In this document: positions 1 to 64,000 of the stretch, in pieces
Layout of the letters: the number at the start of each line of letters is the position of its first letter
Numbering within the stretch: position 1 is the first letter of the stretch
Source: Escherichia coli
Lineage (GTDB): Bacteria; Pseudomonadota; Gammaproteobacteria; Enterobacterales; Enterobacteriaceae
DNA length: 64,000 nucleotides
Direction: 5' to 3' (one strand)
NCBI RefSeq assembly: GCF_003991155.1
Contig: NZ_CP031293.1
Position numbers and translations under genes: made by a program
The notes under the pieces: model-generated
Told to the model about the DNA's origin: nothing
What the model saw: only the letters and a program-made list of their open reading frames with translations
Databases searched by the model: none

Positions 1-1335
1 TTCAACAGATGCATCGGTGATCACCTGCCAGCGCGTTTTATTATCCAGCGTGGCGTCAGGATGCTGGTGCTGCCACTCTTCCAGCCGTTTATGCGCATTC
101 TCGATCATGACGATAGCGGCATCGACCATCGCCCCGACGGCAATCGCAATGCCACCCAACGACATAATATTGGCGTTCAGTCCCTGAAAGTGCATGACAA
201 TAAAAGCAATACACAACCCCAGCGGCAACGAAATAATCGCCACCAGCGCCGAGCGCACATGCCAGAGAAACAGCGCACAGACTACCGCCACCACAATAAA
301 CTCTTCCAGCAACTTGCCACTGAGGTTGTCAATGGCGCGGTCAATGAGCTGGCTGCGATCGTATGTTGTAACTATCTCCACGCCTTCCGGCAGACTGCTT
401 TTCAGCGTTTCCAGTTTGTCCTTCACGGCAGCGATCACTTCACGGGCGTTTTTGCCGGAACGCAGGATCACCACCCCGCCCGCCACTTCGCCTTCGCCGT
501 TCAGTTCGGCAATGCCCCGGCGCATCTCCGGGCCAACCTGGACCTTCGCAACATCACGCAGATAAACGGGCACGCCATTTTCACTGGCTTTTAAAACGAT
601 GTGATTAAAGTCGTCGAGCGTTTGCAGATAGCCGCTGGCGCGCACCATATATTCCGCTTCCGCCAGTTCGATCGACGAACCGCCCGTTTCCTGGTTTGAA
701 GCATCCAGCGCGCTTTTTACTTCGGCGAGACTGATGCCATACTGCGCCAGGCGCTGAGGATCGATAACCACCTGATACTCTTTCACCACACCGCCCACCG
801 ACGCCACTTCCGCAACGTCAGGGATGGTTTTTAGCTCATATTTGAGAAACCAGTCCTGCAATGAGCGTAAATCGGCCAGATCGTGCTTACCGCTGCGATC
901 CACCAGTGCATATTCATAGATCCAGCCAACACCCGTGGCATCTGGCCCCAGCTCGGCGCTGACTCCCGCAGGCAGCTTACCCTGTACCTGGTTGAGGTAC
1001 TCCAGCACCCGCGAGCGCGCCCAGTACGGATCGGTGCCATCTTCGAAAATGACATACACATAAGAGTCGCCAAACTGCGAGAAACCGCGCACAGTCTTCG
1101 CGCCAGGCACCGACAACATGGTGGTGGTTAGCGGATAAGTCACCTGATTTTCAACGATTTGCGGTGCCTGACCGGGATAGCTGGTTTTAATAATCACCTG
1201 TACATCAGAGAGATCCGGCAGTGCATCCACTGGCGTGTTAATGATAGTCCAGGTGCCCCAGATACTCAGAAACAACGCGCCCATCAGCACCAGAAAACGG
1301 TTCGTCACCGAGCGACGAATAATCCATTCAATCAT
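1..1335 (-). CDS. cusA: CusA RND copper/silver efflux pump, N-terminal ~445 codons (gene runs off window start)
   Basis: Reverse-strand translation from ATG at 1333-1335 reads [16 protein letters not shown]...; directly downstream of cusB in cusCFBA order; not in ORF track because it has no stop in window. Confidence 0.9.
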
Positions 1336-1346
1336 TGGCTATTCCC

Positions 1347-2570
1347 TCAATGCGCATGGGTAGCACTTTCAGAGCGCATCCGCTCCAGTGCGCCAGAAAT
1401 ATTGGCTTCAGAATCAATCAGGAACAGGCCGCTGGAAACCACCTTTTCACCTTCCGCCAGACCAGAGCGTAACGCGGTGACGCCTTGCGATGCCTGGAAA
1501 ACGGCAACGCGTTTCGGTACAAAGCATCCGTCAGCATCAACGGTAATCACCCGCTGTTCACTGCCGGTATCAATCAGCGCCTGTGACGGAATGAGCAGCA
1601 TCGGTTCGCTGGCGGTATTGAGTTGCAACCAGGCGTTCATGCCCGGTTTTAGCGCCTCGTCGGCGTTGTCGATTTCCAGACGCAACTGCAGCGTGCGGGT
1701 CGCGGCATCCACGCCGGGTAGCAGGGTCCATTTGCGAATGGTGAGTGTTTTATCAGGTCGCGCCGGAACGGTGAGCGTAAACTGCGAGGCATCTTTCACC
1801 AGCCAGGCGATGGACTCCGGGATCGCAGCAGTGACCCACACCGGGTCCATACCCTGAATTTTCGCGACCACGTTATCTTTGGCGATATTCATTCCCGCGC
1901 GCAGATCAAACGCGGTGATCACGCCATCAATGGGCGCTTTGAGCGTAAAGCGAGTCTGGATTTTTTGCGTGGCGATCAGGCGGCGAATATCCGCCTCCGG
2001 CATTCCCGCCAGTCTCAGCCGCTCAAGAATGCCTTCAGTCTGGGTCGCCGTACCGCCGGTTTCGCGCAGCAGTAAATACTCACTCTGCGCTTCCACCCAG
2101 TCGGGAATGGTCAGGTCGAGAAGCGGCGCGCCCTTTTGCACTTTATCGCCCACGGTAAGCGGATACACCTTGTCGATAAACCCGGCGGCGCGGGCCTGCA
2201 CAATGGCAAACTGATACTCGTTGTAACTGACATTAGCGGGGAAACTCTGGGCAAAAGTCAGCGGCCCGCGCGTGACGGTCGCCGTTTTCACCCCCAGATT
2301 CTGCGTCTGGGTCGGGTCAATGCGTACACCAGACGCAGAACTCTCTTCATCGGCATATTTCGGCACCAGATCCATATCCATAAACGGCGATTTACCTGGT
2401 TTATCGAACCGCGTATTGGGATACATCGGGTCGTACCAGAATAAGATTTTACGTTCTGCGGTCGGCGTTTTTTCTGCGGGCGGTTCAGCCTTTGCAAACC
2501 AGGTAAAACCTGCCGCAGAAATAATACCGCCCGCGATCATGCTGCCGATAATAAGCGCGATTTTTTTCAT
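1347..2570 (-). CDS. cusB: CusB periplasmic adaptor of the Cus efflux system
   Basis: 407-aa ORF MKKIALIIGSMIAGGIISAAG...; membrane-fusion protein; synteny cusC-cusF-cusB-cusA. Confidence 0.95.
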   Translation of the reverse strand: MKKIALIIGSMIAGGIISAAGFTWFAKAEPPAEKTPTAERKILFWYDPMYPNTRFDKPGKSPFMDMDLVPKYADEESSASGVRIDPTQTQNLGVKTATVTRGPLTFAQSFPANVSYNEYQFAIVQARAAGFIDKVYPLTVGDKVQKGAPLLDLTIPDWVEAQSEYLLLRETGGTATQTEGILERLRLAGMPEADIRRLIATQKIQTRFTLKAPIDGVITAFDLRAGMNIAKDNVVAKIQGMDPVWVTAAIPESIAWLVKDASQFTLTVPARPDKTLTIRKWTLLPGVDAATRTLQLRLEIDNADEALKPGMNAWLQLNTASEPMLLIPSQALIDTGSEQRVITVDADGCFVPKRVAVFQASQGVTALRSGLAEGEKVVSSGLFLIDSEANISGALERMRSESATHAH

Positions 2571-2585
2571 CTCATTAAACCTGGG

Positions 2586-2918
2586 TTACTGGCTGACTTT
2601 AATATCCTGTAATAAAGAAAGGTTGCCCTGCTGGACAAAATTAAACGCCACTTTGTCGCCAGTTTTAATTTCGCTCATTTTCGTCTGCGGGGTGATGGTA
2701 AAGCGCATGGTCATCTCCGGCCAGTTCACGGCAGCAATCGGAGCGTGATGGATGGTGATTTTTTTGCTTTCCAGATCAATACCTTTTACCACGCCAGTGG
2801 CGCTAATAACCTGTGGTTGTGCTTCGCTCATGGTTTCATGATGATGTTCGTTAGCCTGGGCATTAAAGCCAATAACGGTAAACAGACTGAACATTGCGAC
2901 TTGCAGTGCTTTTCTCAT
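2586..2918 (-). CDS. cusF: CusF periplasmic copper chaperone
   Basis: ORF from internal Met MRKALQVAMFSLFTVIGFNAQANEHHHETMSEAQ...; ~110 aa; between cusC and cusB. Confidence 0.9.
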   Translation of the reverse strand: MRKALQVAMFSLFTVIGFNAQANEHHHETMSEAQPQVISATGVVKGIDLESKKITIHHAPIAAVNWPEMTMRFTITPQTKMSEIKTGDKVAFNFVQQGNLSLLQDIKVSQ

Positions 2919-2941
2919 ATATTCTCTCCTGGAGTTAAAAA

Positions 2942-4324
2942 TTATTGCTGCCAACCGCCGCCTAAGGCGGCATATAAAGAAATTTCGTTAACCTGACGGG
3001 CATAATTCAGGTCAAGTAAAGTTTGTCGGGTTGCAAATAAAGAACGCTCAGCATCCAGCACTTCCAGATAACTTACCGCGCCGTGCTGATATAATGCCCG
3101 CGCCCGTTGCAAAGTAATTTGCAGCGACGCAAGATAACGCTGCTGGGCGCTGATTTGATCGTTCAGGCTTTGACGTAATGCCAGCGCATCTGCCACTTCT
3201 TTAAAGGCGTTCTGGATTTTCTGTTCATAATTCACCACCGACTGCTGCTGGCGAATTTCGGCGATATCCAGATTGGCCTGGTTGCGTCCGGCATTAAAAA
3301 TGGGGATCTCAATTTTAGGAATAAAATTCCACATCCCGCTGCTGGCGTTAAATAATGACGACAGATCGCTGCTGGCGGTTGATATTTCGCTGGTCAGGCT
3401 GATAGACGGGAAAAATGCCGCACGCGCAGCACCAATATTGGCATTAGCCGCCATTAACGCGTGTTCAGCTTCCATAATATCCGGGCGCTGCAATAAGATT
3501 TGCGACGACAAGCCCGCCGGTAATTTAACGCTTTGCAGGCTGTCGCTGTTTACTGTCTGCGCTTGCGGCAGCTTGCCGTAGCTTCCCAATAACAGTTGCA
3601 ATGCATTATTCGCCTGCGCCAGTTCCCCCTGACGTTTAGCGATGTCGCTGCGGGTACTTTCTATCACCCCGCGAGCCTGTTCCAGCGCCAGAACATTGCT
3701 GCTACCGGTCAACAGTTGTTTTTCGACAAACGCATATGACTGCTGATAATTACGCAGCGTTTCTTCGGCTATTTGCAATTGCGCATACGCCAGTTGCTGA
3801 TTGAAATAGCTTTGTGCGACATTAGAAACTAGCAAAATATGCACCGCGCGCTGAGCTTCCTCAGTGGCTAAATAATTTTGGCGCTCGGCTTCGCTCATGT
3901 TCTTTAAGCGACCGAAAAAATCGAGATCAAAGCTGGCGTTAAGGCCAGTCGAGAACTCCCGCGTCGTGGCTGAATCGCCTTTAAGATTGCCGCTCCAGCT
4001 GCCGCTGCCCTCGCCATTGAGCTGTGGGTAGCGGTCGGCATCGGTCAGACGATATTGCGCCCGCGCTTCCTGCACTTTCAGCGCCGCCATGCGCAAATCC
4101 CGGTTATTCACCAACGCCTCGCTAATCAGCGTCTTCACCCGATTATCAACAAAAAAGGTGCGCCAGCCCGCGTTCTGGTAGTTATCTGCTGCGTTAACCA
4201 GGCCGTTCTGGCTGAGTGAGAACTGCTGCGGCACGGGCATTGCCGGACGCTGATAATCCGGTGCCAGTGAACAACCGGTTAGCGCAAGGGCCACACAAAA
4301 TGGCAGAAGTTTACAAGGAGACAT
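2942..4324 (-). CDS. cusC: CusC outer membrane factor lipoprotein
   Basis: 460-aa ORF MSPCKLLPFCVALALTGCSLAPDYQRP... with lipobox; OMF family. Confidence 0.95.
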   Translation of the reverse strand: MSPCKLLPFCVALALTGCSLAPDYQRPAMPVPQQFSLSQNGLVNAADNYQNAGWRTFFVDNRVKTLISEALVNNRDLRMAALKVQEARAQYRLTDADRYPQLNGEGSGSWSGNLKGDSATTREFSTGLNASFDLDFFGRLKNMSEAERQNYLATEEAQRAVHILLVSNVAQSYFNQQLAYAQLQIAEETLRNYQQSYAFVEKQLLTGSSNVLALEQARGVIESTRSDIAKRQGELAQANNALQLLLGSYGKLPQAQTVNSDSLQSVKLPAGLSSQILLQRPDIMEAEHALMAANANIGAARAAFFPSISLTSEISTASSDLSSLFNASSGMWNFIPKIEIPIFNAGRNQANLDIAEIRQQQSVVNYEQKIQNAFKEVADALALRQSLNDQISAQQRYLASLQITLQRARALYQHGAVSYLEVLDAERSLFATRQTLLDLNYARQVNEISLYAALGGGWQQ

Positions 4325-4393
4325 AGGCTCATAATTTCTGGTGATTTTATGCCGCCAACTTTACTCGCCAGGCTCTGATTTTCCGGTGACAGG

Positions 4394-4415
4394 AAAATGA
4401 CAAAATTGTCATTTT
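4394..4415. promoter_or_regulatory. CusR box palindrome in the cusC-cusR divergent intergenic region
   Basis: Palindrome AAAATGACAAAATTGTCATTTT between the divergent cusC and cusR starts. Confidence 0.75.
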
Positions 4416-4480
4416 GCCAATAAGCGATTGCCATCTGATCCCGCTACTCTAGAATTGCCCGGGCAACATGCGGAGGAAAT

Positions 4481-5164
4481 ATGAAACTGTTGATTGTCGA
4501 AGATGAAAAGAAAACCGGAGAATACTTGACCAAAGGGTTAACCGAAGCCGGTTTTGTGGTCGATTTGGCCGACAACGGGCTGAATGGCTACCATCTGGCG
4601 ATGACCGGTGATTATGATCTGATAATCCTCGATATTATGCTGCCGGACGTGAACGGCTGGGATATCGTGCGCATGTTGCGTTCCGCCAATAAGGGGATGC
4701 CGATTCTGTTGCTTACCGCGCTTGGCACCATTGAACATCGCGTCAAGGGGCTGGAGTTGGGGGCCGATGACTATCTGGTGAAGCCGTTCGCTTTTGCTGA
4801 ACTGCTGGCGCGGGTGCGCACTCTCCTGCGGCGCGGGGCGGCGGTGATTATCGAAAGTCAGTTTCAGGTTGCCGATCTGATGGTCGATCTCGTCAGCCGC
4901 AAAGTCACCCGCAGCGGCACGCGCATCACTCTGACCAGTAAAGAATTTACTCTGCTGGAGTTTTTCCTTCGCCATCAGGGCGAAGTGCTGCCCCGCTCGC
5001 TTATCGCCTCGCAGGTATGGGACATGAATTTCGACAGCGACACTAACGCCATTGATGTGGCGGTGAAGCGGCTACGCGGCAAAATCGACAACGACTTTGA
5101 GCCGAAGCTGATTCAAACCGTGCGCGGCGTGGGTTACATGCTTGAGGTACCGGATGGCCAGTAA
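4481..5164 (+). CDS. cusR: CusR OmpR-family response regulator
   Basis: 227-aa [19 protein letters not shown]...; receiver plus winged-helix domains. Confidence 0.95.
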
Positions 5165-6596
5165 GCCATTTCAGCGCCCGTTTTCGCTGGCAACCCGCCT
5201 GACCTTTTTTATCAGCCTGGCCACCATCGCGGCGTTTTTCGCCTTTGCATGGATCATGATCCACTCAGTAAAAGTGCATTTTGCCGAGCAGGATATTAAT
5301 GATTTAAAAGAGATTAGCGCCACCCTTGAACGGGTACTAAATCACCCTGACGAAACGCAAGCCCGACGCTTAATGACGCTGGAAGATATTGTCAGTGGTT
5401 ATTCCAACGTGTTGATTTCCCTGGCAGATAGCCACGGCAAAACGGTGTATCACTCCCCCGGTGCGCCTGATATCCGCGAGTTTGCACGTGATGCCATACC
5501 CGATAAAGACGCTCGGAGCGGCGAGGTGTATCTCCTTTCCGGCCCGACAATGATGATGCCAGGCCACGGTCACGGGCATATGGAACACAGCAACTGGCGG
5601 ATGATTAACTTGCCGGTTGGCCCGTTGGTGGACGGCAAACCGATTTATACGCTCTACATCGCGCTTTCGATCGATTTTCATCTTCATTACATAAATGATT
5701 TGATGAATAAACTTATTATGACCGCATCGATCATCAGCATCCTGATCGTCTTTATCGTGCTGCTGGCGGTACATAAAGGCCACGCGCCAATTCGCAGCGT
5801 CAGCCGTCAAATCCAGAACATTACCTCGAAAGATCTCGACGTTCGCCTCGATCCACAGACCGTGCCCATTGAACTCGAACAACTGGTGCTGTCGTTCAAC
5901 CATATGATCGAGCGTATCGAGGATGTCTTTACCCGCCAGTCCAATTTCTCAGCGGATATCGCTCACGAAATTCGCACGCCGATTACGAATCTCATAACGC
6001 AAACGGAAATCGCCCTCAGCCAGTCGCGCAGTCAGAAGGAGCTGGAAGATGTGCTCTACTCTAATCTCGAAGAGCTGACTCGAATGGCGAAAATGGTCAG
6101 CGATATGTTGTTTCTCGCCCAGGCCGATAACAACCAGTTAATCCCCGAAAAGAAAATGCTCAACCTGGCGGATGAAGTCGGCAAAGTGTTCGATTTTTTC
6201 GAGGCGTTAGCGGAAGATCGCGGCGTGGAGTTGCGGTTTGTTGGTGACGAGTGTCAGGTTGCGGGCGATCCGCTGATGTTGCGTCGGGCGTTAAGCAACC
6301 TGCTTTCGAACGCCCTGCGTTATACGCCACCCGGAGAGGCAATTGTTGTGCGCTGCCAGACGGTCGATCACCAGGTGCAAGTTTCCGTCGAAAACCCCGG
6401 TACGCCCATTGCGCCCGAACACTTACCGCGATTGTTTGACCGTTTCTACCGCGTTGATCCTTCCCGCCAGCGAAAAGGCGAAGGTAGCGGCATTGGGCTG
6501 GCGATAGTGAAATCAATTGTTGTCGCGCATAAAGGCACGGTTGCAGTAACTTCAGATGCGCGCGGAACAAGGTTTGTTATCATATTACCCGCTTAA
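5154..6596 (+). CDS. cusS: CusS copper-sensing histidine kinase
   Basis: Start [16 protein letters not shown] overlaps the cusR stop; H-box HEIRTPIT; HATPase C-terminus. Confidence 0.9.
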
Positions 6597-6745
6597 TCCT
6601 TCAGCAAACGGCAACTTTTATAACCAGTGTAAAAATAACGTGCCGCAATAATCCTACCTATTAATGATAAAAAGCTGTCACAATTCATAAAAAACTTTAA
6701 TATACGCCACCCTAAACATAACCAGCGTTAATGTAAGGTTTTTGT

Positions 6746-8983
6746 GTGGACTGGCTTCTTGATGTTTTTGCTACCTGGCTCTACGGCTTAAAAGTAATCG
6801 CGATAACGTTAGCGGTCATCATGTTCATCAGCGGGCTGGACGATTTTTTTATTGATGTCGTCTACTGGGTACGCCGCATTAAACGCAAGTTGAGTGTTTA
6901 TCGCCGCTACCCGCGAATGAGTTACCGCGAACTGTATAAACCAGATGAAAAACCGTTAGCGATTATGGTTCCGGCGTGGAATGAAACGGGCGTCATCGGC
7001 AATATGGCCGAGCTGGCGGCGACCACGCTCGACTACGAAAACTATCATATCTTTGTTGGCACCTACCCCAACGACCCCGATACTCAGCGTGATGTTGACG
7101 AAGTGTGCGCTCGCTTCCCGAACGTGCATAAGGTAGTCTGCGCGCGTCCTGGCCCCACCAGCAAAGCCGACTGTCTGAACAACGTGCTGGACGCCATCAC
7201 CCAATTTGAACGTAGCGCCAATTTCGCTTTTGCTGGTTTTATTCTGCATGACGCCGAAGATGTGATTTCACCGATGGAATTGCGTCTGTTCAACTATCTG
7301 GTCGAGCGTAAAGATCTGATTCAGATCCCAGTGTATCCGTTCGAACGCGAATGGACGCACTTCACCAGCATGACTTACATTGATGAGTTTTCAGAACTGC
7401 ATGGCAAAGATGTTCCGGTGCGTGAAGCCCTCGCCGGACAAGTGCCCAGCGCAGGCGTCGGCACCTGTTTCAGCCGCCGCGCCGTGACCGCTCTGTTAGC
7501 TGACGGTGACGGTATTGCTTTCGACGTGCAGAGTCTGACTGAAGATTACGATATTGGCTTCCGCCTGAAAGAAAAAGGTATGACGGAAATTTTTGTCCGT
7601 TTTCCGGTGGTGGACGAAGCCAAAGAACGCGAGCAGCGTAAATTTTTACAGCACGCGCGGACGTCAAACATGATCTGCGTGCGCGAATATTTCCCCGATA
7701 CCTTTTCGACGGCGGTTCGACAAAAATCTCGCTGGATCATCGGCATTGTTTTCCAGGGCTTTAAAACCCATAAATGGACCTCCAGCCTGACGCTGAACTA
7801 CTTTCTCTGGCGCGACCGCAAAGGGGCAATCAGTAACTTTGTCAGCTTCCTCGCGATGCTGGTGATGATCCAGCTTTTGCTGTTACTGGCGTATGAAAGT
7901 TTGTGGCCCGATGCCTGGCATTTCCTTTCTATTTTCAGCGGCAGCGCATGGTTAATGACCCTGCTGTGGCTAAACTTTGGTTTGATGGTTAACCGCATCG
8001 TGCAGCGGGTGATTTTTGTCACTGGCTACTACGGTCTGACGCAGGGGCTGCTATCTGTCCTGCGTCTTTTCTGGGGCAACCTGATTAACTTCATGGCCAA
8101 CTGGCGCGCGTTAAAACAGGTACTTCAACACGGCGATCCACGTCGCGTCGCGTGGGATAAAACAACGCATGACTTCCCCAGCGTGACTGGCGATACCCGC
8201 TCGTTGCGCCCGTTAGGCCAAATTCTGCTGGAAAATCAGGTCATCACTGAAGAACAACTCGATACAGCACTGCGTAATCGCGTCGAAGGTCTACGCCTGG
8301 GCGGTTCAATGCTGATGCAGGGGCTGATTAGCGCCGAACAGCTGGCACAGGCGCTGGCAGAGCAAAACGGCGTGGCGTGGGAGTCGATCGACGCCTGGCA
8401 GATCCCTTCATCACTGATTGCCGAAATGCCGGCTTCCGTGGCGCTGCATTATGCAGTACTGCCGCTGCGTCTGGAAAATGATGAGTTAATTGTCGGCAGT
8501 GAAGATGGTATTGACCCGGTTTCGCTGGCAGCCCTGACGCGTAAAGTCGGACGCAAAGTGCGTTACGTCATTGTTCTGCGGGGACAAATTGTCACCGGAT
8601 TACGCCACTGGTATGCACGCCGACGCGGTCACGATCCGCGGGCAATGTTGTACAATGCAGTTCAGCATCAGTGGCTCACGGAACAGCAGGCCGGTGAAAT
8701 CTGGCGGCAATATGTGCCGCATCAGTTCCTGTTCGCCGAAATACTGACCACGCTCGGTCATATTAATCGTTCAGCAATTAACGTGTTGTTATTGCGCCAT
8801 GAACGCAGTTCTCTGCCGCTCGGCAAGTTTTTGGTCACCGAAGGCGTTATCAGCCAGGAAACGTTGGATCGCGTCCTGACAATTCAACGCGAATTACAAG
8901 TTTCGATGCAATCACTATTACTCAAAGCAGGTTTAAACACAGAAAAGGTTGCGCAACTGGAGTCCGAAAATGAAGGAGAATAA
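6746..8983 (+). CDS. nfrB: NfrB inner-membrane glycosyltransferase-like protein (phage N4 adsorption protein B)
   Basis: 745-aa ORF, GTG start, MDWLLDVFATWLYGLKVIA...; synteny with nfrA. Confidence 0.9.
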   Translation: MDWLLDVFATWLYGLKVIAITLAVIMFISGLDDFFIDVVYWVRRIKRKLSVYRRYPRMSYRELYKPDEKPLAIMVPAWNETGVIGNMAELAATTLDYENYHIFVGTYPNDPDTQRDVDEVCARFPNVHKVVCARPGPTSKADCLNNVLDAITQFERSANFAFAGFILHDAEDVISPMELRLFNYLVERKDLIQIPVYPFEREWTHFTSMTYIDEFSELHGKDVPVREALAGQVPSAGVGTCFSRRAVTALLADGDGIAFDVQSLTEDYDIGFRLKEKGMTEIFVRFPVVDEAKEREQRKFLQHARTSNMICVREYFPDTFSTAVRQKSRWIIGIVFQGFKTHKWTSSLTLNYFLWRDRKGAISNFVSFLAMLVMIQLLLLLAYESLWPDAWHFLSIFSGSAWLMTLLWLNFGLMVNRIVQRVIFVTGYYGLTQGLLSVLRLFWGNLINFMANWRALKQVLQHGDPRRVAWDKTTHDFPSVTGDTRSLRPLGQILLENQVITEEQLDTALRNRVEGLRLGGSMLMQGLISAEQLAQALAEQNGVAWESIDAWQIPSSLIAEMPASVALHYAVLPLRLENDELIVGSEDGIDPVSLAALTRKVGRKVRYVIVLRGQIVTGLRHWYARRRGHDPRAMLYNAVQHQWLTEQQAGEIWRQYVPHQFLFAEILTTLGHINRSAINVLLLRHERSSLPLGKFLVTEGVISQETLDRVLTIQRELQVSMQSLLLKAGLNTEKVAQLESENEGE

Positions 8984-11942
8984 CCTTAATCGCGTCATCG
9001 GATGGTCTGGTTTACTGCTGACGTCTTTATTGAGTACCAGCGCACTCGCAGACAATATCGGCACCAGCGCAGAAGAGCTGGGGCTGAGCGATTATCGCCA
9101 TTTCGTTATTTATCCCCGTCTCGACAAGGCGCTGAAGGCACAGAAAAATAACGACGAAGCAACCGCCATCCGCGAATTTGAATATATACACCAACAGGTG
9201 CCGGATAATATTCCACTAACTTTATACCTTGCGGAAGCCTATCGCCATTTTGGTCATGATGACCGGGCGCGGCTGTTGCTTGAGGATCAACTGAAACGTC
9301 ACCCAGGAGATGCCCGACTTGAGCGCAGTCTGGCGGCTATTCCAGTTGAAGTGAAAAGCGTTACGACTGTTGAAGAACTGCTGGCCCAGCAAAAAGCGTG
9401 CGATGCTGCGCCGACCCTGCGTTGTCGCAGTGAAGTTGGGCAGAATGCCCTGCGGCTGGCACAATTACCTGTCGCCAGAGCGCAACTGAACGATGCGACG
9501 TTTGCTGCATCGCCGGAAGGAAAAACGCTGCGAACCGATCTGCTGCAACGGGCAATCTACCTGAAACAATGGTCCCAGGCAGATACGCTATACAATGAAG
9601 CACGCCAGCAGAACACATTAAGCGCGGCAGAACGCCGCCAGTGGTTTGATGTGCTTCTTGCCGGGCAGCTGGACGATCGGATCCTGGCGCTGCAATCACA
9701 GGGGATCTTCACCGATCCTCAGTCATATATTACTTACGCGACCGCGCTGGCTTATCGTGGCGAAAAAGCACGCCTCCAGCGTTATCTCATTGAAAATAAG
9801 CCGCTGTTTACCACGGACGCACAAGAGAAAAGTTGGCTCTATCTGATATCTAAATACAGCGCCAACCCCGTTCAGGCGTTGGCGAATTATACGGTACAGT
9901 TTGCCGATAACCGCCAGTATGTTGTTGGCGCGACGCTACCGGTGCTGTTAAAAGAAGGTCAGTACGACGCAGCGCAAAAACTGCTCGCCACCCTCCCCGC
10001 CAATGAAATGCTTGAGGAGCGTTATACCGTTAGCGTAGCGACCCATAACAAGGCTGAAGCTCTGCGTCTGGCACGATTGCTGTATCAGCAAGAACCGGCA
10101 AATCTTACCCGCCTGGATCAACTGACCTGGCAACTGATGCAGAACGAGCAGTCACGCGAAGCTGCCGATTTATTGCTGCAACGCTATCCTTTCCAGGGCG
10201 ATGCGCGTGTCAGCCAGACGTTAATGGCGCGACTGGCGTCTCTGCTGGAAAGTCATCCTTACCTGGCAACGCCGGCGAAGGTGGCGATTTTATCGAAACC
10301 CTTACCGCTGGCGGAGCAACGTCAGTGGCAAAGTCAGTTGCCGGGTATTGCAGATAATTGCCCGGCTATAGTTCGCTTGCTGGGCGATATGTCGCCTTCC
10401 TACGATGCCGCCGCCTGGAACCGTCTGGCAAAGTGTTATCGGGACACGCTACCCGGTGTGGCGTTGTATGCATGGCTTCAGGCCGAACAACGACAACCGA
10501 ACGCCTGGCAACATCGTGCGGTAGCCTATCAGGCGTATCAGGTTGAGGACTACGCCACCGCACTGGCGGCCTGGCAGAAAATCAGTCTTCACGACATGAG
10601 CAATGAGGATCTGCTTGCTGCTGCCAATACCGCCCAGGCGGCAGGAAATGGTGCGGCTCGCGATCGCTGGCTTCAGCAGGCAGAACAACGTGGGCTGGGA
10701 AACAATGCCCTCTACTGGTGGCTGCATGCGCAACGTTACATTCCTGGTCAGCCGGAACTCGCACTGAACGATCTCACGCGCTCAATCAATATTGCGCCTT
10801 CTGCCAACGCTTACGTTGCGCGGGCGACAATTTATCGCCAACGTCATAATGTCCCGGCGGCGGTGAGTGATTTGCGCGCCGCGCTGGAACTGGAACCGAA
10901 TAATAGCAACACCCAGGCAGCGCTCGGTTACGCCTTGTGGGATAGCGGTGATATCGCACAGTCGCGGGAAATGCTCGAACAGGCGCATAAAGGGCTACCG
11001 GACGATCCGGCACTTATCCGACAACTGGCCTACGTGAACCAGCGTCTGGATGACATGCCTGCGACGCAGCACTACGCCCGGCTGGTGATTGATGACATTG
11101 ATAATCAGGCGCTGATAACCCCACTGACCCCAGAGCAAAATCAGCAACGCTTCAATTTCCGCCGTCTGCATGAGGAGGTCGGTCGCCGCTGGACGTTCAG
11201 TTTCGATTCTTCTATCGGCTTGCGTTCCGGCGCAATGAGTACCGCTAACAATAATGTCGGCGGCGCAGCGCCAGGGAAAAGCTATCGTAGCTACGGGCAA
11301 CTGGAAGCCGAGTACCGCATCGGACGCAATATGCTGCTGGAAGGCGACCTGCTCTCGGTTTACAGCCGTGTATTTGCCGATACCGGTGAAAACGGGGTGA
11401 TGATGCCGGTGAAAAATCCGATGTCCGGCACCGGTCTGCGCTGGAAGCCGCTGCGCGATCAGATCTTTTTCCTCGCCGTCGAACAGCAGTTGCCGCTGAA
11501 CGGCCAAAATGGCGCATCCGATACCATGCTGCGCGCCAGCGCCTCATTCTTTAATGGCGGCAAATACAGCGACGAATGGCACCCGAACGGTTCAGGCTGG
11601 TTTGCCCAAAACCTGTACCTCGATGCGGCGCAATATGTCCGCCAGGATATTCAGGCGTGGACGGCAGATTATCGCGTCAGCTGGCATCAGAAGGTGGCTA
11701 ACGGACAGACTATTGAGCCTTACGCTCACGTTCAGGACAACGGCTATCGTGATAAAGGCACTCAGGGCGCGCAGCTTGGCGGAGTCGGGGTCCGCTGGAA
11801 TATCTGGACCGGCGAGACGCACTACGACGCCTGGCCGCACAAAGTCAGTCTCGGCGTCGAGTATCAACATACCTTTAAGGCGATTAATCAACGTAACGGA
11901 GAGCGCAACAACGCGTTTCTCACCATTGGAGTGCACTGGTAA
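8970..11942 (+). CDS. nfrA: NfrA outer-membrane protein (phage N4 receptor)
   Basis: Start MKENNLNRVIGWSGLLLTSLLSTSALA (signal peptide); ~990 aa; TPR-like N-terminus. Confidence 0.9.
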   Translation: MKENNLNRVIGWSGLLLTSLLSTSALADNIGTSAEELGLSDYRHFVIYPRLDKALKAQKNNDEATAIREFEYIHQQVPDNIPLTLYLAEAYRHFGHDDRARLLLEDQLKRHPGDARLERSLAAIPVEVKSVTTVEELLAQQKACDAAPTLRCRSEVGQNALRLAQLPVARAQLNDATFAASPEGKTLRTDLLQRAIYLKQWSQADTLYNEARQQNTLSAAERRQWFDVLLAGQLDDRILALQSQGIFTDPQSYITYATALAYRGEKARLQRYLIENKPLFTTDAQEKSWLYLISKYSANPVQALANYTVQFADNRQYVVGATLPVLLKEGQYDAAQKLLATLPANEMLEERYTVSVATHNKAEALRLARLLYQQEPANLTRLDQLTWQLMQNEQSREAADLLLQRYPFQGDARVSQTLMARLASLLESHPYLATPAKVAILSKPLPLAEQRQWQSQLPGIADNCPAIVRLLGDMSPSYDAAAWNRLAKCYRDTLPGVALYAWLQAEQRQPNAWQHRAVAYQAYQVEDYATALAAWQKISLHDMSNEDLLAAANTAQAAGNGAARDRWLQQAEQRGLGNNALYWWLHAQRYIPGQPELALNDLTRSINIAPSANAYVARATIYRQRHNVPAAVSDLRAALELEPNNSNTQAALGYALWDSGDIAQSREMLEQAHKGLPDDPALIRQLAYVNQRLDDMPATQHYARLVIDDIDNQALITPLTPEQNQQRFNFRRLHEEVGRRWTFSFDSSIGLRSGAMSTANNNVGGAAPGKSYRSYGQLEAEYRIGRNMLLEGDLLSVYSRVFADTGENGVMMPVKNPMSGTGLRWKPLRDQIFFLAVEQQLPLNGQNGASDTMLRASASFFNGGKYSDEWHPNGSGWFAQNLYLDAAQYVRQDIQAWTADYRVSWHQKVANGQTIEPYAHVQDNGYRDKGTQGAQLGGVGVRWNIWTGETHYDAWPHKVSLGVEYQHTFKAINQRNGERNNAFLTIGVHW

Positions 11943-12833
11943 ATGCGTAAGTTCATTTTCGTATTGCTGACACTGCTTTTGGTCAGCCCTTTTTCCTTTG
12001 CGATGAAAGGTATTATCTGGCAACCACAAAACCGTGATAGTCAGGTTACCGATACCCAGTGGCAGGGGCTGATGAGTCAGTTACGTTTGCAAGGCTTCGA
12101 TACCCTGGTTTTGCAATGGACTCGTTACGGCGATGCATTCACCCAGCCAGAACAGCGCGCGTTATTGTTTAAGCGTGCCGCAGCTGCGCAACAGGCTGGC
12201 CTGAAGCTGATTGTCGGGCTGAATGCCGATCCGGAATTTTTTATGCACCAGAAACAGTCGTCTGCAGCGCTGGAAAGCTATCTTAACCGCCTGCTGGCTG
12301 CCGATCTCCAGCAAGCCAGATTATGGAGCGCCGTACCTGGCGTAACGCCGGATGGCTGGTACATCAGCGCGGAAATTGACGACCTGAACTGGCGCAGCGA
12401 AGCCGCCCGTCAGCCTTTGCTAACATGGTTAAACAACGCGCAGCGGTTGATTAGCGATGTTTCAGCAAAACCGGTTTATATCAGTAGTTTTTTCGCCGGA
12501 AACATGTCGCCCGATGGCTATCGCCAACTGCTGGAACACGTTAAAGCAACCGGCGTTAATGTCTGGGTACAGGATGGCAGCGGCGTGGATAAACTGACCG
12601 CTGAACAGCGTGAACGTTATCTACAGGCCAGCGCCGATTGCCAAAGCTCCGCCCCAGCAAGCGGCATTGTTTATGAACTGTTTGTCGCCGGCAAAGGCAA
12701 AACCTTTACAGCGAAACCGAAACCGGACGCAGAAATTGCCTCGCTGTTAGCGAAACGTTCCTCTTGCGGTAAAGACACGCTCTATTTCTCTCTGCGCTAT
12801 TTGCCCGTCGCGCACGGCATTCTCGAGTATTAA
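11943..12833 (+). CDS. ybcH: YbcH family protein (DUF4434-like)
   Basis: 296-aa ORF MRKFIFVLLTLLLVSPFSFA...; ATG abuts the nfrA stop. Confidence 0.85.
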   Translation: MRKFIFVLLTLLLVSPFSFAMKGIIWQPQNRDSQVTDTQWQGLMSQLRLQGFDTLVLQWTRYGDAFTQPEQRALLFKRAAAAQQAGLKLIVGLNADPEFFMHQKQSSAALESYLNRLLAADLQQARLWSAVPGVTPDGWYISAEIDDLNWRSEAARQPLLTWLNNAQRLISDVSAKPVYISSFFAGNMSPDGYRQLLEHVKATGVNVWVQDGSGVDKLTAEQRERYLQASADCQSSAPASGIVYELFVAGKGKTFTAKPKPDAEIASLLAKRSSCGKDTLYFSLRYLPVAHGILEY

Positions 12834-13015
12834 ATCTCCTCCAGGTAAGTCGGGTACGACCTGGCTTACCTCTTTCGCTCTCGTCAGAATTCCATCAAGA
12901 TTAATTGCTAAAAAGCGTGCTAAAGAAAGAAGATCGTTATCGGCGAACGGGCCGATCACTCATGCAGGAAGCATAGATCCTTTGAGCGGAGTTTCTGATA
13001 TCTGAGGAGTGCGAA

Positions 13016-13777
13016 ATGCAATTGAGCAGCAGTGAACCTTGCGTGGTGATCCTGACCGAAAAAGAGGTAGAGGTAAGCGTCAATAACCATGCTACGTTTA
13101 CCCTTCCGAAAAACTACCTGGCCGCCTTCGCGTGCAACAATAACGTCATTGAACTCTCAACGTTAAATCACGTATTAATCACCCACATCAACCGTAACAT
13201 CATCAACGATTATCTGTTGTTTTTAAATAAGAACTTAACCTGTATAAAGCCCTGGTCGCGGCTGGCAACCCCGGTTATCGCTTGTCATAGCCGTACACCG
13301 GAAGTGTTCCGGCTAGCCGCCAACCACAGCAAGCAGCAACCCAGCAAACCCTGCGAAGCGGAGTTGACGCGCGCATTGCTTTTTACCGTATTGTCTAACT
13401 TTCTTGAGCAATCGCGGTTTATTGCCCTACTGATGTATATCTTACGCAGCAGCGTCCGCGACAGCGTCTGCCGCATTATTCAAAGCGATATTCAGCATTA
13501 CTGGAATCTGCGAATTGTCGCCAGTTCGCTATGTTTAAGCCCCAGCCTGCTCAAAAAGAAATTAAAAAACGAAAATACCAGCTATAGCCAGATTGTCACA
13601 GAGTGTCGTATGCGTTACGCCGTACAGATGTTATTGATGGATAACAAAAATATCACTCAGGTAGCGCAATTATGTGGCTATAGCAGCACGTCGTACTTTA
13701 TCTCTGTTTTTAAGGCGTTTTACGGCCTGACACCGTTGAATTATCTCGCCAAACAGCGACAAAAAGTGATGTGGTGA
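13016..13777 (+). CDS. envY: EnvY AraC-family transcriptional regulator
   Basis: 253-aa ORF with C-terminal AraC HTH (…VAQLCGYSSTSYFISVFKAFYGLTP). Confidence 0.85.
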   Translation: MQLSSSEPCVVILTEKEVEVSVNNHATFTLPKNYLAAFACNNNVIELSTLNHVLITHINRNIINDYLLFLNKNLTCIKPWSRLATPVIACHSRTPEVFRLAANHSKQQPSKPCEAELTRALLFTVLSNFLEQSRFIALLMYILRSSVRDSVCRIIQSDIQHYWNLRIVASSLCLSPSLLKKKLKNENTSYSQIVTECRMRYAVQMLLMDNKNITQVAQLCGYSSTSYFISVFKAFYGLTPLNYLAKQRQKVMW

Positions 13778-13822
13778 AGGGCAAAGCGGAAACGGATAAG
13801 ACGGGGATAAATGAAGAAGAAA

Positions 13823-13867
13823 TGGCGCGCCCTGCAGGATTCGAACCTGCGGCCCACGACTTAGAAG
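13823..13867. repeat. attR core: 45-bp duplicate of the argU 3' end
   Basis: TGGCGCGCCCTGCAGGATTCGAACCTGCGGCCCACGACTTAGAAG matches 62547-62591; sequence diverges after 13867. Confidence 0.9.
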
Positions 13868-14289
13868 TTCCTAGAACGACATTTTAAGTCAACAACTTAC
13901 CGCGCCATCTCTGCGCTCACACGTCCCACTACCTCAAAACATGTAAAGCCTTGCAAGCCATTGTGAGGCCTTATGTGTCTCAGTTTTGTCCCTCTTTTTT
14001 GTACCAAAAAACATAGCAATTGAGGATAAACCTCATGCTATTTTCGCTTATATGCCTCTAAAGGCATGGCGCTTAAATAGATAAAAACACCACAAAAGCA
14101 TAAAAAACCACACAGTAAAACCGCAACATAAAACAATAACAGATAATTAAACCAAAAACAGATAGCGCATTGTGATAATCATTCAATACTAAACAAAATA
14201 TAAACAGTGGAGCAATATGTAATTGACTCATTAAGTTAGATATAAAAAATACATATTCAATCATTAAAACGATTGAATGGAGAACTTTT

Positions 14290-15243
14290 ATGCGGGCGAA
14301 ACTTCTGGGAATAGTCCTGACAACCCCTATTGCGATCAGCTCTTTTGCTTCTACCGAGACTATATCGTTTACTCCTGACAACATAAATGCGGGCATTAGT
14401 CTTGGAACTCTGAGCGGAAAAACAAAAGAGCGCGTTTATCTAGCTGAAGAAGGAGGCCGAAAAGTCAGTCAACTCGACTGGAAATTCAATAACGCTGCAA
14501 TTATTAAAGGTGCAATTAATTGGGATTTGATGCCCCAGATATCTATTGGGGCTGCGGGCTGGACTACTCTCGGCAGCCGAGGTGGCAATATGGTCGATCA
14601 GGACTGGATGGATTCCAGTAACCCCGGAACCTGGACAGATGAAAGTAGGCACCCTGATACACAACTCAATTATGCCAACGAATTTGATCTGAATATCAAA
14701 GGCTGGCTCCTCAACGAACCCAATTACCGCCTGGGACTCATGGCCGGATATCAGGAAAGCCGTTATAGCTTTACAGCCAGAGGTGGTTCCTATATCTACA
14801 GTTCTGAGGAGGGATTCAGAGATGATATCGGCTCCTTCCCGAATGGAGAAAGAGCAATCGGCTACAAACAACGTTTTAAAATGCCCTACATTGGCTTGAC
14901 TGGAAGTTATCGTTATGAAGATTTTGAGCTAGGTGGCACATTTAAATACAGCGGCTGGGTGGAAGCATCTGATAACGATGAGCACTATGACCCAGGAAAA
15001 AGAATCACTTATCGCAGTAAAGTCAAAGACCAAAATTACTATTCTGTTGCAGTCAATGCAGGTTATTACGTAACACCTAACGCAAAAGTTTATGTTGAAG
15101 GCGCATGGAATCGGGTTACGAATAAAAAAGGTAATACTTCACTTTATGATCACAATGATAACACTTCAGACTACAGCAAAAATGGTGCAGGCATAGAAAA
15201 CTATAACTTCATCACTACTGCTGGTCTTAAGTACACCTTTTAA
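14290..15243 (+). CDS. ompT: OmpT outer-membrane protease (omptin)
   Basis: 317-aa ORF MRAKLLGIVLTTPIAISSFASTETISFTPDNIN... Confidence 0.95.
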   Translation: MRAKLLGIVLTTPIAISSFASTETISFTPDNINAGISLGTLSGKTKERVYLAEEGGRKVSQLDWKFNNAAIIKGAINWDLMPQISIGAAGWTTLGSRGGNMVDQDWMDSSNPGTWTDESRHPDTQLNYANEFDLNIKGWLLNEPNYRLGLMAGYQESRYSFTARGGSYIYSSEEGFRDDIGSFPNGERAIGYKQRFKMPYIGLTGSYRYEDFELGGTFKYSGWVEASDNDEHYDPGKRITYRSKVKDQNYYSVAVNAGYYVTPNAKVYVEGAWNRVTNKKGNTSLYDHNDNTSDYSKNGAGIENYNFITTAGLKYTF

Positions 15244-15429
15244 CGAAGTTAACCAGATTTTCTCCCCGGTGGTATTGTATAACCCCGGGGAATTTGTTTA
15301 CAGTTACAAGTAGACAATATCCACTAATTTTGTAAGCATTTAACCTATGTCATAACGTGTAATCTCTTACCGCAACACAAGACCTCAATATATTCAAATC
15401 TTATCTTTATTCCGATATTCAGAGACACA

Positions 15430-16914
15430 ATGCGAAAAATAATTACTCATTTCAAAGTTGTTTTAACGTTACTTCTACCAGTAACCGTATCTGCCCAGCA
15501 GATACAGTGGCAATCCTGTATGGCCAGTCAATTCAACCACTGGTTTGGTGAGGAAAAACCGTCTCCTGACTTACTATGTGGTTATTTGTCTGTTCCATTA
15601 AAATATACAGACACAGGCGGAGATGCTTCTTATGAAAAAAAATCACAAGTCAAACTAGCGTTGACAAAATTGCCGGCAAAAAGCAAGCATAAAGGAAGTA
15701 TCCTGATAATAAGTGGTGGTCCCGGGTTACCAGGCATAAATCCTTATATTAACTTTGACTGGCCAGTCACAAATCTTCGTGAGTCATGGGATATTATTGG
15801 ATTTGATCCTCGAGGCGTCGGACAGTCCACTCCGACAATAAACTGCCGGCAATCAGATACAGAGACTCAGGAAAACATAACCGAAAAGCAACAAGTATTA
15901 AATAAAATTAATGCCTGTATCCATAATACCGGAGCCGAAGTCATTCGCCATATCGGCTCTAACGAGGCTGTATACGATATTGATCGTATTAGGCAAGCCT
16001 TGGGGGATAAACAACTGACAGCCGTGGCGTATTCGTATGGAACTCAAATTGCAGCCTTATATGCAGAACGTTTTCCCTACAACGTAAGATCTATCGTTCT
16101 TGATGGAGTCGTCGATATCGATGACCTGGAGGACAACTTCACATGGCAACTCAAACAGGCACAGAGTTATCAGGAAACGTTTGATCGCTTTGCATCCTGG
16201 TGTGCGCGTACAAAAAGTTGCCCGCTTTCTTCAGACAGAGATAAGGCAATAACTCAGTTCCATGAGCTATTATCAAAATTACATCACAAACCTTTATTAG
16301 ACAGTAAGGGAGAAAATATATCTTCAGATGAACTCATATCATTAACAACAGACCTTCTGCTATGGCGTTCATCATGGCCAACCCTTGCAACTGCCATACG
16401 CCAGTTCTCTCAGGGGATTGTCAGTAATGAAATTGAAACTGCGCTCAGTGCTCCGATAGCCTCAGAAGAGTCAAGCGATGCTTCGGGGGTAATCCTCTGT
16501 GTAGATCAGGGGGATGAGCAATTAACACCAGAAGAGCGAAAATCCCGAAAAGACGCTCTTGCGAATGCCTTCCCGGCTATTAACTTTGACAATGGACGTT
16601 CCGATTCACCTGATTTTTGTGAATTATGGCCAATACATAGCGACCTGAACAAAACTCGCCTGAAAAATACTGTTCTGCCCTCTGGTTTACTGTTTGTAGC
16701 ACACAAATACGACCCAACAACGCCCTGGATTAATGCCCGTAAGATGGCAGAGAAATTTTCCAGCCCGTTACTAACAATAAATGGTGATGGGCATACATTA
16801 GCTCTCACCGGAGTTAATTTATGTGTAGATAAAGCAGTTGTACATCACCTGATCACTCCACAAAAAATAGAAAATATATACTGCCCAGGAAATTCTGAAG
16901 CAGAAATACAATAA
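15430..16914 (+). CDS. Secreted alpha/beta-hydrolase, S33 (tripeptidyl aminopeptidase-like) family
   Basis: 494-aa ORF with signal peptide MRKIITHFKVVLTLLLPVTVSA; nucleophile elbow AYSYGTQ (GxSxG). Confidence 0.7.
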   Translation: MRKIITHFKVVLTLLLPVTVSAQQIQWQSCMASQFNHWFGEEKPSPDLLCGYLSVPLKYTDTGGDASYEKKSQVKLALTKLPAKSKHKGSILIISGGPGLPGINPYINFDWPVTNLRESWDIIGFDPRGVGQSTPTINCRQSDTETQENITEKQQVLNKINACIHNTGAEVIRHIGSNEAVYDIDRIRQALGDKQLTAVAYSYGTQIAALYAERFPYNVRSIVLDGVVDIDDLEDNFTWQLKQAQSYQETFDRFASWCARTKSCPLSSDRDKAITQFHELLSKLHHKPLLDSKGENISSDELISLTTDLLLWRSSWPTLATAIRQFSQGIVSNEIETALSAPIASEESSDASGVILCVDQGDEQLTPEERKSRKDALANAFPAINFDNGRSDSPDFCELWPIHSDLNKTRLKNTVLPSGLLFVAHKYDPTTPWINARKMAEKFSSPLLTINGDGHTLALTGVNLCVDKAVVHHLITPQKIENIYCPGNSEAEIQ

Positions 16915-16926
16915 TTTCAAAATATT

Positions 16927-16976
16927 CCGCTATTTGCTCCCAATGCAAAACATATATTGCATTGGGAGCATATTCA
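16927..16976 (+). terminator. Rho-independent terminator after the hydrolase gene
   Basis: Inverted repeat GCTCCCAATGCAA...TTGCATTGGGAGC followed by a T-rich tract. Confidence 0.5.
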
Positions 16977-17180
16977 TATTTTTGTTATTCTTGTATGAAA
17001 TCGTCTCATGTACACGGTCCTTTTTTCGCCGAAAACTGATATTACTTTAATCAAAAGTTGACGTGCCAGATTCGAAGTAAATTTATAAAATATCAAATCA
17101 ATATACATTTTGCACCTTCGAGATAGTAATTGCTGTTACTGTAACATGAGTTACAAACAGCTTCATACCCAGAGCTACTG

Positions 17181-17400
17181 ATGTATCAACACGATTCAAC
17201 AATACCCGATATTTATTCCATGCCTCCAGCAACGATCTTTCTTCCTCCGTTGCGATTTCCCAGCATCCTGCAGTGGCGCAATATACTCACTGAATTCCTG
17301 GATGTAGAACTGTGTGGTGACGGTCTTCCAGCCATTCGGCTCCTGCTGTATCGAAGCATACCAGGCTATTTCAATATCGCTATGCTGCGGCAGCATTTAA
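17181..17400 (-). pseudogene. tfa: Tail fibre assembly (Tfa) 3' remnant, frameshifted
   Basis: Minus-strand frames read ...EYIAPLQDA and [27 protein letters not shown] in different frames; no N-terminus. Confidence 0.65.
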
Positions 17401-17452
17401 CCCCTTGTAATTCATCGCCATAATTGATTTAATTCACAAATAAAACTATAAC

Positions 17453-18121
17453 ATGGTGAAATTAATGAAAAAAAACACAGATGATGGGGCTAAAATTTAC
17501 ACACCACTTACCCTAAAGCTTTATGACTGGTGGGTTTTGGGAGTATCAAATCGGCTTGCATGGGGATGTCCTACAAAGGAACACCTTCTTCCACACTTTC
17601 TGGAACATTTAGGTAACAACCATCTGGATATTGGTGTTGGAACTGGGTTTTACCTTACTCACGTACCTGAGAGCAGTCTGATATCTTTAATGGATTTGAA
17701 CGAAGCTAGCCTGAACGCGGCATCTACAAGGGCTGGGGAATCAAAAATTAAACATAAAATTAGCCATGATGTTTTTGAACCTTATCCCGCGGCGTTACAT
17801 GGTCAATTTGATTCCATTTCCATGTTTTACCTTCTTCACTGCCTGCCTGGAAATATATCTACAAAAAGCTGTGTAATACGCAATGCGGCGCAGGCCTTAA
17901 CTGACGATGGAACTCTATACGGAGCCACAATTCTTGGCGATGGAGTTGTGCACAATAGCTTCGGTCAAAAACTGATGCGCATTTACAATCAGAAAGGCAT
18001 CTTTTCAAACACAAAAGATTCCGAAGAAGGCTTAACACATATACTCTCAGAGCATTTCGAGAATGTTAAAACCAAGGTTCAAGGTACTGTAGTAATGTTT
18101 TCCGCTTCAGGGAAAAAATAG
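17453..18121 (+). CDS. ybcY: Class I SAM-dependent methyltransferase (YbcY-like)
   Basis: 222-aa ORF with motif I LDIGVGTGFY; sits between tfa remnants as ybcY does in DLP12. Confidence 0.7.
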   Translation: MVKLMKKNTDDGAKIYTPLTLKLYDWWVLGVSNRLAWGCPTKEHLLPHFLEHLGNNHLDIGVGTGFYLTHVPESSLISLMDLNEASLNAASTRAGESKIKHKISHDVFEPYPAALHGQFDSISMFYLLHCLPGNISTKSCVIRNAAQALTDDGTLYGATILGDGVVHNSFGQKLMRIYNQKGIFSNTKDSEEGLTHILSEHFENVKTKVQGTVVMFSASGKK

Positions 18122-18222
18122 CATCCAACCGCAGCACGTTCTTGCTTAAGACGTGCTGCGGCATAATCCCAATGATTACTCCCTGACAGGGTTCGTAGGC
18201 CACTCAATATCAGGTGCAGTTG

Positions 18223-18300
18223 ATGTATCAACACGGTTCAGCAACACCCGATACTTCTTCCAGGCTTCCAGCAACGAGGTTTCTTCCTCCGTTGCATATA
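18223..18300 (-). pseudogene. tfa: Tail fibre assembly (Tfa) C-terminal remnant, second copy
   Basis: Minus-strand frame reads [25 protein letters not shown]; direct-repeat homolog of 17181-17260. Confidence 0.6.
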
Positions 18301-18313
18301 CAGCTCACTTTTT

Positions 18314-18607
18314 TCACCCACGATTAACCAACAGCCAGACCAGCAGACACGCCACCACCGGCACAGCAAAATCCATCAGACTTGCTACATCCCACGCGCG
18401 CGGATCAAAACCGCCCCACCACGGCATATTCATTCGCTTGCCATGCCCGAACATTTCAATCCAGCGATATTCTGCCTGGGTGTGTTCACGCGCAATGAAG
18501 AACGTACAACCGGCTATCGCCCCGTAAACCCAGTTTCCGGTAAAAAGACCAATCAGTACCTGCGCAGCCACAGCACAAAGCGCATGAAGAAAAGGTGTTA
18601 TATCCAT
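18314..18607 (-). CDS. Small hydrophobic protein of unknown function
   Basis: 97-aa ORF MDITPFLHALCAVAAQVLIGLF... with predicted TM helices; same strand as tail genes. Confidence 0.35.
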   Translation of the reverse strand: MDITPFLHALCAVAAQVLIGLFTGNWVYGAIAGCTFFIAREHTQAEYRWIEMFGHGKRMNMPWWGGFDPRAWDVASLMDFAVPVVACLLVWLLVNRG

Positions 18608-18617
18608 TACTCCTCCT

Positions 18618-19322
18618 TTATCTAATATCGCTTCGGGAAGTTAATAACAACTTTAATTCTGACTCAAGTTCATCAACTCTTTCAGTCAGTTTCTGGATAT
18701 GGTGAATCAGTGGAACAACCAGACGTTCGTACATTACACCTTCGGCAACAAGGCCATTGCTGGAAATAGCTTCAGGAGCATCATCTTCGTTAGCTGGTCG
18801 CCAGTGTACAAACTGAGGAGCAATTTCTCCTACTTCCTCGGCAATCAATCCGTAGAATCCCCAGTCACGCCTGTCATTTTCGCATTGCGACCTGTACCAC
18901 ACAGGGCGCATCCTGAAAATGAGATCGGCGTGCTCTGAATCTATTGTCTCTACTGAATGTTTATAGCGGATAGACGATGTTGACCGCAGCACAGACGAAA
19001 TTGCAGGGTCAGGATTAAGATAAAGGTTTGCCGCCGCTGTAGTCGTGGCCAAATTCCATAAATAAAACGCTTCACGACCTGTCAGTGGATAAAAATCTCC
19101 GCCATAACGACCACTTTCCAGATCGTTCACTTCCACTTTGTTTTTCAGCTTATTATCAACTTCAGTTTTTGTGTATCTGGAGCTGATATCCTGCTTTGCA
19201 CTGGTCATCTCAGTCTGAAGCGTTGATACTTTTCTGCTAATTGATGAAATATCTTCCTTAGCTTTACTGACATCTCCCTTTAGCTTGGTGATATCTCCTG
19301 GAATTACTGTCGATGTAGCCAT
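18618..19322 (-). CDS. Tail-fibre-like protein with coiled coil and C-terminal S74-type intramolecular chaperone domain
   Basis: 234-aa ORF; C-terminal pattern RPVWYR...GFYGLIAEEVGEIAPQFV...LVVPLIHHIQKL resembles S74 chaperone domains. Confidence 0.55.
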   Translation of the reverse strand: MATSTVIPGDITKLKGDVSKAKEDISSISRKVSTLQTEMTSAKQDISSRYTKTEVDNKLKNKVEVNDLESGRYGGDFYPLTGREAFYLWNLATTTAAANLYLNPDPAISSVLRSTSSIRYKHSVETIDSEHADLIFRMRPVWYRSQCENDRRDWGFYGLIAEEVGEIAPQFVHWRPANEDDAPEAISSNGLVAEGVMYERLVVPLIHHIQKLTERVDELESELKLLLTSRSDIR

Positions 19323-19331
19323 TTTTCTGCC

Positions 19332-19613
19332 TCACATCCAGCCACGAAGTTGATGCTCAACAACAACCGCGTATTTATCGAATATTGACGATTTTTTTGC
19401 ATCATTAATGATGCGCACGTTTACAAAATATCCATCTTCCTTAACACATACCGGTTCGCCATCTTCAGTCAGCTCTCCGGTTTCTTTGTACACGTTACCT
19501 ATCACGTCAATAAGAATATCATCCTGCATCGACTCGTCATCATAATAACCAGCACTCTCCATAAAGGTCGAAAAGTCGGCCCTGTCGGCAAATTTGAGTG
19601 TTAAATCTTTCAT
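19332..19613 (-). CDS. Hypothetical small phage protein
   Basis: 93-aa ORF directly downstream of stf with overlapping stop/start. Confidence 0.4.
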   Translation of the reverse strand: MKDLTLKFADRADFSTFMESAGYYDDESMQDDILIDVIGNVYKETGELTEDGEPVCVKEDGYFVNVRIINDAKKSSIFDKYAVVVEHQLRGWM

Positions 19614-21991
19614 TAGATTGACTCCCCCACCTGAGCATCAGTCAATGCCTTGTGCCATATTCTGAAATTCCTGACATGACCAAATAAATGACGTAACCCG
19701 GCTGTAGTCTGGCCTCCAATACGGATAATTGCGGTGTTCTGAATATAGGACCATGTGGTTTTTGTTTCGCTGGATATACGCCCGTTACTTACTGAGCACG
19801 TAGACTGATCTGACTTTACACGCATCCCCATAACCATTTTTTCAAGCAATGCGTTTTCGTTTACCCGTCTGTTAGCTCCTCCAATATCGCAATAAGGAAA
19901 TCCGTCGTAATCTGTTGAATGACCGAAGCCAAGAATAATAGCCGCTCCGGTTTGATGACCGCCGGTATCAAAAACACGCGGTGCTGCATTTGGCGTTTTA
20001 TACCAGTTCTTATGTACCTCACAAAGAACCGTAAAAGGAAGATTATAAAGGTTATTCTTGATTGGGACTGTCACCATATCGCTTGCGCGGGTCGCTGCCG
20101 TCGTTTCTGATATAATAAAAGATGATGCGCAAGGGCCATTTTCAACCTGAGGGGTGGACAGGAAAATATAATCTCCCGATTCAACGACACCACCTTCTTT
20201 TGGTGCGTATTGTATTGCCGAGGTTATGCAGGACTCGTCAATTGCCTGAATCGTTGCCTCTGCAAAAATCCAGCCCGTAACCTCATCCTTGTTAACTCGA
20301 GCAGTGAGCCTGTCGGCAGCTACACCGGTGATTTCAACCGATAAAGACCGCGTATTAACAATGGCATATCCAAGATTAGATGAAGCGCTGCCATCGAAGG
20401 CTTCAAACCTGATCCTTAACCGGAGTTCCAAATCCGTTTTAAATCTGCACGATGTCGTCACACACTTATTATCGCCTGATACATCGACAGCCCCGGTTAC
20501 TGTAACTGACGCCATGTTAACAGGAGAGGTTTTCCCAATCAGAGAATCGTTACAGACAAATTTTCCATAAGTAAAACCAAAACTATCCGTCCCGGTTTCG
20601 GGCACATCCATATTTACCGACTTGCCCCAACTGGCAGGGGTTTCCGAATTGAGCATGTAGTTCGTTCTCTGACCCTCAATAAGCAGGCCATCACGTTCAA
20701 ATCGTGGCTCGTCAATGGCAGCCTCTGTCAGCACACCAGATTTATTAATATAGGTTGCTTTCGATGCGCGTTTAAACTTTACAACCTTATCGCCAGGCAT
20801 CGTTATTTCATCATCACCAATAACAATCTTTTTATATGATGGCGAAAACCCCGTAATCATATCCAGTGAATCGTTAAACGGTATCCACACATCAGGCAGT
20901 GGCTGTAAGACATATTTATACGGCTCTGCTGCCTGACTTGCATACTCTCTGGCTGCGTCTTCACTTGCTTTTGCAGCGGTCTGGCTTGCAGCGGATGCTT
21001 TCGCCGAGTTCGCCGCTGCAGTCTCGCTTGTCTTTGCATTGGTTTCACTGGTTTTTGCTGCTTTTTGACTGTTGGCTGATGCAGTGGCAGAAGCAGCCGC
21101 CGCACTTGCAGAACCAGCTGCGGCACTCTCGCTTTGGGCTGCTGCATCCTGACTGTTTTTCGCCGCAGTTTCGCTGGCTTTAGCATTCGTTTCGCTGGTC
21201 TTCGCTGCCGTCTGGCTGGACTTTGCGTTGGTTTCGCTCGTCTTCGCTGCTTTCTGACTGTTAGCCGCAGCAGTTGCTGATCCAGCTGCTGAAGTCGCAG
21301 AACCGGCTGCTGCGCTCTCGCTTTCAGCTGCTGCAGCCTGGCTGTTTTTCGCCGCAGTTTCACTGGCTTTAGCATTCGTTTCGCTGGTCTTCGCTGCCGT
21401 CTGGCTTGACTTTGCGTTGGTTTCGCTCGTCTTTGCTGCTGTCTCGCTATTTTTCGCGTTGGTTTCTGATTTTTTGGCTGCTGTCGCGGAATTTGCCGAT
21501 GCAGTCTGTGAGGTCGCTGCCGCCTGTGCGCTGTTAGCTGCATTCGTTTCTGAGGTTTTCGCCGCGTTCTTCGATGATGCCGCTGCAGTTTCGGATTTCT
21601 TTGCCGCCGCTGCGCTCTGAGAGGCGGCTTCGGCGTTGCGTGCCACTTCTTCCACCATTGCCTCAAAACGACGCAATGCCTCCGGCATGACATCATCTTC
21701 CGTCATGGCACCGAGAAAATCATTCAGCGTACCTGGTCTGGAGCCTTCATAGACGGTAATGGTCCCAGCATGTGAAGGCGGAAAACCTTCAACCAGCAGG
21801 GTGACGCTGTACTGGCCATACTCAACATCCATGCTGTAACGTCCGGCTTCATCCGGATTTTCAGAAGCCACCGTGTTCACCAGTACCGTGGTGCTGTTAC
21901 GCTTTGCCTTCAGTTGAATAGTGCAGTTCTGTATTGGTTTTCCCGCACCATCTTTCAGCACACCTGAGATTTTTACTGCTGCCATATCCAC
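19613..21991 (-). CDS. stf: Side tail fibre protein Stf: lambda/Rac-type N-terminus, Ser/Thr/Ala repeat array, divergent C-terminal domain
   Basis: 792-aa ORF ...AAVKISGVLKDGAGKPIQNCTIQLKAKRNSTTV...; repeated KTSETNAKxSxTAAK units. Confidence 0.85.
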   Translation of the reverse strand: MDMAAVKISGVLKDGAGKPIQNCTIQLKAKRNSTTVLVNTVASENPDEAGRYSMDVEYGQYSVTLLVEGFPPSHAGTITVYEGSRPGTLNDFLGAMTEDDVMPEALRRFEAMVEEVARNAEAASQSAAAAKKSETAAASSKNAAKTSETNAANSAQAAATSQTASANSATAAKKSETNAKNSETAAKTSETNAKSSQTAAKTSETNAKASETAAKNSQAAAAESESAAAGSATSAAGSATAAANSQKAAKTSETNAKSSQTAAKTSETNAKASETAAKNSQDAAAQSESAAAGSASAAAASATASANSQKAAKTSETNAKTSETAAANSAKASAASQTAAKASEDAAREYASQAAEPYKYVLQPLPDVWIPFNDSLDMITGFSPSYKKIVIGDDEITMPGDKVVKFKRASKATYINKSGVLTEAAIDEPRFERDGLLIEGQRTNYMLNSETPASWGKSVNMDVPETGTDSFGFTYGKFVCNDSLIGKTSPVNMASVTVTGAVDVSGDNKCVTTSCRFKTDLELRLRIRFEAFDGSASSNLGYAIVNTRSLSVEITGVAADRLTARVNKDEVTGWIFAEATIQAIDESCITSAIQYAPKEGGVVESGDYIFLSTPQVENGPCASSFIISETTAATRASDMVTVPIKNNLYNLPFTVLCEVHKNWYKTPNAAPRVFDTGGHQTGAAIILGFGHSTDYDGFPYCDIGGANRRVNENALLEKMVMGMRVKSDQSTCSVSNGRISSETKTTWSYIQNTAIIRIGGQTTAGLRHLFGHVRNFRIWHKALTDAQVGESI

Positions 21992-22049
21992 TCCACAAAA
22001 AAGCCCGCCTGAACCGGCGGGCTGTCATAACACTGTGTTACCTGGCTAA

Positions 22050-22649
22050 TCAGAATTTATAACCGACACCCACGATGAAACCGTCAGTGCGCCAGTCGCC
22101 ACTGCCGGAGCCTTCATAAGCAATATCAATGGCCACGGATTCGGTCGGGTTAAACTGCACGCCAGCTCCCCACGCCAGAGACGTGTTGCTGTGGCGATCG
22201 TCATCACTTCCGGTCAGCACATCGTGCGTTTTCCCCTTGTTGTCAGTTACGCGGAGATAATCCCCGGAGAACGTCGAAACACGGCTGTAAGCCACACCTG
22301 CCATCGCATAAGCACTGAACCATTCATTCACGCGTACAGATGGCCCCGCCATCATGCTGAACCAGCGGTTACGCACTGAATCTTCATGCCAGCGGGTATC
22401 GCTGTAATGCGTTTTTTGCTCATCTTTGGCATTGGCATAACTGAATGACGTCACCAGCCCCAGCGTGTCCGTAAATTCATAACGGTATTTCACGTTAATG
22501 CCCTTCAGGTCATCACTGCCTGGCATATCAGTATGGGTCTGAAGATACCCGGCGCTTAGTGTGGACTGATGCTCTGCTGCGCTCGCTGGCGTACCAGCGG
22601 CAACCAGCCAGACTACTGCGGACAGAATAACAGCACATAATTTACGCAT
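22050..22649 (-). CDS. lom: Lom outer-membrane protein (Ail/Lom family)
   Basis: Start MRKLCAVILSAVVWLVAAGTPASA; C-terminus ...DGFIVGVGYKF. Confidence 0.9.
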   Translation of the reverse strand: MRKLCAVILSAVVWLVAAGTPASAAEHQSTLSAGYLQTHTDMPGSDDLKGINVKYRYEFTDTLGLVTSFSYANAKDEQKTHYSDTRWHEDSVRNRWFSMMAGPSVRVNEWFSAYAMAGVAYSRVSTFSGDYLRVTDNKGKTHDVLTGSDDDRHSNTSLAWGAGVQFNPTESVAIDIAYEGSGSGDWRTDGFIVGVGYKF

Positions 22650-22716
22650 AATTACCTCTCGCTTTTCTGCAATAAAAAAGGCGTCATTTCTGACGCCCAT
22701 ATTGGGGTTATAAAAT

Positions 22717-25700
22717 TCAGCTGATACTGATGCCTGCGGTGGCTTTCTTCATCACCACAACCAGCAAATCGCTGATACTTGCTGTGGGATACCAGCCATT
22801 TACCAGCCATGCCGATACAGAAAATTCCAGTGTCATGACACCACTGCCTGCAGGCATATCAATAACACCCGTATATATCAGCGTATTATCCAGAGCCGTT
22901 CGGTTATAAATTTCAGCACCGTTTTTTCGTACTATCAGACGGCATGAGGAGTAGATATCAGTATGATCTTGCTCATGTTTAGCGCCACTGAATGCCACCG
23001 CCGGGATAACAATTTGCCGGTCAAACGGCTGATCGTCATAAACCCTGACGGTAATGGTTCCTGATGGCCACCGCTCCGGTGCACGGGAGTCCCGGGGGAA
23101 AGCTTTGCCCACCGTTTTAACAATATCGCCTTCAATCTGGTTGGCTGACAGTTTTCCCAGAATCCGGCAGTTCTGATTAATCGTGACATTGTTGAGCGTC
23201 CCGGAGTTCGCATTCACGTTACCGCTGATATCGGCATTTTTCGCCGTCAGCCGCCCGTCCGGTGTCAGGGAAAATGCCGGAGGATTACCGCCGCTGGTAA
23301 TGGTGGGAGCCGTCAGGTATTTCAGGAACACTTCGTTCATGAATATCTGATCGCCCTGACCAACAAACATCGGCTTTGTGTTGCCATTCGCAGGATTAAT
23401 CATCGCAATCCTGTCTGCCGCCAGCAGCACCTGACTCTGCATGCCGTCAGGGGTGTTTTCAATACCGGCACCAATACCCGCGATATAAAGGCGTCCGTCC
23501 TGCATCTGCTGCAGCTTCACAGCCCACATGCTGTTCAGGTTATTATTTGTATCAACCTGAACCTTCTGTATCTGCTGGATCGCTGCACTCTGGTCTTCCA
23601 GTTTCTTATTGACGGTCTGCGTGATTTCATTACTGACATCCGTGATGGACGTTCTGATTTCCGCCAGGTCAGGCGCAAGCTGACCGTTATCAATCTGCGT
23701 CCACAACTCCTGAGCCAGATGGGTTTTCCCTATCTCTCCTTTGAAAAAATCCAGATAGCCGGATGCATCATCACTCGGCTGGCCAACAGCCTCCACGAAT
23801 GCCGATTTGCCAACGGTGTTCACACTGCGGATGTAAAAATAATAATCATGGCCCGGCCTGATATTGATACTGGCAGCTATCCAGTACAGCGCCGTGCCAA
23901 GATAGCGCGCTGTGGTTTCAACCTGTCTGATATCCGCAATCCGCTTTTCCGAGAACCAGAACTCAAACTGTACCGTCGGGTCATAAACGGCAAGATGCGG
24001 CGTGGCGGTGATCTGAAAATAGCCCGGCGTCAGCTCAATCTGTGACGGCGCTGCCGGTGCGGCAATCCGGAACGATACCGATGCAGGATCGCCCTGCTGT
24101 CCCCACGCATTTACCGCCCGGACTGTCAGCCTGTAGTTCCCCAGCGCCAGTTGCGTGAAGCGGTATGTGGTTTCCGCCGTCCGGGCCGTGCTGACCAGCC
24201 GCTCACTGCCGTCATCCGCTGCCACGGTCAGGCGAAGCATGAAACTCACGCCCTTCACCACCTTCGGCGTGTCCCAGCGGGCCAGTACCTGATACTCCCC
24301 GCTGTCTGCGGTGACTTCGGCAGTCAGGTGCTGCACCGCTGGCGGCGTGACACCATTCACCGTGCCGCTCTGGTCGCCGTCAAAGTGCGCCCCGTTATCC
24401 ACGATGGCTTCTTTTTCCGGTACATGCTGCACGGCGGTGATGGCATACGTGCCGTCGTCGTTCTCACGGATACTCACGCAGCGGAACAGGCGCTGGCGCA
24501 GCGTCGGCAGCTTCAGCCCCCACACGCTGTATTCGGCTATCCCGTCAGGAAACCGGCTCACTTTCACCTTCACGCCGTCGGTGACGGACTGGACTTCCAC
24601 GCTGACCGGATTGCCCTGCCCGTCAACCAGGCTTATCAGCGTGGTACCGGAGGATGGCAGCGTGATTTCACGGTCGAGCGTCAGCGTCCGGGTCTGGCTG
24701 TTCACCGCCAGCACGCGCCCGCCAATGCTGATCCCCGCATAGTCATCATCGCAGATTTCAATAACATCACCCGGTACATGGCGAAGCCCTTCTGCGCCGA
24801 CGCTGAAATCCACGGTCTGCGTTTCCAGCAGTTCTGTTTTAATCAGCCACAGCCCGGCGCGGTGTGCCTGCCCCCGGCTGGTACAGCCAAAGGCATCCAT
24901 CTTCGTGACGTTACGACCGTAACGGGCAATGGCCTGCGTGTCCTCCACAAGCTCTGTCGCCGTCTCCCAGCCGTTATTCGGGTCAATCCAGTTCACCTCA
25001 ACGGCATTATGACGGTCCTTCAGGGCGCTGAAGCTGTAGCGGAACGGCGCGCCATCATCCGGCATCACCACATTACTACGGTTATAGGTCCACACCTTAT
25101 CCGATGGCCGGTCCTGCACGAACGTCAGCGTCTGCCCGTTCCATACCGGCATACAGCGCATCGCCGAGCAGAAATCACTGAGCACATCCCACGCCTTGCG
25201 CTGCGTGGTCAGCCAGGCATTACAGGTGATGCGCGGCTCCGTGCCACCAAAGCCATCCGGCACCGACTGGTCGCAATTCTGGCCGATGACATACAGCGCC
25301 CATTTGTCCACATCCGCCGCACCGAGACGCTTCCCCATGCCGTAGCGCGGATGGGTCAGCATATCCCACAGACACCAGGCCATGTTGTTGCTGTATGCCG
25401 GTTTAAACGTCCCGTCCCAGATACCGCTGTATTGCCGCGTCTGCGGGTTATAGTTCGACGGCACCTGCAGAATACGCCCGCGCAGATGATAATTACGGCT
25501 CACCTGCTGGCTGCCGAACTGCTCCGAGTCCACCTGCACGCCGACCAGTGCCGTGTTCGGGTAGCACTGTTTCACATCGATGATTTCGGTGTATGACGAC
25601 CAGAGCGTTTTGTTCTGCAGCTGGTCTGTGGTGCTGTCCGGCGTCATCCTGCGCATCCGGATATTAAACGGGCGCGGCGGCAGGTTATCCACCACCACTG

Positions 25701-26196
25701 AGGCCAGATACTGCGAGGTGGTTTTACCCTTAATGGTGATGTCTTTTTCCGTCACCCAGCCACCGTTACGTTGTATCTGAACCAGCAGGCGGACTTCCGA
25801 TGGATTCCTGTCCCCCTTTGAGGTGGTTTCCACCAGTGCCTGCACACCGAAGGTAAAGCGCAGACGGTCGATGTTTGCCGACGTGATGGTGCGGGTGATC
25901 GGCGTGTCATATTTCACTTCCGTACCCAGCACCGTCTCGGAACCGGAGGATTCAAATCCCTCCGGCGGAGTCTGCTCCTGCTCACCGGCCCGGAACACCA
26001 CCGTGACGCCGGATATATTGGTATTCCCCTCACTGTCCAGCACCGGCGTACTGTTCAGCAGCACGCTTTTTAATCCATCCACCGGACCTTCAACCGGCCC
26101 TTCGCTGATGGCATCGATCACACTCAGCAGCTGCGTGGACTTCAGGTTGTCCTTCGCTTCGCGCGGGGTATGCCCCTTACTGCTGCCTTTACCCAT
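22717..26196 (-). CDS. J: Tail tip host-specificity protein J
   Basis: 1159-aa [29 protein letters not shown]...; position after I. Confidence 0.9.
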
Positions 26197-26256
26197 TCGT
26201 CATGCTCCATAAACGATAAAACCGCCCGGAGGCGGTTTCACATAAAACGTTTTTCA

Positions 26257-26898
26257 TCAGCGACCAATCACCACAACCTGACCACCATCACCTTCATCTG
26301 CTGTGCTGATCTCCTGAGATACCACACGTGATCCCACGCGCATTTCACCGTACAGAACGGGCAGAACATTGCCCTGGGCAACCATATTATCCAGTGAAGA
26401 AAAATAGGTGTTCTGTTTGCCGTTATCCGTTGTCTGTGTGCGGGGGGTTTTGGGTTTAGGGGCCAGCATCTGTGCAACACCGCCAAGCGTCATACTGGCA
26501 CCGAGAGAAAACAGCAGATTACTCGCCATAATTCCTACCCCCGGCATCCATATAGCAACCGCCATAACAGCCGCCCCCAGCACAGCCTGAAACACACCGC
26601 CACTTTTGGCTCCTGCCAGACGCGGCACGATATGGATCACAGCACCATTTGCCAGCGGTTCATTAAGACGGGCTGATAATTCCGTTTCACCTGTATCACG
26701 CCCGGCAATCCGTACCTGATACCAGCCGTCGCTCAGTTTCTGACGAAACGCCGGGAGCTGTGTGGCCAGCGCCCGGATGGCTTCAGCCCCCGTTTTCACA
26801 CGAAGGTCGATGCGGCGACCAAATCGTTGTAAATCCCCGTAAAGGCAGATGCGCGCCATGCCCGGTGACGCCAGAGGGAGTGTGTGCGTCGCTGCCAT
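26257..26898 (-). CDS. I: Tail assembly protein I
   Basis: 213-aa ORF MAATHTLPLASPGMARICLYGDLQRFGRR...; overlaps K 3' end as in lambda. Confidence 0.85.
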   Translation of the reverse strand: MAATHTLPLASPGMARICLYGDLQRFGRRIDLRVKTGAEAIRALATQLPAFRQKLSDGWYQVRIAGRDTGETELSARLNEPLANGAVIHIVPRLAGAKSGGVFQAVLGAAVMAVAIWMPGVGIMASNLLFSLGASMTLGGVAQMLAPKPKTPRTQTTDNGKQNTYFSSLDNMVAQGNVLPVLYGEMRVGSRVVSQEISTADEGDGGQVVVIGR

Positions 26899-27539
26899 TT
26901 GTCGGTATACCTCTCTCGTTTGCTCAGTTGTTCAGGAATATGGTGCAGCAGCTCGCCATCACCACAGTAAATGGCGGCATGATTCGGCACCGATGAACCA
27001 AAACAGCACAGCAGCACATCGCCCGGTTGTGCTGATGACAACGGCACCTGATACAGCCCTGTGGCCTCCAGATTATCCAGATAGAGATTCTGACCGTGAC
27101 GCCACCAGTCATCCTCGCGATGAAAATCCGGCATCTCAATCCCCGCCAGATGATAAGCATCCCGGAACAGCGTGTAACAGTCCGTCACCCCGTGCTCAAA
27201 GCGCCGCCCGGTGAGATGCGGCACACAGCGGAACTTATGAATCGCCCCCCGGCAGACCAGCAACCACGGCAAATCACTCTGCACCTGCAGCCGCCGGTCA
27301 GCCTCACTCAGCCAGGGCAGACCACCGGGGTGGCTGTGGACCAGCGCCACAATCTCACCCTGCATTTCTGCCTGCAGCCAGTCCTCCGGAGCCATCCGGA
27401 AATAATCCTCCGGCTCACCGGAGATATTCACGCAGGGGAAATATCTTTCCCCCTCCGGCGTGCTTACCACGAAGCCGCACGACTCCGCTGGCGCACATCG
27501 CCGGGCGTGCGCCAGAATCGCTGATTCTGTCTCTGTCAT
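26796..27539 (-). CDS. K: Tail tip assembly protein K (JAB/MPN plus NlpC/P60)
   Basis: Start MTETESAILAHARRCAPAESCGFV...; HSHP motif. Confidence 0.85.
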   Translation of the reverse strand: MTETESAILAHARRCAPAESCGFVVSTPEGERYFPCVNISGEPEDYFRMAPEDWLQAEMQGEIVALVHSHPGGLPWLSEADRRLQVQSDLPWLLVCRGAIHKFRCVPHLTGRRFEHGVTDCYTLFRDAYHLAGIEMPDFHREDDWWRHGQNLYLDNLEATGLYQVPLSSAQPGDVLLCCFGSSVPNHAAIYCGDGELLHHIPEQLSKRERYTDKWQRRTHSLWRHRAWRASAFTGIYNDLVAASTFV

Positions 27540-27543
27540 GGGA

Positions 27544-28242
27544 TTACTGCGAAAGTTTGTTAATGGAAAGGAAGCCGCCAAAGTTGCCGACGTTATTGCG
27601 GAACTTACAACCGCTCAGGCATTTGCTGCATTTATCCTTCGTGATATCGGACGTTGGCTGGTCATATTCATCCGCGACCGCCGGACCGTGATAACCGCAC
27701 TCATCGCCGCGATAGGTCCAGGTGCAGGTGTTGGCCAGCATGATACGTCCCGGAAAAACAGCGCCGTCCGTTTCCGTCGGCGTGGACAGTACAAAGGAGG
27801 CACTGACCGCGCTCAGTTCGCTGCACTGCTCAATGCGCCAGCGGCTGATCACCTCCTGCTCCGAATCGGCGTCTCTGTTTCCGTTGACGAAGTTCACCGC
27901 ATCCAGAAAACGGGCGTAAACCTTACGCCTGACCACCGTTCCGCCGACCAGACTCTGCAGATCTTCCGCCATCCCGGTGACCATGCCGTACAGGTTAGAA
28001 ACCGTCAGCGTGGGGCGCGTACTGGTGCCTTTGCCATTCAGTTCAAAACCACTCCCCTGAATGGGATACGCCTGATACTGCCGCCCCTGCCAGGTGACCG
28101 GCTCACCTTTTTCGTTCTGCTCATTACAGAAAAAATAACGTTCTCCACCAACCTCTGTCAGATCGATTTCCCAGAGCACCACGCTGGCCGACTGCTCCGC
28201 ACGGGTGCATTCATTCAGTGTTTCCTGCCGGATATCCTGCAT
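27544..28242 (-). CDS. L: Minor tail protein L
   Basis: 232-aa ORF MQDIRQETLNECTRAEQSASVVLWEIDL... Confidence 0.9.
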   Translation of the reverse strand: MQDIRQETLNECTRAEQSASVVLWEIDLTEVGGERYFFCNEQNEKGEPVTWQGRQYQAYPIQGSGFELNGKGTSTRPTLTVSNLYGMVTGMAEDLQSLVGGTVVRRKVYARFLDAVNFVNGNRDADSEQEVISRWRIEQCSELSAVSASFVLSTPTETDGAVFPGRIMLANTCTWTYRGDECGYHGPAVADEYDQPTSDITKDKCSKCLSGCKFRNNVGNFGGFLSINKLSQ

Positions 28243-28571
28243 CAGTTCACCACCTGTTTAAACTCTGCGCTGAACTCAACACGCAACATACTGACCTGCG
28301 ACGACCATTTTGCGCAGGTCACCTTTATCTGCCTGTAACCATAAGGCGGCGTCCACAGAAAGGCCTTCCAGCCCCCGTGCTCAGCCAGAAACGACTCCAG
28401 CGCCGTGGCCTCCTCACGGGAGACAGACAGCGTCACGCTGTACGTTTTCAGGTCAGCGTTCAGCCCGGCAGGCGCACGCTGGGAATAGCCATCACCAAAG
28501 CGCACCTCCCTGACGGAAGGAGCCGATGTCACATCCATACCGGGTTTCACTTTCCAGCGGAAGGTCTTCAT
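28242..28571 (-). CDS. M: Minor tail protein M
   Basis: 109-aa ORF MKTFRWKVKPGMDVTSAPSVREV... Confidence 0.9.
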   Translation of the reverse strand: MKTFRWKVKPGMDVTSAPSVREVRFGDGYSQRAPAGLNADLKTYSVTLSVSREEATALESFLAEHGGWKAFLWTPPYGYRQIKVTCAKWSSQVSMLRVEFSAEFKQVVN

Positions 28572-31129
28572 CGTCCACCTCCGGAGAACAGGCCACCATC
28601 ACGCATCTGTGTCTGAATTTCATCACGGGCACCCTTGCGGGCCATGTCATACACCGCCTTCAGAGCGGCCGGACCTATCTGCCCGTTCGTGCCGTCGTTG
28701 TTAATCACCACATGGTTATTCTGCTCAAACGTCCCGGACGCCTGCGACCGGCTGTCTGCCATGCTGCCCGGTGTACCGACATAACCGCCGGTGGCATAGC
28801 CGCGCATCAGCCGGTAAAGATTCCCCACGCCAATCCGGCTGGTTGCCTCCTTCGTGAAGACAAACTCACCACGGTGAACAATCCCCGCTGGCTCATATTT
28901 GCCGCCGGTTCCCGTAAATCCTCCGGTTGCAAAATGGAATTTCGCCGCAGCGGCCTGAATGGCTGTACCGCCTGACGCGGATGCGCCGCCACCAACAGCC
29001 CCGCCAATGGCGCTGCCGATACTCCCGACAATCCCCACCATTGCCTGCTTAAGCAGAATTTCTGTCATCATGGACAGCACGGAACGGGTGAAGCTGCGCC
29101 AGTTCTGCTCACTGCCGGTCAGCATCGCCGCCATATTCTGTGCAATACCATCAAAGGTCTGCGTGGCTGCACTTTTTACCTGCGACATACTGTCCGTGGC
29201 GCTCTCTTCCCACTCACTCCAGCCGGACTTCAGGCCTGCCATCCAGTTCCCGCGAAGCTGGTCTTCAGCCGCCCAGGTCTTTTTCTGCTCTGACATGACG
29301 TTATTCAGCGCCAGCGGATTATCGCCATACTGTTCCTTCAGGCGCTGTTCCGTGGCTTCCCGTTCTGCCTGCCGGTCAGTCAGCCCCCGGCTTTTCGCAT
29401 CAATGGCGGCCCGTTTTGCCCGTTGCTGCTGTGCGAATTTATCCGCCTGCTGCGCCAGCGCGTTCAGGCGCTCCTGATACGTAACCTTGTCGCCAAGCGC
29501 AGCCAGCTGGCGTTTGTACTCCAGCGTCTCATCTTTATGCGCCAGCAGGGATTTCTCCTGTGCAGACAGCTGGCGACGTTGCGCCGCCTCCTCCAGTACC
29601 GCGAACTGACTCTCCGCCTTCCACAAATCCCGGCGCTGCTGGCTGATTTTCTCATTTGCTCCGGCATGCTTCTCCAGCGTCCGGAGTTCTGCCTGAAGCG
29701 TCAGCAGAGCAGCATGAGCACTGTCTTCCTGACGATCGCCCGCAGACACCTTCACGCCGGACTGTTTCGGCTTTTTCAGCGTCGCTTCATAATCCTTTTT
29801 CGCCGCCGCCATCAGCGTGTTGTAATCCGCCTGCAGGATTTTCCCGTCTTTCAGTGCCTTGTTCAGTTCTTCCTGACGGGCGGTATATTTCTCCAGCGGC
29901 GTCTGCAGCCGTTCGTAAGCCTTCTGCGCCTCTTCGGTATATTTCAGCCGTGACGCTTCGGTATCGCTCTGCTGCTGCGCATTTTTGTCCTGTTGAGTCT
30001 GCTGCTCAGCCTTCTTTCGGGCGGCTTCAAGCGCAAGACGGGCCTTTTCACGGTCATCCCAGTAACGCGCCCGCGCTTCATCGTTAACAAAATAATCATC
30101 CTTGCGCAGATTCCAGATGTCGTCTGCTTTCTTAAACGCAGCCTCTGCCTTAATCAGCATCTCCTGCGCGGTATCAGGACGACCAATATCCAGCACCGCA
30201 TCCCACATGGATTTGAATGCCCGCGCAGTCCTGTCTGCCCAGGTCTCCAGCGTGCCCATGTTCTCTTTCAGGCGGCGGGTCTGGTCATCAAACCCTTTCG
30301 TTGCGGCCTCGTTCGCCGCCTGCAATGCCCCGGCTTCATCGCCGGAACGCTGCAACTGAGCAACATACGCAATCTGCTCCGCCGTCACGTTATGGAACTG
30401 GCGTGCCATCGCCGTCAGCCCCGACGTCGGGTCTGTGGTCAGCTTCCCGAAGGCTTCAGCGACCTTGTCCACCTCCACGCTGGATGCAGAGGAGAAACGC
30501 GCCACACTCTGGCTGATGGACGCAATCTGAGCCTCACCGCTTACCCCCGCCTTAACCAGTGCGCTGAGTGACTCGCTGGTCTGGTCAAACGTCAGCCCTG
30601 CCGCCTGCCCGGCTCTGGACAGGACCAGCATGCGATCTGCCGTCAGCCCCGACTGATTGCCGGAAAGGACCAGCGTTTTGTTGAAATCGGACAGGGTTGA
30701 GTTGCCCTGATACCAGGCATACGCCAGCGCACCGGTCGCCACCGCCAGCGAGGTGGCCCCGACCATCGGCAGGGTGAGCGCACCGGCAAGCCCCCTGAAC
30801 ATGGGGATCATCCCGCCGAAGGAGTCCTTCACCTGACCACCCTGTTGCAGCAGGATCAGCCACGGACTTTGCCCGCCTGCAAGCTGCGTGGCCACGTCAG
30901 TGAACTGCGCAGGCAGCATACGCATGGCAGCTTTATACTGCCCAACGGAAATCCCCGCTTTCTGTGCAGCCAGCGCCTGTCGGCTCAGCGACTGTTCAAC
31001 GACTGCCGCTGTTTTTTTCGCATCACTTTCCGTACCGGAAAAATGACGCCTGACTCTGGCCATCTGCTCGTCAAATCTGGCCGCATCCAGACTCAAATCA
31101 ACGACCAGATCGCCTACCGGTTCAGCCAT
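28568..31129 (-). CDS. H: Tail tape measure protein H
   Basis: 853-aa ORF MAEPVGDLVVDLSLDAARFDEQMARV...; long coiled coils. Confidence 0.9.
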   Translation of the reverse strand: MAEPVGDLVVDLSLDAARFDEQMARVRRHFSGTESDAKKTAAVVEQSLSRQALAAQKAGISVGQYKAAMRMLPAQFTDVATQLAGGQSPWLILLQQGGQVKDSFGGMIPMFRGLAGALTLPMVGATSLAVATGALAYAWYQGNSTLSDFNKTLVLSGNQSGLTADRMLVLSRAGQAAGLTFDQTSESLSALVKAGVSGEAQIASISQSVARFSSASSVEVDKVAEAFGKLTTDPTSGLTAMARQFHNVTAEQIAYVAQLQRSGDEAGALQAANEAATKGFDDQTRRLKENMGTLETWADRTARAFKSMWDAVLDIGRPDTAQEMLIKAEAAFKKADDIWNLRKDDYFVNDEARARYWDDREKARLALEAARKKAEQQTQQDKNAQQQSDTEASRLKYTEEAQKAYERLQTPLEKYTARQEELNKALKDGKILQADYNTLMAAAKKDYEATLKKPKQSGVKVSAGDRQEDSAHAALLTLQAELRTLEKHAGANEKISQQRRDLWKAESQFAVLEEAAQRRQLSAQEKSLLAHKDETLEYKRQLAALGDKVTYQERLNALAQQADKFAQQQRAKRAAIDAKSRGLTDRQAEREATEQRLKEQYGDNPLALNNVMSEQKKTWAAEDQLRGNWMAGLKSGWSEWEESATDSMSQVKSAATQTFDGIAQNMAAMLTGSEQNWRSFTRSVLSMMTEILLKQAMVGIVGSIGSAIGGAVGGGASASGGTAIQAAAAKFHFATGGFTGTGGKYEPAGIVHRGEFVFTKEATSRIGVGNLYRLMRGYATGGYVGTPGSMADSRSQASGTFEQNNHVVINNDGTNGQIGPAALKAVYDMARKGARDEIQTQMRDGGLFSGGGR

Positions 31130-31960
31130 ACCGGACTCCTCCTGCGATCCCTTCTGATACTGTCATCAGCATTACGTCATCCTCCGTCATGTCCGCCACA
31201 TCCGTGGAAGTAGGGATAACTTCATTCCCGTCCGGGCCAAAGCGGACACCTCCGGCAAGCCCTGCCGCTTTCTGCATCAGCACATCATCTTCAGGCTCTT
31301 CGTCAGCCTCGCGCCGGTTCAGCAGACTGAAATCCAGCGGATGCATATCCGGATCGCTGAAAAACAGGCTGAGCACGGTGTACGTCAGCCCGGAAAAGTG
31401 CATATCCAGCAGAACATCATGAAAATAATGGGTACTGTAAAAGCGGTGCCAGTCGGCATACTCCGTGGATGACATCCCGGCAAGCATGGCACGCCAGTCG
31501 GGTCGCCCCATCTCACGCGCCAGTTTCAGGGCAAAACTCAGCTCACCGTCGAACGCTTTCCCGCAGAAACAGGCTCTGCAGGCCCGGAGTCCTCTGCCTG
31601 TTCAGGGGCATCATTCACCACAAACTCATACATACCGGACAGCCGGTACACCACGTTTTCAGCATGAGAAATTGCCTCCGTGGGCCAGGTGGTAAGCACT
31701 TCCTGCTCAATCTGTTTAACGGCTTCATTCATGGAAGGCAGCTTTGTCTTCTGCGGATGGTTATGCCACAGGGACATCGCCACCACAAAAGCACCGGTTC
31801 TGATGGCGTCTTCCACAGTAAACTTCCGGTTGCTGTCTGACTCCGCCTGTTCTGCCTGCCGTTTCATCAGGGCGAGATGCTCAATACGCTGCAGGGCTGA
31901 CAGTTCAGAAAGCGTGACGGTCACACCGTTATGTTCAAATGATTCGGTTTTCAGGAACAT
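31122..31960 (-). CDS. GT: Tail assembly chaperone G-T fusion, made by -1 programmed frameshift
   Basis: G frame (31538-31960) and T frame (31122-31511) overlap at slippery heptamer GGGAAAG. Confidence 0.8.
31538..31960 (-). CDS. G: Tail assembly chaperone G
   Basis: 140-aa ORF MFLKTESFEHNGVTVTLSELSALQRIEHL... Confidence 0.9.
   Translation of the reverse strand: MFLKTESFEHNGVTVTLSELSALQRIEHLALMKRQAEQAESDSNRKFTVEDAIRTGAFVVAMSLWHNHPQKTKLPSMNEAVKQIEQEVLTTWPTEAISHAENVVYRLSGMYEFVVNDAPEQAEDSGPAEPVSAGKRSTVS
31556..31562 (-). promoter_or_regulatory. G-T -1 ribosomal frameshift slippery site
   Basis: Minus-strand GGGAAAG (plus-strand CTTTCCC) near the 3' end of G. Confidence 0.75.
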
Positions 31961-31975
31961 CGCTGACTCTCCGGA

Positions 31976-32716
31976 TTAACTGGCGGTGACGTTGATTTCT
32001 GCAACCGCAGCAAGTTCACCATTACCGGATACGACCGGAATGTTGACCTTGCCTGCAGCAACACCTTTCACGGTGATGGTCATACCACTGACCGACACGG
32101 TGGCTTTTGTTTTATCCGCAGACACCGCACGGAAGCTCTTGTCGGTTGCGCCTTCCGGCTGGAATGCCACGGTCAGCGTCGTGCTCTTCCCTTTCACCAC
32201 CGAGGTGCTGGCAGGCGTCACGGTCATGCCGGTTGCCGCTGTTACCGTGCTGCGATCTTCTGCCATCGACGGACGTCCCACATTGGTGACTTTCACCGTG
32301 CGGGTGATCACTTCCTTCGCCGTCACCGCCTTACCGATACTGCTGACCCAGCCGCGGAACACATCGATCGTGCCGTTCGGGAAGCGGATTTTATAGGCAC
32401 GGGTATCACCTTCATTAAACCACGCCAGCAGCGCCTGCTGCCCCTGCTCTCCGGGCATCCACGCCAGCGTGAAGCTGGTATCTCCGGCAGATTTCTGCCC
32501 CTGTCCGGTCGCGGTCCAGTCCGCATCTTCATCATCGAGATAACTGTCGTCATAGGACTCAGCGGTCAGTTCGCCGGGCGTCAGGTCTTTAACCTTTGCC
32601 AGACGCGACCAGTCATTGTCTGAAAGCGGGTTTGCATAAGGGTCGCCGCTCCCGTTATAAACCCACAGTGTGGTCCCGGCCCCTTTCACCGGTGCCAGAG
32701 GATTTGGTGTTGGCAT
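31976..32716 (-). CDS. V: Major tail protein V
   Basis: Start [27 protein letters not shown]...; Ig-like C-terminus. Confidence 0.9.
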
Positions 32717-32723
32717 ATCGTCC

Positions 32724-33119
32724 TCACATTTCATAGGTAATGACATAAGTCAGATCGGCTGAACTCCACAGGCCCGCATCATCGTCGCGCCGGTAGTCAT
32801 AGCCACTGGCCACCATACTGGTGATCAAATCTGACAGTGCCGGGATATCGCTCATCACCGGATAAATCCGGGACTCCATCCACGAATCCAGCTCTGAATC
32901 CGGCACCTGAGCAGGCAGGAAAACTTCAATATGCAGCTCCGCCTGCCAGGTATCGCTGTCCAGCTCTTCGCCCGTGTATTCAGCGCCGGTGAGATAAACG
33001 GCAATTGCCGGAAAATCTTCCTCATCAAAAACAGCAGGGCGACCATCAAAAAGCGTCGCCCCGGTGTCATGCTTCTCCAGTGCATCCAGTACGGCTGCAC
33101 GGAGTTCAGTATGTTTCAT
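32724..33119 (-). CDS. U: Tail terminator protein U
   Basis: 131-aa [27 protein letters not shown]... Confidence 0.9.
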
Positions 33120-33694
33120 CGCTTTATTACCATTCTCAGTTGATGCTGCAGCGCATAGCCCAGCTCTTTCGGAAGACGCTCACGCCGTATCCGCTCAATA
33201 TTCTGTTTAAACGCCGTGGTCAGCGGCACCGCCATCGGGATTTTCACCACATCAATGGGGTAACGGTTTTTCCCGGCCACACGCTGCATGACATGCCACC
33301 GGCCATTTTTCAGTTGCTGAATAAACGCGCCGGGAATACGACGGTTTCCCACCACAAGCACGCTGCCGCCACCTTTCAGGGATGAACGCTGCCCCTTTTT
33401 ACGACGCCTGCGTCGGGACAGGACAACCCGCGCGTTACCCAGCCTGATTACGGGCAAATCCCCCCGGTTAACCTTGATTCTGGCCTGCGGATTTTTGACC
33501 GTGGCCCTTTTCAGCCTGGCCCTTTCCTTTACCAGTTTCCGGCGTACCTTTGTCTCACGGGCAACCTGTGACGCCGACTGCGATATCGCGGATGAAGCAA
33601 CGCGGTTAATGGCCATTGCGGCGGCACCGGGCACCGCCGTTCTGCTGATACGGCTGAGGTTTTCAACGGCCTGCTCAAGACCTTTTATGGCCAT
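33116..33694 (-). CDS. Z: Tail completion protein Z
   Basis: 192-aa ORF MAIKGLEQAVENLSRISRTAVPG... Confidence 0.9.
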   Translation of the reverse strand: MAIKGLEQAVENLSRISRTAVPGAAAMAINRVASSAISQSASQVARETKVRRKLVKERARLKRATVKNPQARIKVNRGDLPVIRLGNARVVLSRRRRRKKGQRSSLKGGGSVLVVGNRRIPGAFIQQLKNGRWHVMQRVAGKNRYPIDVVKIPMAVPLTTAFKQNIERIRRERLPKELGYALQHQLRMVIKR

Positions 33695-33705
33695 ACATCC
33701 CCCTT

Positions 33706-34059
33706 TCAGCGGCGACGGTTAACGGCAGGCGGTACGCCCCGCCCAAGCCAGAGATGACAGCTTCCGCCATCATCCGGCGAAATCCGGTCTATCCAGAAGT
33801 TTTCCTCACCGATGGTCAGCGTGTCGCCGCGCCGCAGCTGCCGCACATCATCAGTCCGGACAAACAGGGACGGGCTGGAGCCTTCAACGCGCACGCCCTG
33901 TCCGGCATAGCTGATATTTTCAGGGTCATCAAAAACACCACGTATCACAGCACCGGACTGCTCACCGGATGTCATGGTGGCTGACGTTCCCATGTACCCG
34001 CGTATCGTTTCATCGGCGCGGGCAATGGCAGCATCGAACAGGTTATCGAAATCAGCCAC
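33706..34059 (-). CDS. FII: Head-tail joining protein FII
   Basis: 117-aa ORF MADFDNLFDAAIARADETIRGYMG... Confidence 0.9.
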   Translation of the reverse strand: MADFDNLFDAAIARADETIRGYMGTSATMTSGEQSGAVIRGVFDDPENISYAGQGVRVEGSSPSLFVRTDDVRQLRRGDTLTIGEENFWIDRISPDDGGSCHLWLGRGVPPAVNRRR

Positions 34060-34070
34060 AGCGCCTCCCG

Positions 34071-34469
34071 TTATTGCATTCTGGCCAGGCCGCGCTCTGT
34101 CATTTCAGCTGCCACACCGGCAGAGACACGGAACGCCGTTCCCGGCAGCACAAATGCCACAGGTTCATCCCGCGTGGCGTGAAGTGCATCAGTATGCAGC
34201 GTCACCAGTGCCACAACCGTGACCAGTTCAGCCGTATCCTGAATCACGGTATCCGGCTGCGCTGATACCACCTCATTTTCATGCCCGGTCAGCACATTTT
34301 CCCGGCTGAGAGGGGTGTCCTGACCGGCAGTTTCATCCGTGTCATCAAGCTCTTCTTCCAGCTCTGCCACACGAAGCGCCAGTTCTTCTTTCGTTCCCGT
34401 CAAACTGACATCGCGGTTCAGTTGCTCACCCAGCTCCTGAAGACGGGCAATCAGTTCATCTTTCGTCAT
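34071..34469 (-). CDS. FI: DNA packaging protein FI
   Basis: Start MTKDELIARLQELGEQLNRDVSLTG... (internal Met of the 145-aa ORF). Confidence 0.85.
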   Translation of the reverse strand: MTKDELIARLQELGEQLNRDVSLTGTKEELALRVAELEEELDDTDETAGQDTPLSRENVLTGHENEVVSAQPDTVIQDTAELVTVVALVTLHTDALHATRDEPVAFVLPGTAFRVSAGVAAEMTERGLARMQ

Positions 34470-34510
34470 GAACTCCTCCACAGAGAGAAAATGGCCCCGA
34501 AGGGCCATGA

Positions 34511-35536
34511 TTACGCCAGTTGTACAGACACGAACTCATCAGGATCAGCCAGCAGCATCAGCGGTGCTGACTGAATCATGGTGAACTCACGCGCCGGATC
34601 GCCGGTGGTCACCCAGTTTTTCGGGTAACGGGCAGAGGCGTTAATGCCTTCGCGCTGTGCGTCCGCATCCTGAATGCAGCCATAGGTGCGCAGACCGCGT
34701 GCCTGAGTGTTCCCCAGCACCATCGTGTTGTCCGGCAGGAAGTTCTTTTTGACGCCGTTTTCCACGTACTGTCCGGAATACACGACGATGGCCACATCGC
34801 CATACATCCCCTTGTAGGACACCGCTTTGCCCAGGTCTTTCACCGCTGTCTCCAGCTCGGAATGAGAGCCGCGACGAGTATCCAGCTTCTCCTTGACGGC
34901 TTTGAAGGAACGGAACAGCGCCCAGCCTTTCGGATCAAACACGATGATATTCACCACTCCGCTGGCGTTCAGCGCGTAGGCTTCGATATCGTCGGTCGGG
35001 TCATACGTGGACTTGTCACGCTTGCTCCACTCCGTGCCGCCGGACTGCGTGATGTTGTTGGCCGCACTGCGGCCCATATCCACCTCAACCGGATCGAAAG
35101 CTTCACCGGTCATGGTGTATTTGCCCTTAAGCACGGCAGAAACTGCCTGCATCTCTTCGACCTGGGCAATGGCCAGCTCTTCGTCACGCATGTTCTGCAT
35201 AATGATGCGACGGCGGCGGTAAGCCGGGTCCGCCAGATTCTGCGGATCTTCATCCGGCAGGCGACGCAGGGTCATCTGCGGATTCACCTCATGCTTCGGC
35301 TTGACATATCCCGGCGTAAATTCAGAGGTGGAGCCGCCACGGGAGCGGATAACCTCACCGGAAACAATCGGCGAAACGTACAGCGCCATGTTTACCAGCC
35401 CCGGAATTTGTGAGAGATAGACTTTCTCCGTGGTGAAGGGATAGCTCTCACGGAAAAAGAGACGCAGAAACAGCGGATCAAACTTAAATTTCTGCTCATT
35501 TGCCGCCAGCAGCTGGGCGGTTGTGTACATCGACAT
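34511..35536 (-). CDS. E: Major capsid protein E
   Basis: Start MSMYTTAQLLAANEQKFKFDPLFLRL... Confidence 0.9.
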   Translation of the reverse strand: MSMYTTAQLLAANEQKFKFDPLFLRLFFRESYPFTTEKVYLSQIPGLVNMALYVSPIVSGEVIRSRGGSTSEFTPGYVKPKHEVNPQMTLRRLPDEDPQNLADPAYRRRRIIMQNMRDEELAIAQVEEMQAVSAVLKGKYTMTGEAFDPVEVDMGRSAANNITQSGGTEWSKRDKSTYDPTDDIEAYALNASGVVNIIVFDPKGWALFRSFKAVKEKLDTRRGSHSELETAVKDLGKAVSYKGMYGDVAIVVYSGQYVENGVKKNFLPDNTMVLGNTQARGLRTYGCIQDADAQREGINASARYPKNWVTTGDPAREFTMIQSAPLMLLADPDEFVSVQLA

Positions 35537-35591
35537 AAAAAAATCCCGTAAAAAAAGCCGCACAGGCGGCCTTTAGTGATGAAGGGTAAGG

Positions 35592-35924
35592 TTAAACGAT
35601 GCTGATTGCCGTTCCGGCAAACGCGGTCCGTTTTTTCGTCTCGTCGCTGGCAGCCTCCGGCCAGAGCACATCCTCATAACGGAACGTGCCGGACTTGTAG
35701 AACGTCAGCGTGGTGCTGGTCTGGTCAGCAGCAACAGCAAGAATGCCAACGGCAGCACCGTCGGTGGTGCCATCCCACGCAACCAGCTTACGGGTGGAGG
35801 TGTCCAGCATCAGCGGGGTCATTGCAGGCGCTTTCGCACTCAATCCGCCTGGCGCGGTTGCGGTATGAGCCGGGTCACTGTTGCCCAGCGGCTGGTAATG
35901 GGTAAAGGTTTCTTTGCTCGTCAT
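35592..35924 (-). CDS. D: Capsid decoration protein D
   Basis: Start [27 protein letters not shown]... Confidence 0.9.
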
Positions 35925-35933
35925 AAACATCCC

Positions 35934-37233
35934 TTACACTGGTGTGTTCAGCAAATCGTTAACGGCATCAGATGCCGGGTTACCTGCAGCCAGCGGTGCC
36001 GGTGCACCCTGCATCAGACGATCCAGCGCAGTGTCACTGCGCGCCTGTGCACTCTGTGGTGCTGCGGCCAGAATGCGGCGGGCCGTTTCCACGGTCATAC
36101 CGGGGGTTTCTGCCAGAACGCGCGCCTGTTCTTCGCGTCCGTGAGCCTCCTCACAGTTGAGGATCCCCATAATGCGGCTGTTTTCTGCCGCAACCGCTGC
36201 AGTGATCTGCGCGTTCACGTCCGGCTGCGCCGCGCTGGCGTTTTCGCCCTCCGTCGCTGGCACCACCTCAGTAACGTCAGCCTGCGAAGCAGTGGCTGAA
36301 ACAGTTGTTGATTGAGTCTCTTTGGTCATTCGCCCTCCTGAGAGACGGGATTTATGTGCATCCAGTGCATCACGCATGACGGTGATCGCATCGGTGCTGT
36401 TAACAAGTTCATCAGCCAGTCCGGCATCAATGGCCTCCTGACCGCTGTACACTGCAGCCTCGGTATCCAGCACAGCCTGCACAGACAGGCCGGTATATGC
36501 CGACACCTTCTGCGCAAACATCCGGCGGGTTGCGTCCATCCGGGACTGCAGTGTCTCCCGGACGTCATCCGGAAGATGGCTGTAAGGATTGCCATCCACC
36601 TTATGGCTGCCGCTGTAAATCAGCGTGATTTCCACGCCCTGTTTCTCCAGGGCAGCACCGTAATTACTGTGAGCCATCATGACGCCGATGGAGCCTGTCC
36701 GGGCGGTCTGCGTGACCAGACGCCGGGAGGCGGCACTGGCAAGCAGCTGACCTGCACTGCAGTTCATGTCGTTGGCCAGCGCCCATACCGGTTTTATGTC
36801 ACGCACACGGGCGATGATGTCAGCGCAGTCAAATGCCCCCGCCACCATTCCGCCTGGCGTGTCCATATCGAGCAGAATGCCGTCCACCATCGGGTCGCTG
36901 GCGGCCTGTTGCAGACGGGCGATAATGCCGTTGTAACCGGTCATCCCCGAGTACGGCTGCAGCGCCCGCGTCCGGCTGACCAGCGTGCCGGACACCGGCA
37001 GCACGGCGATGCCGTTCATGACCTGATAACTGCGGGCCTGTCGTGGTCCGTCATCATCACCGGATAATGCCAGCGTCGCGAGTGCCTCCTGGGCAGTCAG
37101 GCTGTCGCCGGACACCGCATCCGTCAGGCGGCTGATCCCAAGCTGGCCTGCAAGCGCACAAAAGAAAACCCGCGCATAGGCGGGTTCAAGCATCAGCGGC
37201 TCATTAAAGGCCATGCTGGCAATATGCGGGAGA

Positions 37234-37252
<19 letters not shown>
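35934..37252 (-). CDS. C: Head maturation protease C (scaffold Nu3 nested in the same frame)
   Basis: ORF contains VTAELRNLPHIASMAFNEPLMLEP...; probable GTG start after an AGGAGG run; start coordinate approximate. Confidence 0.8.
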
Positions 37253-40934
<3,682 letters not shown>

Positions 40935-40960
<26 letters not shown>

Positions 40961-41480
40961 TCAGCAACCCCGGTATCAGTTCATCCAGCGCGGCTGCTTT
41001 GTTCATGGCTTTGATGATATCCCGTTTCAGGAAATCAACATGTCGGTTTTCCAGTTCCGGAAAACGCCGCTGCACCGACAGGGGGATCCCGTCGAGAATA
41101 CTGGCAATTTCACCTGCGATACGCGACAGCACGAAAGTACAGAATGCGGTTTCCACCACTTCAGCGGAGTCTCTGGCATTTTTCAGCTCCTGTGCGTCGG
41201 CCTGCGCACGCGTAAGTCGATGGCGTTCGTACTCAATAGTCCCTGGCTGGAGATCTGTCTCGCTGGCCTGCAGCAGTTCTTCAACCTCCCGGCGCAGCTT
41301 TTCGTTCTCAATTTCAGCATCCCTTTCGGCATACCATTTTATGACGGCGGCAGAGTCATAAAGCACCTCATTACCCTTGCCACCGCCTCGCAGAACGGGC
41401 ATTCCCTGTTCCTGCCAGTTCTGAATGGTACGGATACTCGCACCGAAAATGTCAGCCAGCTGCTTTTTGTTGACTTCCAT
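40935..41480 (-). CDS. nu1: Terminase small subunit Nu1
   Basis: 181-aa ORF MEVNKKQLADIFGASIRTIQNWQEQGMPV... (HTH). Confidence 0.95.
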
Positions 41481-41657
41481 TGCTCATTCCACGGACAAAA
41501 ACAGAGAAAGGAAACGACAGAGGCCAAAAAGCTCGCTTTCAGCACCTGTCGTTTCCTTTCTTTTCAGGGGGTGTTTTAAATAAAAACATTAGGTTACGGC
41601 GAAGAAGAACGGAAACACCTTAAACCGGAAAATTTTCATAAATAGCGAAAACCCGCG

Positions 41658-41669
41658 AGGTCGCCGCCC
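41658..41669. other. cosN cohesive-end site, lambda type
   Basis: Plus strand AGGTCGCCGCCC is the reverse complement of GGGCGGCGACCT; flanking sequence matches lambda left-end TTTTCGCTATTTATG. Confidence 0.85.
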
Positions 41670-41868
41670 CGTAACCTGTCGGATCGCCGGAAAGGACCCG
41701 CAAAATGATAATAATTATCATCTACATGTCACAACGTGCATCTACGCCATCAAACCACGTCAAATAATCAATTATGACGCAGGTATCGTATTAATTGATC
41801 TGCATCAACTTAACGTAAAAACAACTTCAGACAATACAAATCAGCGACACTGAATACGGGGCAACCTC

Positions 41869-42063
41869 ATGTCAACGAAGAACAGAACCCGCAGAACAAC
41901 AACCCGCAACATCCGCTTTCCTAACCAAATGATTGAACAAATTAACATCGCTCTTGAGCAAAAAGGGTCCGGGAATTTCTCAGCCTGGGTCATTGAAGCC
42001 TGCCGTCGGAGACTAACGTCAGAAAAGAGAGCATATACATCAATCCAAAGTGATGATGGATGA
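41869..42063 (+). CDS. Small protein, possibly ribbon-helix-helix type
   Basis: 64-aa ORF MSTKNRTRRTTTRNIRFPNQMIEQINIALEQKG...; between cos and bor. Confidence 0.4.
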   Translation: MSTKNRTRRTTTRNIRFPNQMIEQINIALEQKGSGNFSAWVIEACRRRLTSEKRAYTSIQSDDG

Positions 42064-42425
42064 ACATCCCGGTTTCTTCCACCATCGCACCGGAAAAGCG
42101 ACTATGAGGGTAACCCTGCGTCTGTCAGCACAGTAAAACCCGGTGTGCATCGTTTTTGATTATTCCCGCACACTCACGCAGAAGGAATTCCCCGTCGGGC
42201 TACGGTCATGGTTAATGCGGGAATACGGCGACGATACAGCGCAGCTAAAAGGGTAATAGACGGATAGACCGGTTTATTTCATTCCACAGGATTCTGAGTG
42301 TCCCCAACTTCCTCCAATAGTCTGAGCGTACACCTATATAGTTTTAATTTTCATCAATCCATTTAACTATCGTTTAATTGTTGTCACATAGGATTCTGCC
42401 GTTTTTAACAATGCAGGATAATAAG

Positions 42426-42719
42426 ATGAAAAAAATGTTGTTTTCTGCCGCTCTGGCAATGCTTATTACAGGATGTGCTCAACAGACGTTTACTGTTGGA
42501 AACAAACCGACAGCAGTAACACCAAAGGAAACCATCACCCATCACTTCTTCGTTTCGGGAATTGGACAGGAGAAAACTGTTGATGCAGCCAAAATTTGTG
42601 GCGGCGCAGAAAATGTTGTTAAAACAGAAACCCAGCAAACATTCGTAAATGGATTGCTCGGTTTTATTACTTTAGGCATTTATACTCCGCTGGAAGCGCG
42701 TGTGTATTGCTCACAATAA
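42426..42719 (+). CDS. bor: Bor lipoprotein (Iss-family serum-resistance protein)
   Basis: Start MKKMLFSAALAMLITGCAQQTFTV... with lipobox; convergent with Rz as in lambda. Confidence 0.9.
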   Translation: MKKMLFSAALAMLITGCAQQTFTVGNKPTAVTPKETITHHFFVSGIGQEKTVDAAKICGGAENVVKTETQQTFVNGLLGFITLGIYTPLEARVYCSQ

Positions 42720-42750
42720 TTGCATGAGTTGCCCATCGATATGGGCAGCT

Positions 42751-43212
42751 CTATCTGCACTGCTCATTAATATACTTCTGGGTTCCTTCCAGTTGTTTTT
42801 GCATAGTGATCAGCCTCTCTCTGAGGGTGAAATAATCCCGTTCAGCGGTGTCTGCCAGTCGGGGGGAGGCTGCATTATCCACGCCGGAGGCGGTGGTGGC
42901 TTCACGCACTGACTGACAGACTGCTTTGATGTGCAACCGACGACGACCAGCGGCAACATCATCACGCAGAGCATCATTTTCAGCTTTCGCATCAGCTAAC
43001 TCCTTCGTGTATTTTGCATCGAGCGCAGCAACATCACGCTGACGCATCTGCATGTCAGTAATTGCCGCGTTCGCCAGCTTCAGTTCTCTGGCATTTTTGT
43101 CGCGCTGGGCTTTGTAGGTAATGGCGTTATCACGGTAATGATTAACCGCCCATGACAGACAGACGATGATGCAGATAACCAGAGCGGAGATAATCGCGGT
43201 TAATCTGTTCAT
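42751..43212 (-). CDS. Rz: Rz inner-membrane spanin
   Basis: 153-aa [39 protein letters not shown]... Confidence 0.9.
42810..42992 (-). CDS. Rz1: Rz1 outer-membrane lipoprotein spanin, embedded in Rz in another frame
   Basis: 60-aa ORF ...[19 protein letters not shown]...PPPPPAW... Confidence 0.85.
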
Positions 43213-43685
43213 ACCTCAATCTCTCTGACCATTCCGCCCGCTTCTTTGAATTTTGCAATCAGGCTGTCAGCCTTATGCTCGAACTGACCATAACCAGCGC
43301 CCGGAAGTGAAGCCCAGATATTGCTGCAACGGTCGATAGCCTGACGAATATCACCGCGATCAATCATCGGTAAAGCGCCACGCTCTTTAATCTGTTGCAG
43401 TGCCACAGCGTCCTGGCTTTTCGGAGAGAAGTCTTTCAGGCCAAGCTGCTTGCGGTAAGCAACCCACCAGCGTGAAAGAAGTTGATAACGGCCTGCAGCT
43501 GTTGATTTGAGTTTCGGGTTTAGCGTGACAAGTTTGCGAGGGTGATCGGAGTAATCAGTGAAGAGTTCTCCACCGACAATAACGTCATAACCGTGGTTAC
43601 GTGTCGGTTGTCGCCCGTTATCCGTTCCCTCTGACCATGCCACCATATCAAGGAAAGCTTTACGCTGGGAATTTAGTACCTGCAT
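43209..43685 (-). CDS. R: Endolysin R (lambda-type lytic transglycosylase)
   Basis: 158-aa ORF ...[38 protein letters not shown]... Confidence 0.9.
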
Positions 43686-43688
43686 AAA

Positions 43689-44015
43689 TTACTCCTTAGA
43701 GCCACCAAACTTGTTACCGATTACTCTCATTGCAGCCCCACGAATAGCATCAACACCGATCAGCCCCACCCCACCACCAATGGCAACAGATAGTGATTTA
43801 GGCCATCCGACATACTCAAGAGCGGATGCAAAAGTCAGCGTCAGAGCGCCACAGAGTAGAATTTCGAGTGTTTTTCGCTTCCAGCCGCCACCACCGCCAA
43901 AATAGGCAATACGTAAACCAGCCATAACAATCGACATAATCACTGCGCCCAGCGGTGTGTCTCCACGCCACCAGCTCTGGACCAACTCCAGCCATGTATT
44001 TGGGTTATGAGGCAT
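43689..44015 (-). CDS. Putative holin, not lambda S type
   Basis: 108-aa ORF with about three hydrophobic segments, immediately upstream of R. Confidence 0.6.
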   Translation of the reverse strand: MPHNPNTWLELVQSWWRGDTPLGAVIMSIVMAGLRIAYFGGGGGWKRKTLEILLCGALTLTFASALEYVGWPKSLSVAIGGGVGLIGVDAIRGAAMRVIGNKFGGSKE

Positions 44016-44160
44016 TTGTAGTTATCTCTCACCTCGCTGATACAGCAGGTGCAAATTGAGGAAACATCATGTACCGCAAATCAGAAGCGGAAACGTCAAA
44101 GAAGCCGAGTCAATGGATAACTGCGGGATAGGCTAGGACCAAGGAATCCCCAGACCCAGA

Positions 44161-44189
44161 AACGACAAAACCCGCTCGATGGCGGGTTT
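44161..44189 (-). terminator. Candidate tR'-like terminator upstream of the lysis genes
   Basis: Hairpin AAACCCGC-TCGATG-GCGGGTTT; on the minus strand it is followed by a U-rich tract. Confidence 0.4.
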
Positions 44190-44306
44190 AAGCTGTGTGG
44201 CGAAGTGAGCACACTTAACAGATTACGATATTTTTTGCGTACGCGTTAGTGTTTTGATAGAATTTTCAGCCACATAAAAATTCATTCTTATAATTCGGGA
44301 TATATA

Positions 44307-45170
44307 ATGGATATAACTTGTTTAGAATGTGGCAATGTTCTTGACGACCCAACTGTAGCTTGCGATAAATGCGGTGCCACGCCTCATGTTGTAGTGCTGG
44401 GCAAACAATCGTACTTTCCTATTGGTGCTGTAACAGCAAATCTTGAAAAAAATGATTCAAGAGCATTTGATTATCGATTAGGTGAAGTTTGGGATCTAAA
44501 AAATGAAGTCACATCTGAATTCATAACCAGAATTGAGAAAAAATTTAGCCGAAAAAACAAATTTCATAACTTCCTAGACTCAGATCACAACCCTTCATCC
44601 ATTCCTACGATCCTAAAAAAATACATTAATAAGAATAATGAATTCATTGATTTATCTAGAGCTATAATAGAGAAGCTTAAACATAATGCTAATAACGAAT
44701 CGAGAGTTGCCCAACTTCAGGGGGGGAGCGTTGTTTTCATCCACTATAAGTCTACCGAACCAGAGGATTTGGGGAAACTTCTAATCGTAATGGTTGATAA
44801 ACAAAGCGCCTATGACTTTGATTCGGATAAGTTGACCCCAACAAGATTAAATCCAATTAATACCGATGCCTTACGGCAGGCTGCGATGTTCGATTTAACT
44901 TTATTCGAAGCCAGTTATCCAGAAAACAAGGGTGACTCATATGTACATTTCTTGCAAGGTAAATCTAAAAGCGATTTTTTCAAAGACTCATTAGGTTGCC
45001 GACATGATTCGGACAATAAAAGAAGCATTCAGCAATTATTCAGTGCTATAGATATTTTTGCTAGTAAAAACTCACTCGGTCGTGTACTGCGTGATACTAT
45101 TGACAATGAAGTTAAATCCTTACTGGAAAAAAATCAAAAGATAAACACGGAAATAAGTCCGTTAAGATAG
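44307..45170 (+). CDS. Zn-ribbon + NdpA/YejK-like nucleoid-associated-protein-family protein, truncated by frameshift at an A7 tract
   Basis: 287-aa ORF; N-terminal CLECGN-x10-CDKCG; FSRKNKFHNF, GGSVVFIHYK and YVHFLQGKSKSDFFKDSLG align by eye to YejK; AT-rich. Confidence 0.7.
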   Translation: MDITCLECGNVLDDPTVACDKCGATPHVVVLGKQSYFPIGAVTANLEKNDSRAFDYRLGEVWDLKNEVTSEFITRIEKKFSRKNKFHNFLDSDHNPSSIPTILKKYINKNNEFIDLSRAIIEKLKHNANNESRVAQLQGGSVVFIHYKSTEPEDLGKLLIVMVDKQSAYDFDSDKLTPTRLNPINTDALRQAAMFDLTLFEASYPENKGDSYVHFLQGKSKSDFFKDSLGCRHDSDNKRSIQQLFSAIDIFASKNSLGRVLRDTIDNEVKSLLEKNQKINTEISPLR

Positions 45171-45481
45171 AGGATATTTCAAAAATAATTGACTCATGCC
45201 TGACTGATTCACACAAATGTAAGGGAACGTTTGTCGATTTTGTTAATCTTAATGGTTTCCAGATTGACCCTCAATTTGAACCAACTCCTAAAGCAGCTGA
45301 AAGCGCGCTTACAATTGAAGTGGCAGATAACGACAATAATTTTAAGTTGAAAATAATGCGTGGAGCTATTGGAGACGAAAAGTCAAATAAGCCTGTAATT
45401 CTCACTGACAACAAATGCGAAATTGTGATAAAATTGAGTCAGGCAAATTATGATGAACTCAAAAGATATAGAGACAGCTAA
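45116..45481 (+). other. Open -1 frame continuing the upstream gene (YejK-like C-terminal region)
   Basis: Frame open from 45116 to TAA at 45479-45481, 2 nt before the next ATG; needs a -1 shift at AAAAAAA 45127-45133. Confidence 0.55.
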
Positions 45482-45483
45482 TA

Positions 45484-46698
45484 ATGACAATTGCTGATGA
45501 CTTATCAAGATTAGCGCAGATTATTAACGGAGCCTCAAGCAGAGTTGAGGGCTACTACACTGTCATAAGTCTTGAAGAAAGCATTGTTATTGTAAATAGT
45601 TCTGAAATAATTAGACTGTTACAATCTATAGGTTATAAAAAGGCAACAACCTGCATCGAAAATAATGAAATTTGGCTAGATCGCCAAGCTTCATCTTGGG
45701 ATGATGCTATAATTTATGAGAATGTTGAGTCTTTTTGGTCTAGAGTAAACACCCAAAACGCTCTTCCGAAAAATTATATCATCGGAACGCCGTTAATACT
45801 CCCTACTTCTAAGAATGAAAGCATCGAAAAAATCCATATTTTCTTTATGTGGAAAGATATCCTTTCATTAATTGCTGATCATCATAACAGTGACTGCTCT
45901 GTCTTATTTTTCACCAATGAAGACAAAAGTTATACAGTCGAACTCACGCATTTTTTACAATATAGCGAGATTAATCGCTTATCGAACTCGTCTCTTAAAT
46001 ATGAAATTATAAAGGAGCTTCTCGACACAATAAAAATCAATGATTTACACAAAAGCGAGCGCAAGCTCGTTATACGCTCAGCCATAAACGAAGTATTTAA
46101 AGCAAATGGTACGTTCAATTTCTTTGACTTGCTTAACTCTACTGAACTCGTCAGGAAAAAATATGATGAACTATATGAGATTTACACAAAGAGGTTTTCT
46201 GTAAATAAAATTCTTAACGAACTCGATGAGAAAAATCTTGAGTTCACGAGTAAAATTAACGAATTCATATCATCTAATCAGACAAAAGCATTGACTATTC
46301 CCGGTGCATTAATAGCAGCTGGTGGCTTAGTGAAGGCTAATGAAACAACCGAAGCAATATTGATTATCGCAGGACTTTGGATGATAAAAAAAGTCAATTA
46401 CATTTCTATTGAGATATTCAATGAAACATTCGACAACTTACGTTCTCGAGTGGAGTCCGCTTTCGATAAGTATTTAAAGTTTGAAGAAAATAAAGAAATC
46501 AAAGATAATGCAGATAGTATTAAGAGTAGCATTACAGGTTTGATTGATAAAGCTAAAAAAAGGATGAGAACTGTTAAATATCTCGCATCAGCCATGTTTT
46601 ATGGAGGCCTTATTTACGTTGGATATAAACAGTTCCCAGTCTTTTTTGAAAAATCGGCAGTAAATCTATTTTATTTTTTATGCCATACTATAAGCTAA
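45484..46698 (+). CDS. Hypothetical membrane-anchored protein, two C-terminal TM segments
   Basis: 404-aa AT-rich ORF; hydrophobic LTIPGALIAAGGLV...ILIIAGLWMI and YLASAMFYGGLIYVGY; no Walker or nuclease motifs seen. Confidence 0.7.
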   Translation: MTIADDLSRLAQIINGASSRVEGYYTVISLEESIVIVNSSEIIRLLQSIGYKKATTCIENNEIWLDRQASSWDDAIIYENVESFWSRVNTQNALPKNYIIGTPLILPTSKNESIEKIHIFFMWKDILSLIADHHNSDCSVLFFTNEDKSYTVELTHFLQYSEINRLSNSSLKYEIIKELLDTIKINDLHKSERKLVIRSAINEVFKANGTFNFFDLLNSTELVRKKYDELYEIYTKRFSVNKILNELDEKNLEFTSKINEFISSNQTKALTIPGALIAAGGLVKANETTEAILIIAGLWMIKKVNYISIEIFNETFDNLRSRVESAFDKYLKFEENKEIKDNADSIKSSITGLIDKAKKRMRTVKYLASAMFYGGLIYVGYKQFPVFFEKSAVNLFYFLCHTIS

Positions 46699-47034
46699 CA
46701 TTGCTAAACAGCCGTCAACAAACCCCATTGCAGTTTGCAGTTCCTTCCTAATTGTGCCATCAGAGCATTTTCTCTTCTTCGCAATAGTGCGTAATGAGAT
46801 ACCGATAACAAAGTGGGCGATGATGAGCTCATATTCCTCTGGTTTATACCTTCTCAACCGAGCCACACAACTGTCTATCATGATGCCTTCGTCATCATCA
46901 CACTGAATCCGTGACTTTTTGCCATGAGGTAAAAGTCCCTTGAAACCAGCCGCTATCGGCTGCCAGTCCACTCCGCTATTGTCTGAAGCAGCCCAAGCTC
47001 CCCAACGATCCATTACTTCATACATATCACGCAT
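46678..47034 (-). CDS. quuD: Late-gene antiterminator Q (DLP12 QuuD-like)
   Basis: Start MRDMYEVMDRWGAWAASDNSGVDWQPIAAGFKGLLP...; 3' end overlaps the convergent 45484-46698 gene. Confidence 0.8.
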   Translation of the reverse strand: MRDMYEVMDRWGAWAASDNSGVDWQPIAAGFKGLLPHGKKSRIQCDDDEGIMIDSCVARLRRYKPEEYELIIAHFVIGISLRTIAKKRKCSDGTIRKELQTAMGFVDGCLAMLAYSMA

Positions 47035-47255
47035 CAACTTTCTCCACAAAATCAGGCCAGAACGCCAATTACAAGCAAAAATCAACAAAACAGTATTAGT
47101 TGATTGTTATCTCTGACTTCATACTCCTGCTCCTGTCAGGGTTTTGGCGTAATTCTTCAGTATTCGGTAATCGGTCAAAACAGAACCGGGGAAACGATAT
47201 AAGCGCAGACGCCCCCAGCGGTGGCGAAGAAATTCTGCCATATTAAACTCAAACA

Positions 47256-47618
47256 TCATTCATTCCCCATTTCGGTGATGGTCAGTTCCAGCCTCCCACC
47301 TTTGGTAACAGGCATCTTCACAACGCGGTAATCAACGACCTGAGCATCATCCAGCCAGAAACCTGCTTTAGTGAGTGCGTCAAAAGCGGCTTTTTGCAGA
47401 TTATCCAGGTCACGGCGACGGCGATCCGGCATGTGGCACTCAATGCGGATTTTCACAGGCATAGCTAGGCCGATATCCAGCATTGCGTTTTTAATGATTC
47501 GGGCGACGTTATCGCGGTATGCCTGCCCCTCTGCGCTGACGTGCGTGCGCCCGCGATTATGGCGGTAATAGCGATTATTGCTCGGAGGCCAGGGTAATGT
47601 GATACTGTAGGTATTCAC
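47256..47618 (-). CDS. rusA: RusA Holliday-junction resolvase
   Basis: 120-aa [34 protein letters not shown]... Confidence 0.9.
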
Positions 47619-47905
47619 GCCTTAATAACCCCCTCTTTCAGCCAGATAACCTGTGTTCTCGCCATACCTTCCAGCGCGCATTCTTTTGCATATGCAGCAT
47701 CGACAAAATGTGTGCGGCGGTCGATTTCGTCGTGGCAGGCAGAACATGCAATGGTGGCAATCAGGTCTGGCGGTTTGATACCGGTACCGCACAATCCAGC
47801 CAGCCGGATATGTGCCAGTACAGACGTTTCAGAATTGCCATTACATACGCCAGGGATTCTTACCTGGCATTCCCGACCACGCGCTGCTTTTCTCAAATCA
47901 GCCAT
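47615..47905 (-). CDS. ybcO: YbcO-like protein (DUF1364, putative nuclease)
   Basis: Start [35 protein letters not shown]... Confidence 0.8.
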
Positions 47906-48068
47906 GATTCCTCCTTGCTGCCAGTCGCAACCATTTTTTATCAACCAGGCTAGCGGTATATCCGAGCAGTGTTGGTATTTCGGATGGCTTCGGCTCAGGC
48001 TTACGCTTACGACGATTTGATACTCTGTAGATGTGTCCGTTCATGACACGAATAAGCGGTGTAGCCAT
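47898..48068 (-). CDS. ninE: NinE family protein
   Basis: Reverse-strand translation [31 protein letters not shown]... (56 aa); start overlaps ybcN stop. Confidence 0.6.
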   Translation of the reverse strand: MATPLIRVMNGHIYRVSNRRKRKPEPKPSEIPTLLGYTASLVDKKWLRLAARRNHG

Positions 48069-48523
48069 TACGCCTCCTGCTTGTCACGGAGCAGCTGGAA
48101 CTCGCAGCTCTGCGGAATAGTCAGGTGGCAGCCAATATTCACCGCCCAGGCTTCAACCTTACACAGGAAGACATACATCTCTCCGGTATCAAGATCGGAG
48201 GTATGGCGTAACGACTGGATAGTGGTGATATCACCGGTTACGACATCAACCAGGTCTTTGGTTTCATAACCGAGATATGTGTGTTTGAGAGCATCTTTTA
48301 CCCAAGCTGGAGTGGCGAACGTTTTACCCCTGTTGATGAGGTATTCACTGATTTCGCTGTACCACATGTGGCTGAGTGCATTCTGGGAAAGACTGCGTTT
48401 CTCACGCCACGGTTTAAGCACCATGCGAAAGCATTTGCCCTCCTCCAGATAAGGCTGGATCTGCCGACCGATAGCGGTGAAGTTACCGCGATGTAATTTG
48501 ATGCCATCTTGTGGGAGATTCAC
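48068..48523 (-). CDS. ybcN: YbcN-like nin-region protein (DUF1367)
   Basis: 151-aa [37 protein letters not shown]... Confidence 0.8.
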
Positions 48524-48719
48524 GCTTCACCTCCGCAGAGGTCAAACGCTGGATGCAAAAAATCGCAGGTGCATCTCTGCATCTGTGAAGGGAGAAGAGA
48601 GTTTGGATTGTATGTGCGCATAAACGTCCCCGTTTAGCGCAGAAGTCACCGGAGTTGTTCAGGCTCCGATGACATGATTATGGCAAAATGATTATGTAAA
48701 ATCAAAAGCCAAAAAACAA

Positions 48720-49664
48720 TTATGGTTTATTTTCTAGCTCTGATTTTTTGAAAGCTTCTATCAGACGATTAGCATCTTCTGTACCACCAGGAAGCACGTT
48801 TGATTTTTTAAGAATATACGGTGGGAACTTTGTGGTTAAATATTCATGCTTAAACCATCTACGAAACTCTGACAATGCAGAATCAGGATAGGCATTAATG
48901 ATCTGAGGATTGGAACTTGCCTGAAGAAAATCTTCAGGGTAATAATGCTCACAGTCTACTCTTTCTCCAAATTCTGTTGCTAACCCCTTTGCTTTCCAGT
49001 GACGCGCCCAGCAAGAACCAACACTGCCATCAGGTACGGTATGCTGATTAATCGCTAATCCAGCATTGATGAGATCTACCATCATACCTGCAATTTCATT
49101 AAATATAATGAAATACCCATCAGGTATGGTTCCCTTATCTTTTAATAAAGATACTCTGTCATGGTAATGCCTCCACGGGTCCTCCGGTTGATATTTTAGC
49201 GCCTCGTATATAAATGTCTTGAGGCCTTTTTTAGCAAGCTCTCTGTAAGATCTAATTGCAGTCTCACTTTCTGCTTGTTTTGCTTCAAAGGCATAGTATT
49301 CAAGTATAGCCATGCATACAACATCTGGATAAGCATGGTACTCAACACCATTTCGAATTATTGGTATATAAAGTTTTTCATCTGTAAAACCTTCATTAAG
49401 AAGATATGTACCAATAAAAGTCATTCTTCCTTTTTTGAAAATACCGTTCTCAACAGATTGAGCCCACTCATCGGTAATTTCCTTGATTCGCAAACGCTGA
49501 ACACCACAAACATTTGCCAACCCATTCTGAGTAAGGTACGGAATTCCGTTATCGAGTACCCCCATTTCTATACCGTTAATGACAGCCTCTTGCTTAACAT
49601 CTAAGTCTAAAGGTATGGATCTGAGGGAGGTAGTTCTCTGTTGTGCCATTTTTGATCCTATCAA
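48720..49664 (-). CDS. Hypothetical protein with possible Bro-N/KilA-N-like N-terminus (nin-region moron)
   Basis: 314-aa AT-rich ORF; N-terminal GVLDNGIPYLTQNGLANVCGV loosely resembles Bro-N; C-terminal region unassigned. Confidence 0.55.
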   Translation of the reverse strand: MIGSKMAQQRTTSLRSIPLDLDVKQEAVINGIEMGVLDNGIPYLTQNGLANVCGVQRLRIKEITDEWAQSVENGIFKKGRMTFIGTYLLNEGFTDEKLYIPIIRNGVEYHAYPDVVCMAILEYYAFEAKQAESETAIRSYRELAKKGLKTFIYEALKYQPEDPWRHYHDRVSLLKDKGTIPDGYFIIFNEIAGMMVDLINAGLAINQHTVPDGSVGSCWARHWKAKGLATEFGERVDCEHYYPEDFLQASSNPQIINAYPDSALSEFRRWFKHEYLTTKFPPYILKKSNVLPGGTEDANRLIEAFKKSELENKP

Positions 49665-49853
49665 TTTGAATTCATTGAAAAAATTAGGTGTTCCCTATGC
49701 ATTAGAACACTCATCATAGTAACCCCACTCGTTTGTGAAAAAAACTAATTTCACAATCAGTTAACTCTCAAAATAACTGATATTCATACTCTCGCTATCC
49801 CATATATAGACATCCTTGTTTTAATACAACACTCATGGCTGGCGGCTATACTC

Positions 49854-50171
49854 CTAACAGATTTGACGCAAATACGGCAATACTCGACTCCACTTATCAT
49901 CCTGCCACGGCTGAAGTTTTACATGTGCCGTTTCTCGGACGAGGATTGCTCGCGCTCTGTTGAGTATCTGGGGATATTCTTGCTCGATGGAAGTGAAGTG
50001 ACCAGCTTCACCATGCTCCGCATCCTGAAGAAGATGAGTAACGTTCTGGTAGGCAATTAACATCACATTCCCTGCTCGCCATAACCAGGCGAGTGTGCAA
50101 AGTTCGTTATCAGTGAATTGTTTTGTGATTGGGGATTGTTGAACTGCTAGAACGAGAACGCCAGCATCCAT
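49854..50171 (-). CDS. Hypothetical phage protein
   Basis: 105-aa ORF (non-ATG start likely); between the 314-aa gene and the recombinase. Confidence 0.35.
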   Translation of the reverse strand: MDAGVLVLAVQQSPITKQFTDNELCTLAWLWRAGNVMLIAYQNVTHLLQDAEHGEAGHFTSIEQEYPQILNRARAILVRETAHVKLQPWQDDKWSRVLPYLRQIC

Positions 50172-50282
50172 TGGCAGTCCCTATAGTAAAACCATAGCTC
50201 AGGACGCTTCGTTCAGGATAGATAATTTTATTGTACTTACCTAACTTTCTTACTATAGCACGGTTGAAAAAGTGATTATTAC

Positions 50283-51809
50283 TCAAAAATAAACCTCACC
50301 ATCAACCATATATTTGAGAGTACTTATCGCCTGCTGGGCGGATATTGTTTTCATTAAAGGATAGTGTTTAAAAACAATGCCATTCATAAAATAGATATCA
50401 CAGGTTTTATTATCTGTATTGATTATGATTTTTTCGAATGTTTTATAGGCAAGTGTACGACATAGCTCTCGCCCATTTTTACTGGTTAAGTCAATAGCAT
50501 GAAAATCACCAAGTGAGCTCACCGCTTTACTCTTCAAAGTTTTTAATGATACAGAAGCCCTTCGTAATTCCTTATCTAATACTCTGATTTTTTCTGCTAT
50601 AGCGGTAACTTCAGGCGCAACAGATAATGCAGCAATTAAATTATTAATTTTCATCTGGAGCTCAATAATTTTCAACTCTAAAGTTTCATTAGCATCTTTC
50701 TTGTTTTCAACTGGTTGGATTTTACTACAATTAAAAAGCAACTCATTAATGATATTATAATCAACCAAATCTCTCTTTATTGATGGCCTGTCACATCGAT
50801 GCAGTCTTCTCATCGGACAAACATAATAGCCATGCAAACTTCCAGATACCGCATGAACAATCATGGTATTACCACAAGCCTCGCACTTCATAACTGTTCG
50901 AAGTAGATTTATCAACATAGGATTTTTGCTACTATTGCTAATACCAAAAGGTGCCAACCGAATTTCCTGCACAGCGTAAAACAAATCATCTGATATGACT
51001 CTGGGATAATAGCCAGCGATTTCACTTATTCCTTTACCTCTTGCACGATATGAAGGTACGCATATACCTATCAGAGCTTTATTCGCTAATAATTTTTCAA
51101 TTACAGAAGGTCCCCATGCACTTTCTTTTCCTGAGAAATTCTTTACAGCATGATCATTTAAATACTTGGCTATTGCATTCAATGAGCGCCTTTCCATCCT
51201 GAGTTTAAAAATTAGCTCAATAGTTTTCACCCTGTCGGGGTCTGGAACAAAAGCCGTTCTTTTGTCATCTAAGGAGAGCCATCTCGGACAAGACGCCGTC
51301 ATAATCGTGCCTGACTCCAGTGCATCCTGCCGTTTTTTCTTCCATGATAATTTAACCCGACTTGACTTTATCTCGCTTTCTTCATTTGCCCTTTGTGCTA
51401 TAAGTATGGCTTTTATTAATGAATATGGATCATTCAAAGAGTCAATATTATAGACTGTATTATCGCAAAGAGTTATAACATCAATACCGTGATTCAAAAT
51501 CAATTTCAGACGCTCAATCGCTTCACCGACTTTTTCTCTTGAAAGTCTGTCCAGACTTTCAACTAACAATGTAGTTCCTGGCAATATATAACCATGCTCT
51601 ATAGCATCTAAAAATTCCGAAAAAGCTCCTGATTGTGCATGCTTTCCTTTGAATGCACTTAATCCTAAATCTTCATATGTTATGGTATCAAGATAATAAT
51701 CACTATTTACCTTTAACCATTCAGCAATAAGTCTTCTCTGTCGGTTTAATGAGTCGCCAGACATCTGACCTGGTGATGAAAATCGCATATATGCTATGGC
51801 TTTTTTCAT
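50283..51809 (-). CDS. ybcK: Large serine recombinase (YbcK-like)
   Basis: 508-aa AT-rich ORF MKKAIAYMRFSSPGQ... with resolvase catalytic domain, recombinase domain and Cys-rich zinc ribbon. Confidence 0.8.
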   Translation of the reverse strand: MKKAIAYMRFSSPGQMSGDSLNRQRRLIAEWLKVNSDYYLDTITYEDLGLSAFKGKHAQSGAFSEFLDAIEHGYILPGTTLLVESLDRLSREKVGEAIERLKLILNHGIDVITLCDNTVYNIDSLNDPYSLIKAILIAQRANEESEIKSSRVKLSWKKKRQDALESGTIMTASCPRWLSLDDKRTAFVPDPDRVKTIELIFKLRMERRSLNAIAKYLNDHAVKNFSGKESAWGPSVIEKLLANKALIGICVPSYRARGKGISEIAGYYPRVISDDLFYAVQEIRLAPFGISNSSKNPMLINLLRTVMKCEACGNTMIVHAVSGSLHGYYVCPMRRLHRCDRPSIKRDLVDYNIINELLFNCSKIQPVENKKDANETLELKIIELQMKINNLIAALSVAPEVTAIAEKIRVLDKELRRASVSLKTLKSKAVSSLGDFHAIDLTSKNGRELCRTLAYKTFEKIIINTDNKTCDIYFMNGIVFKHYPLMKTISAQQAISTLKYMVDGEVYF

Positions 51810-52065
51810 GGTGACACCTGCTAACGTATGCTTTTATAAACCTTAGTGGTGAGATATAATTTTTGTTTAATTTTTATTTAAAAAGACAATTAAGGTCACA
51901 TTATCTTGAATATACAACAATAATCGTATTGCAATTTTCTTACGCCATAATCTTGAAAGCACAAAAGAATACATAAAAAAATAAAGACATTAACAAAAAG
52001 CATAAAACGAGGCTCATATAAATATAAGAGCCTCCATATTTTAGTCGTTTAGAAACAAATTATTT

Positions 52066-52398
52066 TTAATGTGGTGTGCTTCGTGACAATAAATTAATAA
52101 CCAACACACCGGCACAAATCAACATCATGCCTATAATGGCTGGCAGGTCCAGCCGTTGGCCGAAAAATCCCCATGACAGTAAGCTAATCAGGACAATACC
52201 GACTCCTGACCAGATAGCATAAGCAATCCCTGTAGGAATATAAGCCAGCGTCTGAGCTAATAACCAGAATGATGCACAATAACAAATAATTGTACCAACA
52301 GATGGCCATAACCGTGTAAAACCTTCTGAAAACTTCATTAAGGTTGTACCAATGACCTCTGCAAGTATTGCACCACCAAGATAAATATAAGGGTTCAT
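52066..52398 (-). CDS. emrE: EmrE small multidrug resistance transporter
   Basis: Start MNPYIYLGGAILAEVIGTTLMKFSEGF...; four TM helices. Confidence 0.9.
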   Translation of the reverse strand: MNPYIYLGGAILAEVIGTTLMKFSEGFTRLWPSVGTIICYCASFWLLAQTLAYIPTGIAYAIWSGVGIVLISLLSWGFFGQRLDLPAIIGMMLICAGVLVINLLSRSTPH

Positions 52399-52465
52399 AG
52401 CATATTCTTTCCTGTTCAAACTGGAGAGAATTGTACTACAGTTTGAAATCAACTCACCTGTTTCA

Positions 52466-52768
52466 TCATTGTGTACCCATTGATGTTCTTTTATATACCC
52501 TCAATAAGCGTTTCATCGCGGCACTCTGGCGACACTCCTTAAAAATCAGATTCGTGCTCACCTTTCCTTCCCGTTCTTCTCTGGTAGCGAACCGGTAATA
52601 CACCGTTCGCCAGACCTTACCATCAACGACCAGGATTCCTGCCCGCGCCATTTTAGCCGCAGCCTGATTTATGCTGGTTACGGTTGCGCCTGTTACCGCG
52701 GCAACGTCCTGTGCACAGAAGCTCTTATGCGTCCCCAGGTAATGAATAATTGCCTCTTTGCCCGTCAT
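52466..52768 (-). CDS. ren: Ren protein
   Basis: 100-aa ORF MTGKEAIIHYLGTHKSFCAQDVAAVTGATVTSINQAAAKMARAG... Confidence 0.85.
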   Translation of the reverse strand: MTGKEAIIHYLGTHKSFCAQDVAAVTGATVTSINQAAAKMARAGILVVDGKVWRTVYYRFATREEREGKVSTNLIFKECRQSAAMKRLLRVYKRTSMGTQ

Positions 52769-53466
52769 ACACTTGCTCCTTTCAGTCCGAACTTAGCTTT
52801 AATTTCTGCGATCTTCGCCAGAGCCTGTGCACGATTTAGAGGTCTACCGCCCATAACAGGAAGTTGTTTTACTGGTTCAGGGATCGCCTCACCACGGTTA
52901 ATTCGCGCGGTCATACAAGTCAGTTCATCGGCAGCCTTGCGCCGTAATTCCGTATCAGTAAGCGCATTGGCCCGCATATTCTGGTACAGGCTAGTAACCA
53001 GCCAGTAGTGCGCGTTTGATTTCCACGGATAAGACTCTGCATCCGGATACAGGCCACGCTTCCGGCAATACTCGTAAACCATATCAACCAGCTCGCTGGC
53101 GTTTGGCAGTCCGGCAATAACGGATACTTCTTCACGGCACCATGCAACAAACTGCCCGGGTGATGGCAGGAATGGTCGATTCTGCCGACGGGCTACGCGC
53201 ATTCCTGCGTTAACCTGTTCCATTGTGGTGATCCCGTTTTCCCGGAAAGCCAGAACCCACTGGCGGCGGATTTCGTTCAGTTCGTTCTGGTCCCGGTTAG
53301 CCAGGCTCGCCGGGAAAGTTGCCAGTAACTGGCTGAACACACCATTGATGATCTGCGCTACCTGCTGTACCTGAGGCTTTTCGTCGTACTGTTCCGGCAT
53401 GTTGTTGGCGATCCGACGCATCTGCTCACGGTCAAAGTTAATCATCTGTGCGGCGATGTTTTTCAT
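52765..53466 (-). CDS. P: Replication protein P (helicase loader), lambda type
   Basis: 233-aa ORF MKNIAAQMINFDREQMRRIANNMPEQYDEKPQ... Confidence 0.9.
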   Translation of the reverse strand: MKNIAAQMINFDREQMRRIANNMPEQYDEKPQVQQVAQIINGVFSQLLATFPASLANRDQNELNEIRRQWVLAFRENGITTMEQVNAGMRVARRQNRPFLPSPGQFVAWCREEVSVIAGLPNASELVDMVYEYCRKRGLYPDAESYPWKSNAHYWLVTSLYQNMRANALTDTELRRKAADELTCMTARINRGEAIPEPVKQLPVMGGRPLNRAQALAKIAEIKAKFGLKGASV

Positions 53467-54392
53467 AAATCCACCCCGTAAATCCAGTCTGTGTTTGTCA
53501 GGTCGAGTTTTGGTTTGCTAGCTGTCACGCCTGCCTGTTGCTTGTTACGGTTGATTTCGAGTTGGGTCCACTTGTCGCGGAGTTTGGCCGGACTTAGCAC
53601 GTTACCGGACCAGAAGTTGTCCTGGCATGCCCAGCGGAACAGCACGCACATGTCGCGGTGGTTACGTCCGTCACGTTCACGCATCAGGCGGATATCGTTA
53701 GCCCACCCTGCAAAATTCGGTTTTCTGGCTGATGGCGCGATGGTCTTCACCATGTCAAACATCCACTCTGCGGCGGTCAGGTCTTCTGCTGTCCCCCACC
53801 TGCTGCCGCTCTGAATTGCAGCATCTGGTTTCTCCACAGGAAGGTCGTTTTCTGGCTGGTCAGAGGATTCGCCAGAATTCTCGGACGAAAAAGGTTTTAT
53901 ATTGTCTTTTGTTAGTTTGTCTTTTGTGTTTACCTGATTCGGGTAAACGTCTTTACCTGATTTGGGTAAACTTTTTTTACCTGATTCAGGTAAATTTACC
54001 TCTTTCAGGTAAACTTTATTTTTCTTACCTGATTCGGGTAATGTTGACCATTCACTGACCACATTATTAATGCCGATATTCCGCCCGCTCTGAATAAAAA
54101 TCCCACGCTTTACCAGAACACTTTTTGCAGCAGAACACTTGTGCGGCAATATCCCGGTTAACTCGGAAAGTTGCTCGTTGCTCACCCAATCCATTTTTTT
54201 ATTAAAGCCATATGTTTTGCGCATGACAGCCAGGAAGACCAGAAGCTGGTGCTGTGTTAATCCGGCCAGCATCACAGCTTCCAGCAACTCATTTGCAATG
54301 CGCGTATAACCATCATCGAGATCTGCCACGCGCCGCTCCTTTTGTGCCGCATCCGGCACTGGAAAATTGAATATCTCAGCAGTGTTTGCCAT
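53463..54392 (-). CDS. O: Replication initiator O-like, non-lambda specificity
   Basis: Start MANTAEIFNFPVPDAAQKERRVADLDDGY...; iteron array inside gene; C-terminus lambda-O-like. Confidence 0.8.
   Translation of the reverse strand: MANTAEIFNFPVPDAAQKERRVADLDDGYTRIANELLEAVMLAGLTQHQLLVFLAVMRKTYGFNKKMDWVSNEQLSELTGILPHKCSAAKSVLVKRGIFIQSGRNIGINNVVSEWSTLPESGKKNKVYLKEVNLPESGKKSLPKSGKDVYPNQVNTKDKLTKDNIKPFSSENSGESSDQPENDLPVEKPDAAIQSGSRWGTAEDLTAAEWMFDMVKTIAPSARKPNFAGWANDIRLMRERDGRNHRDMCVLFRWACQDNFWSGNVLSPAKLRDKWTQLEINRNKQQAGVTASKPKLDLTNTDWIYGVDL
53929..54044. repeat. Replication origin iterons inside O
   Basis: Four to five ~20-bp repeats TTACCTGATTCGGGTAAAC (variants TTTGGG, TCAGG) at roughly 24-bp spacing. 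Confidence 0.75.
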
Positions 54393-54478
54393 AATTCCTC
54401 CCGCAATGAGTGTGTTACGATTTGCACCTGAAAGTCGGTTCTGTTCCAGCAGACCGGCTTTCGCCATTTCTGAACCTG

Positions 54479-55018
54479 TCATATTGCCCCCAGCATGGTG
54501 GTGACCATCGCCATCAGTGGACCAGCCAGATCTGGGTCCACACGAAACATCGACACAATACCTTCACTAATTTCCTTCAGTTTCTGGTGGCGTGGTGCGT
54601 TGAGAATGACAGCCTGTTTTGCCTCACTGAGTTCCTTTTCCATTTCAGCCAACCTAGCCATAAAGCTATCCTGCTCAACCAGGTAACCGCGATATTCCAG
54701 CGGTAGTACCGCCAGAATTGCCGGGGTCAGTTCACGCACGTTATTTCGGTATTTTTCAGAATCGAATTTGTTATCGAGGAAGCGGAACAGCTTCTGGCGT
54801 GCACGGCTGACATCATCAGGGAAATCGATGGTGCCGCCGCCCAGCTCCCGATACTCATTCACAATGAGTGCGGCAACAACATCCTGATTATCTGCAGCCG
54901 ACCAGGCGCGAACGGCATCACGGATTTTTTCGTGGCCTGGCGCCTGTTTTGTTTGAGAACGATTTATCACCGCAGTCGGGGTAAATCCGCTAGTCTGTTG
55001 GTATGTAATTGGTTGCAT
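54479..55018 (-). CDS. YdaT-like protein in the cII position
   Basis: 179-aa ORF; EYRELGGGTIDFP and LTPAILAVLPLEYRGYL resemble Rac YdaT. Confidence 0.55.
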   Translation of the reverse strand: MQPITYQQTSGFTPTAVINRSQTKQAPGHEKIRDAVRAWSAADNQDVVAALIVNEYRELGGGTIDFPDDVSRARQKLFRFLDNKFDSEKYRNNVRELTPAILAVLPLEYRGYLVEQDSFMARLAEMEKELSEAKQAVILNAPRHQKLKEISEGIVSMFRVDPDLAGPLMAMVTTMLGAI

Positions 55019-55099
55019 AATTGATTCCTTTAGTTTGAATTGACTGTTAATCAGTCTGTTAAGTTGATTGCTTATTGTTAAAGAGCGTGAAATGGAAAT

Positions 55100-55330
55100 T
55101 TAAGCTGCGTTCTTTTCGGTGTGTGGAAACAACTTCGGAAGATCCGGGCGAATCTGGTATGCCTTCACAACTCCACCAGTAGCCGTAACAATGCTGCCGA
55201 CATGTTCAGGGGATACCTTTGCTTTGTTGTGAAGCCACTTATAGACGGCCTGCTGTGAAACTTCGCAGGCATCGCCCAGTTTCTTTTGTGAACCAACTAT
55301 ATTGATCGCTGTTTTGATTGCTGGGTTCAT
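55100..55330 (-). CDS. Cro-like HTH regulator (YdaS family)
   Basis: 76-aa ORF MNPAIKTAINIVGSQKKLGDACEVSQQAVYKWLHNK...; divergent from the repressor. Confidence 0.7.
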   Translation of the reverse strand: MNPAIKTAINIVGSQKKLGDACEVSQQAVYKWLHNKAKVSPEHVGSIVTATGGVVKAYQIRPDLPKLFPHTEKNAA

Positions 55331-55434
55331 AACAACCTCCGTGGTTAATCTGAACCAAGATTAAAACTATGGTTGTTTTTAGTCAACAACCATTTTCGTT
55401 TGATGGAATAAAACCTTGGTTGTACATTTGGTCT
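55331..55434. promoter_or_regulatory. OR-like operator/promoter region between cro and cI
   Basis: Inverted repeats TTAATCTGAACCAAGATTAA (55345-55364) and ATGGTTGTT-N7-AACAACCAT (55369-55393). Confidence 0.6.
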
Positions 55435-56124
55435 ATGAAAACAACACTCTCAGAAAGACTTAAAGAAGCCAGATCAGCGCGAGGCCTTACACAAAAGGCA
55501 CTTGGGGATTTGGTTGGGGTTAGCCAGGCTGCTATTCAGAAAATCGAAACAGGGAAAGCTAACCAAACAACTAAAATCGTGGAGATCGCGAACGCTTTGG
55601 GTGTGCGCGCAGAATGGTTATCTTCTGGCATTGGAAATATGTCAGACAGTACAGTGCAACCAATACAATCAACTCTCAGCCATTCCAAATACTTCAAGAT
55701 TGACGTTCTTGATATAGAAGTCAGTGCTGGGCCGGGAGTCATCAACCGTGAGTTTGTAGAAGTTCTACGCTCGGTTGAGTACTCGTTTGACGATGCTCGT
55801 CACATGTTCGATGGTAGGAAAGCGGAAAATATCCGCATCATTAACGTGCGTGGTGACAGCATGTCAGGAACGATCGAACCAGGTGATCTGCTGTTCGTTG
55901 ATATCACTGTTAAATCTTTCGACGGTGATGGTATCTATGCGTTTCTGTACGACGACACAGCCCATGTAAAGCGCCTGCAAATGATGAAGGATAAGCTGCT
56001 GGTCATCTCTGATAACAAAAGCTACTCACCGTGGGACCCGATCGAGAAAGACGAGATGAACCGGGTGTTCATCTTCGGTAAGGTTATTGGGAGCATGCCG
56101 CAGACGTACAGGAAACACGGATAA
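55435..56124 (+). CDS. cI: CI-like repressor with S24 LexA-type autopeptidase domain
   Basis: Start MKTTLSERLKEARSARGLTQKALGDLVGVSQAAIQKIE (HTH); C-terminal GDSM and KRL catalytic motifs. Confidence 0.85.
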   Translation: MKTTLSERLKEARSARGLTQKALGDLVGVSQAAIQKIETGKANQTTKIVEIANALGVRAEWLSSGIGNMSDSTVQPIQSTLSHSKYFKIDVLDIEVSAGPGVINREFVEVLRSVEYSFDDARHMFDGRKAENIRIINVRGDSMSGTIEPGDLLFVDITVKSFDGDGIYAFLYDDTAHVKRLQMMKDKLLVISDNKSYSPWDPIEKDEMNRVFIFGKVIGSMPQTYRKHG

Positions 56125-56204
56125 TCAGCTGCGTGCTGATGAGGCTTTAGGGTAATGCGCTGAAAGAATTCTTTATAAAAATAACATTACGGGAAAGGCA
56201 AAAA

Positions 56205-56474
56205 ATGAGTGATAAAAAACTTATTAAAAAATCAAATAACTGTGTAGATGCATATGCTGATGCATTTGGATATTCATCTTTTGGGGAAGATGACGATCGC
56301 TTAGGCTCCATATCTTTCTTTCAGCATGTTACAGAATGGGACGCTGATGGTAGTAATGACACTGAAAGCGTAAAGTACAACATTGCAACAATTCGCATGA
56401 CGGAAGATTTAATGCTTAAACTCGCTGACTTTATTCGCGATCAGCATGATAGAGCTAAAACCAATAAGTCATAA
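56205..56474 (+). CDS. Hypothetical acidic protein, first gene in the rexAB position
   Basis: 89-aa AT-rich ORF MSDKKLIKKSNNCVDAYADAFGYSSFGEDDD... Confidence 0.5.
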   Translation: MSDKKLIKKSNNCVDAYADAFGYSSFGEDDDRLGSISFFQHVTEWDADGSNDTESVKYNIATIRMTEDLMLKLADFIRDQHDRAKTNKS

Positions 56475-56482
56475 TATTAACA

Positions 56483-56923
56483 ATGAAATACGGTTATTAC
56501 GAAGCTCCAAACCTAACTGAAAAGCTTGAACAAGCGGCAAGATCATCATCTTTGCACACCGCAGCATTTTCTCAATCAGCTGGTATGTCTGGCGATAATG
56601 TACCTATGCTACAATCAAGTGGTAGCGGTGGCTCTGGGAGTAATAATGTGCTTGAATCAAAAGTTGCAAAGCTTGAGTCTGATGTGTCCTACATCCGACG
56701 TGACGTTGATGAGCTTAAGACAGATGTCAAATCTATCGACAGAAACATGATCGCTGTTCTGGAGCGACTCGATTCAATAAAAGAGTCACTAGCCAAAAAA
56801 CCATCCATCGATGCTATCGATAAAAAGATTTCAGACGCAAAGCTTGCGGTATTGCTTGGTGTTCCAGCAATCATCGCTGCAGGAACAGGGCTTTATAAGC
56901 TATCAATGTACTTTTTTCTTTAG
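56483..56923 (+). CDS. Hypothetical coiled-coil protein with C-terminal TM anchor, second gene in the rexAB position
   Basis: 146 aa; heptad-like VLESKVAKLESDVSYIRRDVDELKTDVKSIDRNM; hydrophobic tail LAVLLGVPAIIAAGTGLYKLSMYFFL. Confidence 0.55.
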   Translation: MKYGYYEAPNLTEKLEQAARSSSLHTAAFSQSAGMSGDNVPMLQSSGSGGSGSNNVLESKVAKLESDVSYIRRDVDELKTDVKSIDRNMIAVLERLDSIKESLAKKPSIDAIDKKISDAKLAVLLGVPAIIAAGTGLYKLSMYFFL

Positions 56924-57002
56924 TGCTTAAGAAACTGCTCGCCACCTCGCATTAGGCAAAGCGATTTTTCATTCCCTATTACCCTTTCTTAACCAATCAT
57001 CT

Positions 57003-57031
57003 AAACCCGGCCCCGTGCCGGGTTTTCTTTT
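57003..57031 (+). terminator. Rho-independent terminator ending the cI operon
   Basis: AAACCCGGC-CCCGT-GCCGGGTTT hairpin followed by TTCTTTTG. Confidence 0.75.
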
Positions 57032-57158
57032 GCCCTCCCCTCATCACACACACCGTTAAAAAAACCACCATAACCTCGCTTCAGTTATCGCTATGCGATT
57101 CAAGTCACAAAATAAATCCATCCTAAATACAACCAGTTATATCTAAAACAACCAATAA

Positions 57159-57202
57159 AACAACTTTTGTTGTTGACGATAAAACAACTATAGTTTTAAA
57201 TA
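57159..57202 (+). promoter_or_regulatory. Candidate OL/pL: operator palindrome plus promoter elements
   Basis: AACAAC-TTTT-GTTGTT palindrome overlapping a TTGACG -35; TAAATA 18 bp downstream; half-sites shared with OR. Confidence 0.4.
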
Positions 57203-57274
57203 AGTTCATCGCAACAACACAACGATACGGCAACCACCTGATTCACCGTTGCGATGACCGCTTAGATCCGCAGC

Positions 57275-57685
57275 TTGAATTTCAGCAGGCTCCGGGGAGT
57301 GCGAGGGGTGAAGCGGACGCGTGAACGTCGGTGTGACCAGCTGAAATCAACTCAACACTTCATACCTCAGTCGCTTCAACGAGGCGGCTTAGTTATGACA
57401 ACCGGCGGCCATCCACCGCCTGAATACGCGCAGAAGTCTCTATATGTTCAGCAGCCCAGCTTACGGGCAGGAGTTTTTATGGTTCATCAACATTACGGTA
57501 CGCAGACCGTTAATCGCGGTGCGGTCATGCCAGGAATGCTGGTCAAACACAAAGATGGTACCTGGACTGCATCGGCTAATTTACGCGGACGGCTTTATCT
57601 GCATCGCGGCGTCGAGCGCACTTATACCCGTGACTTGCTCGTGGAAATTTTTCTCGACGGACGCGGCAACGGCCTGAATCACTAA
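57275..57685 (+). CDS. Hypothetical early-left protein with Arg-rich motif, possible N-like antiterminator
   Basis: ORF with non-ATG start; N-terminal [12 protein letters not shown] resembles the lambda N Arg-rich motif; rest of protein unlike N. Confidence 0.35.
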
Positions 57686-57760
57686 TCCCCTTTCCTGTTT
57701 TCCTAATCAGCCTGGCATTTCGCGGGCGATATTTTCACAGCCATTTTCAGGAGTTCAGCC

Positions 57761-58057
57761 ATGAACGCTTATTACATTCAGGATCGTCTTGAGGCTCAGA
57801 GCTGGGCACGTCACTACCAGCAGATCGCCCGTGAAGAGAAAGAGGCAGAACTGGCAGACGACATGGAAAAAGGCCTGCCCCAGCACCTGTTTGAATCGCT
57901 ATGCATCGATCATTTGCAACGCCACGGGGCCAGCAAAAAAGCCATTACCCGTGCGTTTGATGACGATGTTGAGTTTCAGGAGCGCATGGCAGAACACATC
58001 CGGTACATGGTTGAAACCATTGCTCACCACCAGGTTGATATTGATTCAGAGGTATAA
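57761..58057 (+). CDS. gam: Gam, host RecBCD inhibitor (short form)
   Basis: 98-aa [41 protein letters not shown]... Confidence 0.9.
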
Positions 58058-58062
58058 AACGG

Positions 58063-58848
58063 ATGAGTACAGCACTCGCAACGCTGGCTGGGAAGCTGGC
58101 TGAACGTGTCGGCATGGATTCAGTCGACCCACAGGAACTGATCACCACTCTTCGCCAGACGGCATTTAAAGGTGATGCCAGCGATGCGCAGTTCATCGCA
58201 TTGTTGATCGTCGCCAACCAGTACGGCCTTAATCCGTGGACGAAAGAAATTTACGCCTTCCCTGATAAGCAGAACGGCATCGTTCCGGTGGTGGGCGTTG
58301 ATGGCTGGTCCCGCATCATCAATGAAAACCAGCAGTTTGATGGCATGGACTTTGAGCAGGACAACGAATCCTGTACATGCCGAATTTACCGCAAGGACCG
58401 TAATCATCCGATCTGCGTTACCGAGTGGATGGATGAATGCCGCCGCGAACCATTCAAAACCCGCGAAGGCAGAGAAATCACGGGGCCGTGGCAGTCGCAT
58501 CCCAAACGGATGTTACGGCATAAAGCCATGATTCAGTGTGCCCGTCTGGCCTTCGGATTTGCTGGTATCTATGACAAGGATGAAGCCGAGCGCATTGTCG
58601 AAAATACCGCATACACTGCAGAACATCAGCCGGAACGCGACATCACTCCGGTTAACGATGAAACCATGCAGGAGATTAACACTCTGCTGATCGCCCTGGA
58701 TAAAACATGGGATGACGACTTATTGCCGCTCTGTTCCCAGATATTTCGCCGCGACATTCGCGCATCGTCAGAACTGACACAGGCCGAAGCAGTGAAAGCT
58801 CTTGGATTCCTGAAACAGAAAGCCACTGAGCAGAAGGTGGCAGCATGA
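58063..58848 (+). CDS. bet: Bet single-strand annealing recombinase
   Basis: 261-aa [35 protein letters not shown]... Confidence 0.95.
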
Positions 58849-59525
58849 CACCGGACATTATCCTGCAGCGTACCGGGATCGACGTGAGAGCTGTCGAACA
58901 GGGGGATGATGCATGGCACAAATTACGGCTCGGCGTCATCACCGCTTCAGAAGTTCACAACGTGATAGCAAAGCCCCGCTCAGGAAAGAAGTGGCCTGAC
59001 ATGAAAATGTCCTACTTCCACACCCTGCTGGCTGAGGTTTGCACCGGTGTGGCTCCGGAAGTTAATGCTAAGGCGCTGGCATGGGGAAAACAGTACGAGA
59101 ACGACGCCAGAACTCTGTTTGAATTCACTTCCGGCGTGAATGTTACTGAATCCCCGATCATCTATCGCGACGAAAGTATGCGCACCGCCTGCTCTCCCGA
59201 TGGTTTATGCAGTGACGGCAATGGCCTTGAGCTGAAATGCCCGTTTACCTCCCGGGATTTCATGAAGTTCCGGCTCGGTGGTTTCGAGGCCATAAAATCG
59301 GCTTACATGGCCCAGGTGCAGTACAGCATGTGGGTGACGCGAAAAGATGCCTGGTACTTTTCCAACTATGACCCGCGTATGAAGCGTGAAGGCCTGCATT
59401 ATGTCGTGGTTGAGCGGGATGAAAAGTACATGGCGAGTTTTGACGAGATGGTGCCGGAGTTCATCGAAAAAATGGACGAGGCACTGGCTGAAATTGGTTT
59501 TGTATTTGGGGAGCAATGGCGATGA
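58845..59525 (+). CDS. exo: Exo 5'-3' exonuclease (lambda Red alpha)
   Basis: 226-aa [43 protein letters not shown]... Confidence 0.95.
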
Positions 59526-59676
59526 CGCATCCTCACGATAATATCCGGGTAGGCGCGATCACTTTCGTCTACTCCATTACAAAGCGAGGCTGGGTATTTC
59601 CCGGCCTTTCTGTTATCAGAAATCCACTGAAAGCACAGCGGCTGGCTGAGGAGATAAATAATAAACGGGGGGCTGT

Positions 59677-60234
59677 ATGACTGATTTCACCGGAAGCAAT
59701 ACTCCTGCCGAACATCGCGACAGCTGGCGCACACCACCAGAGATTTTTGCTGCGCTTAATGCAGAGTTCGTTTTTCAACTTGATGCTGCAGCCAGCGAAA
59801 AAAACCGACTATGTCGGCTTTTTATCTCACAGGAGCAGAACACATTAACCACTTCATGGCCTGAAGCAATGGGATATGCCTCTGGTTATGTCTGGTTGAA
59901 TCCACCATACAGCAATATTTCCCCTTTTGTGAAAAAGGCAGCCACTGAAAACAAATTCAGTAGTGTGGGATGTGTAATGTTATTGCCTGCTGACACATCT
60001 GTCGGATGGTTTCATGAAGCGATACAAACCGCCAGTGAGGTCAGATTCATCACGGCAGGACGACTGGCATTTATTAACCCACTCACCGGGAAACCCGTCA
60101 GTGGAAATAATAAAGGCTCGATGCTCATTATCTGGCACCCATACCCCCGTACACACTGCCACTTTACGACCGTTGATCGTGGAGAGTTGATGGCGTTCGG
60201 CTCAAGGATTCTTGCCCGTCGGGAGGCTGCATGA
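59677..60234 (+). CDS. Phage N6-adenine DNA methyltransferase (Dam-like)
   Basis: 185-aa ORF with catalytic NPPY motif (WLNPPYSN). Confidence 0.7.
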   Translation: MTDFTGSNTPAEHRDSWRTPPEIFAALNAEFVFQLDAAASEKNRLCRLFISQEQNTLTTSWPEAMGYASGYVWLNPPYSNISPFVKKAATENKFSSVGCVMLLPADTSVGWFHEAIQTASEVRFITAGRLAFINPLTGKPVSGNNKGSMLIIWHPYPRTHCHFTTVDRGELMAFGSRILARREAA

Positions 60235-60310
60235 CAACCACGGAATGCATTTTTCTGGCAGCGGGCTTCATATTCTGTGTGCTTATGCTTGCCGACATGG
60301 GACTTGTTCA

Positions 60311-60526
60311 ATGACACCTCAGCAGGAAAACGCCCTTCGCAGCATTGCCCGTCAGGCTAATTCTGAAATCAAAAAAGCCAGACAGCAGTTTCCGGATAAA
60401 AACGTCGATGACATTTGCCGTAGCGTACTGAAGAAGCACCGCGAAACGGTAACGCTGATGGGATTCACACCGACTCATTTAAGCCTGGCGATCGGCATGT
60501 TAAACGGCGTCTTTAAGGAGCGATGA
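60311..60526 (+). CDS. Hypothetical small phage protein
   Basis: 71 aa from internal Met MTPQQENALRSIARQANSEIKKARQ... Confidence 0.4.
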   Translation: MTPQQENALRSIARQANSEIKKARQQFPDKNVDDICRSVLKKHRETVTLMGFTPTHLSLAIGMLNGVFKER

Positions 60527-60624
60527 ACATGAAAAGCAAAATCATCAGGGAGCTACAGGCTCCTTTTTTATTGTTCGCATTCATCCTCAAGCGTATTAAC
60601 CAACAATTCAGGGATTAATGGAAG

Positions 60625-60843
60625 ATGGCAGACATCATTGATTCAGCATCAGAAATCGAAGAATTACAGCGCAATACAGCAATAAAAATGCGTCGTCTGA
60701 ACTACCAGACTGTATCCGCAACTCATTGTTGTGAGTGTGGCGATCCGATAGATGAGCGAAGACGCCTGGCTGTTCAGGGTTGTCGGACTTGTGCAAGTTG
60801 CCAGGAGGAGATCGAACTTAAGAACAAACAATGGGGACTGTGA
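60625..60843 (+). CDS. TraR/DksA-family C4 zinc-finger protein
   Basis: 72-aa ORF with CCECGDPIDERRR...CRTCASC. Confidence 0.7.
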   Translation: MADIIDSASEIEELQRNTAIKMRRLNYQTVSATHCCECGDPIDERRRLAVQGCRTCASCQEEIELKNKQWGL

Positions 60844-60890
60844 TGGCCTCAAAGCAGCAAATTTCAACATCGTCCAACTGAGGTGTAAAA

Positions 60891-61169
60891 ATGTTCAGAA
60901 TCATTTTTCCTAACACCTGGTACGTCGACCACCACGGCACTCCCTGCAAAATCCTGCGTTCTACCCACAACAAAGTTCACTACATCCGAAAAGGCAGAAC
61001 ATGTATCGCCAGCATGTTCCGCTTTAATCATGACTTTGAACCTGTGAATAAAGCTGATGCAGATCGGATAGCAGAAGAGATCGAAACGGCAGAACACATT
61101 AAGAAGTTACGTGACATGCGTTCAAAAAGCAGAGGTAACCATGGAATCATACAGCCTCACACTCGATGA
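60891..61169 (+). CDS. Hypothetical phage protein
   Basis: 92-aa ORF upstream of xis. Confidence 0.35.
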   Translation: MFRIIFPNTWYVDHHGTPCKILRSTHNKVHYIRKGRTCIASMFRFNHDFEPVNKADADRIAEEIETAEHIKKLRDMRSKSRGNHGIIQPHTR

Positions 61170-61512
61170 GGCCTGTCAGTTTCTTAAGATATCCAGACCA
61201 ACCGCCACCAACTGGATACGAACAGGCCGCCTACAGGCAACACGTAAAGATCCAACCAAGCCAAAATCTCCTTACCTCACAACACGGCAAGCCTGCATTG
61301 CGGCGCTTCAGTCTCCGCTGCATACTGTCCAGGTGAGCGCGGGTGATGGCATAACAGAGGAAAGAAAATGTCACTCTTCCGCAGAAATGAAATATGGTAT
61401 GCCTCGTATTCGCTCCCGGGCGGGAAACGAATTAAGGAATCTCTTGGCACAAAGGACAAGCGGCAAGCTCAGGAGTTGCACGACAAGCGAAAAGCAGAAC
61501 TCTGGCGAGTAG
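61141..61512 (+). CDS. xis: Excisionase / AlpA-like HTH protein
   Basis: [31 protein letters not shown]... immediately upstream of and overlapping int; exact 3' extent uncertain. Confidence 0.5.
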
Positions 61513-62531
61513 AAAAGCTAGGGGATTTACCTGATGTCACTTTTGAAGAGGCCTGCCTAAGATGGCTTGAGGAAAAAGCTGATAAAAAATCTCTCGATTC
61601 AGATAAAAGCCGGATTGAGTTCTGGCTTGAACATTTTGAGGGTATAAGGCTTAAAGATATCTCGGAGGCAAAGATTTACTCTGCTGTAAGCAGAATGCAT
61701 AACAGAAAGACGAAAGAAATATGGAAACAGAAAGTTCAGGCCGCCATCAGGAAAGGTAAAGAACTGCCTGTTTATGAACCAAAGCCAGTATCAACTCAGA
61801 CAAAGGCAAAGCATCTTGCCATGATAAAGGCCATTCTCCGTGCTGCAGAACGCGACTGGAAGTGGCTGGAAAAAGCGCCTGTCATCAAGATACCAGCGGT
61901 CAGAAACAAGCGAGTCAGATGGCTGGAAAAGGAGGAAGCAAAACGCCTTATTGATGAGTGCCCCGAACCACTGAAATCTGTCGTCAAGTTTGCGCTGGCA
62001 ACTGGTCTGAGAAAGTCGAACATCATAAATCTGGAATGGCAACAAATCGACATGCAGCGACGAGTTGCCTGGGTGAATCCAGAAGAGAGCAAATCAAACC
62101 GCGCCATTGGTGTGGCGCTGAACGATACCGCCTGTAAAGTGTTGCGTGATCAAATAGGCAAGCATCGCAAATGGGTGTTTGTACATACCAAGGCGGCTAA
62201 GCGAGCAGATGGAACATCAACGCCTGCGGTCAGGAAGATGCGCATCGACAGCAAGACATCATGGCTATCAGCTTGTCGTCGTGCAGGAATTGAAGATTTC
62301 CGTTTCCATGACCTCAGACACACCTGGGCAAGCTGGCTGATTCAGTCAGGCGTCCCATTATCAGTGCTTCAGGAAATGGGCGGATGGGAGTCCATAGAAA
62401 TGGTTCGTAGGTATGCTCACCTTGCGCCTAATCATTTGACAGAGCATGCGAGGAAAATAGACGACATTTTTGGTGATAATGTCCCAAATATGTCCCACTC
62501 TGGAATTATGGAGGATATAAAGAAGGCGTAA
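61368..62531 (+). CDS. intD: Tyrosine integrase (DLP12 IntD-like, argU-specific)
   Basis: 387-aa [36 protein letters not shown]...; C-terminal [10 protein letters not shown]...RYAH catalytic motifs; next to tRNA-Arg. Confidence 0.9.
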
Positions 62532-62546
62532 CTGATTGAATTGTAA

Positions 62547-62623
62547 TGGCGCGCCCTGCAGGATTCGAACCTGCGGCCCACGACTTAGAAGGTCGTTGCT
62601 CTATCCAACTGAGCTAAGGGCGC
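62547..62623 (-). tRNA. argU: tRNA-Arg (anticodon UCU), attL site
   Basis: Reverse complement GCGCCCTTAGCTCAGTTGGATAGAGCAACGACCTTCTAAGTCGTGGGCCGCAGGTTCGAATCCTGCAGGGCGCGCCA; 3' 45 nt duplicated at 13823. Confidence 0.9.
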
Positions 62624-62864
62624 GTTGATACCGCAATGCGGTGTAATCGCGTGAATTATACGGTCAACCCTTGCTGAGTCAATGGCTTTTGATCTGGTTG
62701 CTGAACAAGTGAACGACCGCGTCTGATTTTCTGATTTATTTCGTTATAGCGGCAAACAAACGCACACCGCTGCGCGTCTGAATCAAGAAAACCCGTATTT
62801 TCATGTATCAAGTACAATTTCCCGCCCTAACGGAAAATTGTCCGATCCAATGAGACTGGTAACT

Positions 62865-63497
62865 ATGAAACCAACGTCGGTGATCATTATGGATACTCAT
62901 CCTATCATCAGAATGTCTATTGAAGTTCTGTTGCAAAAAAACAATGAATTGCAAATTGTCCTGAAAACGGATGATTATCGCATAACCATCGATTATCTCC
63001 GAACCCGTCCTGTTGATTTAATCATTATGGATATAGACTTGCCCGGAACAGACGGTTTTACCTTCCTGAAAAGGATCAAACAAATCCAGAGTACAGTGAA
63101 AGTATTATTTTTATCATCGAAATCAGAATGCTTTTATGCTGGCAGAGCGATACAAGCTGGTGCTAACGGTTTTGTCAGTAAATGCAATGATCAGAATGAT
63201 ATTTTTCATGCCGTTCAGATGATCCTCTCCGGATACACTTTTTTTCCCAGCGAAACGCTCAACTATATAAAAAGCAATAAATGCAGTACGAATAGTTCAA
63301 CGGTCACGGTGCTATCTAATCGTGAAGTAACCATATTACGTTATCTGGTTAGCGGATTATCTAATAAAGAAATTGCCGATAAGTTATTACTTAGCAATAA
63401 AACAGTTAGTGCACATAAATCTAATATTTATGGCAAGCTAGGTTTGCATTCAATTGTAGAGCTTATCGACTACGCCAAATTATATGAATTAATATAA
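62865..63497 (+). CDS. fimZ: FimZ LuxR-family response regulator
   Basis: Start MKPTSVIIMDTHPIIRMSIEVLLQKN...; LuxR HTH at C-terminus. Confidence 0.9.
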   Translation: MKPTSVIIMDTHPIIRMSIEVLLQKNNELQIVLKTDDYRITIDYLRTRPVDLIIMDIDLPGTDGFTFLKRIKQIQSTVKVLFLSSKSECFYAGRAIQAGANGFVSKCNDQNDIFHAVQMILSGYTFFPSETLNYIKSNKCSTNSSTVTVLSNREVTILRYLVSGLSNKEIADKLLLSNKTVSAHKSNIYGKLGLHSIVELIDYAKLYELI

Positions 63498-63499
63498 TA

Positions 63500-64000
63500 T
63501 TAATTATAATTGATCATAAATATCGCATCCGCTTTCGCCACACCAGGCTGAACACCGCTGGCTAACGCTCGATAATTGGCAAAAAAGTTTAGTGTGACAT
63601 TGCCATTAGCATCAACTTCCTCAGTCGAGCTCGCCTCCCCCAGTGCGAGCCGGGAGCGATCGCTATTACGTAATTCGATGGCGACGGTTTGTGCCATTGC
63701 GGGATCATCCAGAGCCAGCAGGTTGGCATCAGATGCCGGCGTTCCCGTAAATAAAATCGCAACTGAACCCGGAGGACATCCCTCCAGCCGCAGGCTAAAA
63801 GGGACGAGTGCCGTGGTATCGCCAGCGCTCAGTAATTGTGTCGTAGGCCATCTGCCTAAATCTACCGTCTTATCCTTATCCGCTGTGTTTACGGTACAGG
63901 AGAAATCAACAACGTTACCGTGCAAATTGATATTAATCGTTCCTAAAGGGTCAACTGCCCATCCACTGGAACTCCACAGTAGCCCGCAGAAACAGCTAAA
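63500..64000 (-). CDS. sfmF: Fimbrial subunit-like protein, C-terminal part (gene probably runs off window end)
   Basis: 141-aa ORF with fimbrial C-terminus ...ADAIFMINYN; synteny sfm-fimZ-argU. Confidence 0.7.
   Translation of the reverse strand, partial: FSCFCGLLWSSSGWAVDPLGTININLHGNVVDFSCTVNTADKDKTVDLGRWPTTQLLSAGDTTALVPFSLRLEGCPPGSVAILFTGTPASDANLLALDDPAMAQTVAIELRNSDRSRLALGEASSTEEVDANGNVTLNFFANYRALASGVQPGVAKADAIFMINYN

Follow-up and report, generated by a model that had tools for sequence, protein, structure and literature searches.

Immunity and early control in a lambdoid Escherichia coli prophage with 434-like operators and a phi80-type CII

Genes and promoters of the region

We analysed a 64-kb stretch of E. 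coli DNA (the window). Positions 54479-57685 hold the immunity and early-control functions of a lambdoid prophage, which is integrated beside tRNA-Arg, with the fim genes on one side and a DLP12-like nin-Q-lysis region on the other. The PGAP annotation places P, O, ren, nin genes, Q, gam, bet and exo around it, with int beside tRNA-Arg. Gene families were assigned by Pfam, PHROG and NCBIfam, giving the following genes and control elements:

54479-55018, minus strand: ydaT (phi80-type cII), 179 aa; Pfam PF06254 (8e-30), PHROG 163 (6e-67)
55042-55087, minus strand: cro-ydaT intergenic element; rrn-type boxA CGCTCTTTAACAA (55087-55075), then a hairpin; nutR-like position
55100-55330, minus strand: cro, 76 aa, YdaS-family HTH protein; Pfam YdaS_toxin (7e-17), PHROG 35 ("transcriptional repressor")
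55358-55386, minus strand: pR; -35 TTGACT (55386-55381), 17-nt spacer, -10 TAATCT (55363-55358)
55400-55428, plus strand: pRM; -35 TTGATG, 17-nt spacer, -10 TACATT
55435-56124, plus strand: cI repressor, 229 aa; Pfam HTH_3 and Peptidase_S24, 434-like HTH domain
56205-56923, plus strand: two cargo genes (89 aa and 146 aa) at the rexAB position; PHROG 4231 and 3556, function unknown
57003-57025, plus strand: intrinsic terminator closing the cI-cargo operon; 9-bp stem with 6 GC pairs, then a T-run
57173-57201, plus strand: pL; -35 TTGACG, 17-nt spacer, -10 TTAAAT, predicted +1 at A57208
57479-57685, plus strand: kil, 68 aa, KilR-type FtsZ inhibitor; PHROG 294 (1e-37), NCBIfam PRK11354

Among solved structures, the CI N-terminal domain is closest to the 434 repressor DNA-binding domain (E 2e-8) and to a designed 434 variant (7e-9). 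A previous interpretation made from the letters alone (the sequence-only reading) had argued that a repressor with an S24 domain should be SOS-inducible. The domain is there, and so are the cleavage site Ala98-Gly99 and the catalytic residues Ser142 (in GDSM) and Lys179; judged from these residues, SOS induction is plausible. Some annotations extend cI upstream to 55369, an extension that an in-frame TAA closes in the Klebsiella relative. No Shine-Dalgarno sequence was found ahead of the cI ATG at 55435. The AUG begins at the seventh nucleotide after the pRM -10, and a TAnnTT hexamer lies 6-7 nt ahead of the ATG in all three genera compared. The cI mRNA from pRM is predicted to be leaderless, an arrangement demonstrated for CP-933P paaR2 and lambda cI (PMC8630535).

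The two cargo genes, which are probably co-transcribed with cI, gave no credible PADLOC match. Relatives with the same or a related immunity region carry HipA/HipD, GevT/GevA or an ASCH-domain gene in this slot, and the interval between cI and N is a known hotspot for mosaic diversity (PMC8585504). The terminator is conserved in phage 4A7 after a different cargo.

On the other side of cI, Cro showed weaker Pfam matches to P22_Cro and HTH_3. The 179-aa product of the next gene had been described as a YdaT-like protein in the position of lambda cII, and the family match confirms this: PHROG 163 is "CII-like transcriptional activator", the protein is 65.6% identical to phi80 CII (the product annotated as phi80 cII), and it matches CP-933P YdaT (PDB 8bt1) at E 6e-5 with the QK(L/I)FR(F/W)LD helix aligned. 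The ydaT stop overlaps the start of O. The canonical YdaT box, TTGATT-N6-AATCAA, is absent near the cro-ydaT junction (best match 9/12) and likewise at the phi80 junction. The boxA between the two genes matches GCTCTTTAACAA at 12/12 positions, as no other site in the window does (~0.008 expected), and RNA folding places the hairpin GACUG-AUUAA-CAGUC at 55056-55042. In the Providencia relative each arm carries a boxA, and no boxA occurs in the Klebsiella relative or in 4A7.

The same earlier reading had noted reports of YdaS/YdaT-type pairs as toxic or division-affecting, and the two genes might be a toxin-antitoxin or toxic module instead of lysis-lysogeny regulators. Pfam names the families YdaS_toxin and YdaT_toxin, and overexpression of Rac YdaT leads to filamentation and death of the cells (PMC11879457). 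That toxicity is real, but it results from transcription misregulation (PMC11879457), and the toxin reading has been challenged from genetic context (PMC5917428). Moreover, the genes occupy the cro and cII positions, with pR and OR on one side and the O and P replication genes on the other; the CP-933P and Rac proteins bind operator/promoter DNA and regulate the cI-like gene; and the window YdaT shares its high identity with an annotated CII. A toxic module is therefore very improbable here. Experiments on CP-933P (PMC8630535, PMC9986795) and Rac (PMC11879457) have YdaS and YdaT acting as Cro and CII, an identification also found in PMC5917428. YdaS is Cro and YdaT is the functional equivalent of CII, at the place of lambda cII; the description of the pair as toxic is outdated.

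Operators at OR and OL

The promoters pR and pL are near-identical: pR, with a predicted +1 at about A55351 as read from the sequence, is identical to pL at 30 of 36 positions over GTTGTTGAC..ACAAC.ATAGTTTTAA. Around them lie the following sites:

55363-55376: OR1, AAAACTATGGTTGT, within the pR spacer; strict pattern match
55386-55399: OR2, ACAACCATTTTCGT; 8/10 pattern match, weak right half
55410-55423: OR3, AAAACCTTGGTTGT, within the pRM spacer; strict pattern match
57129-57142 and 57148-57161: OL3 candidates, ACAACCAGTTATAT and ACAACCAATAAAAC; each with a good left half-site only
57160-57173: OL2, ACAACTTTTGTTGT, perfect half-sites, 1-bp overlap with the pL -35; strict pattern match
57184-57197: OL1, ACAACTATAGTTTT, between the pL -35 and -10; strict pattern match

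The operators have the 14-bp 434-like form AMAAC-N4-GTTKT. Its strict version occurs four times in the window (55363, 55410, 57160 and 57184), every time within OR or OL, against 0.23 expected from block shuffles of the 64 kb (local shuffle p ≤ 0.0004); the pattern was defined on the same sites that were then counted, and independent support comes from conservation across genera and from the invariance of the half-sites in E. coli. The motif search that had been proposed for this locus revealed an enrichment. The half-sites of the palindromes described earlier stood, but the long palindromes did not: the real units are the 14-bp sites, spaced 23-24 bp apart and placed at equal positions relative to the near-identical pR and pL. 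A perfect 9-bp inverted repeat in OR (55369-55377 / 55385-55393) was rejected as an operator; it joins the right half of OR1 to the left half of OR2 across the pR -35 hexamer.

OR1 is conserved as AAAACCTTAGTTGT in the relatives L009 and L010, and OR3 keeps its half-sites there with a variable central 4 bp. OR2 abuts the -35 hexamers of both pR and pRM; its centre is at about -42.5 relative to the cI start, and its distances to OR1 and OR3 are 23 bp and 24 bp. Across three genera it is nearly invariant, as TCAACAAC[C/T]AT[T/A]TTCGTTTG. On the left, OL1 is conserved in L009 and L010, and 13 of its 14 bases agree with OR1 in the pR-strand orientation (ACAACCATAGTTTT). At OL2 the central 4 bp vary, but no half-site change occurs in L009, L010 or the E. 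coli variants. For the OL3 candidates, both L009 and L010 retain an ACAACCA motif, 31 bp or ~41 bp from OL2. OR2 and OL3 are weak or ambiguous matches to the pattern, and the assignment of OL3 is uncertain.

Among ~45 E. coli variants the half-sites are invariant and the spacers differ. The Klebsiella phage ST101-KPC2phi6.1 and the Providencia phage PSTCR7lys keep the half-sites, with variation in the central 4 bp and in the spacers between operators, and they carry the same CI helix VSQAAIQKIETG and Cro helix QQAVYKWLHNKAKVS as the window. Phage 4A7 provides a natural specificity swap: it has the same cI C-terminal domain, YdaT and pL leader, but different cI and cro recognition helices and operators built on AATAGCAAT. 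Operator sets thus co-vary with recognition helices. ACAAC/GTTGT-type half-sites are present in both OR and OL, which supports the proposal of the sequence-only reading that one repressor specificity would serve both. A literature search found no paper containing these operator sequences.

The leftward leader and its promoter-proximal repeat

Three features lie between pL and kil, all on the plus strand:

57206-57215 (TCATCGCAAC) and 57248-57257 (GTTGCGATGA): 10-bp inverted repeat with a 32-nt loop
57208-57478: untranslated pL leader module, in place of an N gene
57361-57420: two-hairpin RNA element just upstream of kil

The leader is shared as a module. The phages that carry it represent at least four different contexts of pL operator and promoter, and it is 97-100% identical in 85 of the 90 loci compared. 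No ORF in it is conserved (distant homologues of Kil have a length of 68 aa, and an in-frame stop occurs at 57368 in some variants). It has no Rfam match, and the pL operon has neither an N gene nor a leader boxA. The SD and AUG (57395) of a small ORF are sequestered in the two-hairpin element; the same fold, with compensatory stem changes, is found in HK225, phi80, KO-TP1 and ENT1. kil, with its start taken from PGAP, opens the pL operon and is followed by gam, bet and exo; its polymorphisms fall mainly at third codon positions.

A perfect 9-bp inverted repeat had been reported just past pL, at about 57208-57264. The repeat is present, in the form of 10 bp at 57206-57257. Read from the predicted pL +1, it would give a 5'-terminal stem-loop with an 8-bp stem and a 32-nt loop, roughly the first 50 bases of the leftward transcript. 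By RNA folding, as had been suggested, its stability is ordinary, with energies of -9.4 to -13 kcal/mol and z-scores between -0.05 and -2. The window contains 41 perfect inverted repeats whose arms reach 9 bp or more and whose loops measure 3-40 nt, versus ~11 in shuffles; such repeats are therefore common, and the interest of this one comes from its position and from comparison, not from statistics.

Homology with the type B phages (4A7, confirmed heteroimmune) starts at the predicted pL +1 base. We found only four promoter-junction types (A-D) in 196 loci, and in all four the predicted +1 nucleotides can pair with an invariant 3' arm, CCGUUGCGAUG. The 5' ends are AUCGCAAC in type A, GUCGCAAC in B, AUUGCA in C and AUC-CAACGG in D; among them, G-U replaces A-U, U-G replaces C-G twice, and type D gains a GG/CC extension. 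As an initial transcribed sequence, the 5' arm reads 'CATCGCAAC', related to 'CATCGAAAC' in phi80. Variation is essentially absent from the arms, and the loop has ~8 polymorphic sites. No double compensatory substitution was found within types A and B. The 18 nt that follow the 3' arm (57256-57273) are as invariant as the arm itself; thus, the conservation is not specific to pairing.

We favour, with moderate confidence, a 5'-terminal stem-loop as the explanation of the repeat. The complementarity may instead be incidental, the 5' arm being the conserved initial transcribed sequence of pL and the 3' arm being conserved for another reason. The abundance of such repeats in the window, fold z-scores of ~0 for RNA starting at +1 and the invariance beyond the 3' arm point this way, as does the variation in the arms, which consists entirely of transitions opposite G or U that keep the pairing automatically. 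In addition, 'CATC' at +1 is widespread among lambdoid pL promoters, being common to the pL starts of phi80, KO-TP1 and the Klebsiella and Providencia phages. However, pairing of the 5' end with the 3' arm persists in type C, in which the intervening sequence is unrelated, and in the rearranged type D, where an AA-to-GG change even lengthens the helix onto the CC before the arm; a repeat devoid of structural function is for us a serious but rather unlikely explanation. A protein-binding DNA site, either an extra CI/Cro operator past pL (as had been suggested) or the site of another regulator, would fit an inverted repeat that adjoins a regulated promoter and has AACAAC and ACAAC strings in its 5' arm region. 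Yet no 14-mer in the repeat exceeds 7/10 against the operator pattern, arms 32 bp apart are unsuited to a dimeric HTH site, the repeat is unchanged in 4A7 despite the different repressor and Cro recognition helices, and types C and D keep it though their operator sets differ. We discard the operator because the leader module is common to phages with different operator sets (one confirmed heteroimmune), and give a DNA site of any kind very little credence.

The repeat or the leader might also be a cis-acting antitermination RNA, nut-like (requiring N) or, as in HK022, put-like with a direct action on RNA polymerase. Such an RNA would make up for the missing N gene, which is neither annotated nor detectable between pL and kil, and put-type RNAs have been suggested for N-less lambdoid phages (PMC12315714). 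The leader is non-coding and highly conserved, the pR side has an exact boxA at the nutR position, and two short collinear motifs are common to the pL leader and the cro-ydaT spacer, with a shared 15-mer equalled in 1 of 300 shuffles. Against this, the leader itself has no boxA, no Rfam family matches, and the structure of the whole leader is not unusual (z -0.7). A covariance model built from HK022 putL and putR, which recovers both HK022 sites at E 1e-26 to 1e-29, had no match in the early region. The 4A7-type phages combine the same leader with a 30-nt cro-ydaT spacer that has neither boxA nor the shared motif, so there is no conserved pair of left and right sites, and an Arg-rich frame upstream of kil is not conserved and has a stop in some variants. 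The nut-like element of the sequence-only reading is ruled out by the lack of an N gene, of a boxA in the pL leader and of any Rfam or put-like match; antitermination by a cis-acting RNA at large is improbable. As for the favoured 5'-terminal stem-loop, Emory, Bouvet and Belasco are said to have found in 1992 that such structures stabilise E. coli mRNAs. Because 5'-terminal stem-loops generally have this effect, we tentatively read this one as a protection of the transcript from 5'-end-dependent decay, at somewhat less than even odds.

Proposed switch and comparison with known systems

Taken together, these results indicate a lysis-lysogeny switch of a kind ordinary for lambda-like prophages, with a 434-type repressor, Cro, a phi80-type CII and matching operators at two promoters (probability about 0.85). 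The features reported earlier are all present, with small corrections to their coordinates, and their interpretation was largely right but needed correction. In the switch that we propose, CI dimers would bind the 14-bp AMAAC-N4-GTTKT operators, covering pR from OR1 and OR2 and pL from OL1 and OL2. CI at OR2, ~-42 from the cI start, would activate pRM, and OR3, within the pRM spacer, would serve to shut off cI at high CI or Cro. The leaderless pRM transcript would carry cI and the two cargo genes and end at the 57003-57025 terminator; RecA-stimulated self-cleavage of CI at Ala98-Gly99 (Ser142/Lys179) would induce the prophage. On the rightward arm, Cro would be expressed first from pR and the phi80-type CII next, as an establishment regulator with the role of lambda CII in lambda. 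Leftward transcription would start at about A57208 and run through the stem-loop and the 270-nt untranslated leader into kil-gam-bet-exo, with no N gene; the 5' stem-loop may shield this transcript from 5'-end-dependent decay.

The same architecture has been studied experimentally in CP-933P of E. coli O157:H7 and in Rac, with PaaR2 or RacR, YdaS and YdaT. In CP-933P the cI-like gene is leaderless, the genes for YdaS (Cro) and YdaT (CII equivalent) are divergent, OL1-3 are present, and the pL hexamers are identical to those of pR (PMC8630535); YdaT is a tetrameric HTH protein (PMC9986795). In contrast to the window CI, PaaR2 and RacR have no S24 domain; their operator consensus is GTTTAGTAA, their YdaT is only distantly related to ours (the E 6e-5 match to 8bt1), and they have at the ydaS/ydaT junction the TTGATT-N6-AATCAA box that the window phage lacks there. 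HK022 resembles the window phage as an N-independent lambdoid phage with a conserved non-coding RNA directly past pL, but its put RNAs share neither sequence nor structure with the window early region, and the window has no matching element downstream of pR.

The region resembles lambda in its overall logic, with a tripartite OR, an OL and the promoters pR, pL and pRM, and OR2 again sits at about -42 relative to pRM. In both, cI is leaderless, the rexAB slot holds cargo with a terminator behind it, the Red genes lie downstream of pL, and the replication genes are O and P, with iterons within O. Lambda differs in its 17-bp operators, in the fold family of its repressor, in a CII unrelated in sequence and in N/nutL/nutR antitermination, of which the window has only the boxA at the nutR position. 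phi80 (also HK225 and mEp237) shares the 179-aa YdaT-family CII, the hairpin and small-ORF element upstream of kil and the order cI, cargo, pL, kil. phi80 has its own operators and cI. Its pL leader is long, with a boxA-like TGCTTTTTAACAA, and before the kil element come an annotated N gene and a terminator; in the window, unrelated leader sequence of ~150 nt takes the place of this stretch.

The 434 operator consensus is ACAA-N6-TTGT. Compared with 434, the window has the recognition helix SQAAIQK instead of TQQSIEQ, half-sites with a fixed fifth base (ACAAC/GTTGT, with AAAAC accepted), a Cro of the YdaS family in place of 434 Cro, a YdaT-type cII and no N gene. It nevertheless shares with 434 a CI N-terminal domain nearest to the 434 repressor DNA-binding domain and its designed variant, an S24 C-terminal repressor domain, three OR sites between divergent pR and pRM, and 14-bp operators that fit the consensus.

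The CI/Cro switch and its operators

The locus lies in the early region of a lambdoid prophage. We located the following features, with promoters predicted from sequence.

Features of the immunity region and its flanks
52765-53466, minus strand: P
53463-54482, minus strand: O, with iterons within the gene
54479-55018, minus strand: YdaT-family gene, 179 aa
55100-55330, minus strand: YdaS-family gene, 76 aa
55363-55376: operator OR1
55386-55399: operator OR2, weak right half
55410-55423: operator OR3
55435-56124, plus strand: cI, HTH+S24 repressor
56205-56923, plus strand: two small cargo genes in the rexAB slot, terminator 57003-57025 downstream
57160-57173: operator OL2
57184-57197: operator OL1
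then, plus strand: kil, gam, bet, exo
pR, minus strand: TTGACT, 17 nt, TAATCT
pL: TTGACG, 17 nt, TTAAAT
pRM: TTGATG, 17 nt, TACATT

cI (55435, plus strand) and cro (55330, minus strand) diverge from a multipartite operator, as in a lambdoid switch. OR comprises three 14-bp sites spaced 23–24 bp apart that overlap the predicted pR and pRM. pR and pL align over 36 bp with 30 matching positions, and their operators occupy identical places relative to the two promoters. The same pR/pL arrangement is found in CP-933P (PMC8630535).

The half-sites that the sequence-only reading had reported in OR and OL are present. A motif search found the strict pattern AMAAC-N4-GTTKT four times in 64 kb, all in OR or OL (0.23 expected; p ≤0.0004 in local shuffles), with a pattern defined on the counted sites themselves; independent evidence must therefore be comparative. 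Klebsiella phage ST101-KPC2phi6.1 and Providencia phage PSTCR7lys have the CI helix VSQAAIQKIETG and the Cro helix QQAVYKWLHNKAKVS in common with the window. Every half-site is kept in both phages, and what varies is the central four bases and the inter-operator spacers. About 45 E. coli OL variants behave likewise. OL1 and OL2 are strict matches, giving pL an operator set of the same specificity as OR. Thus, the proposal of one specificity for OR and OL holds through the shared half-sites and the conservation of the pL set in two other genera, and its long palindromes do not hold as operators: the perfect 9-bp one in OR (55369-55393) joins the right half-site of OR1 to the left half-site of OR2 across the pR -35. 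We rejected these palindromes, and a 17-bp AAAAC-N7-GTTTT register, because the 14-bp register is the only one that fits the 434-like repressor domain and that is kept in the Klebsiella and Providencia phages. Assignment of OL3 is uncertain, with two ACAACCA half-site candidates at 57129 and 57148. Binding of these putative operators by repressor and Cro, with bistability, would make up the switch.

How close is the repressor to that of 434? In a phmmer search against the PDB, residues 5-71 of CI matched a designed 434 variant (1sq8, 7e-9) and the 434 repressor (1per, 2e-8), a 434-like five-helix HTH. The 434 operator consensus is ACAA-N6-TTGT; both halves of OL2 fit it, OL1, OR1 and OR3 each depart at one base, and OR2 departs at two. 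The recognition helix is SQAAIQK here versus TQQSIEQ in 434, and Cro belongs to another family. The locus is therefore a relative of imm434 that does not have its specificity. A literature search for these operator sequences found no paper containing them; the immunity specificity appears undescribed, the kind itself being thoroughly known.

The S24 domain noted earlier is there (PF00717, 1e-18), and the protein has the residues of a LexA/CI-type autocleaving repressor, namely Ala98-Gly99 in the linker, Ser142 (GDSM) and Lys179. These residues make RecA-stimulated self-cleavage, and hence SOS induction, plausible. OR2 is centred ∼42 bp upstream of the cI start, and lambda CI activates pRM from a site ∼42 bp upstream.

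In RefSeq/PGAP and certain phage records, cI is annotated from 55369 as a 251-aa 'S24 family peptidase'; the added stretch (55369-55434) would put the operators within coding sequence. We consider this start unlikely: in the Klebsiella relative, the extension is interrupted by an in-frame stop. That stop and conservation favour the ATG at 55435 (229 aa). This ATG begins at the seventh base after the pRM -10, no Shine-Dalgarno sequence precedes it, and all three genera keep a TAnnTT hexamer at a conserved distance from the ATG. We thus predict that the cI mRNA is leaderless, like those of lambda and CP-933P (PMC8630535).

Phage 4A7 shares the cI C-terminal domain, YdaT and the pL leader with the window. 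Its CI and Cro carry different recognition helices, with operators built on AATAGCAAT; sequence comparison thus identifies it as a natural specificity swap. Between this immunity type and the 4A7-type locus (L006), recombination joints fall at functional boundaries: the ydaT start codon (55018/55019), the interval between the DNA-binding and C-terminal domains of CI (∼55700) and pL +1 (57207/57208). The terminator and ∼100 bp before OL (57003-57125) are also common to both types.

The immunity type is widespread. The 3.35 kb immunity segment is 100% identical in at least 20 complete E. coli genomes among the matches listed, and 196 such genomes carry at least 80% of it. The prophage of strain 2016C-3878 adjoins a tRNA-Arg and has DLP12-like nin genes along with Q, a lysis cassette and int. 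The free phages PhiR34_1, PhiR5_1, IdasGreatGrand, PhiR47_2 and PhiR26_1 have the same immunity region (96–97% identity) and differ solely in the cargo between cI and pL; a literature search for a paper on the PhiR phages returned nothing relevant. This slot, which holds other cargo in the relatives, is a known hotspot of mosaic diversity (PMC8585504). The cargo genes here (89 and 146 aa) have no function assigned by PHROG or PADLOC, and a defence-system assignment was rejected for want of a credible PADLOC match. As translated, the second product has a coiled-coil-like middle and a hydrophobic C-terminus.

In the O gene, tandem ∼20-bp copies resembling TTTACCTGATTCGGGTAAAC occupy 53925-54045. 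Judged by sequence, they are the expected iteron-type origin of a lambda-like O/P replicon.

YdaS and YdaT as Cro and CII equivalent

The YdaT-family gene takes the place of lambda cII, as had been noted, directly after cro on the pR transcript. The family assignment is clear (PF06254, 8e-30; PHROG 163). The protein is 65.6% identical to the product of the gene annotated cII in phi80 and 51–73% identical to its counterparts in HK225, HK639, mEp237, CobraSix and KO-TP1. The pair had been described as toxic or division-affecting. From its position and the published CP-933P and Rac experiments, we conclude instead that YdaS is Cro and YdaT the CII equivalent, despite the Pfam 'toxin' names. In CP-933P, footprints place YdaS and PaaR2 on the intergenic operators, and a pRE-like promoter is under YdaT control (PMC8630535). 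YdaT is an HTH protein that forms tetramers and recognises the sequence TTGATT-N6-AATCAA (PMC9986795). In Rac, YdaT activates racR and binds ATGATT-N6-AATCAA; when overexpressed, it is toxic through misregulation of rcsA (PMC11879457).

Where might YdaT act? The best match to TTGATT-N6-AATCAA near cro and ydaT has 9 of 12 positions (at 55064), and the cro-cII region of phi80 holds no canonical box. AATCAA-N6-AACCAA direct repeats overlapping the ydaT ATG were set aside since they are not conserved in 4A7.

Elsewhere in the window, an exact Rac-type box, ATGATT-N6-AATCAA, lies at 48688-48705 and overlaps the -35 (TTGATT) and spacer of a minus-strand promoter (48677-48705). This promoter heads orf33-ybcN-ninE-ybcO-rusA-ylcG-Q in the nin region, and the phage 82 record X92588 lists it as putative. 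Phage 82, KO-TP1, HK639 and CobraSix keep the box as [A/T]TGAT[T/A]-N6-AATCAA, its spacer varying, and similarity between these phages stops right at it. All 21 complete phage records with this element carry a YdaT/phi80-type cII, versus 52 of 50,697 records overall. This co-occurrence suggests that the CII equivalent controls transcription of the Q operon through the nin-region box.

The repeat past pL and the leader it opens

The sequence-only reading had also pointed to an inverted repeat just past pL as a nut-like element or another operator. The repeat is real, with 10-bp arms (57206-57215/57248-57257) and a 32-nt loop; it is neither of the two. The predicted pL start is A57208, which places the 5' arm at the 5' end of the transcript. 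The 271 nt from 57208 to the kil start form a separate module, 97–100% identical in 85 of 90 loci. This leader is joined to four promoter/operator contexts (types A–D), with no further type in 196 loci; in type B, the 4A7 context, similarity begins at the +1 base. Because the module is common to contexts with differing operators, we excluded the repeat as an operator of this repressor.

In all four contexts, the stem begins within ∼0–2 nt of the predicted +1, and the invariant arm CCGUUGCGAUG pairs with the predicted start of the transcript.

Predicted 5' ends pairing with the invariant arm
Type A: AUCGCAAC
Type B: GUCGCAAC
Type C: AUUGCA, within an unrelated loop
Type D: AUC-CAACGG, with a helix lengthened by an AA-to-GG change

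We tentatively read the repeat as a 5'-terminal stem-loop that stabilises the pL message (probability about 0.4). The other reading, a repeat without structural function, we consider somewhat less likely; against it, the predicted 5' end still pairs with the same arm in types C and D. It draws support from the folding check, in which the hairpin has ordinary stability, from the abundance of inverted repeats of this size in the window, and from the 18 nt after the 3' arm, which are as invariant as the arm itself. Also against the stem-loop, types A and B contain no double compensatory change; covariation within the leader is limited to one-sided, wobble-compatible changes because the sequences are 97–100% identical.

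Further along the leader, directly upstream of kil, we observed a conserved structured RNA (57361-57420). Its counterparts in the phi80, HK225, KO-TP1 and ENT1 group of loci lie at ∼2503-2567 (L008), ∼3003-3062 (L007), ∼1503-1568 (L091) and ∼1501-1569 (L092). At the base of a long hairpin, CAUA pairs with UAUG, the start codon of a small PPP-containing ORF; the 3' strand contains a GAGG Shine-Dalgarno sequence, and a second hairpin follows (GGCGG-CCAUCCA-CCGCC). The same fold occurs in five phages from E. coli, Klebsiella and Enterobacter, with compensatory changes in the inner stem (AGUCGC/GCGGCU, AGCAAC/GUUGCU, AAACGGG/CCUGUUU, GAGUCA/UGGCUC). In phi80 and HK225, the small ORF encodes 20 aa; here it is joined in frame with kil. 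In relatives with N or another upstream gene, the element follows an intrinsic terminator. It may be a translational control element for the toxic kil, possibly sensitive to polyproline stalling. A terminator-like hairpin, GCCTGGCATTTCGCGGGC with a T-rich tail, lies between kil and gam (57710-57727), in a segment that many Stx and lambda-like phages share at 98.6% identity.

Antitermination and relation to known switches

PGAP annotates no N gene at the head of the pL operon. We rejected an N-like protein translated from an Arg-rich frame (KRTRERR, possible GTG 57308) and fused to kil: distant Kil homologues have 68 aa, the extension is conserved in near-identical sequences only and is interrupted in some variants by a stop (57368), and there is no nutL. 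The pL leader has no boxA. Between cro and ydaT (55042-55087, minus strand), at the place of nutR, an rrn-type boxA (CGCTCTTTAACAA) is followed by a 5-bp hairpin; this exact match occurs on the pR side only, short of boxA plus boxB on both transcripts. In the Providencia relative, both arms carry a boxA; neither the Klebsiella relative nor 4A7 has one. Either the element is left over from an N-dependent ancestor or it serves as an N-independent Nus-factor site. We also rejected an HK022-type put RNA: a covariance model (R1), whose sensitivity is limited by its derivation from two sequences, found HK022 putL and putR and nothing in 54000-58000. Rfam has no family in 54000-58200.

The pL leader and the cro-ydaT spacer share two collinear motifs.

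Collinear motifs
CGCAGCTT[G/A]AATTTC: leader 57269-57283; spacer 55109-55095, minus strand
G[A/C]AATCAACT[C/T]AACA: leader 57343-57357; spacer 55071-55057, minus strand

The shared 15-mer was matched as well by 1 of 300 shuffles. The first motif overlaps the cro stop and, in the leader, reads Ala-Ala-stop in one frame. Extending the alignment upstream was not significant (232 of 1000 shuffles scored as well); the idea that the leader is a decayed copy of the cro 3' end and spacer was thus set aside, and the motifs are left unexplained.

A broader reading, which we regard as improbable, is that a widespread N-less lambdoid group (this prophage, the PhiR series and 4A7/Bievrevirus) runs its early programme without N/nut or put. 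Three conserved elements would substitute: the pL leader opening with its 5'-terminal stem-loop; the covarying hairpin that would mask the start of the small PPP-containing leader ORF before toxic kil; and a YdaT operator (TTGATT-N6-AATCAA) overlapping the -35 of the internal promoter 48677-48705 of the nin-rusA-Q operon. Through this operator, the CII equivalent would directly gate expression of the late-gene activator, much as lambda CII acts on late-activator expression through paQ. On the pR side, the rrn-type boxA alone would recruit host Nus factors.

These side observations are more interesting than the immunity locus itself: if they hold, the timing of early and late transcription in N-less lambdoid phages and the targets of phi80-type CII proteins become testable. 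The locus adds another immunity specificity to a textbook class, with a precise sequence-based operator and promoter map for a type found in ∼200 complete E. coli genomes and several isolated phages. Two annotation problems are corrected: cI starts at 55435, not 55369, and "Toxin YdaT" is a CII equivalent.

Taken together, the region should work like a lambda/434 switch. It belongs to both the lambdoid CI/Cro class and the YdaT/phi80-CII class, and it is not imm434, N/nut or put. Its repressor and operators resemble those of 434 most closely, its CII type and the element upstream of kil those of phi80, and its architecture that of CP-933P, where it has been studied experimentally.

What the first reader, a model, noticed from the sequence alone, without database searches (positions are those of the whole stretch)
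56205..56923. Two small genes in the rexAB position, co-oriented with cI and closed by a strong terminator
In lambda the repressor is co-transcribed with the rexA-rexB exclusion system; other phages place sieB, BstA or other defence genes here. This prophage has an 89-aa acidic protein and a 146-aa protein with a heptad-like coiled coil and a single C-terminal TM anchor. Neither resembles RexA/RexB. They are AT-rich, tightly spaced (9 nt) and followed by the hairpin terminator at 57003-57031. Expression in the lysogen together with the repressor is what a superinfection-exclusion or abortive-infection module needs.
Basis: partly seen in the sequence, partly recalled or inferred. Interest (0 to 1): 0.7.

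Follow-up and report, generated by a model that had tools for sequence, protein, structure and literature searches.

The report
Repressor-linked two-gene membrane moron cassette
Two small, real but uncharacterised prophage genes sit in the same operon as the repressor; relatives of this pair occupy the classic phage-exclusion slots of many enterobacterial prophages, which makes it a good untested candidate anti-phage system.

Summary
ORFs 56205-56474 (89 aa, pI 4.8) and 56483-56923 (146 aa) are real genes under purifying selection (dN/dS 0.06-0.12 and 0.19-0.40). The 146-aa protein has a disordered N-terminus, a G/S linker, about 7 heptads and a C-terminal TM. Both follow the cI-like repressor and end at hairpin 57003-57025.

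The window is an E. coli lambdoid prophage at the DLP12/argU site. The interval from the cI stop to the terminator is a polymorphic cargo slot: empty, this pair in two alleles, or two other genes that others have flagged computationally as defence candidates.

The 146-aa family (B) is almost always preceded by a tightly coupled partner from one of three unrelated families. In 80 viral contigs the pair lies directly after a CI-type repressor in 52 and after Mnt in P22-like immI in 11. The Mnt site is exactly where P22 carries sieA, and start and stop codons overlap there. It lies in tail-gene moron sites in 6. It was never seen in a lysis cassette.

There is no homology to RexAB or SieA, no match to any PADLOC model, and no significant family-specific Pfam domain. 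Function is inferred only. My best reading is a lysogen-expressed exclusion or abortive-infection module with a cytoplasmic partner and a tail-anchored membrane effector.

The parts
55100..55330 (-). cro-position gene (YdaS-type HTH), divergent from the repressor
   Evidence: ORF. Annotated 'transcriptional regulator'. PF15943 YdaS_toxin in homologous loci.
55369..56124 (+). cI-like repressor (HTH + S24 peptidase). The likely true start is 55435 (229 aa). 55369-55393 is a palindrome, probably an operator.
   Evidence: phrog_4 transcriptional repressor 4e-73. S24 family peptidase in RefSeq. Palindrome found.
56125..57002 (+). Variable cargo slot between the cI stop codon and the shared operon terminator. 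It holds the A-B pair here; in other E. coli with the same cI it is empty (119 bp) or holds different genes.
   Evidence: Homology to the empty or other-cargo alleles L108-L110 stops at 56123-56152 and resumes at 57003-57006. Slot GC is 39.7%.
56205..56474 (+). Gene A (89 aa, acidic, cytoplasmic), family phrog_4231. Predicted three-stranded beta-sheet plus C-terminal helix.
   Evidence: 26 invariant columns across genera; dN/dS 0.06-0.12; pLDDT 77.
56483..56923 (+). Gene B (146 aa), family phrog_3556. It has a variable N-terminal segment and G/S linker (aa 1-55, 56483-56647), a heptad coiled coil (aa 56-105, 56648-56797) and a C-terminal TM anchor (aa 119-146, 56837-56920).
   Evidence: (secondary structure).
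57003..57035 (+). Intrinsic terminator of the repressor operon (9-bp stem, loop 5, U-tract). It is part of the conserved backbone.
57140..57230 (+). pL-like promoter/operator region: TTGACG-17 nt-TTAAAT with repeated ACAAC/GTTGT half-sites like those between cro and cI. Inferred only.
   Evidence: Read directly from the sequence. The promoter scan did not call it. It is followed by kilR-, gam-, bet- and exo-like genes.

Best explanation
A and B form a mobile two-gene 'moron' cassette. In the lysogen it is transcribed together with the prophage maintenance repressor. Here that means from the cI promoter, ending at the shared operon terminator.

A is a small acidic cytoplasmic protein. B is a tail-anchored inner-membrane protein. 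Its disordered N-terminus, G/S linker and ~50-residue coiled coil face the cytoplasm, and a single C-terminal helix sits in the membrane.

I propose that the two act as one complex at the cytoplasmic face of the membrane to exclude superinfecting phages, using Rex-like logic. A, or one of its interchangeable counterparts A2 and A3, would be the specificity or sensor subunit and would hold or engage the N-terminal part of B. On infection, B would oligomerise through its coiled coil and perturb the membrane, by depolarisation or premature lysis, and abort the infection.

Shown: the genes are real and constrained, the domain architecture, the operon-like coupling, the cassette behaviour, and the preference for repressor-linked and moron slots.

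Inferred: expression in the lysogen, the A-B interaction, any anti-phage activity, and the membrane-effector step.
For: (1) Operon structure. There is no terminator between cI and A, and one strong terminator after B that is shared by all slot alleles. In P22-like phages, mnt, A and B have overlapping stop and start codons (ATGA or 8-nt overlaps). In Salmonella the repressor stop and the partner start are 1 nt apart.

(2) Context. 52 of 80 loci are after a CI-type repressor, 11 of 80 after Mnt and 6 of 80 at tail-gene moron sites. The pair was never in a lysis cassette. The same pattern appears in genomes of Klebsiella, Salmonella, Enterobacter, Serratia and Leclercia.

(3) The slots are those of proven exclusion genes: rexAB, sieA (PMC10883804) and the HK97 gp15 moron. 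bstA also sits downstream of cI, and cI-N is a known mosaic hotspot with high lysogenic transcription (PMC8585504).

(4) Presence/absence polymorphism behind the same cI. The two alternative occupants are PADLOC candidate PDC-S42 (3e-86) and a DUF7946/7947 protein. Both are 'predicted novel defense gene' in the DefensePredictor tables.

(5) Modularity typical of conflict systems. A conserved B core is combined with three unrelated partner families (phrog_4231, 5893, 4293), and B's N-terminal and C-terminal halves are shuffled.

(6) Allelic divergence is confined to 56140-56836, inside flanks that are 94-100% identical. dS is 0.6-1.5 for the pair against 0.10 for cI.

(7) B has the XhlA-like layout of coiled coil plus C-terminal TM, with weak hits to 'hemolysin' PHROGs and to Pfam XhlA in relatives.
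Against: No experiment, and no homology to any validated defence protein. PADLOC v2 gives nothing for A, and nothing beyond coiled-coil noise for B or for any partner or variant. NCBIfam and Pfam are also empty.

The A-B interaction is not demonstrated. The fused A-linker-B AlphaFold model was uninformative (pLDDT 47). The co-variation of A1 with the YYExPxL N-terminus of B could simply reflect physical adjacency, and it breaks down in Serratia and Raoultella.

Many prophages with the same repressor carry an empty slot, so the pair is dispensable. Guilt by position cannot separate defence from other lysogenic-conversion functions.

I could not read Brenes & Laub 2025, so prior experimental description is not excluded.
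Confidence: 0.4

Rival explanations
1. Superinfection exclusion by blocking genome entry (SieA / HK97 gp15 type). The membrane-anchored A-B complex would sit at the cytoplasmic face of the inner membrane. There it would interfere with the ejection-protein or tape-measure conduit of incoming phages, so their DNA never enters. The host is not killed.
For: Two of the three classical slots the pair occupies hold entry blockers. One is sieA, between mnt and gene 16 (mechanism in PMC10883804). The other is the HK97 gp15 moron next to the tape-measure gene (gp15 function from my own knowledge of Cumby et al. 2012). B is membrane-anchored. Interchangeable partner families could set specificity for different injection machineries.
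Against: Known entry blockers are polytopic or expose a periplasmic domain. B has no signal sequence and only a C-terminal anchor, so nearly all of A and B is cytoplasmic. There is no sequence similarity to SieA. The tight small-acidic-protein plus membrane-protein coupling looks more like a restrained effector.
Confidence: 0.22
2. A lysogenic-conversion or prophage-housekeeping function unrelated to defence. Examples are modulation of host envelope or membrane physiology, control of the prophage's own induction or lysis timing, or inhibition of cell division.
For: Morons in these same slots also encode non-defence traits; lom and bor in lambda are examples (established knowledge). The XhlA-like layout of B recalls a lysis accessory protein. 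The neighbouring gene is a KilR-type division inhibitor. Function is completely untested.
Against: The pair was never found in a lysis cassette in 80 loci. It is linked to three unrelated repressor families and also found away from repressors, so it is not a cofactor of one regulator. The shuffling of partners and of B halves, and the high allelic divergence, are typical of conflict genes rather than physiology genes.
Confidence: 0.2
3. A toxin-antitoxin-like addiction cassette. B would be a small membrane toxin and A its cognate antitoxin. The pair would stabilise the prophage or simply propagate selfishly, with any phage effect being secondary.
For: The upstream gene is small and acidic, the downstream gene encodes a membrane protein, and the start and stop codons overlap or lie 1-12 nt apart. 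The cassette moves between unrelated elements.
Against: No match to any TA family in NCBIfam or Pfam. A is more conserved than B, the opposite of many TA pairs. Variants exist in which B follows cI with no separate partner gene (L093), which would be lethal for a simple TA unless the partner is fused. Empty-slot alleles are common.
Confidence: 0.1

Closest known systems
Lambda RexA/RexB (abortive infection, cI operon)
   Same: Same genomic position and orientation: two genes between cI and the operon terminator, just before OL/pL. Both are two-component, one soluble protein plus one membrane protein, and both are dispensable for the phage.
   Different: No sequence similarity. RexA is 279 aa against 89 aa for A. 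RexB is a polytopic membrane protein, whereas B has a cytoplasmic coiled coil and a single C-terminal anchor. A phenotype for A-B is unknown.
P22 SieA (inner-membrane superinfection exclusion protein)
   Same: In P22-like phages (UPF_BP1 and 11 IMG/VR loci) the A-B pair lies exactly where P22 has orf59a+sieA. That is downstream of and co-oriented with mnt, abutting ejection gene 16. Only 22 of 66 P22-like phages have sieA (PMC10883804), so the locus is a variable exclusion slot.
   Different: No similarity to SieA or Orf59a. SieA is one polytopic protein with its own promoter. A-B is two genes translationally coupled to mnt.
HK97 gp15 moron (tail-region superinfection exclusion)
   Same: Some A-B cassettes sit among tail genes next to chaperone and tape-measure genes or between K and I, often on the opposite strand. 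This is the behaviour of a moron.
   Different: gp15 is a single 62-aa protein. It is unrelated in sequence and architecture.
XhlA of Bacillus prophage PBSX (Pfam PF10779)
   Same: Small protein with a coiled coil followed by a C-terminal hydrophobic anchor. There are weak hits of B and its relatives to 'hemolysin' PHROGs and to PF10779. Some relatives are named 'hemolysin XhlA' by NCBI and UniRef.
   Different: The window's B scores E = 0.26 against PF10779, and only 1 of 22 relatives reaches 1e-3. XhlA lies in a lysis cassette with holin and amidase (my knowledge), whereas A-B never does.
BstA (BTP1) and other single-gene Abi proteins downstream of cI
   Same: Located downstream of the prophage repressor and presumed to share its promoter. 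Widespread in enterobacterial prophages (PMC8585504).
   Different: BstA is a large single DNA-binding protein with a cis-acting aba element. There is no similarity to A or B (PADLOC).

Membership tests
RexAB | Two genes downstream of cI in the same transcription unit, before the immunity terminator | tested here: met
   (position and shared terminator). Co-transcription itself is inferred.
RexAB | Sequence homology to RexA and RexB | tested here: not met
   BLASTP shows no significant alignment. A has no PADLOC hit at E<=1, and B has only weak coiled-coil matches (GajA, LmuB, PbeC, JetC; E 0.006-0.04), none to a Rex model.
RexAB | Polytopic (multi-TM) RexB-type channel protein | tested here: not met
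   B has one hydrophobic segment, at residues 119-146. The predicted secondary structure agrees.
RexAB | Exclusion of T4 rII and other phages with loss of membrane potential | not testable with these tools
   Needs plating and membrane-potential assays.
SieA | Located between mnt and ejection gene 16 of P22-like phages, co-oriented with mnt | tested here: met
   Met for homologs of the pair, not for the window copy: UPF_BP1 compared with P22, 11 IMG/VR loci, and Serratia and Leclercia.
SieA | Sequence homology to SieA types A-C, including the FxRYPxEAxxFNK motif | tested here: not met
   BLASTP E = 1.6 over 18 residues. The motif (PMC10883804) is absent from B.
XhlA (PF10779) | Significant match to the Pfam model | tested here: not met
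   Window B has i-Evalue 0.26. Of 22 relatives, 1 reaches <=1e-3 and 5 reach <=0.1.
XhlA (PF10779) | Coiled coil followed by a C-terminal membrane anchor | tested here: met
XhlA (PF10779) | Encoded in a lysis cassette beside holin and endolysin | tested here: not met
   0 of 80 loci. The window context is immunity genes.
Moron (Hendrix/Juhala sense) | Present or absent between otherwise near-identical phage genomes | tested here: met
   An empty-slot allele and other-cargo alleles exist with flanks 96-98% identical.
Moron (Hendrix/Juhala sense) | Base composition distinct from neighbours | tested here: met
   39.6% GC against 50-52%.
Moron (Hendrix/Juhala sense) | Own promoter and terminator; expressed from the repressed prophage | tested here: inconclusive
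   The terminator is present but shared with the backbone. No sigma-70 match lies upstream of A. The pair probably uses the repressor promoter. Expression was not testable.
Type II toxin-antitoxin | Homology to a known toxin or antitoxin family | tested here: not met
   NCBIfam and Pfam give nothing for A, and only weak coiled-coil hits for B that fall below cutoff or are non-specific (best: Pfam FlaC_arch, i-Evalue 5.7e-4). None is a toxin or antitoxin family.
Type II toxin-antitoxin | Toxicity of one partner, neutralised by the other | not testable with these tools
   Needs expression experiments.
Any catalogued defence system (PADLOC-DB v2.0.0) | Match to a model of a known or candidate system | tested here: not met
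   covering A, B, the A2/A3 partners and the B variants.

The most novel reading that the evidence does not exclude
A-B founds a modular family of prophage anti-phage systems. In this family one conserved tail-anchored coiled-coil membrane effector (B core: G-rich linker, MLEARVAKLESDVSYIRRDV coiled coil, C-terminal TM) is combined with at least three unrelated, interchangeable cytoplasmic sensor proteins. These are phrog_4231, the beta-rich phrog_5893 and the zinc-ribbon phrog_4293. The cassette has colonised every classical exclusion slot of enterobacterial temperate phages: the rexAB site after cI, the sieA site after mnt, and tail-gene moron sites.
Probability: 0.35. Interest if true: 0.7.

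Novelty: new variant of a known kind. Interest (0 to 1): 0.55.

Why it matters
If the pair is an exclusion system, it would add a compact defence module of about 720 bp that the catalogues I could search (PADLOC v2, NCBIfam, Pfam, PHROG annotations) do not hold.

Its membrane effector type, tail-anchored with a single TM and a coiled coil, differs from RexB, SieA and other known prophage membrane defences.

Its plug-and-play partner proteins would give a natural experiment in how sensing specificity is exchanged.

It would also reinforce a practical rule for discovery: genes lodged between a lysogeny repressor and its operon terminator are enriched for defence. In this one E. coli prophage family that slot alone holds at least four alternative states.

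The pair is in about 4-5% of complete E. coli genomes (197-295 of 5426), and relatives occur in Salmonella, Klebsiella, Enterobacter, Citrobacter, Serratia, Pantoea and Erwinia. It could therefore affect phage-therapy host range.

Tried and rejected
(1) Near-identical phage genomes: megablast against 50,697 phage records found only a 37-nt terminator match. The informative hit came from tblastn.

(2) Pfam, NCBIfam and PADLOC for both proteins gave only coiled-coil noise.

(3) Sequence search of PDB chains gave only trimeric coiled-coil noise for B (Lpp, P22 gp26, RSV F) and nothing for A.

(5) AlphaFold of an artificial A-(GGGGS)5-B fusion with a paired 8-row alignment, meant to test A-B docking, gave pLDDT 47 and pTM 0.28. 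It was uninformative apart from B's secondary structure.

(6) An exhaustive HMMER search of 1.84 billion representatives with A found only 8 related clusters and no distant annotated relatives.

(7) My automatic clustering of B N-termini to quantify co-variation with partner type failed, because the G-rich linker made everything cluster. I use only the qualitative observation.

(8) Rfam scan of 54800-57800 found no RNA family.

(9) Literature: there were no hits for any accession, PHROG id or PDC-S42. Brenes & Laub 2025 is not held. The DefensePredictor supplementary tables, which were truncated in storage, do not list A or B accessions but do list both alternative slot occupants.

(10) The svsR sRNA of prophage NC-SV lies inside cI's 3' end and is unrelated to this pair.

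(11) The distant B-like hit in Salmonella phage 29485 (31% identity over the coiled coil, E = 5e-4, in the tail cluster) may be only coiled-coil similarity. I give it no weight.

Full report
**1. What is in the sequence**

- A is 56205-56474 (+), 89 aa.
- B is 56483-56923 (+), 146 aa.
- They are separated by 8 nt, not 9.
- Upstream on the same strand is an HTH+S24 cI-like repressor (longest ORF 55369-56124; phrog_4, 4e-73).
- A YdaS-type cro-position gene (55100-55330) diverges from the repressor. A YdaT gene and O- and P-like replication genes follow on the minus strand.
- Downstream of B is a clean intrinsic terminator: a 9-bp G+C stem at 57003-57025 plus a U-tract, -14.8 kcal/mol, z = -3.7.
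- After that come an operator-rich pL-like region and kilR-, gam-, bet- and exo-like genes.

Identical DNA occurs in E. coli chromosomes, in a lambdoid prophage at the DLP12/argU site. The layout mirrors lambda cI-rexA-rexB-OL/pL.

**2. Are the genes real?**

Yes.

- Against diverged alleles, dN/dS is 0.06-0.12 for A and 0.19-0.40 for B.
- Each belongs to a PHROG of unknown function: phrog_4231 (1.7e-48) and phrog_3556 (7.8e-53).
- A is very conserved across genera, with 26 invariant columns in 17 sequences.
- A belongs to a tiny family: 8 clusters among 1.84 billion representatives.
- The pair is AT-rich, 39.6% GC against 50-52% in neighbouring genes.

**3. The proteins**

B has four parts:

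- a short N-terminal helix and a disordered, Ser/Gly-rich stretch (residues 1-55);
- about seven heptads (56-105, with L/I/V/M at 14 of 19 a/d positions);
- a short basic stretch;
- a single hydrophobic helix at the very C-terminus (119-146).

B has no signal sequence, and lysines precede the anchor. It should therefore be tail-anchored, with almost all of its mass in the cytoplasm. This topology is an inference.

Pfam, NCBIfam, PADLOC and PDB sequence searches give only coiled-coil noise.

The layout resembles XhlA. Some relatives carry that name in databases. However, the window protein scores only E = 0.26 against PF10779, and just 1 of 22 relatives reaches 1e-3.

**4. The family is modular**

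B relatives occur in Escherichia, Salmonella, Klebsiella, Citrobacter, Enterobacter, Pantoea, Erwinia, Serratia and Dickeya. They share a core: G-rich linker, MLEARVAKLESDVSYIRRDV coiled coil and C-terminal TM. Their N-terminal ~30-55 residues differ, and they have at least two C-terminal types. The halves are recombined in different combinations.

B is almost always preceded by a co-oriented gene that overlaps it or sits 1-12 nt upstream. That partner comes from one of three unrelated families:

- A1 = phrog_4231, the type in the window;
- A2 = phrog_5893, about 135-160 aa and beta-rich;
- A3 = phrog_4293, about 112-132 aa with CxxC...CxxC.

Conversely, every A1 homolog I located is followed by a protein with the same architecture as B. 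This holds even where the sequence has drifted into other PHROGs, as in Serratia and Raoultella.

Within Escherichia, Salmonella and Leclercia, A1 always travels with the YYExPxL-type N-terminus of B, even when B's C-terminal half is swapped. This fits an A-B(N-terminus) contact. It could equally reflect simple adjacency.

**5. Where the cassette sits**

I called ORFs and clustered neighbours in 80 IMG/VR loci that encode B relatives.

| Position of the pair | Loci (of 80) |
|---|---|
| Directly after a CI-type repressor (44 S24 type, 8 non-S24), opposite a cro/YdaS gene | 52 |
| Directly after an Mnt/Arc-type repressor in the immI region of P22-like phages, between ant and ejection gene 16 | 11 |
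| Tail-gene cluster | 6 |
| Other or unresolved places | 9 |
| Not evaluable | 2 |

Counting distinct B sequences, 32 of 45 follow a repressor. Independent look-ups in bacterial assemblies agree. The pair was never in a lysis cassette.

In Salmonella phage UPF_BP1 the pair (75% and 45% identical to the window proteins) replaces P22's orf59a+sieA. In these phages, mnt, A and B have overlapping stop and start codons. This argues strongly for one transcript with a repressor that is made in the lysogen.

Only 22 of 66 P22-like phages carry sieA (PMC10883804), so that locus is a variable exclusion slot.

The tail-cluster sites are often on the opposite strand. They resemble the position of the HK97 gp15 moron.

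**6. The slot in this prophage**

Of 2210 E. coli genomes that match the 1.9-kb cI-to-pL query, 197 hold the whole region. Many others have the same cI (about 98% identical) and the same downstream flank but lack the pair.

Homology to those alleles stops at the cI stop codon (56123-56152) and resumes inside the terminator hairpin (57003-57006). Three conclusions follow:

- The slot is exactly cI-stop to terminator.
- The terminator belongs to the backbone.
- All cargo is inserted upstream of it, inside the repressor operon.

The alternative states of the slot are:

- empty, 119 bp (L108);
- a 287-aa DUF7946+DUF7947 protein (L109);
- a 313-aa protein that matches PADLOC candidate PDC-S42 at 3e-86 (L110).

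Both alternative proteins are listed as 'predicted novel defense gene' in the DefensePredictor tables (PMC13092281). These are computational flags, not validations.

Two A-B alleles exist in E. coli. Between them the divergent block is 56140-56836 (66-82% identity), inside flanks that are 94-100% identical. Its right edge coincides with the first codon of B's TM segment. dS is 0.6-1.5 in the pair against 0.10 in cI.

**7. Interpretation**

The evidence shows a mobile, constrained, two-gene moron. It preferentially lodges in operons of lysogeny repressors and in other moron sites. These are the same sites that hold rexAB, sieA, bstA and gp15.

The most economical reading is a lysogen-expressed phage-exclusion module. 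I commit to a Rex-like abortive-infection mechanism at confidence 0.40:

- a cytoplasmic partner, interchangeable between families, that senses infection;
- a tail-anchored coiled-coil protein that oligomerises and perturbs the membrane.

The rivals are:

- an entry block of the SieA/gp15 kind (0.22);
- a non-defence conversion or prophage-regulatory function (0.20);
- a TA-like addiction cassette (0.10).

Nothing here demonstrates expression, interaction or any phenotype.

**8. Comparison with known systems**

The pair is not a member of RexAB, SieA, XhlA, any PADLOC system or any known TA family. Homology was tested and not found. It shares position and two-component soluble-plus-membrane logic with RexAB, and position with SieA and gp15.

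No paper in the searchable library mentions these proteins. I could not read Brenes & Laub 2025, which screened E. coli prophages for defence systems, so prior description cannot be excluded.

**9. Verdict**

- Observation: confirmed, with small corrections.
- Interpretation: well supported for context, untested for function.
- Classification: a new variant of a known kind (repressor-linked prophage exclusion morons), built from uncharacterised protein families.
- Interest: moderate (0.55). It is a well-defined and cheap experimental target with an unusual modular architecture, but it is one more candidate in a crowded field.

Noticed in passing
window 55330-55440 and 57140-57230: The longest cI ORF starts at 55369. 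However, 55369-55393 is a perfect palindrome (ATGGTTGTT...AACAACCAT), and GGTTGT/ACAACC half-sites recur between cro and cI and again in the pL-like region. These are probably the OR and OL operators. The repressor more likely starts at 55435 (229 aa), as RefSeq annotates in sibling prophages.
   Followed up: partly
window 57479-57685 (+): A 68-aa KilR-type cell-division inhibitor gene is the first gene after the pL-like region. No N-antiterminator homolog is evident between the promoter and kilR, leaving a leader of about 280 nt.
   Followed up: no
L109:2323-3186 and L110:2330-3271 (E. coli genomes, same slot as window 56125-57002): Alternative cargo sits behind the same cI. One is a 287-aa DUF7946+DUF7947 protein (WP_000340376.1). 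The other is a 313-aa protein (WP_000338655.1) that matches PADLOC candidate PDC-S42 (3e-86) and NCBIfam 'LAPAL motif-containing putative phage structural protein'. Both are listed as predicted novel defence genes by DefensePredictor. The NCBIfam 'structural protein' name looks doubtful given this location.
   Followed up: partly
L108:2256-2374: An empty-slot allele has only 119 bp of unrelated sequence between the cI stop and the shared terminator. About a third of evenly sampled E. coli hits (13 of 40 rows) look like this.
   Followed up: partly
L093 (IMG/VR) and protein P0101: A 173-aa B variant (phrog_12602 plus phrog_3556 core) follows cI directly, with no separate partner gene. Its longer N-terminal domain may be a fused partner, which would be Rosetta-stone evidence. 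I did not analyse it further.
   Followed up: no
L041:1022-1755: Two B-like coiled-coil/TM genes (99 aa and 136 aa) lie in tandem instead of a partner plus B.
   Followed up: no
L074:2886-3284: An extra 132-aa protein with an N-terminal TM helix is inserted between cI and an A2-B pair.
   Followed up: no
L008-L011, L037-L040 (Pantoea and related): A2-B pairs lie at the edge of an element next to the chromosomal ivy gene and a DUF6246 gene. In one case the element carries a P4-like primase (Zn-ribbon/Toprim/DUF927), so the cassette may also ride on satellites.
   Followed up: no
L113:3037-3854 (Citrobacter): An A2-B pair with the XhlA-labelled C-terminal type lies on the opposite strand between lambda-like tail genes K and I. 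This is the same interval where HK97 has a putative terminator and moron space.
   Followed up: partly
L112 (E. coli E203449): The same A-B allele (92.5% identical) sits behind a repressor whose N-terminal DNA-binding half and cro partner differ. The cassette is therefore shared between immunity types within E. coli.
   Followed up: partly

Follow-up and report, generated by a model that had tools for sequence, protein, structure and literature searches.

The interval between pL and gam in a lambda-like Escherichia coli prophage: a kil gene preceded by a structured leader RNA that may act as an antiterminator

The stretch of DNA analysed here, below called the window, comprises 64,000 nucleotides from Escherichia coli and contains a complete lambda-like prophage situated at a tRNA-Arg gene (62550-62623, - strand). 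The gene order is cro, cI, two immunity-region morons, a terminator, pL, the reported ORF, gam (57761), bet, and exo. The annotation of E. coli NZ_CP029747 shows a prophage with this same layout, and positions 57209-57400 are matched there at 100% identity. The features that the following text refers to are these:

55075-55087, - strand: consensus boxA, CGCTCTTTAACAA / CGCUCUUUAACAA, in the pR transcript, 12 nt after the cro stop codon
55100-55330, - strand: cro
55369-56124, + strand: cI
57003-57025: strong terminator between the morons and pL
57173-57201, + strand: pL promoter as predicted from the sequence, with -35 TTGACG (57173-57178), a 17-nt spacer and -10 TTAAAT (57196-57201)
57208-57251, + strand: 5' end of the pL transcript, C/A-rich, AUCGCAACAACACAACGAU...
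57252-57348, + strand: module X, a structured leader RNA and candidate cis-acting antiterminator
57259-57303, + strand: stem I of module X, with the hairpin 57268-57277/57286-57295, the loop AAUUUCAG and a hypervariable bulge at 57292
57304-57342, + strand: stem II of module X, with the tip helix 57313-57318/57327-57332
57360-57398, + strand: conserved hairpin, at the base of which CAUA pairs with UAUG (the mini-ORF start codon), with an invariant GAG on top
57395-57421, + strand: conserved start of a polyproline mini-ORF (MTTGGHPPP), overlapping a hairpin GGCGG-CCAUCCA-CCGCC at 57404-57420
57469-57473, + strand: predicted Shine-Dalgarno sequence of kil, AGGAG, 5 nt before the ATG
57479-57685, + strand: kil, 68 aa, KilR family, first gene of the pL operon (PHROG_294, NF008465, RefSeq CDS)
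60547-60575, + strand: putative intrinsic terminator in the pL operon, an 8-bp stem followed by UUUUUUAUUGUU, upstream of a TraR-like gene and int

The two moron-like ORFs between cI and pL are found at 56205-56474 (PHROG_4231) and 56483-56923 (PHROG_3556), both on the + strand, and the product of the second has a coiled coil and a hydrophobic C-terminal tail. Other immunity types carry different cargo in this position, for instance a Ser/Thr kinase and a PP2C phosphatase in locus L009. The prophage has an integrase of the intD type, and emrE adjoins ren, the ren-emrE junction being taken from a comparison with locus L220. As a whole the prophage presumably resembles an intact relative of the DLP12 remnant of K-12. 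The terminator at 60547-60575 lies between a small ORF (60212-60526) and the gene for the TraR/DksA-like protein.

From the promoter sequence we infer that transcription from pL starts at A57208. The geometry of this promoter equals that of phi80 pL (TTGACC-17-TTTAAT-6-A), and the homology across phages of three to four operator/immunity types starts exactly at 57208/57209. A divergent relative of AUCGAAACGAAACAUCGAC, the leader start common to phages of the phi80, HK639, and clade-2 types (for the clades of module X, see below), forms the first part of the transcript (57208-57251). In phages of immunity types C and D this part has been replaced or has diverged.

It was originally predicted that one gene with a non-ATG start, possibly encoding an N-type antiterminator, fills the space between pL and gam. 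The ORF does exist; it runs from a TTG at 57275 to a stop codon ending at 57685 (136 aa), and contains the Arg-rich stretch of 12 residues, and no other ORF between pL and gam reaches a useful size. It is not a single gene, however, as only residues 69-136 correspond to a conserved protein, Kil. The 136-codon frame is kil (the last 68 codons) read together with the untranslated pL leader (the first 68 codons). In the long ORF the PHROG_294 (Kil) profile matches residues 60-136, and it matches the 68-aa product as a whole (E 7.7e-37); RefSeq annotates exactly this 207-nt CDS. The NCBIfam profile NF008465 (FtsZ inhibitor, KilR) aligns residues 1-68 of Kil with profile positions 1-70 of 73 (E 5.8e-17), but the score of 61.5 bits is below the curated cut-off of 92, and Kil is therefore a relative and not an equivalog. 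The window gene thus shares with the KilR/Kil proteins (Rac kilR; PHROG_294; NF008465) a full-length match and a position just upstream of gam-bet-exo, and it differs from the KilR equivalogs by this score and by being the first gene after pL. Orthologues of Kil that are 37-85% identical and have wholly different upstream DNA begin at the same methionine, and the nucleotide diversity of kil is 0.0064 at codon positions 1 and 2 versus 0.051 at position 3. Going by the family names, the product would be an inhibitor of FtsZ and cell division. We are confident that the leader is non-coding and that kil starts at the ATG at 57479. The long Kil CDSs that extend over the leader in some phage records, 420 nt in Perceval and 282 nt in Turner, would then be over-extended.

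As for the first 68 codons, no Shine-Dalgarno sequence is seen before the TTG at 57275. In a survey of 115 related IMG/VR loci, comprising 98 distinct sequences, the frame from this TTG to kil is interrupted in 47, by a TAG at 57368 in 29, by other stop codons in two, and by frameshifting indels in 16. The segregating sites of the upstream frame are distributed 11:7:6 over the codon positions, and the diversity at positions 1 and 2 is 0.024, compared to 0.0064 in kil and 0.012 in gam. In the second clade of the leader the same frame reads TTG AAT TTC AGC AGG TGA, and an internal GTG is followed by TAA. By our own estimate, (61/64)^68, a run of 68 stop-free codons before kil has a probability of about 4% by chance. 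RefSeq places 57209-57400 under no feature in any of the 2222 genomes that have this leader. The check for N-family similarity that the original prediction called for was made with BLASTP and with PHROG and Pfam profiles. When the ORF was compared with lambda N and phi80 N by BLASTP, no alignment was obtained at E<=100, and neither residues 1-68 nor residues 1-40 matched any PHROG or Pfam profile. A conserved translatable frame with an Arg-rich motif, which characterizes the lambda N family, is thus not found here. What was read as an Arg-rich motif results from translating a G-rich structured RNA, module X, within which the codons in question (57293-57328) lie.

The original prediction also stated that boxA- and boxB-like elements are missing. 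This is correct for the pL leader, where no lambda-type boxB occurs and no boxA was found even with two mismatches to the consensus core allowed, but not for the pR transcript, where the boxA after cro has the perfect consensus. Only about 0.1 chance matches to such a boxA are expected per window, and it is conserved in 58 related loci. A boxB-like hairpin beside it (GACUG-AUUAA-CAGUC) was discarded as a private 12-nt duplication present in few loci only. The combination of boxA and boxB in both early transcripts that is expected for the lambda N family was accordingly not observed. Antitermination by boxA and Nus factors without N operates in rrn operons and in CRISPR leaders. The window resembles these systems in having a boxA, placed right after cro, and no conserved boxB; this likeness concerns pR and not the reported interval. 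In a phage without N, the pR boxA could mediate antitermination by Nus factors only on the pR side, or it could be left over from an N-type module.

Module X occurs in two clades. Clade 1 is that of the window. When 57208-57358 was used in a BLAST search against loci without the window-type leader, a copy with 81% identity was found in L110, and a pattern scan then defined clade 2 as 14 loci with at least seven different pL/operator sequences. When metagenomes were scanned for further clades, a single additional clade-2 copy was obtained. The two clades form a gapless alignment of 97 nt with about 81% identity, and from this RNAalifold predicts two adjacent stem-loops, at 57259-57303 and 57304-57342. 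Three pairs are changed on both sides: 57272-57291 (AU to CG), 57273-57290 (GC to AU), and 57317-57328 (AU to GC). Wobble variants are found at 57274 and 57313, while the unpaired position 57292 varies freely. The G.G mismatch at 57315-57330 is U.G in one extra clade-2 variant and G-C in three others. When a slightly narrower structure was scored, 91% of the cells were paired versus 27-47% in slid controls, and none of 500 shuffles reached the observed covariation, which is essentially one split between two clades (the three double changes) plus the wobble variants. Compensatory pairs in excess of controls, as expected for a structured cis-regulatory RNA, are thus found both in module X, based on its two clades, and in the hairpin at 57360-57398.

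Some other properties of the module count against its proposed role. The common variant G57308A breaks a predicted pair in the lower helix of stem II (57307-57309/57336-57338), and the folding energy is unremarkable, with z-scores of -0.4 (57208-57358) and -0.3 (57262-57356), and -1.55 in a third test. The diversity of 57275-57358 is 0.030, which is modestly lower than the synonymous value (about 0.05) and equal to that of the kil-gam spacer. Rfam contains no family matching module X. Taken together, it seems probable that module X is a structured RNA.

Some other pairings and matches in the leader were considered and rejected. A long-range helix between UUUCAGCAGG and CCAGCUGAAA (57280-57289 with 57337-57346) is disfavored, as both RNAalifold and the compensatory changes favor the local hairpin 57268-57295. 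A C(UNCG)G tetraloop at 57290-57295 is not consistent with 57292 being a variable bulge, and its closing pairs are unfit. A 15-nt match of the leader (57269-57283) to the end of cro (55109-55095) has an E-value of 3.2 and was treated as chance. The sRNA svsR of NC-SV prophages is located at the 3' end of cI and is outside this leader.

Immediately downstream of module X, the hairpin at 57360-57398 has the same architecture in 12 phages with different stem sequences. Seven of its 16 pairs are changed on both sides, 97% of the cells are paired versus 31-52% when the structure is slid, none of 500 shuffles reaches this, and each phage has one sense copy. By the predicted pairing the base of the hairpin sequesters the AUG of the mini-ORF. 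In a sample drawn without regard to this sequence, the start of the mini-ORF is almost invariant, with its most frequent variants in third codon positions. Its length and its frame relative to kil vary between loci; in the window it runs in frame into kil by chance, while elsewhere it ends after 21-43 codons. In other phages the element is usually found after a tL1-like intrinsic terminator, or directly after a put-like RNA, and in the phi80 record (M11919, L357 1366-1426) the 't-L1' signal given by the depositor starts inside it. Our guess is that it might be a translation-sensitive terminator or attenuator.

Of 5426 complete E. coli genomes, 2222 or about 41% have the clade-1 leader (57209-57400 at >=95% identity), and this clade is restricted to E. 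coli. An 18-mer from the module had only 12 matches in 100,044 representative genomes, and the genomes concerned were unrelated and for the most part GC-rich. Module X has at least seven types of pL/operator context in clade 2 and three to four in clade 1, and its position in the transcript is always the same. The phages that have this leader are viable, as Turner, 4A7, and others are isolates. Perceval, which also carries it, is an active prophage (PMC9928086).

The clade-2 leaders show which elements other phages have in the slot of module X. The start of the clade-2 transcript has about 53 nt in common with the HK639 leader and about 43 nt with that of phi80, and the pL sequences are identical up to the swap point between phi80 and L110 and between HK639 and L239. 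After the shared stretch phi80 continues with nutL and N and HK639 with an annotated putL-like RNA, while L110 and L239 continue with module X. By the annotation of M11919, nutL of phi80 starts at the point of the shared leader at which the module begins in L110, and L110 rejoins the HK639 sequence after the cassette. Among the 176 loci with the leader start ATCGAAACGAAACATCGAYAGCTGAG, 109 have a boxB-like hairpin (GGCGGAC-AGCAA-GUCGCC) and a boxA, 55 a put-like RNA, and 12 module X; phi80, with nutL and N annotated in its record, is one of the 109.

A covariance model built from eight put sequences scored 99.7 bits for HK639, 93 for HK022 putL, and 54.7 for HK022 putR. In the window its best score was 5.3 bits between 44 and 64 kb, searched with filters off, and it found nothing in the module-X loci. 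Conversely, the module-X model found nothing in the N-type or put-type loci, and in each phage with the module it detected a single copy, located in the pL leader. The three elements, nutL with N, put, and module X, are mutually exclusive in this slot. In all seven clade-2 loci with enough sequence, the module is followed by genes, then by a terminator with a GC stem and a T-run, and then by a hairpin of the 57360 type. This intrinsic terminator is 0.7-1.9 kb downstream of module X. No put-like match was found in these seven loci, and no N-like ORF in the two clade-2 loci that were inspected, L110 and L238.

The put RNAs are cis-encoded in the pL leaders of the N-less lambdoid phages HK022 and HK639, and they give a factor-independent read-through of terminators that is blocked by mutations in the zinc-binding domain of the beta' subunit (PMC9378689). 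Like put, module X is a pL-leader RNA located upstream of intrinsic terminators in a phage without N, each of them is predicted to form two adjacent irregular stem-loops, and they occupy the identical slot of an otherwise identical leader (HK639 compared to L239 and L110). They differ when it comes to sequence and covariance-model similarity, of which there is none, and to length (about 84-97 nt for module X, about 70 for put). Module X has a conserved G-rich strand, GGGGAGUGCGAGGGGUG, that put does not have. It is also far commoner in complete E. coli genomes, where approximately 2209-2222 of the 5426 carry module X and 115 carry put. Compared with the lambda-type system of phi80, N and nutL take up the same slot just downstream of pL, but the window lacks an N protein and a conserved Arg-rich frame, and neither boxA nor boxB is present in its pL leader.

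The remark in the original prediction that the phage may be N-independent agrees with these observations. No N gene is annotated anywhere in the RefSeq prophage with the same layout (NZ_CP029747), the phages are viable, and an element is present in the slot. The reading that we prefer, with a probability of about 55%, is that the interval holds kil and a 270-nt untranslated leader in which module X serves as a cis-acting antiterminator, and not an N gene. It is based on the slot, the mutual exclusivity, the downstream terminators, and the viability of the phages. For the antiterminator function of module X taken alone, where position and mutual exclusivity carry the argument, we would rate the chances as about even. 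In the proposed mechanism, nascent module X would fold as transcription from pL begins and would act in cis on the transcribing RNA polymerase, as the put RNA does in HK022 and HK639. The resulting complex would read through downstream terminators without any N protein, so that kil-gam-bet-exo and int would be expressed. In the window phage the intrinsic terminator at 60547 would be one candidate target and the element at 57360-57440 another, provided that the latter is tL1-like, while the target in clade 2 would be the canonical intrinsic terminator 0.7-1.9 kb downstream. It also counts against an antiterminator that the window phage has no intrinsic terminator between module X and kil, that there is no second copy of the module on the pR side, and that the module does not resemble put. 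In the annotated part of the HK639 record the put-like feature is likewise found only in the pL operon.

Tentatively, module X may represent a third, so far undescribed, class of early antitermination in lambdoid phages, an RNA unrelated in sequence to put that needs no phage protein and that, among E. coli prophages, would be more common than any other such device. To our knowledge, put is the only family of protein-independent phage antiterminator RNAs, and structural studies have been made of how it works. A further RNA of this function, unrelated to put, would bear on the number of ways in which RNAs can reprogram RNA polymerase. Such an RNA would also explain how the recombination and excision genes are expressed in common N-less prophages at the DLP12 site and the att-lambda site (Perceval, 4A7, Turner), and it would provide a compact new part for synthetic control of read-through.

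The most serious alternative, although an unlikely one, is that module X is a regulatory leader, affecting mRNA stability or processing or the translation of Kil, or serving as a target or sponge for an sRNA or for Hfq/CsrA. That kil is toxic and here the first gene would fit such a role, as would the C/A-rich leader start, the second regulatory-looking element (hairpin and mini-ORF) directly after the module, and the absence of a terminator between module and kil in the window phage. In clade 2, however, the module is separated from kil by 1-2 kb and several unrelated genes, and varied sequences follow it; because of this distance and variation module X is not tied to kil. A regulatory role would also leave unexplained why the module so precisely and exclusively replaces nutL and N or put.

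Still less probably, module X would be a nut-like site in the RNA and would require a trans-acting protein, encoded by the phage or by the host. The module does occupy the nutL slot, and given the consensus boxA on the pR side Nus factors may be engaged. However, the module is adjoined by no conserved partner gene, and the downstream ORFs differ among L110, L238, and the window. Moreover, the pL leader has no boxA, the pR operon has no second copy, and the complete prophage has no annotated N-like protein.

We give little credence to the notion that module X has no function of its own and is a recently spread remnant hitch-hiking in a successful prophage lineage. The low divergence, the restriction of clade 1 to E. 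coli, the near absence of the 18-mer from the 100,044 representative genomes, and a diversity similar to that of other spacers would agree with this. A remnant would not be expected to keep its pairing by compensatory changes in two clades that are only about 81% identical, nor to hold a constant transcript position behind so many pL/operator types (at least seven in clade 2, three to four in clade 1).

A short Arg-rich peptide of 20 residues encoded inside the module from a GTG at 57308, and acting as a mini RNA-binding factor, was considered because four of the six common polymorphisms in its 20 codons are synonymous (p of about 0.04 by our own binomial calculation). The start codon is preceded by an SD-like GGGGAG, with the start 8 nt later, and in 12 of the 98 distinct sequences the variant G57308A, which co-occurs with the TAG at 57368, turns it into an ATG. 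Against this, the GTG of clade 2 is directly followed by a stop codon and the TTG frame there is closed after five codons, whereas compensatory changes preserve the RNA pairs. Within clade 1, TAA, R>W, and R>C changes are found, and the peptide has no family match, all of which makes its existence very doubtful. As to the originally predicted divergent N-type protein of 136 aa starting from the TTG at 57275, the open frame and a stretch (KRTRERR) which we take to resemble the arginine-rich motifs of lambda and P22 N weigh next to nothing against the lack of similarity to the N proteins and of any profile match for residues 1-68, the missing Shine-Dalgarno sequence, the frame broken in 47 of 115 loci, a C-terminal half that is Kil with its own conserved start at 57479, whereby the Arg-rich segment drops out of the protein, and a pL leader with no nut site. 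Both observations that the original prediction named as refuting it, a lack of N-family similarity and another start codon that excludes the Arg-rich segment, have thus been made, and the N-type reading is refuted.

A few further observations were made on the leaders and the early region. In many clade-2 leaders (L234, L238, L239-L242, L246, and others), an ORF of three codons, ATG AAG CAC TAA, with a strong Shine-Dalgarno sequence (GGAG) is found directly after module X. The pL leaders of L106 and L023 are hybrids in which the 5' part of a put-like RNA is joined directly to a consensus boxA (…CGAACGGCGCACCACTACCGATTCGTCATGCTCTTTAACAA…), which suggests recombination between put and nut cassettes. 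Inside the O-like replication gene of the window prophage there is a cluster of TTACCTGATTCGGGTAA-like inverted repeats (53927-54044, +/-). These give spurious weak Rfam matches to mir-26 and rliD and are probably origin iterons.

Follow-up and report, generated by a model that had tools for sequence, protein, structure and literature searches.

A single-domain phage Dam methylase in the early-left gene block of a lambdoid Escherichia coli prophage and its predicted GATC target

Why would a lambdoid phage of Escherichia coli carry an adenine methylase of its own, and which sequence would that enzyme methylate? The question is raised by a gene, here called dam, in a 64-kb stretch of E. coli DNA (the window), which holds a complete-looking lambdoid prophage integrated at argU, a tRNA-Arg(UCU) gene, next to fimZ. 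This is the site where the prophage DLP12 is attached in E. coli K-12. The element in the window is mosaic and related to several isolated temperate E. coli phages, with 60–72% coverage at 97–98% identity, and its dam gene lies between exo and xis (Table 1), as the original prediction, made from the bare sequence, had it. On the present evidence, dam encodes a minimal, single-domain, AdoMet-dependent phage Dam that probably targets GATC, is silent in the lysogen and methylates the phage's own DNA.

An intact member of a known family of phage methylases

An NPPY-bearing, phage-type N6-adenine methyltransferase had been proposed at this locus, with correct coordinates, and profile searches bear this out. 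The product of the open reading frame (185 aa, ATG start) matched the Pfam family PF05869 (“Dam”) with an E-value of 1.8e-56 and 190.9 bits (cutoff 28.1), over profile positions 1–168 of 169. It also matched the NCBIfam equivalog TIGR01712 (“phage N-6-adenine-methyltransferase”; 168.2 bits against a cutoff of 97.05) and the PHROG family phrog_111 (“DNA methyltransferase”; E 5.3e-78), and its top PADLOC model was oMTase (orphan methyltransferase; E 9e-33). The gene is an intact, conserved and ordinary phage Dam of a known family, and it was correctly annotated beforehand: RefSeq holds the identical protein (WP_032255841.1), already named “phage N-6-adenine-methyltransferase”. The PF05869-type family is very large, with 8696 cluster representatives at E ≤ 0.001 in a full HMMER scan. 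Identical dam DNA was found in 311 of 5426 complete E. coli genomes (about 6%), in every case on the chromosome.

Table 1. Coordinates of dam, its coding motifs and the surrounding prophage features in the window
Feature	Position	Strand	Basis
ybcY-like generic class I SAM methyltransferase, 222 aa	17453..18121		Methyltransf_12/23/25/11
Strong terminator-like hairpin after the cI-like repressor gene and two ORFs	57003..57025	+	sequence scan
Putative OL operators / pL region: two 17-nt direct repeats 24 bp apart	57155..57195	+	repeat comparison
kil-like, first recognisable gene of the leftward early block	57479..57685	+	phrog_294
gam, host-nuclease inhibitor	57761..58057	+	profile match
bet, RecT-family single-strand annealing protein	58063..58848	+	profile match
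exo, lambda exonuclease / YqaJ	58845..59525	+	profile match
orf60a-like DUF1317 gene, 52 aa; stop overlaps dam start (ATGA)	59522..59680	+	profile match
Shine-Dalgarno-like GGGGGG, 4 nt 5' of the dam ATG	59667..59672	+	read from sequence
dam, orphan phage N6-adenine DNA methyltransferase	59677..60234	+	PF05869 / TIGR01712 / phrog_111
LDAAAS codons, residues 35–40, motif I-like element on strand beta1	59779..59796	+	alignment and model
NPPY codons, residues 75–78, catalytic motif IV of amino-methyltransferases	59899..59910	+	sequence and family alignment
Residues 127–147, conserved beta-hairpin or loop	60055..60117	+	alignments
orf61-like gene, 71 aa, 3' of dam	60311..60526	+	phrog_303
TraR/DksA-type zinc-finger gene	60625..60843	+	profile match
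DUF4222 gene	start 60891	+	gene order
xis, excisionase, HTH_17	61111..61512	+	profile match
int, intD-type integrase	61368..62531	+	annotation
tRNA-Arg(UCU) argU, attachment-site tRNA of the prophage	62547..62623	-	tRNA annotation

Compared with relatives of 76–79% identity, pN was 0.13–0.15 while synonymous sites were saturated (the Nei-Gojobori dS was saturated, so pN and pS are used instead), and for this reason dam is judged to be under strong purifying selection. It is hardly credible that the gene is an inactive remnant, or that its product methylates RNA instead of DNA. The first idea could draw on the attachment site, which is that of the cryptic prophage DLP12 in K-12, and the second on the highest-ranking structural match of the dam product model, the mRNA cap adenosine methyltransferase PCIF1. 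However, all family-invariant residues are intact, purifying selection is strong, the isolated, plaque-forming phage PhiR30_1 carries a 99.5% identical copy in the same gene order, and members of the family have been cloned as DNA Dam methylases.

No cognate restriction endonuclease was found beside dam: the neighbouring DUF1317 gene (52 aa), orf61-like gene (71 aa), TraR/DksA gene and DUF4222 gene had neither a nuclease nor a PADLOC match. The enzyme is an orphan, without a partner nuclease, and is not part of a type II restriction-modification system. It had also been described as the second methyltransferase of the element, in addition to a ybcY-like one, which holds only in a loose sense. 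The ybcY-like ORF does exist, but its product is a generic class I SAM methyltransferase in which the motif of DNA amino-methyltransferases is absent. This ORF neighbours an alpha/beta hydrolase gene at the far end of the prophage. In a six-frame scan of the 64-kb window for (D/N/S)PP(Y/F/W/H), dam, with its NPPY, was the sole plausible ORF of 90 codons or more to contain the motif; the one further match falls in a 95-codon antisense frame overlapping orf60a. Judged by such motifs, dam is the sole recognisable DNA methylase in the window.

Catalytic core, relatives and predicted target

The PF05869 family has no solved structure. A sequence search of the PDB returned no relative of the dam product, and because of this the structure was predicted and then compared by fold. 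The AlphaFold model (pLDDT 94.9, pTM 0.91) consists solely of the catalytic domain of a class I N6-adenine methyltransferase; a separate target-recognition domain is missing. An alignment of 86 family sequences shows D36 of the LDAAAS element without variation and A39 with at least 90% conservation; residues 33–36 form a strand in the model, and D36 is presumed to be the acidic residue that binds AdoMet. In the catalytic NPPY, the same alignment has N75 and P77 as invariant positions, with P76 and Y78 conserved to at least 90%. The 38 residues between D36 and N75 form a short loop and a helix in the model, and no target-recognition domain is inserted there. A class I Rossmann-like core of this kind would bind AdoMet via the LDAAA element, with D36, and the target adenine would be flipped into the NPPY pocket (residues 75–78) and methylated at N6, the sequence read being most likely GATC.

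Three characterised phage enzymes, all of them PF05869 proteins, can be set beside the window Dam: M.EcoVT2Dam from the Stx2 phage VT2-Sakai (933W-type), M.EcoT1Dam (phage T1 gene 20) and M.HinHP1Dam (orf13 of the Haemophilus phage HP1). They are 47–49%, 46% and 39.5–40% identical to the window protein, respectively (for M.EcoVT2Dam, across almost its entire length), and 33–37% identical among themselves. M.EcoVT2Dam is, like the window Dam, an orphan from a lambdoid E. coli phage. It has 175 aa compared with 185 aa, and the NPPYSN, LDxAAS and hairpin residues are common to both; however, its gene belongs to the rightward early operon, where it immediately follows NinB in the nin region, whereas dam follows exo in the leftward block. 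The nin region of the window prophage (ybcN-ninE-ybcO-rusA) has no methylase. M.EcoT1Dam, from a virulent siphovirus, has the same catalytic core but is larger: its 237 aa include about 45 extra residues at the N-terminus and an insert of 14 residues, both lacking in the window Dam. M.HinHP1Dam is again a single-domain protein (173 aa), encoded by a P2-like temperate Haemophilus myovirus in which its gene ends the early operon, before a terminator.

The GATC specificity of T1 Dam was reportedly described by Auer and Schweiger in 1984 and by Schneider-Scherzer in 1990, and that of HP1 Dam is said to have been described by Piekarowicz and Bujnicki in 1999. For M.EcoVT2Dam, the target is given as GATC in PMC6602927, which cites Radlinska and Bujnicki 2001; the VT-2 and HP1 phage Dam genes are classed as Dam-like in PMC7556043 (citing Piekarowicz and Bujnicki 1999 for HP1). 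Because the window protein falls inside the sequence space spanned by these reported GATC enzymes, GATC is likely to be its target as a family-based prediction, made at identities to characterised enzymes (39–49%) that fall short of the 80% or more at which motif transfer is usually trusted. The target had been described as unknown, and this is strictly so for the exact protein: the literature yielded no experiment on it, nor on any relative above approximately 50% identity. The family nonetheless gives a clear prediction.

One stretch of the protein may be involved in reading the target. Residues 127–147 (AGRLAFINPLTGKPVSGNNKG) form a conserved beta-hairpin or loop, in which R129 and F132 are invariant across the 86 homologues. 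When the window protein is compared with the VT2, HP1 and T1 Dams, with which it has 35 invariant positions in common, and with one Klebsiella relative, R129 and F132 are joined as invariant residues of this stretch by I133, T137, G138, N144 and K146. We regard it as a candidate mini recognition element with a possible part in reading GATC.

The description of the enzyme as “Dam-like” holds for its function and for the Pfam name, but the family is that of HP1, T1 and VT2 (PF05869), not that of E. coli and T4 (PF02086). E. coli Dam, T4 Dam and DpnM are alpha-class PF02086 proteins of 240–280 aa with a dedicated target-recognition domain, features that the window Dam does not have. It gave no match to PF02086 (MethyltransfD12) at E ≤ 0.01, and its identity to the E. 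coli Dam, T4 Dam and DpnM family was 5–10% in structural alignments. The GATC specificity common to the two types of Dam appears to be convergent, and convergence has been argued for phage and host Dam-like enzymes (PMC5537653). M.EcoMIV, a lysogen-silent prophage methylase of strain EC958, was considered as the same gene and rejected, being a PF02086 protein.

A different reading of the same protein is that it has relaxed or non-GATC specificity and places m6A in many contexts, giving broad anti-restriction in the manner of M.EcoGII, Hia5 and Serratia phage OS31 p25. The missing target-recognition domain would be compatible with this, as would the identity of just 39–49% to characterised GATC enzymes, and promiscuous adenine methylases do exist in phages and prophages. 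For M.EcoGII, at least, silence in the lysogen has been described, and its gene is presumed to be turned on at prophage excision (PMC5778455). M.EcoGII, phiP27 L24 and OS31 p25 are orphan, phage- or prophage-borne N6-adenine methylases, as the window Dam is. They differ from it in being beta-class PF01555 proteins that are roughly 350 aa long, have their recognition domain in the centre and lack sequence specificity, and in having DPPY first and FxGxG last, the reverse of the motif order in the window Dam. While phiP27 L24, a 67% homologue of OS31 p25, matched PF01555 at an E-value of 1e-43, the window Dam had no match to this family. Hia5, for its part, is an alpha-class promiscuous adenine methylase (PMC3299994). 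Every promiscuous enzyme that could be placed is thus a beta-class PF01555 protein (PMC5778455) or an alpha-class one (PMC3299994), and we rejected Hia5, EcoGII and OS31 p25 / phiP27 L24 as family members on these grounds. Since the known promiscuous enzymes belong to other families, we consider relaxed specificity quite unlikely. The three PF05869 enzymes reported as GATC-specific bracket the window Dam in sequence space, and the candidate recognition residues are invariant between it and the VT2, HP1 and T1 Dams, which also argues for GATC.

Position in the early-left block and expected expression

On the plus strand, a cI-like S24 repressor gene is followed by two uncharacterised ORFs, a hairpin, repeats, and then kil-gam-bet-exo-orf60a-dam-orf61-TraR-DUF4222-xis-int. 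The two small genes that flank dam are the counterparts of lambda orf60a and orf61, according to notes in the PhiR30_1 record. As far as gene order tells, dam is a member of a lambda-type early-left block, on the same strand as kil-gam-bet-exo and xis-int and contiguous with them; its earlier assignment to an early-left operon is right by synteny. The terminator-like hairpin separates the immunity transcript from this block. The two direct repeats are probably OL operators, because they are complementary to the cro/cI intergenic operator region at 55361–55404. No pL promoter scoring at least 9 of 12 was found on the plus strand at 57150–57200. The top hexamers found by eye near the repeats (TTGTTG-16-TATAGT) score 8 of 12, below the scan threshold, and the promoter assignment is putative. 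The prophage gave no match to an N-family antiterminator, and the 89-aa ORF after cI is acidic, not arginine-rich; an Enterobacter relative has Phage_N_antitermin upstream.

The junctions bet/exo, exo/orf60a and orf60a/dam each consist of an ATGA stop/start overlap, so that the dam ATG overlaps the stop of the 52-aa gene before it. dam is the fourth gene in a translationally coupled string, bet-exo-orf60a-dam, lying 3' of repressor-type operators. Because of this place in the leftward early block behind such operators, it is expected to be silent in the lysogen and to be made only after induction or infection, a timing that synteny and the operator-like repeats suggest.

It is very unlikely that dam exerts epigenetic control over host or prophage genes in the lysogen, affecting lysogeny stability or virulence, for instance; the original prediction had noted that phage orphan methyltransferases can modulate host gene expression. 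In E. coli, pap and agn43 are examples of genes under the control of Dam methylation (PMC4659465, PMC6602927). However, dam lies in the leftward early block, 3' of the operator-like repeats and the terminator; the other prophage-borne orphan methylases studied are silent, that is, not transcribed, in lysogens (PMC4659465; PMC5778455); and if the target is GATC, its sites are already saturated by host Dam, which methylates 99.9% of them (PMC6602927). A comparison of the methylomes of lysogen and cured strain would be uninformative, because host Dam saturates GATC and dam, behind a putative repressor-controlled promoter, is probably repressed. The absence of a lysogen-specific methylation motif had been offered as a refutation of the enzyme; this does not stand, a null result being expected even from a fully active one.

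The position of dam is also found in other genera. In Enterobacter and Klebsiella prophages, genes 74–79% identical to dam follow modules made up of RecT or ERF and an exonuclease, and precede TraR, DUF4222, xis and int. Among 80 loci from IMG/VR, a recombinase or exonuclease gene occurs no more than 3 kb upstream on the same strand in 52 of the 72 having enough upstream sequence, and TraR, DUF4222 or Int occurs downstream in 73 of the 80; the query was an alignment of 5 sequences, and these loci are close relatives only (73–99% identity), not an independent sample. For this reason, the count cannot separate a slot for accessory genes from a link with recombination.

Possible roles during phage growth

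For a phage whose E. coli host is dam+, a GATC enzyme of its own seems superfluous, and the selective benefit of such an enzyme is a matter of argument. The best-supported role is self-methylation of replicating phage DNA. By the time lambda DNA is packaged, host Dam has methylated only about half of its GATC sites (PMC3299994), and endogenous Dam is limiting for high-copy DNA (bioRxiv 2020.06.22.160242). Because host Dam is incomplete on lambda DNA and limiting in this way, and the prophage has 112 GATC sites, the window Dam may serve to complete GATC methylation where phage DNA replicates too fast for the host enzyme. Progeny genomes would leave fully methylated and protected from methylation-sensitive GATC-cutting enzymes, independently of the level of host Dam.

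The neighbourhood of dam suggests an additional role, compatible with GATC specificity, as an accessory of the Red genes. A burst of GATC methylation would erase hemimethylated MutH sites and blunt mismatch repair, whether locally or briefly, allowing Bet and Exo to recombine diverged phage and prophage DNA; in its strongest form, this would be the main role of the enzyme, rather than anti-restriction. We consider it unlikely. The ATGA overlaps do chain dam translationally to bet and exo, its place just 3' of diverse recombinase/exonuclease modules is kept across genera, and the paralogous Dam of Stx phages directly follows NinB/Orf, another recombination mediator. Moreover, engineered expression of Dam with lambda Beta from the TM-MAGE plasmid puts mismatch repair out of action transiently and lifts allelic replacement nearly to the level of mismatch-repair-deficient cells (PMC4770203). 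However, the interval from exo to xis is a general slot for accessory genes, in which adjacency may be incidental; the T1 dam gene does not adjoin recE/erf but is located away from them; and no recombinase was detected upstream in 20 of the 72 related loci, which come from a limited query set. An anti-mismatch-repair role, suggested by adjacency, is therefore speculative. If it were true, there would be a reason for lambdoid phages to retain an apparently superfluous Dam when the host is dam+, and the role would bear on lambdoid mosaicism, the adjacency to NinB/Orf in Stx phages then being no coincidence.

Carrying an enzyme that methylates GATC could be costly in certain hosts. Experiments have shown that Dam enzymes of the host and of phage P1, through GATC methylation, trigger retron-type abortive infection in the case of retron Sen2 (bioRxiv 2020.06.22.160242), and the window Dam could trigger such retrons if its target is GATC. 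As matters stand, the importance of the gene is limited, since it belongs to a known family; its modest value lies in a specificity that can be predicted, in the structure gap of the family and in the possible retron cost.

The density of GATC sites is 2.55 per kb in the prophage and 4.68 per kb in the host flank. GATC depletion in prophages and mobile elements has been reported before (PMC6602927, PMC4659465), and we dismissed the low density as a clue to the dam enzyme: it reflects a general depletion in prophages, nothing specific to this one.

Reading frames flanking dam and the excisionase gene

We identified a 27-codon ORF between dam, the phage adenine methyltransferase gene, and the orf61-like gene (see table). 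Its ATG overlaps the dam stop codon, and its own stop overlaps the ATG of the orf61-like gene, in both cases as ATGA. With this ORF (X), the coupled chain would extend to bet-exo-orf60a-dam-X-orf61. Another possibility is that the orf61-like gene has an earlier start, at ATG 60245, because the PHROG 303 alignment begins at that point.

Further downstream, the RefSeq annotation at the position of xis is limited to a helix-turn-helix pseudogene of 66 bp, labelled "incomplete". We found here a 133-aa ORF that matches the excisionase family over positions 2–117 of 117 and contains the HTH_17 domain, and the int start, at 61368, falls inside it. The xis gene is probably intact and under-annotated.

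Coordinates of the features discussed (window positions unless a locus is named)
Feature	Position	Strand	Remarks
27-codon ORF, hydrophobic, MTTTECIFLAAGFIFCVLMLADMGLVQ	60231-60314	+	unannotated
xis, 133-aa ORF	61111-61512	+	phrog_2907, HTH_17
ybcN, annotated DNA base-flipping protein	48068-48523	-	nin region
"nucleoid-associated protein", 391 aa, and hypothetical protein, 404 aa	44306-46698	+	taken over from the annotation of MRY15-117, which matches window 40000-64000 at 100% identity
iss, serum-survival lipoprotein	42425-42718	+	after lysis genes
ybcY-like gene, generic class I SAM methyltransferase	17453-18121	+	
alpha/beta hydrolase, 494 aa, secreted-looking	15430-16914	+	
Dcm-type::Dam fusion	L009:3690-5603		Klebsiella pneumoniae prophage
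Further loci with C5 methylase and Dam	L072, L075, L076, L079-L081, L084, L086, L089, L090, L092		

Dam fusions in relatives and GATC content

Some relatives from Klebsiella, Enterobacter and metagenomes carry a 637-aa protein that ends in a Dam domain about 75% identical to ours and begins with a C5-cytosine methyltransferase (PF00145 + PF05869). The early-left slot is also the site of this natural Dcm-type::Dam fusion. Across 80 IMG/VR loci, a C5 methylase directly abuts Dam in 11.

GATC, the predicted target of the enzyme, occurs 112 times in the prophage (window 18600-62531), or 2.55 per kb, about 0.53–0.65 of expectation; the density in the cus-ompT host flank (window 1-15400) is 4.68 per kb. 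This scarcity matches the under-representation of GATC reported in prophages and mobile elements of other E. coli strains (PMC4659465; PMC6602927).

Operator-like repeats

The cro/cI divergent region (55361-55404) shares operator-like repeats with a second site (57155-57195), which lies upstream of kil at a distance of about 280 bp. In this second site, two 17-nt copies lie 24 bp apart, as the lambda OL operators do; a strong terminator-like hairpin (57003-57025) precedes the site. A search for an N-like protein detected none; the 89-aa ORF after cI is acidic.

Probable cargo genes of the prophage

The ybcY-like gene, named in the original prediction as the element's other methyltransferase besides Dam, adjoins the alpha/beta hydrolase gene; the two lie next to ompT, at the prophage's tail-fibre end. 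Both look like cargo without relation to DNA methylation. In its nin region, this prophage has ybcN at the position that NinB, followed by a paralogous Dam, takes up in Stx phages.

The genes for the 391-aa and 404-aa proteins sit between the Q antiterminator and the holin, oriented opposite to the late operon. Within the matched region, the record of another strain uses, among other names, "nucleoid-associated anti-phage protein" and "anti-phage protein"; these two probably belong to the same two genes, which are likely a defence cargo pair. The prophage also carries iss and, after J, a Lom-family gene.
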